From Oscillospiraceae bacterium (GTDB taxonomy: Bacteria; Bacillota; Clostridia; Oscillospirales; Ruminococcaceae): 32,000 nt of DNA. The translations under genes were made by a program, and so were the position numbers. Positions 1 through 32,000 of this stretch are shown one piece after another. Numbering within the stretch: position 1 is the stretch's first letter; each line of letters opens with the position of its first letter. The notes under the pieces were generated by a model, which made no database searches, had not been told where the DNA came from, and was given only the letters and a program-made list of their open reading frames with translations. Where the stretch lies: the NCBI GenBank assembly GCA_025757985.1, contig CP107210.1:1476774-1508773 (forward strand), given 5' to 3'.

Positions 1-14
1 CATTATACGATCAA

Positions 15-383
15 ATGTCTGACGAAGAAAAGAATGAGAATAGCGTTCTGAAGGGGCGCTTCACCAAGTACATTACGCGGCGGCTGGAGTGGCAAGCAAT
101 TCGCTATGCTGCCCATAAGAGGAAAAGTATTGTAACGATTTCACTTGATAATATTCTGGATGAGCCTCAAGATGAGCGTGCTGCCGAGATGTTCCGTGAA
201 GTGGAAATCGAAGTGGCGCTTCAGCAGGGATTGCAGCGTTTGAAGCAGGAAGAAAAAGAACTGCTGGTGTATCTCTTGGCGCTGGATATAGGCAAAATCG
301 CATTGCAAATTGATTGCTCTGTATCGAACGTCTACCGTAAGCGGAGGCGCCTTTCGAATAAGTTGGAAGGATTAAAAGGGTGA
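15..383 (+). CDS. Sigma-70 family-like small regulator (region 4 HTH), of the kind found in ICE regulatory modules
   Basis: The 122-aa ORF has a C-terminal HTH-like stretch, LLALDIGKIALQIDCSVSNVYRKRRRLSNKL. It sits at the orf7-like position of Tn916-type elements. Confidence 0.55.
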   Translation: MSDEEKNENSVLKGRFTKYITRRLEWQAIRYAAHKRKSIVTISLDNILDEPQDERAAEMFREVEIEVALQQGLQRLKQEEKELLVYLLALDIGKIALQIDCSVSNVYRKRRRLSNKLEGLKG

Positions 384-390
384 CGGTGCA

Positions 391-648
391 ATGAATAGTT
401 TTGATGAGCACTTTAAGGGCGCTAAAAATCATAATCAGGAGGACTTGAAGTGGTTGCTTTCCTGCTATTATGGGACGATGATGAACCTGTGCAACGAGTA
501 CAGCTATTTTGGTGATGAGGATTTGTTCGGTCTCATGCTGGAGTGGTTTTGGTGGGACTTCAATAAATTTTCCATCTATGCGGAAACTGATAAACAGGTA
601 CATAAACGTAAAAGAGGCCACTATGAAGAAAAGCGGAAGTGGCGGTAA
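391..648 (+). CDS. Hypothetical small protein at the orf8-like position, basic C-terminus
   Basis: The 85-aa ORF starts 8 nt after the sigma-like gene. I recognised no motif. Confidence 0.35.
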   Translation: MNSFDEHFKGAKNHNQEDLKWLLSCYYGTMMNLCNEYSYFGDEDLFGLMLEWFWWDFNKFSIYAETDKQVHKRKRGHYEEKRKWR

Positions 649-740
649 TAGCATATAGGCAAATATGTTGGTCTGAGCGCTGAATATCTGTTGCAAAGAG
701 GTTTTGTAATAATGTCTTCCAATGTTGGACATATTTTAAG

Positions 741-767
741 GTGATAAATATCACTTTGTTAAGTGAT
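741..767. promoter_or_regulatory. Overlapping palindromes giving three GTGAT/ATCAC half-sites, a possible operator
   Basis: GTGATA-AA-TATCAC lies at 741-754 and ATCACTT-TGTT-AAGTGAT at 750-767. Both sit immediately upstream of the predicted -35 at 772. Confidence 0.35.
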
Positions 768-771
768 GCTG

Positions 772-800
772 TTGACGTTTGACAGAAAATTTAATATGAT
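772..800 (+). promoter_or_regulatory. Sigma-A-type promoter candidate for the BlaI-like gene
   Basis: TTGACG (772-777), a 17-nt spacer, then TATGAT (795-800). It lies about 30 nt upstream of the ATG at 832. Confidence 0.45.
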
Positions 801-831
801 AAACATATACAGCATTTATTGGGGGCAAATT

Positions 832-1188
832 ATGGAAAATACTAGACCATTTCATATCACGAAAGCGGAAGATCAGATTATGAACATCCTTTGGAGCGTT
901 AAGGAGCCATTATCTCAGCAACAAATTGTGATGGTGGCATCTGATAGCGGAGAGATGACATTTAAGGAACGATCCATTTTTACGTTACTAAATGGGCTGA
1001 TGGATAAGGGAATGGTTCAAGAGGCTGGTTTTGTCCGTAGTGGTAAGACATACGCAAGAACTTTTCAGCCTACGATGACCCGCCCAGAATGGTATGCCAA
1101 TGCTGTTTACAATTCTCTTGATGGAAAAGAAGCAAACGAGTTTTTACACATACTGCGGCGGCTCTTGAAAGAAGAACCAACTGAATAA
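832..1188 (+). CDS. BlaI/MecI/CopY-family winged-helix transcriptional repressor, orphan (no BlaR1-like sensor nearby)
   Basis: The N-terminus ITKAEDQIMNILWSVKEPLSQQQIV is typical of the penicillinase-repressor family. The size is about 118 aa from the ATG at 832, which is preceded by GGGGG at 821-825. The ORF-track start at 763 lacks an RBS. Confidence 0.65.
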   Translation: MENTRPFHITKAEDQIMNILWSVKEPLSQQQIVMVASDSGEMTFKERSIFTLLNGLMDKGMVQEAGFVRSGKTYARTFQPTMTRPEWYANAVYNSLDGKEANEFLHILRRLLKEEPTE

Positions 1189-1195
1189 GAGCATT

Positions 1196-1228
1196 GCCCT
1201 CTTCTCTTAGGGAGGAGAGGGCTTTTTA
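1196..1228 (+). terminator. Rho-independent terminator after the BlaI-like gene
   Basis: An 11-bp stem pairs GCCCTCTTCTC (1196-1206) with GAGGAGAGGGC (1212-1222) around a 5-nt loop, followed by TTTTT (1223-1227). Confidence 0.75.
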
Positions 1229-1381
1229 TATGTAGTAACGCCTGATATTGATTTGTCAAATATATGCATAATGCCGAAATGATGAAATTACTGCTGAAAG
1301 TACAGACTATCGGACTGTCAAAAAGGTAGAATGTATATAGGCATAGAAAAAGCATCGTGGCGAATAATGAAGCATTTTGCG

Positions 1382-1410
1382 AAATATGTCAAATAACAGA
1401 TGACATATTT
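1382..1410. promoter_or_regulatory. Perfect 10-bp inverted repeat, a candidate operator overlapping the BREX promoter -35
   Basis: AAATATGTCA (1382-1391) and TGACATATTT (1401-1410) are separated by 9 nt. The right arm overlaps the -35 hexamer. Confidence 0.4.
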
Positions 1411-1428
1411 ATTGAAATTTGCTATAAT
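1400..1428 (+). promoter_or_regulatory. Sigma-A-type promoter candidate for the BREX operon
   Basis: ATGACA (1400-1405), a 17-nt spacer, then a consensus TATAAT (1423-1428). It lies about 120 nt upstream of brxA. Confidence 0.5.
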
Positions 1429-1545
1429 TGCATTAGTGTAATTAGCAATATTTGAGTGATATGATACATGACCGATTCTGTATTGGCGGCAGTTTGTTGT
1501 ACACAGTGATGATTTCGACTATTATGACCATTGTGAGAGTGCTTT

Positions 1546-2151
1546 ATGGGTGGAATGAAAGATAAAGAACGCTTTTCTGCTGGGCTGGTTTCAAAACCGT
1601 TTTGGTTTTATGAATATAAGACCTACGCGGAACAATTGAATAAAGGATATACGACGGAAGAAATAAAAGCACAGGCTCTACAGATGAACTTGTTTCCGGC
1701 GGCAAAAGAATATCGCGTTAAAGAAATTCTCTCCTGCGTATCACGCCGAGTAATGCAATTCGAGCCAGAGTGGCGAGATGTTTTTATGCAACAGAGTATT
1801 TCTGGTCAAAAGCTGATGGTGTTGTTGTCAATTATGGCTGATGACAAACTGTTTTTTATGTTTATGTACCGGACATACAGGGACAAACTGATTATCGGTG
1901 CAGATCGTTTGGAATCTAGCGAAGTACTATCCTTCTTTAGGCTTATGCAGAACGCATCTGAGGAAATAAGTCAATGGAAGGATACTACAATTCGGAAGCT
2001 GTCCCAGTCGTACCGTAGACTGCTCAATGATGCAGGGCTTCTTATGGGTGAAAAAATCATTCCACCCCTGCCAAGTGTAGCGGTAAAGCGTTATCTGAAA
2101 GAGCATGATATGAGTGCATACTTACAAGCCATCACAGGAGCAGATGAATGA
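1546..2151 (+). CDS. brxA: BrxA (DUF1819-type BREX protein)
   Basis: The roughly 200-aa ORF is first in an operon with the canonical brxA-brxB-brxC-pglX-pglZ order and sizes. Its stop overlaps the brxB start (ATGA at 2148-2151). The call rests mainly on position and size. Confidence 0.7.
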   Translation: MGGMKDKERFSAGLVSKPFWFYEYKTYAEQLNKGYTTEEIKAQALQMNLFPAAKEYRVKEILSCVSRRVMQFEPEWRDVFMQQSISGQKLMVLLSIMADDKLFFMFMYRTYRDKLIIGADRLESSEVLSFFRLMQNASEEISQWKDTTIRKLSQSYRRLLNDAGLLMGEKIIPPLPSVAVKRYLKEHDMSAYLQAITGADE

Positions 2152-2717
2152 ACACGGATCAGAAGTTAAATAAGCTCGATGACTTTCTACATACAATTTC
2201 CACAGAAACAACAACCGGACTCGGCGGTGAGGCTGGATATTATGTGTTCAGCTATGACCCAAAAGATGAAATGAAAGTCCGGCACTGGACTGCACGGGAA
2301 GTTGAAATGTTGCAAGAAAACCATCGGCCAGTGGTAGAGTTTGACCTCTATAAGATTATGACCACTCTGCTGGTAGATAAGCATCCCCGAAAAAAATATG
2401 AGGGGTTGGAGATGCGTTATGGTAGTATGACGCGCGTTGTCAACGCTGCTAATAGTGTATTGCACATCGGTCTGCCGATGGATCTTATGTTGAACTATAT
2501 TGTGGAACACATACCAAAAGAAGATTCTATCATTCTTCTAACAGGTGTAGGGAAATGCTACCCACTTCTGCGTTCGCACAAAATCTTGAATGACCTGCAT
2601 GATCGTCTGGCACAGGGAATCGTACTTATGATGTTCCCCGGCAAATACGAAGATGGTTATTTGTATCTCTTTGGAGAAGTAAAGGACGGCAACAATTACC
2701 GCGCGAAGCCTATCTAA
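2148..2717 (+). CDS. brxB: BrxB (DUF1788-type BREX protein)
   Basis: The 189-aa ORF is translationally coupled to brxA and sits directly upstream of the large P-loop ATPase. The call rests on position and size. Confidence 0.7.
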   Translation: MNTDQKLNKLDDFLHTISTETTTGLGGEAGYYVFSYDPKDEMKVRHWTAREVEMLQENHRPVVEFDLYKIMTTLLVDKHPRKKYEGLEMRYGSMTRVVNAANSVLHIGLPMDLMLNYIVEHIPKEDSIILLTGVGKCYPLLRSHKILNDLHDRLAQGIVLMMFPGKYEDGYLYLFGEVKDGNNYRAKPI

Positions 2718-2743
2718 AGGAACGCGTAATGGGAGGAACCGAT

Positions 2744-5700
2744 ATGAATATTGGTCAGATGTTTGCGAAACCAATCAACCGTGACATTAAACCGGTTGTT
2801 AAACCCGGTCAGGTTGATGACGCCACCGTCAAACTGGAACTTCAGGAATATGTTGTGACGCAGGAACTCCAAAAGCACTTTGCGGAATTTTTCTCAAATT
2901 ATCGTTTGGGCATTGGGGCCAATACCGACCGCATTGGTGTCTGGATCTCCGGCTTCTTCGGAAGTGGTAAATCGCACTTTCTGAAGATGCTTTCCTATCT
3001 GATCGATGATGATGAGGTTGACGGCAAGCCAGCGCTCGACTATTTCATCGAGGACAACAAAATTGAAAGCCAAAAGGTGTTGGATGACATCCGTGCTGCC
3101 GAAAGCGTTGACACTGATGTTATCCTGTTTGACATTGCCTCCAAGAGCCGCACCAGCAGTGCAGCCAAGCGCGATGTCATCACAATGGTGTTTCTCCGTG
3201 CTTTCAATGAAAAGTTGGGCTATTCCTACCAGTATCCCCGTATGGCCGATTTAGAGCGTAAGCTGGATGCAGAGGGGAAACTCGAAAAATTCCGTGAGCG
3301 TGTTTGCGAGCTAACCTTTGAAAATTGGGAAGATGCTGTAGCCGGTATTGATATTGAGCAGGATGCTTTTGTTCAGGCGATGGTTGAGCAGGGTATTATG
3401 AGTGAGGATGCTGCTCGCAGCTGGTGTGACCGCGTAGGTGAAGAATACAGCATCAGCACTGAAGATTTTGCTAAGCTCGTGCAAAAGCATATTGAACGCA
3501 AGGGCAACGACCATCATGTTGTTTTCTGCGTTGATGAGGTCGGCCAGTACATTGGTGATGATTCCAATATGATGCTGGATCTCCAAGCGCTGGAGCATGA
3601 CTTGGCGGGCAAATGCAAAGGCAAAGCGTGGATGCTCGTCACGGCGCAGGAAGCCATCGACAAGATTCAAGTTGTCAATGCAGTAGACTTCTCTAAAATT
3701 CAGGGGCGTTTTGATACGCGCCTGTCCTTGTCCTCCAGCGATGTGGCGGAGGTCGTTAAAAAGCGTATTCTGAAGAAGAACGCCGCAGCACAGGCAGAGT
3801 TGGAATCCATTTATCCCCAGAAAGTGGATGCCTTAAACACTATCGTCAAATTCTCCGGTGATATGCCGGAAATGAAACTTTACGAAAGCGCGGCAGATTT
3901 TGCGGACGTATATCCGTTTGTACCCTATCAGTTTAACCTGTTAGGTAAAGTATTGGATGCGGTTCGCCTGTTCAGCAGCCCCGGCAAGAACAGCTCCTAT
4001 GGTGAGCGTTCGATGCTGAGTATGTATCTGAGCACTTCCAAAAGAATCCAGAACGAGGAAGAAGGCATTCTGGTTCCCTTCAGCGCGTTCTATCAGGGAA
4101 TTTCGACACTGGTTGACCACGAGACCTCCATTGCAATTACCAACGCTCTGCGGAACAATTATCTGAACCCGGACCGCGAAGAAATCTGCTTCGAGGTCGA
4201 AGTGCTCAAAGTCCTGTTCATGGTTAAGAATGTTCAGGAGTTTAAGGCTCCCACCGTGCAGAACATTGCAACGCTGATGGCCTCCCGGATGGACGAGGAC
4301 CGCTACCAGCTGGAAAAGCGCGTTGAGATTGCCCTGAAAAAACTGGTACAGCAGCAACTGGTGCAGAACCTCGGTGATAACTACATTTTCCTGACCAACG
4401 AGGAGCAGGAAGTCAACCGTGAAATCGCACAGCGTCAGGTTGAAGATTCCGAGATGAACCGTGAGCTGGCTTCTCTGATTTTTGATGAGAACTACCGCGC
4501 GGACAAGTACCGCTATCCCTATTTGAACGGCAGATACACCTTCGGCTTCAACCGCAAGATTGACGAATACGATGCCCTCTCCCGCCCGGACAATGCCGTT
4601 ACCGTCAAGATCATTACTTCGCGCGGCGATGATGCAGACGAGAACCGCTTGAAGATGCTTTCTGCCGGTGAAAGCGGCGACCACACGATTTTTGTGCTGC
4701 TGCATGATGACACCCGCCTGAACAATGAGCTGCGGACCATGTTGCAGATTCAGAATTATCTGCGCAGCGGCACCGCCGGTCGTATTACCAAGTACCGGAC
4801 GATTTGCGATGCCAAACAGGAGGAAGTCGAGGAACGCCGCCAGAACGTTAAAGTATTCTTAAAGCAGGCCCTCACGGAAGCGGATATTTTCGTGTACGGC
4901 ACAAAGCTGCCCGGCAGCTCCCGCGACTTTGAAACCCGCCTGAACGATGCCTTTAAGCAGCAGGTGGAGCGCCTGTTCAACCACCTGACGGATATTGATA
5001 AGGCCGTATCAGAGCAGGATATTGGCAAGCTGTTCGCCGATATTGGGCAGTTGCACATGAGTGGTGCCGGTACCAATAACAGCCGCGCGCTGGAAGATAT
5101 TCGCACCAAAATTGAGCGCAATTCTATGGCGCATACGGTCACTTCCCTGAAAACACTGCTGAACATTTTCACGAAAGAACCGTATGGATTCCTGCCGGTG
5201 GATGTGGAATGGCTTGTTGCACAGCTGTTTGTGGACGGCATTCTGACGCTGACGATGAACCATGAACAAATCAGCGCCGGCAGCAGAAACCCGCAGGAGT
5301 TCCAGCGTCTGTTTACGAGGGTGGAATTCCAAGAACGCCTGCTGTGCGATATTCGCAAGCACGCCACGGACAAGCAGAAACGCCTTGTCCGCGATATGAT
5401 GCGCGACCTGTTCAATAAGGGCGTTTCGTCTGACGATGACGAGGATTTGATGCATGAGCTGCAAAGCGAATGCGATAAAATGCTTCGCAGTCTGAATGAA
5501 CAGAAGTCGGCTTACGAAAGAGAGCCTTATCTGCCCGGCAAAACCACGGTGCAGGCTGGCGAAGCGCTGATGCTGGCGCTTACCATTCCGACCAATACGG
5601 ATGCTTTCTATACCGCGTTGGAGGATGAGCAGGATAACTACCGCGATTTCAAGGAATCGTATGAGTACCTGCGGGACTTTTTCAACGGGGGGCAGATCAA

Positions 5701-6361
5701 AAACTTCCGCGAAGCCCATGCAGCCGTTGAACTGTACAAAAACAACCAGAGCCAGATTCACGATGACGAAGTGAAAAAGGCTGCGGATGCCATGAGCAAG
5801 ATTCTGGCGATGGCAGAACCCTACGAAAAAATCCGCACCCTGTCTACCCTGCGCAGCGAGTTTATGGACAAGTACAATGCGCTGAAAGCGCAGGAAATTG
5901 CCCCGGCCAAGGATTATGTGGCAGGCTGCTATGACCGTATTCTCCAGTATCTTGACACCGACCAGTGCAAGCAGCGCTTCCAGTCGGCGGTGGAAGCCGA
6001 ACGCGATGCGGCGGTGAGCAAGGTTGAAAATGTACAGAACCTGAATGATCTGGTGCTGCTGAAAGCCGATGCAAATACAAATAAGATTCAGTGGTTCAAC
6101 AAAATCGACGACTACAAGAACGCGCAGCAGCCGGTGGTGCCTACACCGTCTCCATCCAGCAATCAAGGTGGTACGGCTCCCGCGCCGGTTCAGCCTACGC
6201 CGGTGGTTCGCCGCCGCGTTACGGTCAGCATTCAGGACGTGACACCGGCATCGTGGCAGATCAATACCACGGCAGAGCTGGACGATTACATTGAAAAGCT
6301 GCGCCGTGCGTTGGAGCAAAAGCTGAGCAATGGCGATACCTTGAACGTGGATATTTGGTAA
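2744..6361 (+). CDS. brxC: BrxC/PglY large P-loop ATPase
   Basis: The Walker A motif GFFGSGKSHF lies near the N-terminus and DEVGQY serves as Walker B. The protein is about 1205 aa. The start at ATG 2744 follows GGGAGG (2731-2736). A Pro-rich linker sits near the C-terminus. Confidence 0.88.
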   Translation: MNIGQMFAKPINRDIKPVVKPGQVDDATVKLELQEYVVTQELQKHFAEFFSNYRLGIGANTDRIGVWISGFFGSGKSHFLKMLSYLIDDDEVDGKPALDYFIEDNKIESQKVLDDIRAAESVDTDVILFDIASKSRTSSAAKRDVITMVFLRAFNEKLGYSYQYPRMADLERKLDAEGKLEKFRERVCELTFENWEDAVAGIDIEQDAFVQAMVEQGIMSEDAARSWCDRVGEEYSISTEDFAKLVQKHIERKGNDHHVVFCVDEVGQYIGDDSNMMLDLQALEHDLAGKCKGKAWMLVTAQEAIDKIQVVNAVDFSKIQGRFDTRLSLSSSDVAEVVKKRILKKNAAAQAELESIYPQKVDALNTIVKFSGDMPEMKLYESAADFADVYPFVPYQFNLLGKVLDAVRLFSSPGKNSSYGERSMLSMYLSTSKRIQNEEEGILVPFSAFYQGISTLVDHETSIAITNALRNNYLNPDREEICFEVEVLKVLFMVKNVQEFKAPTVQNIATLMASRMDEDRYQLEKRVEIALKKLVQQQLVQNLGDNYIFLTNEEQEVNREIAQRQVEDSEMNRELASLIFDENYRADKYRYPYLNGRYTFGFNRKIDEYDALSRPDNAVTVKIITSRGDDADENRLKMLSAGESGDHTIFVLLHDDTRLNNELRTMLQIQNYLRSGTAGRITKYRTICDAKQEEVEERRQNVKVFLKQALTEADIFVYGTKLPGSSRDFETRLNDAFKQQVERLFNHLTDIDKAVSEQDIGKLFADIGQLHMSGAGTNNSRALEDIRTKIERNSMAHTVTSLKTLLNIFTKEPYGFLPVDVEWLVAQLFVDGILTLTMNHEQISAGSRNPQEFQRLFTRVEFQERLLCDIRKHATDKQKRLVRDMMRDLFNKGVSSDDDEDLMHELQSECDKMLRSLNEQKSAYEREPYLPGKTTVQAGEALMLALTIPTNTDAFYTALEDEQDNYRDFKESYEYLRDFFNGGQIKNFREAHAAVELYKNNQSQIHDDEVKKAADAMSKILAMAEPYEKIRTLSTLRSEFMDKYNALKAQEIAPAKDYVAGCYDRILQYLDTDQCKQRFQSAVEAERDAAVSKVENVQNLNDLVLLKADANTNKIQWFNKIDDYKNAQQPVVPTPSPSSNQGGTAPAPVQPTPVVRRRVTVSIQDVTPASWQINTTAELDDYIEKLRRALEQKLSNGDTLNVDIW

Positions 6362-6394
6362 GGATTTTCCGACAACAACGAAAAGAGGAACACT

Positions 6395-9300
6395 ATGGAA
6401 AAGGCATCCCTTAAAAAATTTGCGGTGGACGCCCGCCGCAAGTTGATCGAAGATGTTAAATTCCAGCTGGGGCTGTATGGCATTACGGAAAACGGCATTC
6501 TGGAGCCGCAGACCGGCACGGACAGTGCGCTGATTTTTGACCTTGGCAACGGCAATACGCAGACCATCAAGGGTGAGCGCTATGTGAAGCAATACCGCAA
6601 TCTGGTGGAGCATCTGCGCGGATTTTACGGTGCTGCCAACACCAAGCAGCAGCTTGACCAGTTTGCGGAGGAAATGGCCTACACATGGTTCAACCGCTTG
6701 ATTGCCATCCGCTTTATGGAGGTCAACCGCTATATCCCGGTGCGTGTTCTTTCCAGCGAAATCAAGGGGCAGAATCTGCCGGATCTGGTTAAGTCTCCTT
6801 TCGCTGGCGATTTGGAGTTTGACGAGAACGAAAAACAGCAGATTTTTGCCTTGCAGGATGCGAACAAGGAGGATGACCTTTTCCGCTTCTTGTTCTTCAA
6901 GCAGTGCAATGATTTGAACCGCATCCTGCCCTATCTGTTTGAAAATCTAAATGGCGATGACAGCTTTTCGGAACTGCTGGTTGTTTTGAGCTTCAATGAC
7001 CCCAACGGTGTGGTTTACCGCTTGGTCCATGATATAGACGAAGCGTGGTTTGATATTCACGCCAAGGGCGATGACGGTAATCCTGTCGGTCAGGTACAGG
7101 TTATTGGCTGGATGTACCAGTATTACAACACCGATCCCAAAGACAAGGTGTTTGCTGATTTGAAAAAGAATATCAAAATCAGCAAAGAGAACATTCCTGC
7201 CGCAACCCAGCTGTTTACCCCGGATTGGATCGTGCGCTACATGGTCGAAAACAGCCTTGGCCGCTTATGGTATGAGGGACACCCGGACTTTGATAAATCC
7301 GAGTGGAAATACTATCTGGATGAAGCGCAGCAGGAACCGCAGGTGGAGCAGCAGCTTGCAGAGATTCGCGCCCGATATGCCAACATTGAGCCGGAACAGC
7401 TGAAAGTCATTGACCCCTGCATGGGCAGCGGCCATATTTTGTGCTATCTGTTTGATGTGCTGATGCAGATTTATCTGGACAATGGCTACTCCCGCCGTGA
7501 GGCTGTGCGCTCTATTCTGGAAAACAACCTTTTTGGTCTGGACATTGACAAGCGCGCGGCACAGATTGCCTATTTTTCTGTGATGATGAAAGCGCGTGAG
7601 TATGACAGCGGCTTCTTTGACCGCAGCAAGATTCCGCAGCCCAAGGTGTATGATATTAAGGAGAGCAACGGTATCAACCGCAACCAGCTGAAATTCTTCG
7701 GCAATGGGCTTTCTGACTTTGAGCGCAATGAGGCGCGCTTGCAGCTGGAAGGGCTGCTGGATACGCTGACAGATGCAAAAGAGTACGGCTCCATTCTGAA
7801 TATGGGCAGTTATAACTGGGACTTGCTGCGCAGCTGCGCGGATGTTGCCGGTGAAGATGCGCAGGTTTCGATGGAAAGTGTCGGACTAGAAAAAACTGTG
7901 GCTAGGCTGAAGCCATTAATTAATATTGGCGAAGCCATGGGCCAAAAGTATGATGTGGTCGTGACGAATCCGCCTTACATGGGGGGAAATTACTCCCCGG
8001 CACTTAGCAGTTATCTTAAAAAGAACTACTCGAATTCAAAAGCAGATTTGTTTGCGGTTTTTGAAGAACGCTGTATGGAGATGACTCGCGAAAAAGTCTC
8101 CATGGTTACACCGGAATCATGGATGTTTTTATATACCTACTTGGGCATCAGAGAAAATATATTCAATAATTTCATTATCGAGAATATTGTTCATCTTGGA
8201 TTTAAGGCTTTTGATTGTGGCTTTGGAACAGCAGCCTTTGTGTTGGATAAACACAGGGTTAATGATTTCAAGGGAAAATACGACCGACTTGTGGGTTATG
8301 CAACAGCCGAAGAAAAGCAATTGAATTTCAATAACGCAAAAGATGTTTACGTGTCTTCAAATGAAATCTTTCGACAACTCCCCAATAAAATACTTGCATA
8401 CTGGTGCAAAGAATCGTTTGCAAATGTCTTGGGTCACACTGCACCATTAGGAAATAGTGTTGAGTTAAATCCGGGAATAAAAACGGGAAATAACGATTTG
8501 TTTTTACGCTTGTGGTATGAAGTAGCGAAAAAGAAGACCGCATCAAAACCAACGCTACAAAGTCTTTCGACGAGTAAAAACAAGTGGTATTACTATAATA
8601 AGGGCGGCGGCTATCATAAGTGGTATGGTGGCTATGAGCACGTTGTAGATTTTGAAAATAACGCACTTAATATTCGAGCAACCATTAGTAGGGATACTTA
8701 TCGGCTTCGAAATCCTGAAAATTATTTTGTAAAGGGAATTTTGTGGCCTCTTATTGGTAGTGATAAGTTTAGCTGCAGATATTTACCGGAAAATGTACTT
8801 AGTGATGTTGCGTCAAACACTATATTTTTCCATCGCGATTTCAATTATAACGTGATGGCGTTTATGAACTCATCTGTATTCAATTTGATATTGAATATGA
8901 TAAACCCGACTGTTAGTTATCCGATTGATAGTATTTGGAAAGTGCCATATAAAAGCGAGAAAAGGCTAAATACAGATGATATTGTCAGACAAAATATAGA
9001 CCTTGCAAAATCTGATTGGGACTCTTTCGAAACATCGTGGGACTTTGCCGAGCATCCGCTTGTAAAATGGTCACATGACCTGTGGGATTGTACGTCCATC
9101 GCCGCCACGATGGACTACTATTACAACGGCGAGCGCCCCGAAGTCTCCTGCCCGGTGGAGCTGTGCTATATGCTCTGGCAGGGCGAGTGCAATGACCGCT
9201 TCGCCAAGCTCAAAGCTAACGAGGAAGAACTCAACCGCATCTTCATCGACATCTATGGATTGCAGGATGAACTGACCCCCGAAGTCGAGGATAAGGACGT

Positions 9301-10063
9301 CACCGTGCGCAAAGCCGATTTGAGCCGCGACATCCGCAGCCTGCTCTCCTACGCAGTCGGCTGCATCCTTGGCCGCTACTCGCTGGATAAGCCCGGTCTT
9401 GCCTATGCCGGCGGTGAATGGGATGCCGGTAAATACTCCCGGTTCCAACCTGTGGCCGATAATGTGGTTCCCCTGTGCGATGAGGAATATTTCGGCGAAA
9501 ATGACCTTGTGAACCGTGTTGTAGACTTCATAAAAGAAGTGTTCGGTGCAGCGTCGCTGGAAGAAAACCTTGCGTTCATTGCCAAGGCGTTGGGCAACAA
9601 GGGCAACACCAGCCGTGAAATCATCCGCAATTATTTCCTGAAGGACTTCTTTGCAGACCACTGCAAGATTTACCAGAAGCGCCCCATCTACTGGATGTTT
9701 GACAGCGGCAAGAAGAATGGCTTCAAGGCGCTGGTCTACCTCCACCGCTGGGATGCCGATACCACCGGCCGCGTCAACAACAACTATCTCAGTCCGCTGC
9801 TGCGCACCTATGCCCAGCAGATCGTGCAGGAAAACAACGTCATTTCTGCCAGCAGCGATGCCCGCACGGTATCGCTTGCCCAAAAGCGTCTGGATAAGCT
9901 GAAGTTACAGCAGGCCGAGTGCGAAAAGTACGAGAAGAATATCGCCCACCTTGCCGGTCTGCGCATCTCCCTTGACCTTGACGATGGTGTAAAGGTCAAC
10001 TATGTCAAGGCACAGACCGCCGCCGATGGCAAAAACCTGAACGTGCTTGCACCCCTTAAATAA
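6395..10063 (+). CDS. pglX: PglX, BREX N6-adenine DNA methyltransferase
   Basis: Motif I is DPCMGSGH and motif IV is NPPY (7967-7978). The protein is 1222 aa and occupies the canonical position between brxC and pglZ. Confidence 0.9.
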   Translation: MEKASLKKFAVDARRKLIEDVKFQLGLYGITENGILEPQTGTDSALIFDLGNGNTQTIKGERYVKQYRNLVEHLRGFYGAANTKQQLDQFAEEMAYTWFNRLIAIRFMEVNRYIPVRVLSSEIKGQNLPDLVKSPFAGDLEFDENEKQQIFALQDANKEDDLFRFLFFKQCNDLNRILPYLFENLNGDDSFSELLVVLSFNDPNGVVYRLVHDIDEAWFDIHAKGDDGNPVGQVQVIGWMYQYYNTDPKDKVFADLKKNIKISKENIPAATQLFTPDWIVRYMVENSLGRLWYEGHPDFDKSEWKYYLDEAQQEPQVEQQLAEIRARYANIEPEQLKVIDPCMGSGHILCYLFDVLMQIYLDNGYSRREAVRSILENNLFGLDIDKRAAQIAYFSVMMKAREYDSGFFDRSKIPQPKVYDIKESNGINRNQLKFFGNGLSDFERNEARLQLEGLLDTLTDAKEYGSILNMGSYNWDLLRSCADVAGEDAQVSMESVGLEKTVARLKPLINIGEAMGQKYDVVVTNPPYMGGNYSPALSSYLKKNYSNSKADLFAVFEERCMEMTREKVSMVTPESWMFLYTYLGIRENIFNNFIIENIVHLGFKAFDCGFGTAAFVLDKHRVNDFKGKYDRLVGYATAEEKQLNFNNAKDVYVSSNEIFRQLPNKILAYWCKESFANVLGHTAPLGNSVELNPGIKTGNNDLFLRLWYEVAKKKTASKPTLQSLSTSKNKWYYYNKGGGYHKWYGGYEHVVDFENNALNIRATISRDTYRLRNPENYFVKGILWPLIGSDKFSCRYLPENVLSDVASNTIFFHRDFNYNVMAFMNSSVFNLILNMINPTVSYPIDSIWKVPYKSEKRLNTDDIVRQNIDLAKSDWDSFETSWDFAEHPLVKWSHDLWDCTSIAATMDYYYNGERPEVSCPVELCYMLWQGECNDRFAKLKANEEELNRIFIDIYGLQDELTPEVEDKDVTVRKADLSRDIRSLLSYAVGCILGRYSLDKPGLAYAGGEWDAGKYSRFQPVADNVVPLCDEEYFGENDLVNRVVDFIKEVFGAASLEENLAFIAKALGNKGNTSREIIRNYFLKDFFADHCKIYQKRPIYWMFDSGKKNGFKALVYLHRWDADTTGRVNNNYLSPLLRTYAQQIVQENNVISASSDARTVSLAQKRLDKLKLQQAECEKYEKNIAHLAGLRISLDLDDGVKVNYVKAQTAADGKNLNVLAPLK

Positions 10064-10070
10064 CAAACCG

Positions 10071-10109
10071 CCGATACACTGGGGTGCAATTCTGCCTCCG
10101 GTGTATTGG
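10071..10109 (+). other. Intercistronic stem-loop between pglX and pglZ
   Basis: CCGATACACTGG (10071-10082) pairs with CCGGTGTATTGG (10098-10109) over 12 bp including 2 G-U pairs, with a 15-nt loop. Only a weak T-run follows. Confidence 0.4.
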
Positions 10110-10145
10110 TGTTTATACTACAAGATAAAGGAACGATGAACCCGC

Positions 10146-12662
10146 ATGGCTAAAACGACACTGCGCCAGATAGAAGATCGCCTTCGGATTATGTTTACGC
10201 CGGGCGAACACCGCAAATTGGTGTTCTGGTACGATGAATCTGCCAGCTTTGAAGATGAGGTAGAGCAGCTGAACATCCCCGATGTGACGATCTACCACAT
10301 GGAACCGAACACACAGTTCGCCACCAAATGGATGCTGGAACTGGAGCACCCGGACGAGAGTTTCCTGATTTATGCCCCCTACGCAAAACCCGCGCTGGAG
10401 GATAATCACCTTGCCGATATGCTGTTTTATTCGCAGGAGTATTCTACCGACAGGGTGACGATGATTGCGCAGGACTTCAATCTGGATGAAAGAACGAAGC
10501 TCTTTTTGAAGGAGCATATCAGCTTCTTTGCCGCGCAGGATCGTGCCAAGAAGTTTTACGATTTTGGCACACCGGTCTATACCGAGGACACCTTTGCGCT
10601 GGCAATGCTGGCCGTGCTGTGCAAATGCCCGCCGAAGCCGGAAGAAGTGGTGCGCAGCGTACTGCGCGGTTCCTTGGATGCCGAGAATGAATCGCTGCTG
10701 GCGTTTTCTAAGTTTGGGCTGGTGAGTGATTTTTGGCAGGTCTGCCGCCGTTTGTTCGGTTATAATCCGGCAGAAAAGAGCCTGAAGGATTTAGTGACGT
10801 GCCTGTTTGCCACCTATGCCGCCCACGCAATGGACATTGATGCCCCGGACGCATGGGGGGACCGCAGCCTGCCGGAGGAAGGCGAAGTGCTGGCTTTCCT
10901 TGACAGCATGATGAACTACCTGCCCGACCAGCCGCGCTTTGAAGAATTCTCCACCGTGGCCGCGCAGGAGCTGAACGCCATGCAGACGCTTGGGCAGTTG
11001 CAGCATACAAACCCAGATTTGTTGCTGGATTGCACGGTCTTTGATGCCGCCGAGGAACAGATCGGCAGCTGGATCATAAACCGCCTGCTGGAAGAAAACA
11101 CGTCTGCCTGCCTCAAAGACCGCAGCATCAAACGCATCTGTGAGGAGCGCAGCAAGACGTATTTTGGCTCCAAGCCCGCCCGCGCAGAGCAGTACAGTCT
11201 TTTGGCGAACGCCTGCACCATTCTTGAAGCGCTGCACTTTGCACCGGTGGATGGCATTGACGCATTGGTTGCGCAGTATAAAGATACCGCGTGGCAGATG
11301 GATACCGCCTACCGCAAGTTCTATTTGAGCTATGGGAAGATCGAACGGACGCAGGACATCGAGAAGCTGCAATCGTTAGTGGAAAATGTGTACACCAACA
11401 ACTTCCTTGACCCGCTGACGGTGCATTGGTGCCAGAGCCTGTCCCGCGACCTGACGACATTCCAGACCGAACGGCAGATTGCATTTTACAGCACAAACGT
11501 CAGCAGTGTGCGGGAACGCATCGTTGTGTTTATATCGGATGCCATGCGCTATGAAGTGGCACAGCAGCTTTTTGAGAAGCTGGCATTGGATGCCAAATGC
11601 GATGCCAAGTTGACCCCTGCAGTCAGCACAGTGCCGTCCTATACGCAGCTGGGCATGGCTGCGCTGCTGCCCCATGTCAGCTTGGAGCTTCAGCCGGACA
11701 GCACGGTGACGATTCTCGGCAAAAAGACAAACGGAACCGCAGCGCGTGAAAGCATTTTGCAGGCATCCGACAAAAATAACAGCTGCATCCAGTTCGACCA
11801 GATGCAGAATATGCGGCGCGATGACCTGCGCAGCTATTTCTCCGGCAAAAATGTGGTGTTTGTTTACCACAACCAGATTGACGCGCGCGGAGATGAGGCT
11901 CGAACAGAAAATGAAGTTTTCTCCGCCTGCGAAGAAGCCGTGGAGGAACTGTATAAAGAAATCCGCCGCCTGAGCGACAATGCAAACATCCGCCACTTTA
12001 TTGTGACGGCGGACCACGGATTCCTGTACAAGCATGACCCGATTTTGGAGAGTGATAAGGTCATCAACCTGCCGCAGGCTGAAATCAAGAATAAGCGTTT
12101 TATCGTTTCAGACAGCACTGCGCCAATCGCCGGTGCAGTCGGCTATCCCTTGGGACAAGTTCTGAAAACCAAAGATACCCGCACGGTATATACGCCGCTG
12201 GGCAGCTCGATTTTCAAAATCGCCGGTGGCGGTCAGAACTATGTGCATGGCGGTGCATCGGTGCAGGAAATGGTGATTCCTGTATTGAACATCCGTACAC
12301 AATCCGGTCGCGTGGAAACCACGAAAGCGGGTATTTCCCTGCTGCCCACACCGGAAGTTCTTATGGATCGCAGAGTTCCCCTGAAATTCTTGCAGTCGGA
12401 TTTGGTGACGGACACAGTCCTGCCGGCAAATTATGAGGTCCGTATCGTAAACGAAATGGGCGATACCATTTCGACAAAGCGCACCATCGCAGCCGACAAA
12501 CTGGCCGGTTGCCGGGATGAAGAACGGTATACTGATGTGGTGCTGACTTTGAAAAATAATCCGTATTCGCGCGAACGCAATTATTATTTCCTGCTGGTAG
12601 ACAAGGAGACGGGAGAAACAGCCGAAAAGCGCCCGGTGAAAATCGACATCGTGAAACAGTGA
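10146..12662 (+). CDS. pglZ: PglZ, alkaline-phosphatase-superfamily BREX protein
   Basis: FISDAMRYEV and VTADHGF are typical of the PglZ domain. The protein is 838 aa and sits in the canonical position. Confidence 0.88.
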   Translation: MAKTTLRQIEDRLRIMFTPGEHRKLVFWYDESASFEDEVEQLNIPDVTIYHMEPNTQFATKWMLELEHPDESFLIYAPYAKPALEDNHLADMLFYSQEYSTDRVTMIAQDFNLDERTKLFLKEHISFFAAQDRAKKFYDFGTPVYTEDTFALAMLAVLCKCPPKPEEVVRSVLRGSLDAENESLLAFSKFGLVSDFWQVCRRLFGYNPAEKSLKDLVTCLFATYAAHAMDIDAPDAWGDRSLPEEGEVLAFLDSMMNYLPDQPRFEEFSTVAAQELNAMQTLGQLQHTNPDLLLDCTVFDAAEEQIGSWIINRLLEENTSACLKDRSIKRICEERSKTYFGSKPARAEQYSLLANACTILEALHFAPVDGIDALVAQYKDTAWQMDTAYRKFYLSYGKIERTQDIEKLQSLVENVYTNNFLDPLTVHWCQSLSRDLTTFQTERQIAFYSTNVSSVRERIVVFISDAMRYEVAQQLFEKLALDAKCDAKLTPAVSTVPSYTQLGMAALLPHVSLELQPDSTVTILGKKTNGTAARESILQASDKNNSCIQFDQMQNMRRDDLRSYFSGKNVVFVYHNQIDARGDEARTENEVFSACEEAVEELYKEIRRLSDNANIRHFIVTADHGFLYKHDPILESDKVINLPQAEIKNKRFIVSDSTAPIAGAVGYPLGQVLKTKDTRTVYTPLGSSIFKIAGGGQNYVHGGASVQEMVIPVLNIRTQSGRVETTKAGISLLPTPEVLMDRRVPLKFLQSDLVTDTVLPANYEVRIVNEMGDTISTKRTIAADKLAGCRDEERYTDVVLTLKNNPYSRERNYYFLLVDKETGETAEKRPVKIDIVKQ

Positions 12663-12674
12663 GGAGTGTAAATC

Positions 12675-15600
12675 ATGGAATACGCAACAGCTATTTCAAA
12701 AATGAATGAGTACCTCATTAAAGCCGCGCAGCTGTGCCGTAACTGGCTGGAGCCGCGCTTGAAAAGAATCGATTCACATGACTGGTGGCAAACTACGGTT
12801 TGCACCAACTTGTCTGATATGCAGTTGGAACAGGTGCAGCGCAACAATATAACTACACTTGACGGTCTTGATCTGCAAGCTTTGCTGCGTGTGATTCAGC
12901 GCAATTTGTACCCTCTTGGCAACTATGAGTATTTTACGAATTACCATGAAATGAAGGATGCCATCCGGCAGATGTTTCAGGTTCGTAATGATGTGGCACA
13001 TACGACTTTGCTTGACTATTCGGAAGAGAAGATTAAAGTCGCTATGACAAGGTACATCAACTTTATGGAACTGTTCGATGGTGATAGAAGCGACATCAAC
13101 GAAGCCAAGGAGTTCCGGGCTACACTTATTAACCCGGAGCATGCTAACCCTATCCGTATTCCGGAGCCAGTCAGCGTTCAGCCTAAACCAGCGGAGGTGC
13201 GTGTTGCAGCGCAGCCTGTAAAGGCAATGGCGCAGCCTTTTGCTGTGGGGACGATTGTTCACAAAAAGAGCGACCCCAGCCAGATGGGACCCATTATGCA
13301 AATCCGTGGTGAGGGCGACAAGGCAGAGTATAGTGTCTGGGTCAATAACAGGGTTGAGACTCTTTATGCCGACCAACTGCTGCTCAATGATGTAACCCCG
13401 AAGCGGTACAATGTCACCATTGATGAACTAAAGGTGCTTCTGACCGCACAGCAGCTTTGCAACCCGTCTAACGATCAGTTGTACTCCTTGAATGCGGCGC
13501 GTGTGGATTTTGTTCCGTATCAGTTCCGACCGGCATTGAAGATGATTCATTCCGAGCGTCCGCGCATTCTGGTCGCGGATAGTGTTGGTGTCGGTAAAAC
13601 GATTGAGGCTGGACTGATTCTTCGCGAATTGCAGGCCCGTAATGAAGATTTTGAATCCGTTCTGATTATTTGCCCCAAGCCGCTGGTCGCTGAGCACAAG
13701 TGGCGTACCGAAATGAAACGGTTTGATGAGAACTTTACCGAGCTGGATGGTGTGACTCTCCGAGAAGCAATCAATGAATATGATAGAGAGGGCGAATGGC
13801 CGATGGCCATGCGCAAGATGATTCTGCCTTATTCGCTGATGACAAAGGAACTTCTCAATGGTAAGGGCAAGCAAAAAGGCTTGCTGGACTTGGAAGATCC
13901 TGTCCATTTTGATCTTGTTATCATAGATGAGGCACATCATATGCGCCATTCCAATACTGGCGCTTACAGGGTTGCACGCTATTTTACTGATAACGCTGAT
14001 GCCGTTGTTATGCTGACCGCAACACCTGTGCAGACGGACGATGATGATTTGTATACGCTGCTGAACGCTTTGCGCCCGGATGTGATTCTGGATAAAAAGA
14101 CCTTTAGGGAAATGCAGGAACCGAATGCGGAAATCAACGCGGCCGCACGACTGATTCGGCATCAGGCAAACAACTGGCGTTCCGAATCTGCTGAGCATTT
14201 AACTAATGCCGCGCAGACCAGCTGGGGTCGTAGTGTTATTGCAGAAAATCCAACTTACAAAAATGTGATGACACAGCTAAAAAGCGGAGAGACGCTTGAT
14301 CGTACAGCGCGTATTGGTATCCTTCACGATGTTGAAGGACTGCACAGTTTTTCGGGAATGATCAACCGAACCCGCAGACAGGATATACAGAATGATTTCT
14401 GCGTGCGTCGTCCTCAAAGTATTTCTGTCAACTTTACCGCAGAACAACAAAAGCTGTATGATGCGTTGATGGACTTTGAATCTAATGCACTTAGCTATTT
14501 GCACAGCAGTGTTCCCCTAACATTTATGATGAGCACACTGATGCGTCAGGCGTCCAGCTGCATTTTTGGACTTGCACCGTTGCTTAAGGGAATGGTGAAT
14601 CGGCGCTTGGCCGATGTTTTGTCTGATTATTGCGCCGAAGATGGGAACGTCTCGGTAGCTGATCTTGAAAACATCAAATTGGGCGGTCTTGAGGCTGATT
14701 TCCGCAAGATGGCGAATTATGTAATCGAATTGTCGGAAAATCTTCCTCAGACAGACGAAAAATTGGATCGTTTGTTTGAGGTGATAGAAAATAAGTCTCA
14801 CCAGCCAAACAATAAAATTATACTGTTCAGTTCTTTCCGCCATACACTGCGCTACTTGGAGCAGCACCTTGTTGAGCGCGGCTATCGCGTGGCACAAGTA
14901 AACGGCAGCGTTAAAGACGAAGAACGCTTGGATCTCCGCAAACGATTTGAACTTCCAGCAGACAATGCTAATGCATTGGATATTTTACTGTTTACCGAGG
15001 TTGGTTGCGAAGGTCTGGATTATCAGTTCTGCGATTTTATGATTAACTATGACCTCCCGTGGAACCCGATGGCGATTGAGCAGCGTATTGGTCGTATTGA
15101 TCGACGTGGTCAAAAGAGTGATACCGTTATCATTTGCAATATTGTAACCGAAGGAACCATTGATGCGAAAATCTATCACCGTTGCTTGGAGCGTATTGGT
15201 ATTTTTGAAAACTCCATCGGTGAGTGCGCAGGCATTTTGGGCGATATGACCCAGCAAATCAACGAAGCAATTTTTGATTCTACGCTCACGCAACAAGAAC
15301 GTGAAGAAAAGATTGAAAAAATTGCAGATAACGAAGTCTCCAGAGCAAGCGAGATGAAAAAGCTCGAAGATGAAAGCAAGGAACTGTTTGGCATTGACTT
15401 GTCTGGCTATGTAATGGATCGCAGTGTTACAGAAGCAGAAAATCCGTGGATTGGCGAAAGATATATTCAGGCGCTTGTGATTGACTACTTTAATAAAGTC
15501 CTTGGGGAAAAGAAAAATTACATTCAAGGCGATGGAGCGCATAAGGTTTTGACATTGAGTGGCGAGAATAGAGCCACACTAAAGCGGTTGCTTCGCAGTT

Positions 15601-16295
15601 CCGGTATGAAAAAATCGGAAATGTACAACCAATGGTTAGACTATCTAAAGGGAAACGATACGCGAGTTTCTGTGACCTTCGACCAAGAAGAAGCTGCACG
15701 TGATAGGAATGCCATTTTCTTCACCGCAGTGCATCCCCTTGTAAAAATGGCGGCGATGGAACTTCATAAAAAGCAAGAGGTCTATATACAGCTTTTTGTT
15801 AGCGCCAATGACTACCCTGTTAATTGCGGAGATTATCCGTTCTTAATAGAAGAACGGATAATCATCGGGATGCGAAAAGAAGTTCGGATTGTTCCTATCT
15901 CTGACATCAGCTTGTCGGCATCGGATTTTTGCGATTTATTGGAAACTGCAGATTATCGAGATGTTCCTGATGCGTGTGCAGAGAATCAATGGGAAAAGCT
16001 GTCTCGGTTAAAGCGTGAGCAATGGCAGCAGGCTGTTACTCAACTCAAGGCAGACGTAAGGGAAAAGTGTGATTACCGCCGTGCAGCCGTTTTGAAAAGT
16101 TATCAATTCCGAAAAGAGGATTTGACGGCGAGAATTCAAAATGTAGCAGATGCCAATATTTTGCGTATGTACAAGAGTCAGCTTAGCAGTCTTGAGGATG
16201 AGAAGAACGAAAGGCTAAAGGAATTGTCCGATATTCAGGAACGTGCAACTGTAGAAGAAAACACCTTGGTGAAGGGCATTATTACTGTCTGCTGA
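12675..16295 (+). CDS. SNF2/RapA-like superfamily-2 helicase with an N-terminal Swt1-like HEPN domain, a small beta-barrel and a long C-terminal helical extension (BrxHII-like position)
   Basis: The HEPN R-x4-H motif is RNDVAH (R104 at 12984-12986, H109 at 12999-13001). Helicase motifs are I (DSVGVGKT), II (IIDEAHHMR), III (LTATPVQ) and VI (QRIGRIDRRGQ). A GAGGAG RBS starts 12 nt after the pglZ stop. Confidence 0.85.
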   Translation: MEYATAISKMNEYLIKAAQLCRNWLEPRLKRIDSHDWWQTTVCTNLSDMQLEQVQRNNITTLDGLDLQALLRVIQRNLYPLGNYEYFTNYHEMKDAIRQMFQVRNDVAHTTLLDYSEEKIKVAMTRYINFMELFDGDRSDINEAKEFRATLINPEHANPIRIPEPVSVQPKPAEVRVAAQPVKAMAQPFAVGTIVHKKSDPSQMGPIMQIRGEGDKAEYSVWVNNRVETLYADQLLLNDVTPKRYNVTIDELKVLLTAQQLCNPSNDQLYSLNAARVDFVPYQFRPALKMIHSERPRILVADSVGVGKTIEAGLILRELQARNEDFESVLIICPKPLVAEHKWRTEMKRFDENFTELDGVTLREAINEYDREGEWPMAMRKMILPYSLMTKELLNGKGKQKGLLDLEDPVHFDLVIIDEAHHMRHSNTGAYRVARYFTDNADAVVMLTATPVQTDDDDLYTLLNALRPDVILDKKTFREMQEPNAEINAAARLIRHQANNWRSESAEHLTNAAQTSWGRSVIAENPTYKNVMTQLKSGETLDRTARIGILHDVEGLHSFSGMINRTRRQDIQNDFCVRRPQSISVNFTAEQQKLYDALMDFESNALSYLHSSVPLTFMMSTLMRQASSCIFGLAPLLKGMVNRRLADVLSDYCAEDGNVSVADLENIKLGGLEADFRKMANYVIELSENLPQTDEKLDRLFEVIENKSHQPNNKIILFSSFRHTLRYLEQHLVERGYRVAQVNGSVKDEERLDLRKRFELPADNANALDILLFTEVGCEGLDYQFCDFMINYDLPWNPMAIEQRIGRIDRRGQKSDTVIICNIVTEGTIDAKIYHRCLERIGIFENSIGECAGILGDMTQQINEAIFDSTLTQQEREEKIEKIADNEVSRASEMKKLEDESKELFGIDLSGYVMDRSVTEAENPWIGERYIQALVIDYFNKVLGEKKNYIQGDGAHKVLTLSGENRATLKRLLRSSGMKKSEMYNQWLDYLKGNDTRVSVTFDQEEAARDRNAIFFTAVHPLVKMAAMELHKKQEVYIQLFVSANDYPVNCGDYPFLIEERIIIGMRKEVRIVPISDISLSASDFCDLLETADYRDVPDACAENQWEKLSRLKREQWQQAVTQLKADVREKCDYRRAAVLKSYQFRKEDLTARIQNVADANILRMYKSQLSSLEDEKNERLKELSDIQERATVEENTLVKGIITVC

Positions 16296-16314
16296 TTGAA
16301 TTTGAGGAAGTACT

Positions 16315-19011
16315 ATGGGAGATTTATTTGCTGAAATTCGAAAACAGCACATTGAAGATTATGGTTCAAAATTTGAAGAGTGGGCTCCACGCATTTTGGT
16401 GGATCAATATAGTGACCGGACGCATTTTATCTATGAGTTGATTCAGAATGCCGAGGATGCAGGAGCAACATATCTGACGTTTAATCTTTACCCTGATCGT
16501 CTTGTGTTGTGCCATAATGGAAAGCCGTTTACAGAAGCCGATATTCGAGGGATATGTGGTATACGGTCAACAAAGGATGAGCCGGACTCCGGTAAAATTG
16601 GAAGATTTGGCATTGGATTCAAATCGGTTTATGCGTATACCAAAACGCCAGCTATCTATTCTGGACAATATGCGTTTAGAATTCAAAATTTGATTCTTCC
16701 GTATGCCGAAAACAATATATCCTCTGAAGGGAATACAGTTCTCATTTTGCCATTTGACGGCAATGTGAATGCCGATGTCGCTAATTGTGATATTGAAATT
16801 GCCTTAAGAAAGTACATTTCTTCAGATGTTCTTTTCGCACTCCATAATATCAAAAAAATAGGTTGCAAGGTTTATCCAACTGAAGAAGAGTGGACCATTG
16901 TCAAGCAAAGTAATCCCCTATCTGAATTCGTCGATCACATTCATATTATTGAAGAGCCCTATAATGAAGAAAAAGAATTGCTTGTTTTCCATACAACGGA
17001 CAGCCAGCCGATTTTAATAGGATATAGCTTGGCAGAAGCAGAAGATGGAAAAAAATATGTGATACCTGCTAATCAGCATTATCTTTATGTTTTTTTCCCA
17101 ACATCTGTTGAAACACATTTGTCTTTTTATATCCATGCCCCGTTCTCTACTACACCGGCTCGCGACAATGTTCGCCATAATGAAATCAACAAAGTTCTTT
17201 CAAAACAGTTAAATCAATTGTTTGCCGATAGTATAAAATGGCTGCTTGAACACGGCTATGTAACGCTCAAGTTCCTTAACAATGTCTATCCACTGGAGGA
17301 TGATTGCAGAGAAGAAACACTACAGGGACTTTACTACACCGGGAAAAAGTTGTTTGAAGAGGGCGTTCGGCTTTTTCAAACGGAAGATAATGATTATTGC
17401 TCAGTCCCAGAAGCCGTCCTGCCGTATGCAAAAAATATACCTGAAAGCATTACACAAGAGATATTGCAAAGTGAAAATGAAAATCGTGTTTGCTGGGTTA
17501 AAGCAGATGTTTGTACAGAGGCCTACGCACGGTTATGGGAATACTTGACGCATACATTAGGTATCAAGGTCTTGCGTTGGAGAGATGTTCTTCCAAAACT
17601 GGGTGCTGAAATACTTGAGAAACAATCTGATGAATGGCTCTTGCATCTGCTGGATGTTATTTATCCTACTTGCACTGGTTTCTTGAAGCTGAGGGATAAA
17701 GTAGATGCTCGTACAATTCCCCTTGTTCGCCTTCAAGATGGTAGACATATCTGCTGCCAGTATGAGGGCGTTGCGCAGGTTTATATAAATAATCCGATTT
17801 CTTGTAAAAACAAAATTCGAAATTCGATTCTTTACGATGAACGTGGGTATGAGTTTTATACAGACGCACTTGGAATTGGAGAGTACAATGCTGTTCAAGA
17901 ATTGAAAGATGATGTGGTGTGCTTTTACGGGGAAGATTCAGAGGATACAGATATTCCTTTTGAAGACAATATTGAACATTTCTCGGTTATCAAGCGTGCG
18001 CTAAAGGAAAATGAAACAGAGGTTCGAAAGATTCTAAAAAATGTACCAATCGTACTGAGTAATGCAGGATGGATGCCACCTACAGCCTGCTATTTGCCTG
18101 ATGAAATGGTAAATCGGACACCACAAGAGAGCCAGTTACTTCATGGGGTGAATTTGAAGTGGGTATCTGACAGATATAAGGAATATGTGGCAGCAGATGT
18201 ATTCAAAAAAATCGGATGTAATGTAACTCTGAAGTCAATCCAAGTTGATAAAAGAAGCTATTTGGAATTGCTGTCGCAGTACAATCCTGATTTGTGTGTG
18301 AAGGTACGTGGAGCAATATTTAATAAAACCTACACTGAAATTATAGAAACCACTGAGCCAGAGATTTGGAATTGGTCGTTTGCGATTGATCATATTGGGG
18401 AATTGCTTTCGGAAGTATCGCTTGAAAAATCGCTTGAAATCGTTGATTACTTGGATGATGTCGTAAAAAGCCATCCACTATATGGCACTATGCGAGGAGC
18501 AAACGATAGAAATTTCAACGGAAAAAGTGTTGCAACACTTGGAAATATTCCGTCTGCATTAGCGGTAGCGTTGGAATCGGCAAAATGGCTATATGACGCT
18601 GATGGAACGGCAAAGATTGCTTCTGAGCTAAAACGTTCCGAACTTCACGCAGTCTATACTGGGCACGGTAGGAAATTGTTTGCGCAACTCAATTTTATCG
18701 AGGAAAATGAAGCAGTAGAGGCTGCCATTCAAAGCGTAGATACACCCTATCAGGATTTCGTCAGTACAATGCTGAAGAAACCCGATGAATTACGTTGGAT
18801 GTATGAAGCCTATCAAAAGTTCCAGAAGAAGAAAATGAAGGAGGAACAGCAACCAAAATCTTTAATTCAAGTGCTGGAAAGTCAGAGCAGCGAACAGACG
18901 GAGATAGATGCTAATTCTGCACCAGATGATGAAACATTGGGTGAATATGGCGCTGTCCGAAATGTAAACCGTCGTGAAAAAAATTGGAAGAAAGCTTTCA
19001 GGAAGGCTTAG
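16315..19011 (+). CDS. Sacsin/NOV-type GHKL (Bergerat-fold) ATPase with an uncharacterised C-terminal region of about 700 aa
   Basis: The N-box is YELIQNAEDAGAT (ELIQNAEDA at 16435-16461). The G1-like motif is HNGKPFTEADIRGI and the G2 motif is IGRFGIGFKSVY. The gene starts 19 nt after the helicase stop with a GAGGAAG RBS. Confidence 0.8.
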   Translation: MGDLFAEIRKQHIEDYGSKFEEWAPRILVDQYSDRTHFIYELIQNAEDAGATYLTFNLYPDRLVLCHNGKPFTEADIRGICGIRSTKDEPDSGKIGRFGIGFKSVYAYTKTPAIYSGQYAFRIQNLILPYAENNISSEGNTVLILPFDGNVNADVANCDIEIALRKYISSDVLFALHNIKKIGCKVYPTEEEWTIVKQSNPLSEFVDHIHIIEEPYNEEKELLVFHTTDSQPILIGYSLAEAEDGKKYVIPANQHYLYVFFPTSVETHLSFYIHAPFSTTPARDNVRHNEINKVLSKQLNQLFADSIKWLLEHGYVTLKFLNNVYPLEDDCREETLQGLYYTGKKLFEEGVRLFQTEDNDYCSVPEAVLPYAKNIPESITQEILQSENENRVCWVKADVCTEAYARLWEYLTHTLGIKVLRWRDVLPKLGAEILEKQSDEWLLHLLDVIYPTCTGFLKLRDKVDARTIPLVRLQDGRHICCQYEGVAQVYINNPISCKNKIRNSILYDERGYEFYTDALGIGEYNAVQELKDDVVCFYGEDSEDTDIPFEDNIEHFSVIKRALKENETEVRKILKNVPIVLSNAGWMPPTACYLPDEMVNRTPQESQLLHGVNLKWVSDRYKEYVAADVFKKIGCNVTLKSIQVDKRSYLELLSQYNPDLCVKVRGAIFNKTYTEIIETTEPEIWNWSFAIDHIGELLSEVSLEKSLEIVDYLDDVVKSHPLYGTMRGANDRNFNGKSVATLGNIPSALAVALESAKWLYDADGTAKIASELKRSELHAVYTGHGRKLFAQLNFIEENEAVEAAIQSVDTPYQDFVSTMLKKPDELRWMYEAYQKFQKKKMKEEQQPKSLIQVLESQSSEQTEIDANSAPDDETLGEYGAVRNVNRREKNWKKAFRKA

Positions 19012-19454
19012 AGGGAACAACTGCGGTAGCACCGCGATTGCACTACGTTTACTCAGAGAGTAATCAGGGAGAAAAAGCTTTCTTGGCGGCACAATATTAT
19101 GGAAAATGCCAAATCTGCGGAAAACAGATTTTTCGTAGTAATGGAAAGCCTTATTTTGAAGCCTGCAATATTCTCCCGACTAATGCTATTCCAGATAGGT
19201 ACAAACATAGCATTTCAGAAGGTTGGAATTCTCTTTGTCTATGTCCTAACTGTGCTGCTGAATTTAAGTACGGAAAAAAGAATCTGTCTGAGCTTATTTC
19301 GATGATACAAGATTACCATGTGAAAGAAAATGACGAAAATTTGATTACCTGCAGGATAGAAATGCAGGGAGAACAAAGGACAATCAAATATACTGGAAAG
19401 CATTTCTTGGCACTGCAAAAAGCAATTGAGTATTATTCCGACGATGCTAAATGA
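18984..19454 (+). CDS. Cys4 zinc-ribbon protein with HNH-like topology but without the catalytic His. It has only a TTG start and may be the frameshifted C-terminus of the GHKL protein.
   Basis: CQICG (from 19107), FEACNILP, WNSLCLCPNCAAEF follow the order of an HNH motif, with His replaced by Cys/Asn and Ala/Glu. The ORF has no ATG before residue 107. Its frame opens only at 18978, inside an A7 run. Confidence 0.5.
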   Translation: MEESFQEGLEGTTAVAPRLHYVYSESNQGEKAFLAAQYYGKCQICGKQIFRSNGKPYFEACNILPTNAIPDRYKHSISEGWNSLCLCPNCAAEFKYGKKNLSELISMIQDYHVKENDENLITCRIEMQGEQRTIKYTGKHFLALQKAIEYYSDDAK

Positions 19455-19602
19455 TGCCGCAGAAAATAAAGGCTCTGTGGGAAGAAAGGAGACACTATGA
19501 TTGGATTCGCTAAAAGATGGAGCACAGAACAGCGTATTCGGGCAACGTTTCAGCTAATAAATAATGTTTTGAAATCAGGGATGAGGTAGAAAGGAAAGTT
19601 CC

Positions 19603-20283
19603 ATGACAAAAGATGAAGTAAAAAAACTCAGGATGAACAGTCCGGAATCACTACAGTTTTTAAATAATGCTACAAAATTTTATAATTTAATGATGATGTA
19701 TCGTTGTGCTATTCGGGAGATACAAACTAAGCTTGAGGTTTTGGATGATGAATTTTCAGTTGAGAACAATCGAAATCCTATTTCTTTTATAAAAACAAGA
19801 ATTAAGAAGCCCAATAGTATTTACAATAAACTGCAGAAGATGGGATATGAATTTACAACAGAAAATATACAGATATATCTCAATGATGTAGCAGGCGTTC
19901 GAATAGTTTGTGCGTTTATTGACGATATTTATATGATATCAGATTTGATTACCAAACAGGATGATATTAAAGTTATTGAAATAAAAGATTATATAAAAAA
20001 TCCAAAATCGAATGGTTATCGAAGCTATCATATGATTGTTGAAATACCAGTATTTTTTGCTAAGGGTAAAACACCTATGCGTGTAGAATTACAGATTCGA
20101 ACCAATGGTATGGATTTCTGGGCAACGTTGGAACATCAACTTCGCTATAAAAAAGGAATTGAAGAAATGCCTGGCTATGATGAGATAAGTGAAGAATTAC
20201 TTCATTCTGCAAGAGCTATCATTGAAGCAGATAATGAAATGCAGAGAATAAAAGACAAAATTGGTATGTTCCACGAAATTTAA
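19603..20283 (+). CDS. Small alarmone synthetase (RelA/SpoT-domain GTP pyrophosphokinase, RelQ/RelP-like)
   Basis: Motifs are VAGVRIVC, YRSYHMIV, ELQIRT and WATLEHQLRYK. At 226 aa it is single-domain sized. Confidence 0.85.
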   Translation: MTKDEVKKLRMNSPESLQFLNNATKFYNLMMMYRCAIREIQTKLEVLDDEFSVENNRNPISFIKTRIKKPNSIYNKLQKMGYEFTTENIQIYLNDVAGVRIVCAFIDDIYMISDLITKQDDIKVIEIKDYIKNPKSNGYRSYHMIVEIPVFFAKGKTPMRVELQIRTNGMDFWATLEHQLRYKKGIEEMPGYDEISEELLHSARAIIEADNEMQRIKDKIGMFHEI

Positions 20284-20319
20284 GCAGAAATTTGATCGAA
20301 TAGAAAGGTTGGAATATAT

Positions 20320-21879
20320 ATGAAACAAGATACTTTAGAAGGAAAAGCGAAAACAAAAAACGGAGTAAAACGATTGTGTTTTTCCATAGTCTGCATTCTT
20401 CTAGAAGTAGTTTTTATTATTACTATTGTAACACGCTTAAATGAATATGCAGAAATCATAAATCTATTTACAAGGATTTTAAGTGGAATTTTAGTTTTGG
20501 GATTGTATGCATCAGATAAGACATCTTCCATGAAAATGCCTTGGGTTATATTAATTTTAATTTTCCCAATTATGGGTGTAGGCCTATATTTATTGATTGG
20601 TTTGAATGGCGGCACACATAAAATGCGTGAGCGATATGCAGAAATTGATAGCAAATTGTTACCAATGCTTTCCGATAATCAGGAGTGCTTAAACAGAATA
20701 AACGAAACGATTCCGAAGGCAGGAAATATTGCAAGTTATATACAAAGAAATTCGCAGTATCCAATCTATCAGAATACGGATATTGTGTATTTTGATGAAG
20801 CAGTGAAAGGATTAGAGGCACAGCTTAAGGATTTGGAGAAAGCACAAAAGTTTATCTTTATGGAATATCATGCGATAGAAGACGCTGAAGCATGGCATAA
20901 GATTCAAGATGTTCTGGAAGAGCGAGTAAAAGCAGGTGTGGAAGTTAGAGTATTCTACGATGATATGGGTTCTATAGGCTTTATTAACACAGATTTTGTG
21001 AAAAAAATGGAGGCAATAGGAATTCATTGCCGTGTATTCAATCCGTTTATGCCAGGTTTAAATCTGTTTTTGAACAATCGTGATCATAGAAAAATAACAG
21101 TTATTGATGGAAAAGTCGGATTTACAGGTGGATATAATCTAGCAAACGAATATTTTAATTACACACACCCGTATGGACAGTGGAAAGATACAGGTATTCG
21201 TTTAGAAGGAGATGCTGTTCAGTCGCTTACAGTGACATTTTTAGAAATGTGGAATGCTGTTAGTGAAAAAGCTACGAATGATACTGATTTTAGTAAATAC
21301 ATTATTCATTACGATTATAAAGCACAGCAAACAGGTTTTGTTCAGCCTTATGCAGACAGTCCTATGGATAATGAGCAGGTCGGAGAAGAAGTTTATATCA
21401 GTATGATAAATAAAGCTGAAAAATATTGTTGGTTTATGACTCCATATCTAATCATAACAGATGAAATGACGCATGCGTTATGTCTGGCTGCTAAGCGAGG
21501 GGTAGACGTAAGAATTATCACACCTGGTATCCCTGATAAAAAATTCATTTATAATGTAACTCGTTCTTTTTATCATGGATTAGTTAAACATGGTGTTCGT
21601 GTTTATGAGTGGACTCCTGGTTTCTGTCATGCAAAAATGAGTGTGGCAGATGACTGTATGGCAACTTGTGGAACAATTAATTTGGATTATCGAAGTTTAT
21701 ATCACCATTTTGAAAACGGCTGTTTTATGGCAGATTGTCAGGCAGTTGTGGAAATAAAAAATGATCTGATAAGAACGATGGGAGAATGTCGTGATGTGAC
21801 AGACCAATATCAAACCGGACGAAGTGCATATTTGCGACTGGGACAATTATTTATGAGATTATTTGCTGGATTGCTATAA
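20320..21879 (+). CDS. cls: Cardiolipin synthase
   Basis: Two HKD motifs are present, HRKITVIDGKVGFTGGYN and HAKMSVADDCMATCGTINLD. Two N-terminal TM helices and the 519-aa size fit. Confidence 0.88.
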   Translation: MKQDTLEGKAKTKNGVKRLCFSIVCILLEVVFIITIVTRLNEYAEIINLFTRILSGILVLGLYASDKTSSMKMPWVILILIFPIMGVGLYLLIGLNGGTHKMRERYAEIDSKLLPMLSDNQECLNRINETIPKAGNIASYIQRNSQYPIYQNTDIVYFDEAVKGLEAQLKDLEKAQKFIFMEYHAIEDAEAWHKIQDVLEERVKAGVEVRVFYDDMGSIGFINTDFVKKMEAIGIHCRVFNPFMPGLNLFLNNRDHRKITVIDGKVGFTGGYNLANEYFNYTHPYGQWKDTGIRLEGDAVQSLTVTFLEMWNAVSEKATNDTDFSKYIIHYDYKAQQTGFVQPYADSPMDNEQVGEEVYISMINKAEKYCWFMTPYLIITDEMTHALCLAAKRGVDVRIITPGIPDKKFIYNVTRSFYHGLVKHGVRVYEWTPGFCHAKMSVADDCMATCGTINLDYRSLYHHFENGCFMADCQAVVEIKNDLIRTMGECRDVTDQYQTGRSAYLRLGQLFMRLFAGLL

Positions 21880-21892
21880 GAATCTGATGAAA

Positions 21893-21949
21893 CGACCTTT
21901 CAAAAAACAGTTGATTTAGAAGTTAACTGTTTTTGAAAGGCCGTTTTTG
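21893..21949 (+). terminator. Rho-independent terminator after cls
   Basis: A long imperfect hairpin pairs CGACCTTTCAAAAAACAGTT with AACTGTTTTTGAAAGGCCG, followed by TTTTT (21944-21948). Confidence 0.7.
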
Positions 21950-22089
21950 CTATATCTAACAGTCTGTTGTACAAAGAAGATTTTGCATGGATGAAAAAAC
22001 AAACCTTGTTGAGGTTAAATTGAGTTTTCCATTGTATTGTATTGCTAATGAATAAGAATAAGAAATAAAAAGGAATCAGGTGATGTACA

Positions 22090-23523
22090 ATGAAAAAGCA
22101 TAAAATATGTAAAATCCTTCTTGTTATACTGGCAATTTTTTTATGTGTGGCTTTTTATGAATTGCTCGGAATCTGCGTTGCATATAAAAAGCAGCCGGAA
22201 GTGTCCAATACAACCAAAAAAGAAACAAAAAATGGGTCATGGAACGAATGCAGTGAAAATACAGAACGGGCAGTAATCATAGAAAAGAATCCAGAAGCGC
22301 TTTTACAAAGAGTGCGTTTGATCAAGAATGCAAAAAAGGAAATTATTCTTTCTACTTTTGCATTTCAATCCGATGAAAGTGGAAAATTGATCTTAGGAGC
22401 ACTGCATGATGCGGCAGACAGAGGTGTACATATTCGTCTGTTAGTAGATGGAATGGAGAGCTGGATTGATATGGAAGGAAATCCGTATTTCTATGGATTA
22501 TCTTCCCATGAGAATGTTGAAATTAAACTGTATAATAAGGCCAATCCGTTGAAACCGTGGAAAATGATGGGTAGAATGCATGATAAATATTTGATTGCAG
22601 ATGGAAAGAGATATATTCTTGGGGGAAGAAATACATACAATTATTTCCTGGGCGATTTTCCGGGACATAAGAACTATGACAGAGACGTGTTAGTGGTTTG
22701 CGATGAACCTGAGAAAGAAAATTCAGTTAACCAGTTGTTAGAGTATTTTGAAACGATATGGGAACAAGAAGACAGTGATTATTTTCATGACAATAAAAAA
22801 CTGGCAAATAGAAAATCTGTAAAGAACGCAGTTTTAGAGCTGCAGAACGGCTATCAGAAATATTTTGAAGAGAATAAGGAAAGAATCTGCGATACCGATT
22901 ACACGGACGAAACTTTTGAGACAGAAAAGATTGCATTAGTGTCAAATCCTATTCACACAGGTTCCAAAGAACCAGTAGTGTGGTATCAGTTGGGAAAATT
23001 GATGAAAAATGCAAAAAATCGTGTGAAGATCCACACGCCATATATTATCTGTAATGATATGATGTATAATACATGGGAGGAGATTGCAGAGAACGTTTCA
23101 GATTTTTCTATCATGACAAATTCAGTTGCGAATAATGGGAATCCATTTGGGGCTGCCGATTATGCGAAAAACAGAAATAGAATCTTAAGTACAGGAATTA
23201 ATATCTGGGAATATGAAGGCGGTTATTCATACCATGGAAAAAGTATTCTGATTGACGATGATCTGTCTGTAATCGGTTCCTTTAATATGGACATGAGAAG
23301 TGCATATCTGGATACGGAACTGATGCTTGTAATTCGCAGTAAAGATATTAATAAACAGTTGGAAGAGGGCATGATGGAATATGAAAGAGTGTCCCGCCAG
23401 ATATTAGAAGGCGGAACTTATAATGATCCATATCATGTAGAGCCAATCGAATTAACAAAGAAACGTCAGAGAAAAATATTTTTGGTACAGCATCTGCTTG
23501 GATGGGCAAGGTATCTGTTTTAA
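22090..23523 (+). CDS. Membrane-anchored phospholipase D / cardiolipin-synthase-like family protein
   Basis: An N-terminal TM anchor is followed by two HKD motifs, HDKYLIADGKRYILGGRN and HGKSILIDDDLSVIGSFNMD. Confidence 0.8.
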   Translation: MKKHKICKILLVILAIFLCVAFYELLGICVAYKKQPEVSNTTKKETKNGSWNECSENTERAVIIEKNPEALLQRVRLIKNAKKEIILSTFAFQSDESGKLILGALHDAADRGVHIRLLVDGMESWIDMEGNPYFYGLSSHENVEIKLYNKANPLKPWKMMGRMHDKYLIADGKRYILGGRNTYNYFLGDFPGHKNYDRDVLVVCDEPEKENSVNQLLEYFETIWEQEDSDYFHDNKKLANRKSVKNAVLELQNGYQKYFEENKERICDTDYTDETFETEKIALVSNPIHTGSKEPVVWYQLGKLMKNAKNRVKIHTPYIICNDMMYNTWEEIAENVSDFSIMTNSVANNGNPFGAADYAKNRNRILSTGINIWEYEGGYSYHGKSILIDDDLSVIGSFNMDMRSAYLDTELMLVIRSKDINKQLEEGMMEYERVSRQILEGGTYNDPYHVEPIELTKKRQRKIFLVQHLLGWARYLF

Positions 23524-23540
23524 TAAGGAGGAAGGAAAAC

Positions 23541-24212
23541 GTGTTTCAAATATTGATTGTAGAAGATGATAAAGAATTAAGCCAGCTATTCCAAAAAGTG
23601 CTTGAGAAGAATGGATATCAAGTCAAAAGTGCATCGGATGGAGCACAGGCATTAGAAGTATTGGATAAGGAATATATTGATCTGATCATTTCTGATATTA
23701 TGATGCCGGTTATGGATGGCTATGAACTAGTGTCAGAACTTCGTTCAGCAGGATATCAGATACCAGTGCTTATGATCACTGCGAAAGGTTCCTTTGATGA
23801 TATGCGCCAGGGATTTCTTTCGGGAAGTGACGATTATATGGTAAAACCGGTAAATGTGAATGAAATGGTTTTAAGAGTCGGAGCACTGCTTCGCCGTGCA
23901 CAGATACTGAATGAGCACAAAATTGTGATCGGTTCAACAGAGTTTGATTATGATGCAATGACGGTTACAACTGATAAGGAAAGTCTTGTTTTGCCTAAAA
24001 AAGAATTCCTGCTTTTATATAAGCTTGCAGCTTCGCCAGGCAGAACATTTACAAAACAACAGTTGATGGATGAAGTATGGGGATACGAGACGGAGGCAGA
24101 CCCACATACGATAGAGGTACATATAGGAAGAATCAGAGAGCGTTTTAAAGATAACCCTGATTTTGAAATCGTAACAATGCGTGGAATTGGATACAAGGTG
24201 GTGAAAAAATAA
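23541..24212 (+). CDS. OmpR-family response regulator
   Basis: The receiver domain shows ILIVEDD, DLIISDIMMP and MITAKG. The C-terminal winged helix ends in RGIGYKV. A GTG start at 23541 follows AGGAGG, whereas the ORF-track start at 23502 overlaps the PLD gene. Confidence 0.88.
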   Translation: MFQILIVEDDKELSQLFQKVLEKNGYQVKSASDGAQALEVLDKEYIDLIISDIMMPVMDGYELVSELRSAGYQIPVLMITAKGSFDDMRQGFLSGSDDYMVKPVNVNEMVLRVGALLRRAQILNEHKIVIGSTEFDYDAMTVTTDKESLVLPKKEFLLLYKLAASPGRTFTKQQLMDEVWGYETEADPHTIEVHIGRIRERFKDNPDFEIVTMRGIGYKVVKK

Positions 24213-25255
24213 TGGAACAAAAGAAAGAAAAAGGATTGCGGATCCGATCCTGTCTGACTGGTGCAATCTGGCTGGCACTTGTATTTTCAACAGTCATATC
24301 TGCTTTATTATTTGCTTTTTTGAATCATTTTTTTAATCTGCCGGGCAGCATACCTGTGCTTGGCTGGCTTTTGATTTTCAATACATTGATTGCAGGGCTG
24401 ATCACTTCCTTTATCAATGCAAAGTTACTGGAACCAATTACCAGACTTAGTAAAGCAATGAAGGAAGTTTCTCAGGGAGATTTTGAACAGCATTTGGAAA
24501 CGAACAGCCGTATAGCAGAAGTTGGAGAATCTTATCAAAGTTTTAACGTTATGACAAAAGAACTTCGTGCAACAGAGGTGCTGCAGATGGATTTTGTATC
24601 TAATGTTTCTCATGAGTTTAAGACCCCAATTAATGCCATTGAAGGATATACAATGCTGCTTCAGGGAGAAGAACTGTCTCCGGATCAAGAGGAATATGTA
24701 GAAAAAATCTTATTTAACACCCAAAGACTTTCCGGATTGGTTGGTAATATTTTGCTGTTATCCAAGTTAGAGAATCAGAATATACCAATGAAAAAAACAG
24801 AATATCGTCTGGATGAACAGATCCGCCAGGCAGTTCTTTCATTGGAAACAAAATGGACAGAAAAAGAAATTGGTTTTCAGGTAGAATTGGAGGAAGTTAA
24901 ATATACTGCGAATGAAGGACTTTTTATGCATATCTGGATAAATCTTTTGGATAATGCGATTAAGTTCAGCCCTTCAAAGGGGACAATTACGATGTTTCTG
25001 AAACAAGAACAGGATTCTGTTAAGTTCATTCTGGAAGATGAAGGACCAGGAATAGAGGATGATGTAAAATCCAGAATATTTGACAAGTTCTATCAGGTAG
25101 ATGGATCTCATAAAGCAGAAGGAAATGGCCTAGGTCTTGCACTTGTAAAACGGATTGTAGATAGTGCCGGAGGAACAATCAAAGCAGAAAACCGTGAATA
25201 TGGTGGATGCAGATTTGTTATAGAGCTGCCAAAGCAGAAAGATGAGATTATCTAG
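24212..25255 (+). CDS. Intramembrane-sensing histidine kinase
   Basis: Two TM helices are joined by a loop of about 7 residues (NLPGSIP), followed by a HAMP-like linker. The H-box is SHEFKTPINAI, the N-box LLDNAIKFS and the G-boxes DEGPGI and GNGLGLALV. The start overlaps the response-regulator stop. Confidence 0.88.
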   Translation: MEQKKEKGLRIRSCLTGAIWLALVFSTVISALLFAFLNHFFNLPGSIPVLGWLLIFNTLIAGLITSFINAKLLEPITRLSKAMKEVSQGDFEQHLETNSRIAEVGESYQSFNVMTKELRATEVLQMDFVSNVSHEFKTPINAIEGYTMLLQGEELSPDQEEYVEKILFNTQRLSGLVGNILLLSKLENQNIPMKKTEYRLDEQIRQAVLSLETKWTEKEIGFQVELEEVKYTANEGLFMHIWINLLDNAIKFSPSKGTITMFLKQEQDSVKFILEDEGPGIEDDVKSRIFDKFYQVDGSHKAEGNGLGLALVKRIVDSAGGTIKAENREYGGCRFVIELPKQKDEII

Positions 25256-25288
25256 TTTTAAGATAAATTAGAAGATGGGAGAATTTAT

Positions 25289-26353
25289 ATGACATTTTAT
25301 CAGGAGTTGCAGTTAAATCAGGCAGGTTCTAAAAACCTGTTGAAAAAGAGTGAAACACTAAAAGAAAAATTATATCATATGTGGGTATATCTGGTGAAGA
25401 TAGCTGCTACAATGGCATTTTGTTTTTTCTTTGTTAGTATTTTCAGCATCCTATTTGGAAATGAGAACAGCATTGTAGGTGTAGTAGTCTTATTATGTCT
25501 CATGGTGTTTAGGAATGCGGATCTGGGGATCCACACCGGACAATCTACGATGCTTTTGGCTTTGTTCTTTGTAATTATGACTGTATGTCCGCATTTAGCA
25601 AATCAGTTTTCACCGGTATTGGGAATGCTGTTAAATATTGCGGCACTGGCTGTGTTGATTCTGTTCGGATGCCATAATCCATCCATGTTTAATCAATCTA
25701 CATTGGTTCTTGGGTATCTGCTGCTATATGGTTATGATGTTACGGGAAAAAGCTATCAGATGCGATTAGTCGGAATGGCTTTAGGTGCAGCACTTACCTG
25801 CTTCGTATTTTATCGAAATCATAAAAACAGAACTTATAAAAAAAATCTGAAAGATCTGATACAAGAATTTGATATCACTTCTTCCAGAACAAAATGGCAG
25901 ATATGTCAGATTTTATGCGTACCGATTGTCCTTTGCATTGCAGAACTTTGTAATATGCCACGTGCAATGTGGGCTGGTATTGCGGCCATGTCCGTGATTT
26001 TGCCGTCTATGGAAGATATGCACTACAGAGTCCATAAAAGGATTGTCGGAAATATTGCAGGTGTTATATGTTTTACAGTATTATATTTTCTGCTTCCTTC
26101 GTCAATCTATGCATATATAGGAATTCTTGGTGGAATCGGTGTAGGATTTTCAGCACAATATGGCTGGCAGGCAGTATTTAACACATTTGGTGCTTTAGCC
26201 ATTGCTGCAGAGACATATGGACTACAAGGAGCGGTTAGTCTTAGAGTGAGTCAAAATGTTTTTGGTGTTGTGTTTGCTTTAGCATTTTGTGTTATATTTT
26301 ATTGGTTTATGCCTAAAAAAAAGGAAAGTGAGGTAACCGTACATGCAGAGTGA
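25289..26353 (+). CDS. Polytopic membrane protein, FUSC/aromatic-acid-exporter-like
   Basis: The 354-aa ORF has multiple hydrophobic helices in two blocks separated by a basic loop (YRNHKNRTYKKNLKDL). The family assignment is from general resemblance only. Confidence 0.45.
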   Translation: MTFYQELQLNQAGSKNLLKKSETLKEKLYHMWVYLVKIAATMAFCFFFVSIFSILFGNENSIVGVVVLLCLMVFRNADLGIHTGQSTMLLALFFVIMTVCPHLANQFSPVLGMLLNIAALAVLILFGCHNPSMFNQSTLVLGYLLLYGYDVTGKSYQMRLVGMALGAALTCFVFYRNHKNRTYKKNLKDLIQEFDITSSRTKWQICQILCVPIVLCIAELCNMPRAMWAGIAAMSVILPSMEDMHYRVHKRIVGNIAGVICFTVLYFLLPSSIYAYIGILGGIGVGFSAQYGWQAVFNTFGALAIAAETYGLQGAVSLRVSQNVFGVVFALAFCVIFYWFMPKKKESEVTVHAE

Positions 26354-26914
26354 AGTGAATCAGGAAGAAAATTTGAATAGAATTATTACGGTTCCTAATC
26401 TTCTTTCTTTTTTCGGCTTTGTCTGATTCCGGTAATTATATGGAGTTATTGTGTAAAGAAAAATCCTCTGTTAGCTGGTGAAATCTTATTGCTGTCTGGT
26501 CTTACGGATCTTGCTGATGGATATATCGCAAGAAGATTCCATAGGATTAGTAATTTAGGAAAAATACTTGATCCGGTGGCTGATAAGCTGACACAGGCAG
26601 CGATGTTAATCTGTCTGTTTACTCGTTTTCCGCATGTGCTTCTTTTAATCGTAATAATGGCAGGTAAGGAGCTGTATATGGTAGTCAGTGGATGTCTTGT
26701 GATACAAAAGACAGGAAAAGTACATGGTGCAGACTGGCATGGAAAGATAGTAACCTTTTTATTATATGGAACTGCAGCGGTGCATATTATATGGTTCCAC
26801 ATTACACCGATGGTATCAGATCTGTTGATTGGTTTGTGCGCTATAATGATGGTCATATCGGTCGCTCTGTATATTATACAGAATACCAGGACTATTAAAG
26901 GAGAGACTGTATAA
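26343..26914 (+). pseudogene. CDP-alcohol phosphatidyltransferase (PgsA-like) interrupted by a 1-nt frame break in a T6 run
   Basis: The ATG at 26343 gives MQSEVNQEENLNRIITVPNLLSFF, then a stop at 26424-26426. The next frame continues RLCLIPVIIW...LSGLTDLADGYIARRF...GKILDPVADKL, which is the D-G-x2-A-R...G-x3-D-x3-D signature. A T7 instead of T6 at 26408-26413 restores one ORF of about 190 aa. Confidence 0.75.
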
Positions 26915-27093
26915 GCAATTTTATATTGCAATGACTAGAAAAATATTTAGGAGAAGATAGATATAAACAGTAAGTCAAACACACAAACTAATCCGAGGGC
27001 GGCTATATTGTCAGCTTTCCGGATACAGAAAACACGCAGGCGCTTATCAATGTTAGCGGCGGGCGAAAATCGCCTTTATTCATAAAAGACAAA

Positions 27094-27133
27094 GTTGCTG
27101 GAGAATTTTTTCTCCAGCAACTTTCTTTATCTT
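27094..27133 (+). terminator. Stem-loop terminator at the cargo/backbone junction
   Basis: GTTGCTGGAGA (27094-27104) pairs with TCTCCAGCAAC (27111-27121), followed by TTTCTTTATCTTT. Confidence 0.55.
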
Positions 27134-27289
27134 TAAGCCATTGAAATACAATACTGTCCAAACAGCTTCATCCAACTATTATATTTCAATCACAAAGATG
27201 CGCAGCTTCGAATACTTTTAACTTTTTTAGAAGAAATTTGAAAAATTCTGCGAAAATTTCCGGGAACGTGTTCTCTTATACTATAGGAG

Positions 27290-27533
27290 GGTTAAAAGCC
27301 TCCGAAAAAGAGAATAGCGTCCTCTGTTTGTACCGCATTGGGGAAGCAGCGCCATGACCGGGAATCTGCGAGCGTGCCAAGATGCGAGAGAACATACTGC
27401 ACTGGCCGTAAGGCCATTGTAGGGCACAGCGCCGGGAAAGGTTGCCTGTCTGGAATTGCAGAGGGAGAAAAACGCACAGCTATAACGACAGATCGTGCCG
27501 TGGAAAGATTGCTTCTCTTTCCACGGTATTTTT
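27290..27533 (+). ncRNA. Candidate structured leader or regulatory RNA ending in an intrinsic terminator, upstream of the xis-like gene
   Basis: The segment is GC-rich and non-coding in appearance. It contains a GNRA hairpin GGCC-GUAA-GGCC (27404-27415). CGTGCC occurs twice (27373-27378 and 27494-27499) and both copies are complementary to GGCAC (27423-27427). The terminator pairs CCGTGGAAAG (27498-27507) with CTTTCCACGG (27517-27526) and is followed by TATTTTT. Confidence 0.35.
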
Positions 27534-27587
27534 GTATCGTTATAGAATGACGTTTACCCAAATTTCAAACAGACAGAGGTGTTTTAT

Positions 27588-27797
27588 ATGGGATATTCGC
27601 GTAAAGACGTTGAGAAATCAAAGATGAATGCTAAGAAGTTTGTCCGGTATCAAGAAGGAGCTGAAAAATACAGTCTTGGCCTGACAAAGTTTCAAGAACT
27701 CGCCAAGGAAGCTAAAGCTGTTTACAAAATTGACAAGGTTGCTTTGGTAAACTGTGAGATTTTTGAACGCTATCTAGAATCCTTTCATATTCTGTAA
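27588..27797 (+). CDS. Small excisionase-like / DNA-binding protein of the ICE recombination module
   Basis: The roughly 69-aa ORF (KKFVRYQEGAEKYSLGLTKFQELAKEAKAVYKI) sits upstream of the integrase. The ATG at 27588 follows AGAGGTG. The function is inferred from position and size. Confidence 0.55.
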   Translation: MGYSRKDVEKSKMNAKKFVRYQEGAEKYSLGLTKFQELAKEAKAVYKIDKVALVNCEIFERYLESFHIL

Positions 27798-27847
27798 TCA
27801 AAGCCATAAATTGTACATTGCTAAATTCGGAAGGGCAAATTCTGAAC

Positions 27848-27876
27848 TTGACTTTCTGCTTCACAATAAGTATACT
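27848..27876 (+). promoter_or_regulatory. Sigma-A-type promoter candidate for the RHH-integrase genes
   Basis: TTGACT (27848-27853), a 17-nt spacer, then TATACT (27871-27876). Confidence 0.5.
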
Positions 27877-27902
27877 GTTGATGTGGAGGGATGAGAACTG
27901 CT

Positions 27903-28073
27903 ATGGCAAAGATGGGACGACCAAAATCCGATAATGCAAAAAAGAAATCCGTAAATGTTCGGGTGGAGGATGCCCTATACGAGCGTATCCGTTCTTATGC
28001 TGCACAACATCAAATGAGTATGACAGAAGTTGTTTTGCTGGGGCTGAATATGATTTTATCAGATCCAGAATAA
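27903..28073 (+). CDS. Ribbon-helix-helix (CopG/Arc-like) small DNA-binding protein
   Basis: KKSVNVRVEDALYERIRSYAAQHQMSMTEVVLLGL fits a beta-strand then helix-helix pattern. The start is ambiguous among ATGs at 27891, 27903 and 27912. Confidence 0.55.
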   Translation: MAKMGRPKSDNAKKKSVNVRVEDALYERIRSYAAQHQMSMTEVVLLGLNMILSDPE

Positions 28074-28110
28074 GTATCATGCCCTTCTTCTTTCGAGAAG
28101 GAGAATTGAT

Positions 28111-29346
28111 ATGGCAACGACAAGAAAAGACTTGCGGGGACGTACCCTGCGCAAAGGCGAGATGCAGCGCAGCTCCGATAAACGGTATGCGTATTCCTAT
28201 AAAGATCCGCTGGGGCGGCGCAAATACATCTACGCAAATGACCTTGTAACCCTTCGGGAAAAGGAAACTCAACTCACTAAAGATCAGTTAGATGGTTTGG
28301 ACATTTACGTTGCAGGCAAGGCAACGGTCAACTTTGTTTTTGACCGCTATATGAGTCTGAAAACGAATCTGCGCCAGACTACCCGGAGCAACTACCTTTA
28401 TATGTATGATCGCTTTGTCCGTGACACGTTTGGTAAGAAGAAAATTGCCGTGATTCGGTATTCGGACGTATTACAGTTTTATAATTATTTACTGGACAAG
28501 CAAGACTTGCAGGTGAATACATTGGAGAGCGTTCATACACTTCTTCATCCCACTTTTCAGTTGGCGGTTCGAGACGAAATTATTCGCAAGAACCCCACCG
28601 ATGGTGTGCTGACAGAGATAAAGAAAAGCTCCGAACAGACCACCGGTGTACGCCATGCTCTGACGATTCCACAGCAGCGGGCGTTCATGGAGCATATTGC
28701 CAATCACCCGGTCTACTGCCACTGGTGGCCGCTGTTTACGGTGCTGCTGGGAACGGGCTGTCGCATCGGTGAAGCATTGGGCTTGCGCTGGGATGATCTG
28801 GACTATGAGCGGCGTACTATCAACATCAATCATAGCCTAGTTTATTACCCGGTGGGCGAGAACCGCAGTTCTATTCAGCATATCTCAAAGCCTAAAACGG
28901 ATGCTGGCATTCGGACAATTCCGATGCTTGATGCCGTGAAAGATGCCTTTGAAATGCTGCGGGAAGAGCAGAAAGAGTCTGGCTGGAACGATGTTGAAAT
29001 TGACGGAATGACAGGATTTGTCTTTTGTAGCCGTTTCGGCAATGTTCCCAATCCGCAATCTGTAAATCGTGCTATCAAGCGAATCATTGCAGATTACAAT
29101 GAGAGCGAAGAAGTGGCATCAAAGAAACAGCACCGTAATGCGGTTTTGCTTCCAGACTTTTCTGCACACAATTTGCGTCACACATTCTGTACAAGGCTTT
29201 GCGAAAAAGAGACCAACCTGAAGGTTATCCAATCGGTTATGGGGCATAAAGACATCCAGACTACGATGGACATTTATGCCGAAGCAACCGAACAGAAAAA
29301 ACAAGAATCGTTCGAACGATTGGCTGCAACACTGGATGTTTTTTAA
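28111..29346 (+). CDS. int: Tyrosine site-specific recombinase (integrase)
   Basis: The catalytic signature is TGCRIGEALGLRWDDL (Arg I), HNLRHTFCT (H-x-x-R) and GHKDIQTTMDIYAE (His and the Tyr nucleophile). There is an N-terminal SAM-like domain and a GAAGGAG RBS. Confidence 0.9.
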   Translation: MATTRKDLRGRTLRKGEMQRSSDKRYAYSYKDPLGRRKYIYANDLVTLREKETQLTKDQLDGLDIYVAGKATVNFVFDRYMSLKTNLRQTTRSNYLYMYDRFVRDTFGKKKIAVIRYSDVLQFYNYLLDKQDLQVNTLESVHTLLHPTFQLAVRDEIIRKNPTDGVLTEIKKSSEQTTGVRHALTIPQQRAFMEHIANHPVYCHWWPLFTVLLGTGCRIGEALGLRWDDLDYERRTININHSLVYYPVGENRSSIQHISKPKTDAGIRTIPMLDAVKDAFEMLREEQKESGWNDVEIDGMTGFVFCSRFGNVPNPQSVNRAIKRIIADYNESEEVASKKQHRNAVLLPDFSAHNLRHTFCTRLCEKETNLKVIQSVMGHKDIQTTMDIYAEATEQKKQESFERLAATLDVF

Positions 29347-29381
29347 TCAGCGAAGAAGTGCTCTTACTGAGTATTTCTTCT

Positions 29382-29660
29382 GACAGCAAAAATTCTCCAA
29401 GGACAGCAAATTGACATCAAATACGCGAGAGTAATGGTGAATCACGAAGGATCACGAATATTTGGAAATCACACAAAACCGTGATAGTAAAGCATCACGA
29501 AGCGTTGTGAAGTGATTCTAAATATAATCCCCACGATGAAGCCTATCGACTAAGAAAACCACAATATATAGTGTGTCGTGAACTTTCTAAATACTATATA
29601 TTGGCAGCGTGGCTTGTTGTACTTGCATTTTGACATCAATTTGACCACAAAATCGTGTAA
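29382..29660. repeat. Cluster of short direct and inverted repeats, candidate arm-type recombinase/Xis binding sites of the att region
   Basis: ATCACGAA occurs at 29441-29448, 29451-29458 and 29494-29501. ATCAC/GTGAT forms an inverted pair at 29468-29472 and 29481-29485, with degenerate or inverted copies near 29512-29518 and 29575-29581. GACAGCAAA occurs at 29382-29390 and 29402-29410. TTGACATCAA occurs at 29411-29420 and 29630-29639. Confidence 0.55.
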
Positions 29661-29726
29661 GATGACGGCGCGTGACAACGCGTAGCTACGTTTCGGTGAG
29701 GAGCATTAGATTTAGATATAACCGTA

Positions 29727-29764
29727 AGAGCACTTCTTGGAATACCAAGAGGTGCTCTTTTTTT
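29727..29764 (+). terminator. Strong stem-loop plus T-run at the presumed element end
   Basis: A 14-bp stem pairs AGAGCACTTCTTGG (29727-29740) with CCAAGAGGTGCTCT (29745-29758), including one G-U pair, around the loop AATA. TTTTTT follows at 29759-29764. Confidence 0.65.
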
Positions 29765-29951
29765 ATTTCCTGTGCGCAACTTCTGTTAATCAGTCAGTCA
29801 ACTTAAATCGTTTGGAGGAAAACGGTATGAATACTGATTACAAGCCTATACCCGATTTATCTACGACACCGCCATACCGTATTTCGAGCAGCGCGGTATT
29901 CCTACAAGGATTCTTCGTTCCGAAAAGACCTACCAATCCTGCTTTTTCCAT

Positions 29952-30809
29952 GTGGTCAGCCGAGGTGATTCAAAGGGAAAGCTGTCCTCGTTCCCGCTGG
30001 TGGGCCGGTGCAGCATCCAGCGAGATTGCAAGCTGCCGCCCATCAAGGAATACCAGAAGTTCTTGCCACCTGACACCGTGCAATACTTGGAGATAGCTTA
30101 CGATGAGCCGATCCGATTGGCACGGCTCAAGCCCGGACAGGTATCCCTTATGCAAAAATACAAGGTGACGGAGTCGGATGCGTGGAATATGTGCAGAGCA
30201 GAGGGTTTGCTTTCGCCTCTGTACCAATACAGCCACCGTGGCGGGTGCTGGTTTTGTCCCAATGCGTCTATGTCAGAGCTGCGGCACCTGTACCACGCAC
30301 ACCCAGACTTGTGGCAGCTGATGATGGAATTGCAAAGCACGCCCAACAAGGCAACCGAAAAATTCAACCGCAGCTATACCTTATGGCAGTTGGATGAGAA
30401 GTTCTCGCTGGAGGGCGAGCAGCTTAGTTTATTTGATTCGAGGGATGACTATTTAAATCCTGCTCCATTTACTGAAACGTTTGGCCCTTTACAGACAACA
30501 GAAGTTGTTGTAACAGATGAACGTGTCTTACACATTAAACAACGGCATCCAGAAGATTACTTGCTTTTTGAACAGTACGGGCGGGACACGGTTTTATCGC
30601 CAGATATTTTGATTCAGGATGTAAAGAATGTTGGTACTGTTTTTGCAGTAAAAAGACTACCTGAAACAAATCTCAATGTTGTACTGCGCTTAGTTTTAGA
30701 TACCGACAATCCAAATTTCAAAAACTCAGTTATGACATTTTATCGAATTCGTGAAAAAAATCTTAAAAAACTTATGGACAAGAATCCGGTTCTTTACATT
30801 AAAGAATAA
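29952..30809 (+). CDS. Composite ORF: the C-terminal part of a PAPS-reductase-like protein, lacking the N-terminal PP-loop, fused in frame to a low-GC domain of about 125 aa resembling small phage/ICE PBECR-type nuclease-fold proteins
   Basis: YSHRGGCWFCPNAS is typical of phage/ICE PAPS-reductase-family proteins. No SGGKDS-type PP-loop is present. The frame is open back to the stop at 29835-29837. The C-terminal part (VVVTDERVLHIKQRHPEDY...KNSVMTFYRIREKNLKKL) begins where GC drops, near 30430. Confidence 0.45.
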   Translation: MVSRGDSKGKLSSFPLVGRCSIQRDCKLPPIKEYQKFLPPDTVQYLEIAYDEPIRLARLKPGQVSLMQKYKVTESDAWNMCRAEGLLSPLYQYSHRGGCWFCPNASMSELRHLYHAHPDLWQLMMELQSTPNKATEKFNRSYTLWQLDEKFSLEGEQLSLFDSRDDYLNPAPFTETFGPLQTTEVVVTDERVLHIKQRHPEDYLLFEQYGRDTVLSPDILIQDVKNVGTVFAVKRLPETNLNVVLRLVLDTDNPNFKNSVMTFYRIREKNLKKLMDKNPVLYIKE

Positions 30810-30924
30810 TTCTGTTATAATAAGCATAGGATAAGGTTGCATTTGAAGTAGAGAATGTGCTGCTACACGCCCACTGGGCCAAAAGAAATGCGGGAAAGGG
30901 CACACCCGCCAAATGCCAATCGAT

Positions 30925-30950
30925 GGGGAACGGTTCAGATGCCGTTCCCC
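30925..30950 (+). terminator. Stem-loop downstream of the composite ORF
   Basis: GGGGAACGG (30925-30933) pairs with CCGTTCCCC (30942-30950). Only a weak T-rich tail follows. Confidence 0.4.
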
Positions 30951-30974
30951 GTTCCTGTTTTATAGCCCTATTTC

Positions 30975-31006
30975 GCCACGATGCACCTTTGCACCGTGGC
31001 TTTTTT
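30975..31006 (+). terminator. Rho-independent terminator
   Basis: GCCACGATGCA pairs with TGCACCGTGGC (30975-31000, one mismatch), followed by TTTTTT (31001-31006). Confidence 0.65.
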
Positions 31007-31042
31007 GTACCTATTTTTCAAAACACAAAGGAGTTTATCAAA

Positions 31043-31249
31043 ATGGAAATGGTAAATACGATTACGTCCCTGATTTCTAATGTCGTGACTTTTGCCGGTG
31101 GTTTGCTGCTGTTGTTCGGCGCGGTCACGCTCGGCACCAACCTCAAAGACCACAACGGCCCCGGCATCAGCAGCGGCGCGTGGGCTATGGCGGGCGGCGT
31201 GCTGATTATCGCGGTTGCCGCCTACTTCGGCACCCTGACGGTCGTGTAA
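31043..31249 (+). CDS. Maff2-family small membrane protein (conjugative-element associated)
   Basis: The 68-aa two-TM protein reads MEMVNTITSLISNVVTFAGGLLLLFGAV...AMAGGVLIIAVAAYFG. An AAAGGAG RBS lies at 31027-31033. The longer ORF-track start at 30857 spans two terminators. Confidence 0.7.
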   Translation: MEMVNTITSLISNVVTFAGGLLLLFGAVTLGTNLKDHNGPGISSGAWAMAGGVLIIAVAAYFGTLTVV

Positions 31250-31477
31250 GGAGGGCTGCGCTATTTTTGAATACATACAGCGCTCAGCCTGCCGATGCCG
31301 CGTTTCTGCCTTCGTCGGGTGTTTTTGCGTATCTGCCTTTTGACAAGCTCGACCCGTCTTGCGGTATCATACATATCGGGGAAGCCTCCTTTCCGGTATT
31401 GCCTAAGCGTGAAAAGTTCTTTCACCTATATAGGTACAAAAATTCGGGAAAACTCTCACCCAAAATGCAAAAATTTA

Positions 31478-31510
31478 CAAAAAAATTAAGAGCCGCCCAA
31501 AGGCGGCTCC
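31478..31510 (-). terminator. Terminator for the minus-strand PrsW-like gene
   Basis: GAGCCGCC (31490-31497) pairs with GGCGGCTC (31502-31509). On the minus strand it is followed by a T-run, the complement of AAAAAA at 31480-31485. Confidence 0.6.
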
Positions 31511-31528
31511 TAAGAAGCGGATATTCGG

Positions 31529-32000
31529 TTATTTCTTCCGTGATATGCGAATTGCAGACAGCTTTCCCGCCGTTACCAGCAGCACCGGCAGGGCGTAGGC
31601 GATGTACTGCGCTGCACCGCCGTAGGCAATCAGCAGGTTGTAGATGGCGTGCAGGGTGATCGCCGCGCCCAGCAGCCCGCAGGTTCCGGCAATCTTCAGC
31701 CATGTCCGCTGCCATGAGTAGGCAAGCCCGGCGCCCACAATAATACCGCACAAAACGTGCATGGCACCCGTACCGAAGCCCCGAAAAAAGATGAACGAGA
31801 ATCGGTCGGCGCCGTTTTGGATGAGGTAGCACACGTTTTCAAAGGTGGCAAAGGCGAGCGCGACTGTGACGGCGGCGGGCTTGATTTTCTCGCTCTCCGG
31901 CTCAAACACCAGCAAGTAGAATGCCAGCGGCAGCAACTTCATAATTTCCTCCACCACAGGTGCGATCTCTGCCGTGGCGGCAAGGGCGTCTGCATGACAG
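31529..32000 (-). CDS. PrsW/CPBP-like intramembrane protease, N-terminus beyond the window edge
   Basis: Motifs are PVVEEIMK (E-E-x-x-K), FATFENVCY and HAIYN, with several TM helices. The reading frame stays open to position 32000. Confidence 0.6.
   Translation of the reverse strand, partial: CHADALAATAEIAPVVEEIMKLLPLAFYLLVFEPESEKIKPAAVTVALAFATFENVCYLIQNGADRFSFIFFRGFGTGAMHVLCGIIVGAGLAYSWQRTWLKIAGTCGLLGAAITLHAIYNLLIAYGGAAQYIAYALPVLLVTAGKLSAIRISRKK

Follow-up and report, generated by a model that had tools for sequence, protein, structure and literature searches.

A two-gene unit, encoding an SNF2-type helicase and a GHKL ATPase of the sacsin/Hsp90 type, lies next to a BREX system in the window, the 32,000-nucleotide stretch of an Oscillospiraceae genome analyzed here (Table 1). 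Judging by its gene neighborhoods, the pair is a conserved cross-phylum gene unit, found in many bacteria and some archaea, mostly away from BREX. Its gene context makes it a good candidate for a defense module. Our best explanation, which we hold to be probable as a whole, is as follows: the stretch is a two-gene operon directly 3' of a BREX-1 core without BrxL; gene 1 encodes an SNF2 DNA translocase resembling RapA, DrmD, BrxHII and ArmA, with a predicted HEPN RNase domain and an intact Rx4H motif; gene 2 encodes the GHKL ATPase, which ends in a catalytically dead HNH-fold zinc finger; and the pair is a mobile unit, either standing alone in defense islands or attached to systems in which methylation labels self DNA.

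Table 1. Position and basis of the features of the BREX-1 core and the helicase–GHKL pair in the window.
Feature	Position	Strand	Basis or remark
brxA	1546-2151	+	BREX-1 core, upstream of helicase–GHKL pair
brxB	2148-2717	+	BREX-1 core
brxC	2729-6361	+	BREX-1 core; single copy
pglX	6395-10063	+	BREX-1 core
pglZ	10146-12662	+	BREX-1 core, last gene before helicase
Gene 1, HEPN–Tudor-like–SNF2 helicase, 1206 aa	12675-16295	+	RapA/DrmD/BrxHII-like architecture
Swt1-type HEPN, all-helical, aa 1-152	12675-13130	+	PF18731 and structure model
HEPN Rx4H motif RNDVAH	12984-13001	+	Orthologue alignment
Small beta-barrel, Tudor/KOW/SH3-like, aa 190-240	13242-13394	+	Predicted structure and Foldseek
SNF2 ATPase core, aa 265-860	13467-15254	+	Pfam
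C-terminal region, RapA/DrmD-type, aa 861-1206	15255-16295	+	NCBIfam models
Gene 2, sacsin/Hsp90-type GHKL ATPase with C-terminal HNH-like zinc finger	16315-19454	+	Intact 1046 aa; here 898-aa and 156-aa ORFs
ORF2, 898 aa	16315-19011	+	ORF call
Bergerat ATPase and Hsp90-like middle domain, aa 1-500	16315-17814	+	SACS, Foldseek, invariant motifs
Family-specific alpha/beta region, aa 500-860	17815-18894	+	Confident model, no outside relatives
A7 homopolymer, site of 1-nt deletion (A8 in intact alleles)	18977-18983	+	Contig comparison
ORF3, 156 aa, TTG start	18984-19454	+	ORF call
HNH-fold Cys4 zinc finger (CQIC...WNSLCLCPNCAA), catalytically degenerate	19095-19271	+	McrA alignment

Locus organization and the split GHKL gene

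The BREX genes of the window fit type 1: both PglX (1262 bits) and the type A PglZ (544 bits) exceed the NCBIfam BREX-1 cut-offs, which are 500 and 270 bits, respectively. Profile searches with Pfam, PADLOC and NCBIfam found no Lon-like BrxL in the whole window, as the initial annotation had stated. Its placing of the module in the slot of the sixth BREX gene stands as to position after pglZ; a helicase in place of BrxL is not new, as BrxL is absent from ~26% of type-1-like BREX loci, often with helicases in its place (PMC12839542). The short gaps, 12 nt between pglZ and the helicase gene and 19 nt between the helicase gene and ORF2, imply co-transcription, and GGAG/GAGGA ribosome-binding sites precede both the helicase gene and ORF2. 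GC content per gene is 51-53% in brxC and pglZ, 46% in the helicase gene, 40% in the GHKL gene and 31-37% in the flanks. A separate acquisition had been argued from hand counts of G+C (18/60 on a line of the GHKL gene, 32/60 on one of the BREX core), which are exact. This contrast is weak evidence for it, because the GC mosaic extends over the whole island, brxA/brxB and one pglX-internal segment included.

Three genes had been read after pglZ. The ORF coordinates, the gaps and the overlap (28 nt between ORF2 and ORF3) are correct, but ORF2 and ORF3 are one gene, whose frame is broken by the loss of one A. The window has A7 where the near-identical gut contigs L001/L002 and L096-L100 have A8, the sole frameshifting difference between the window and L002 across 9.6 kb. 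The fused reading of both ORFs gives a 1046-aa protein (P0001, junction ...NRREKKLEESFQ...), 99-100% of which is spanned by over 100 homologues with lengths of 1030-1075 aa. ORF3 as a separate third gene is ruled out by the A8 alleles and these single-protein homologues, and no ribosome-binding site precedes its TTG start. The window copy is a naturally circulating frameshift allele, as A7 occurs in at least five independent gut assemblies, in DNA otherwise identical to that of the A8 alleles. Since the change from A8 to A7 severs the zinc finger from the ATPase body, the GHKL protein of the window, and with it the module, is probably impaired, barring slippage on the A run that restores the frame in some transcripts.

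Domain architecture of the two proteins

The SNF2 core, the RNDVAH-type HEPN and the small beta-barrel that had been recognized by eye in gene 1 were all recovered by independent means. Pfam matches comprise SNF2-rel_dom (aa 298-599), Helicase_C (aa 696-812) and ResIII, the motifs GVGKT, DEAHH and QRIGRIDRRGQ are present, and the ATP-binding motifs are invariant in the helicase as well as in the GHKL protein. The helicase matched the PADLOC profiles DrmD (4e-110), BrxHI (9e-61) and BrxHII, with DrmD outscoring BrxHII. Against the NCBIfam models it reached 284 bits for DrmD (cut-off 610, model spanning aa 689-1186) and 188 bits for RapA (equivalog cut-off 576, model spanning aa 265-1168). The 400 aa previously described as helical sequence of unknown nature thus match the C-terminal part of RapA and of DrmD, and this region (HelC) is kept in all partner helicases.

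The HEPN_Swt1 model (PF18731) matched 7/7 divergent orthologues, with a best E-value of 1.9e-21, and R104 and H109 are invariant across them; the window helicase itself matched at 7e-5, slightly under the gathering score. The region is modeled as helical with a pLDDT of ~90, and a Foldseek search of the PDB with this model retrieved no HEPN structures. The beta-barrel is predicted to have five strands, and its Foldseek matches were the 53BP1 Tudor, the UvrD C-terminal Tudor, NusG/Spt5 KOW and PWWP domains, with probabilities of ~1.0 and weak E-values of 0.1-1. Approximately half of the partner helicases lack the HEPN and begin at the Tudor-like barrel, so the HEPN cannot be a universal effector.

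The N-terminus of ORF2 is a sacsin-type Bergerat ATPase, as initially proposed: it scored 65 bits against Pfam SACS (cut-off 32.8) and 94 bits against the NCBIfam sacsin domain (cut-off 50), while HATPase_c_3 matched under its cut-off (E 8e-4). In the homologue alignment the motifs ELIQNAEDA and GRFGIGFKSVY are invariant, as are E41, N45, D48, G96, G99, G101 and K103. In the AF2 model of the protein (mean pLDDT 85), the ATPase and middle domain matched TRAP1/Hsp90 over ~525 columns (Foldseek, E 1e-8), sacsin SR1 (1e-7), and also MutL, GyrB and MORC. The PADLOC TmtA profile matched at 3e-47, in the first ~500 aa only. The region of aa 500-860, modeled with a pLDDT of mostly 85-95, had no PDB match by Foldseek or sequence search and no relatives detected outside the family.

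The finger at the C-terminus aligns to the HNH of E. coli McrA (6ghc, E 1e-3). Relative to McrA, it retains both CxxC pairs and the structural Asn, and it has Asn at the position of the general-base His and Ala/Tyr at that of the metal-binding His. By this alignment the finger is an HNH fold with its zinc ligands kept and its catalytic residues lost, in line with the Cys4 finger without a catalytic His that had been noted in ORF3. It is almost confined to the C-terminus of ~1050-aa proteins (556 clusters at 50% identity, E<1e-3).

Distribution and gene neighborhood

Linkage was counted at species level, over the loci where the GHKL/zinc-finger homologue is full-length and the upstream DNA long enough (n=20). 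The helicase gene was immediately upstream, on the same strand, in 20/20, and these loci cover Firmicutes, Actinomycetota, Chloroflexi, Cyanobacteria, Proteobacteria and Bathyarchaeia. PglZ was present at only 2/20; the other 18 had no BREX genes. Loci matching just the N-terminal half of the GHKL protein lack the helicase. The neighborhood analysis that the initial annotation had called for therefore shows a linkage of helicase and GHKL gene that is conserved also outside BREX, with the zinc ribbon as the C-terminus of the GHKL protein and not as a separate linked gene. It also shows the pair often among defense genes, as its neighbors match MADS, PDC-S68, Gabija, PARIS AriA, and type I and type IV restriction profiles. 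Most stand-alone loci have no DNA methyltransferase within three genes, so a discrimination based on methylation cannot be general.

In gut Firmicutes, the pair recurs 3' of pglZ in BrxL-less BREX-1 loci, with gaps of 12-35 nt. This attachment is found in two helicase lineages that are ~42-44% identical, one with the window and Faecalibacterium langellae, the other with Lachnospiraceae LC2019 and Coprococcus. The latter consists of two branches, 64% identical, with different GHKL complements, and in Coprococcus-type BREX loci the helicase is paired with a different GHKL paralogue. At one locus the order of the two genes is inverted, and their neighbors include two Dcm methylases and a BpuJI_N/NOV_C nuclease. 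Some fusion proteins join the GHKL body, with the aa 500-860 region conserved, directly to an SF1 helicase that replaces the zinc finger, which argues for a functional coupling of ATPase and helicase.

Alternative explanations

The 18 loci without BREX genes and the many stand-alone loci without a methylase nearby could also be read as an autonomous defense system that merely adjoins BREX, independent of PglX methylation and no replacement for BrxL. Unrelated systems are commonly embedded in BREX, and the GC and GC3 of the pair differ from those of the BREX core. We consider this unlikely, given that attachment behind pglZ of BrxL-less BREX-1 recurs in two such divergent helicase lineages, that another locus links the pair to Dcm methylases and a nuclease, and that several known systems use RapA-like SNF2 helicases with PglX-like methylases. 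Still less probable are dedicated BREX subunits, type-5-like (BrxHII and an accessory ATPase replacing BrxL) and inactive outside BREX. Most occurrences are away from BREX, PglX and PglZ pass the NCBIfam models for BREX-1 and not those for BREX-5, brxC is unduplicated, and the helicase fits DrmD better than BrxHII; such subunits would nevertheless explain the brxL position of the pair and the matches to the PADLOC BrxHI/BrxHII profiles, and helicases often replace BrxL in BREX types 5 and 6. A housekeeping role, for example RapA-like RNA polymerase recycling with an Hsp90-like chaperone, would suit the helicase architecture and a GHKL fold nearest to Hsp90/TRAP1 and sacsin. It appears highly improbable in view of the patchy cross-phylum distribution, the association with mobile elements, the toxin-type HEPN and HNH-derived finger, the linkage to BREX, restriction-modification and defense genes, and a helicase score far under the RapA equivalog cut-off.

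A different matter is whether the copy in this genome is a decaying remnant without current function, its frameshift being one of several circulating loss-of-function alleles. This is a serious possibility, although we do not favor it, and it concerns the window allele alone, not the nature of the module. Besides the recurrence of the A7 allele, it is suggested by damaged pglX genes in sister contigs, with a frameshift in L097 and a nonsense mutation in L099, and by the very common P0179 lineage, in which mobile elements have cut the GHKL gene to ~520 aa; the F. langellae helicase has a stop codon. On the other hand, the 898-aa ORF still encodes the complete ATPase body, the helicase gene is intact, and the A7/A8 run could switch through slippage. 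The frequent decay in BREX-linked gut lineages may point to a dispensable or costly module.

Relation to known systems and possible mode of action

The pair is unnamed in PADLOC-DB v2.0.0, NCBIfam and the literature open to searching, which bears out the earlier impression that no named system has this composition. It is most closely related to Tiamat TmtA, though in the N-terminal half only, to the MORC–SNF2–HNH operons of a 2008 prediction, and to the DrmD/BrxHII/ArmA helicases. TmtA shares the N-terminal sacsin-type GHKL ATPase with middle domain, and both proteins end in a nuclease-fold domain. However, only the first ~540 of the 1063-1782 positions of the TmtA profiles (most >=1300) match, TmtA is reported with a PD-(D/E)XK-type nuclease whereas the GHKL protein here ends in a dead HNH finger, and Tiamat works as a single gene whereas the full-length protein here is always accompanied by the SNF2 helicase. 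The work on prokaryotic MORC/paraMORC proteins (Iyer, Abhiman and Aravind 2008, PMC2292703), rightly chosen as the frame in the initial annotation, predicted conserved restriction-like operons that combine a GHKL ATPase with an HNH-superfamily domain and a SWI2/SNF2 helicase, the predicted function being DNA clamping or looping powered by ATP. All three components are present in our pair, but its GHKL domain belongs to the sacsin/Hsp90 clade and not to MORC, its HNH is fused to the ATPase and catalytically dead, its helicase has a HEPN domain, and it has a BREX link.

RapA-like SNF2 helicases, paired with PglX-like methylases, belong to the core of DISARM I, ARMADA, BREX-3/5 and Hma/BR. The respective helicases (DrmD, ArmA, BrxHII and HmaA) share with ours the Tudor-like barrel, the SNF2 core, the RapA-like C-terminal domains and a genetic linkage to a PglX-like N6-adenine methylase. 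The window helicase differs in staying under every equivalog cut-off and in its N-terminal HEPN, and its conserved partner is a GHKL ATPase instead of a YprA/DUF1998 helicase (DISARM, ARMADA) or a DUF499/BrxC ATPase (Hma/BR). BREX types 5/6 likewise have brxA-brxB-brxC-pglX-pglZ followed by a helicase, without brxL, but the core here fits the BREX-1 and not the BREX-5/BREX-6 models, brxC is single, and the helicase has a GHKL partner; the terms GHKL, sacsin, MORC, HSP90 and HATPase are all absent from the text of the 2026 BREX survey. Fusions of a Swt1/Abi2-clade HEPN, predicted active, to a SWI2/SNF2 ATPase are known (example WQE_15321; Anantharaman et al. 2013, PMC3710099), where the fusion alone is listed, with neither a GHKL partner nor a BREX link. 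Eukaryotic sacsin and plant NOV have a sacsin-type Hsp90-like ATPase as well (PDB sequence match to sacsin 1e-16-1e-17), and sacsin also combines it with a HEPN domain, though one of another clade (HEPN-T) within the same polypeptide, without helicase or HNH finger, and in a eukaryotic chaperone, as opposed to the operon-encoded pair here.

No active DNase is recognizable in either protein of the pair. The SNF2 motor would track along DNA, while the GHKL protein may dimerize upon ATP binding, as in Hsp90, MutL or MORC, and hold DNA via its dead HNH finger, thus serving as the clamp or switch by which the motor is licensed. The complex might then stall replication on foreign DNA, which in BREX loci would be DNA without PglX methylation. 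It could do so by engaging DNA in place of BrxL, together with the BREX core, or else by releasing the HEPN RNase as an abortive-infection effector. Taken together with its relatives, the pair is a real, still unnamed variant of a known theme, with a predicted role in defense.

The BREX operon and its surroundings

BREX is widespread. In the window, brxA, brxB, brxC, pglX and pglZ form one operon, as recognized by Pfam and PADLOC profiles, upstream of and on the same strand as the helicase (gene 1) and the sacsin-type GHKL ATPase gene (gene 2). With the NCBIfam BREX-1 models, PglX reached 1262 bits (cut-off 500) and type A PglZ 544 bits (cut-off 270). The sixth BREX type 1 gene is missing: among window ORFs of at least 100 aa, neither Pfam nor PADLOC matched a BrxL/Lon-like AAA+ protein in the 32 kb, in line with the initial annotation. 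BREX type 5, with its type-5 PglX and PglZ, duplicated brxC and BrxHII helicase, does not fit the window. The BREX-5 models gave 40 bits for PglZ (cut-off 250) and 223 bits for PglX (cut-off 900), and brxC is present as a single copy.

Genes 1 and 2 follow gaps of 12 and 19 nt, each with a Shine-Dalgarno-like GGAG/GAGGA 5' of the gene. The GC content is 51-53% in brxC and pglZ (GC3 62-66%), 46% in the helicase, 40% in the GHKL gene (GC3 35%) and 31-37% in the flanks; the earlier hand counts of G+C proved exact.

One pglX segment has 36.8% GC, compared with 50-54% in the remaining gene, and is not alignable to the closely related contig L001, though the flanking pglX is 92-99% identical. The segment resembles a target-recognition region that was exchanged, and such an exchange would alter BREX specificity between close relatives. 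Just 3' of the pair lies a small alarmone synthetase-like RelA_SpoT gene (YjbM-like, under its cut-off), accompanied by two PLD-type cardiolipin-synthase-like genes and then a two-component system. Weak PADLOC matches to PDC-S33 and DrmC in this region probably reflect merely common folds. Further features of the flanks are listed in the table.

Coordinates of features in the window and on contigs with homologous loci (L-numbers)
Feature	Location	Position	Remark
ECF-sigma-like gene	window	15-383	upstream side
BlaI/CopY-like repressor gene	window	763-1188	upstream side
Divergent pglX segment	window	7984-9007	
Gene 1, HEPN-SNF2 helicase	window	12675-16295	+ strand, 1206 aa
Gene 2, GHKL ATPase, both pieces	window	16315-19454	+ strand
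ORF2	window	16315-19011	898 aa
ORF3	window	18984-19454	156 aa, TTG start
A7 run	window	18977-18983	ORF2/ORF3 junction
RelA_SpoT gene and neighbours	window	19603-23523	
Tn916-type tyrosine integrase	window	28111-29346	~9 kb downstream of island
Helicase stop, Faecalibacterium langellae CNCM I-4541	L003	6651-6653	codon 99
Giant SF1 helicase	L004	8653-14427	
Giant SF1 helicase	L005	13201-17451	
Giant SF1 helicase	L006	13180-18867	
Giant SF1 helicase	L007	13181-16909	
Giant SF1 helicase	L008	13142-18616	
Giant SF1 helicase	L010	13178-16573	
Tandem GHKL paralogues	L009	6294-13219	3' of helicase
Tandem GHKL paralogues	L014	6058-13126	3' of helicase
GHKL paralogue without zinc finger	L086	13610-17287	1225 aa, sole GHKL in Coprococcus-type BREX loci
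Methylase-nuclease locus	L089	3310-13588	
pglX frameshift	L097	~6332	A4 to A5
pglX nonsense allele	L099	codon 113	

Two genes, one of them split by a frameshift

The initial annotation had described three genes appended to BREX. All three ORFs were recovered at the positions and lengths it gave, and two of them, ORF2 and ORF3, turned out to be one gene, which leaves a pair instead of a trio. Relative to ORF2, ORF3 is shifted to the -1 frame; it opens just 3' of a stop codon and has no ribosome-binding site. The two ORFs were joined as though the run at their junction were A8, and the fused product was used for a homology search. Its best match, P0001, has exactly 1046 aa, with 99% identity and 100% query coverage, and its junction, ...NRREKKLEESFQ..., is the one predicted from the A8 joining. 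Homologues 1030-1075 aa long, more than 100 in number, align to 99-100% of the joined sequence. In DNA, A8 is present in contigs L001 and L002, which are 98.6-99.2% identical to the window across ~10 kb. The zinc-finger domain encoded by ORF3 is found almost exclusively at the C-terminus of ~1050-aa proteins (556 clusters at 50% identity).

The GHKL frameshift (A7) exists as a genuine allele. A sequencing error is unlikely, given that the exact 898-aa product is recorded in 14 gut contigs, the five retrieved stemming from five different human-gut samples, and that the A-run is the sole frameshifting difference from L002 across 9.6 kb (the other indel is one in-frame 3-nt change in the helicase). 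Intact 1046-aa genes occur on contigs whose helicase is 100% identical to that of the window, and outside the run no difference separates the A7 from the A8 allele over 3,140 nt. The -1 frame of ORF3 and the A_AAA_AAT at the junction would suit programmed -1 frameshifting, which we set aside as the primary reading because the intact relatives simply carry an in-frame A8. ORF3-like short stand-alone proteins might suggest a naturally split gene; the only one looked up, P0251 (156 aa), is a fragment on a 698-bp contig.

Phase variation at the A-run would fit the occurrence of A7 on two haplotypes, yet one A8-to-A7 event and one substitution suffice to produce them. Loss-of-function alleles of pglX are found in sister contigs with a 100% identical helicase; one is a single-base insertion and the other a nonsense mutation, a sign of ordinary decay. 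These pglX alleles and the A7 GHKL allele circulate in one gut lineage. For annotation, we advise merging ORF2 and ORF3 into a single frameshifted gene.

A sacsin-type GHKL ATPase with a zinc finger

The gene 2 protein was modelled with AlphaFold from 106 homologues at a mean pLDDT of 85. In Foldseek searches, its first ~500 aa superpose on the N-terminal and middle domains of Hsp90/TRAP1 (E 1e-8) and on sacsin SR1 (1e-7), with MutL, GyrB, topoisomerase II and MORC ranking lower. Sacsin, whose mutation underlies the ataxia ARSACS, and NOV of plants are the eukaryotic relatives of the sacsin-type GHKL proteins. The family keeps its Bergerat motifs, ELIQNAEDA and GRFGIGFKSVY, without variation, and they fit motifs I (ExxxNxxD) and III (GxxGxG). 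The protein exceeds the cut-offs of Pfam SACS (65 bits; cut-off 32.8) and NCBIfam NF047352 (94 bits; cut-off 50), which places it in the sacsin/Hsp90 clade. The profile expected of MORC/paraMORC proteins, HATPase_c_3 (PF13589), stays below its cut-off (19.9 vs 25 bits), and PDB sequence matches gave E 1.5e-3 for MORC2 vs 1e-16-1e-17 for sacsin.

Residues 500-860 are confidently modelled, with no match outside their own family, and a disordered linker separates them from the C-terminal finger. The relationship of this finger to the HNH fold rests on a profile match to E. coli McrA (6ghc, E 1e-3), in whose HNH domain the structural Asn and the two CxxC pairs have their counterparts. All members of the family have Asn in place of the general-base His, and Ala and Tyr where the metal-binding His residues would be. 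Therefore, "degenerate HNH", as the domain had been called from the start, is correct. With these His residues lost throughout the family, the finger does not qualify as an HNH endonuclease, and the domain is best read as a putative zinc finger for DNA or protein binding.

A HEPN-SNF2 helicase

The N-terminal 150 aa of gene 1 are all-helical in the predicted structure and contain RNDVAH. Its R104 and H109 never vary among seven orthologues, which share only 21-27% identity with the window protein in this region. Pfam HEPN_Swt1 (PF18731) is matched by 7/7 orthologues (best E 1.9e-21) and by the window protein with E 7e-5 and 23.5 bits, just below the gathering cut-off of 27.5. Foldseek against the PDB recovered the Tudor-like barrel alone, and a profile search of the PDB came back empty; the HEPN call is thus based on the Rx4H motif together with the Pfam profile. 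On these grounds, the N-terminus is assigned to the Swt1-like HEPN superfamily and predicted to be an RNase.

A five-stranded barrel follows, for which Foldseek found matches among Tudor, KOW and PWWP barrels, one of them the C-terminal Tudor of UvrD. Next comes an SNF2 core with GVGKT, DEAHH and motif VI all intact, which scores above the Pfam cut-offs of the SNF2 family (SNF2-rel_dom 75.7 bits, cut-off 24.9; Helicase_C 81.3, cut-off 23.5). The ~350-aa C-terminal region lies within the NCBIfam RapA and DrmD models and is therefore not the ~400 aa of unknown helical sequence that had been reported. Gene 1 as a whole stays below each curated equivalog cut-off (DrmD, NF038317, 284 vs 610 bits; RapA, 188 vs 576). 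With PADLOC profiles it matched DrmD (4e-110), more weakly BrxHII (3e-41), and HmaA (1.5e-40), a generic SNF2 match.

Linkage across species

A scan of one genome per species yielded 80 loci, 20 of which had a full-length GHKL/zinc-finger homologue and sufficient upstream DNA. A helicase homologue lies directly upstream on the same strand in 20/20. The 20 represent Lachnospiraceae, Bacillus, Actinomycetota, Caldilineaceae, Nostoc, Thioalkalivibrio, Arenicellales, Desulforegulaceae, Dormibacteraeota, Latescibacterota and Bathyarchaeota. Where a full-length homologue sits on a shorter contig, namely in Bathyarchaeia (L027), Caldisericota (L040) and Halanaerobiaceae (L050), the 3' part of the helicase is seen at the contig edge. 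Loci matching only the N-terminal half of the ATPase, as in the wider sacsin/Tiamat-like family, had no helicase. PglZ is upstream in only two of the 20: Lachnospiraceae LC2019 and Faecalibacterium langellae, which is closely related to the window. The separately mobile, uncharacterised module of the initial annotation is supported as a two-gene unit and not as a trio. About half of the partner helicases carry the HEPN, the others beginning at the barrel. In the plasmid collection, only DUF3883-type (Tiamat-like) and other partial matches were found, and no full-length homologue.

Variations on the pair occur. Two contigs have two tandem sacsin-type GHKL paralogues, and in stand-alone Firmicute loci a conserved giant SF1 (UvrD-like) helicase of 1131-1924 aa follows directly downstream. 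A Macro domain is present in two of these giant helicases, and no annotation covers their N-terminal ~600 aa. In the fusion proteins P0028-P0038 (~1570-1583 aa), the HNH-like finger gives way to an SF1 helicase (AAA_11/AAA_12), which follows immediately on the GHKL body (aa 1-870; 36% identical to P0001).

Genomic contexts and decay

In metagenomes, the lineage of the window shows brxB-brxC-pglX-pglZ, the helicase, an intact GHKL gene and then the same RelA_SpoT gene. A very common human-gut lineage (L083-L085; 323 collection blocks) has BREX and a helicase 81% identical, followed by a GHKL gene cut to 513-527 aa next to genes of mobile elements, either a TraG fragment or a serine recombinase. 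Its pglX-pglZ interval contains embedded DUF4160, Hypoth_Ymh and Schlafen(AlbA_2)+HATPase_c_4 genes. In a Coprococcus/Lachnospiraceae lineage, where the helicase is 44% identical, a BrxL-less BREX-1 is followed by the helicase, a finger-less GHKL paralogue and an SF1 helicase. Contig L089 carries a Dcm methylase, a BpuJI_N/NOV_C (DUF3883) nuclease and a second Dcm, then the GHKL and HEPN-SNF2 helicase genes in inverted order, which gives a putative restriction-modification-like context distinct from BREX.

Among 103 neighbours of stand-alone pairs, PADLOC recognized MADS, PDC-S68, Gabija, PARIS AriA, type I specificity subunits, a type IV restriction enzyme and HEC-01B. Several points call for restraint in interpreting the pair. 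In many of the stand-alone loci a DNA methylase gene is lacking close by, no active DNase was recognizable in either protein of the pair, and the HEPN is optional. Decay is also frequent, as seen in the A7 frameshift, the truncations in the related lineage, a stop in the F. langellae helicase and the pglX alleles of the sister contigs. The helicase stop falls just 5' of the HEPN motif RNDWAH, and the remainder can restart as a ~1110-aa ORF minus the first 99 residues.

Comparison with named systems

With PADLOC-DB v2, which dates from 2023, the ATPase matched only Tiamat TmtA, over its N-terminal half, and the helicase matched generic DrmD, BrxH, HmaA and DpdE profiles. The NCBIfam name of gene 2 is just 'sacsin N-terminal ATP-binding-like domain'. 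Gene 2 is not a Tiamat protein: it matches TmtA up to profile position ~540 of 1063-1782, ends in an HNH-like domain and is always paired with a helicase, whereas TmtA is a single large protein with a PD-(D/E)XK/DUF3883 nuclease end. DISARM class I does not fit either, as the helicase is below the DrmD score and the window has no DrmA/DrmB (DUF1998). Nor do Hma and other DUF499-centred BREX-related systems fit: they combine an SNF2 helicase and an N6-methylase with a DUF499 (BrxC-like) ATPase, HmaC in the case of Hma (PMC12839542), whereas the partner ATPase of the pair is a GHKL protein. In ARMADA, YprA and UvrD helicases accompany the RapA-like helicase and the PglX-like methylase; a GHKL partner like that of the pair is found neither there nor in YprA-family systems or the modularity-network preprint.

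That GHKL ATPases accompany SF2 helicases in restriction-like systems, and that a helicase can occupy the BrxL slot of BREX, is already known. MORC operons that also encode SWI2/SNF2 helicases and HNH nucleases were reported by Iyer, Abhiman and Aravind (2008), with DNA looping as the suggested mechanism (PMC2292703); their GHKL proteins belong to the MORC clade, whereas gene 2 belongs to the sacsin clade. A HEPN-SWI2/SNF2 fusion was listed without a partner by Anantharaman et al. (2013; PMC3710099). In a 2026 BREX survey, BrxL was present in only 74% of type-1-like loci, with helicases as a frequent replacement, and the main text does not mention GHKL, sacsin, MORC, HSP90 or HATPase (PMC12839542). 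Full-text searches of the non-subscription literature for GHKL/sacsin combined with SNF2, BREX or phage defence returned nothing relevant. These comparisons support the specific pair of helicase and sacsin-type GHKL ATPase as new and unnamed in PADLOC v2 and NCBIfam.

Interpretation and significance

Judged from gene content, the helicase and the sacsin-type GHKL ATPase form a stable, mobile unit of defence neighbourhoods. The pair is repeatedly coupled to methylation-based systems, chiefly to BREX-1 loci that lost or never had BrxL. It also stands alone in many phyla and in archaea, and therefore may be a defence system in its own right. Mechanistically, the GHKL dimer and its zinc finger could form an ATP-gated clamp that cooperates with the DNA translocase, and RNA cleavage by the HEPN would be an optional effector function. 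In BREX loci, the pair might substitute for BrxL. A bolder reading, which we regard as possible rather than probable, is that the pair is an unrecognised self-sufficient anti-phage/anti-plasmid system, in which a Hsp90/sacsin-like ATP-gated clamp controls a translocase-tethered RNase, and which can also be plugged into BREX in place of BrxL.

Such a candidate defence system would be missing from PADLOC v2 and NCBIfam annotation. The recurrent replacement of BrxL, very common in the gut, offers a natural experiment on the job required of the sixth BREX component. If the reading is true, it would provide the first functional handle on prokaryotic sacsin/NOV-like ATPases, with the pair as the first tractable bacterial model of sacsin-type GHKL ATPases, and a precedent from bacteria for the unexplained combination of a HEPN and a sacsin-type ATPase in human sacsin.
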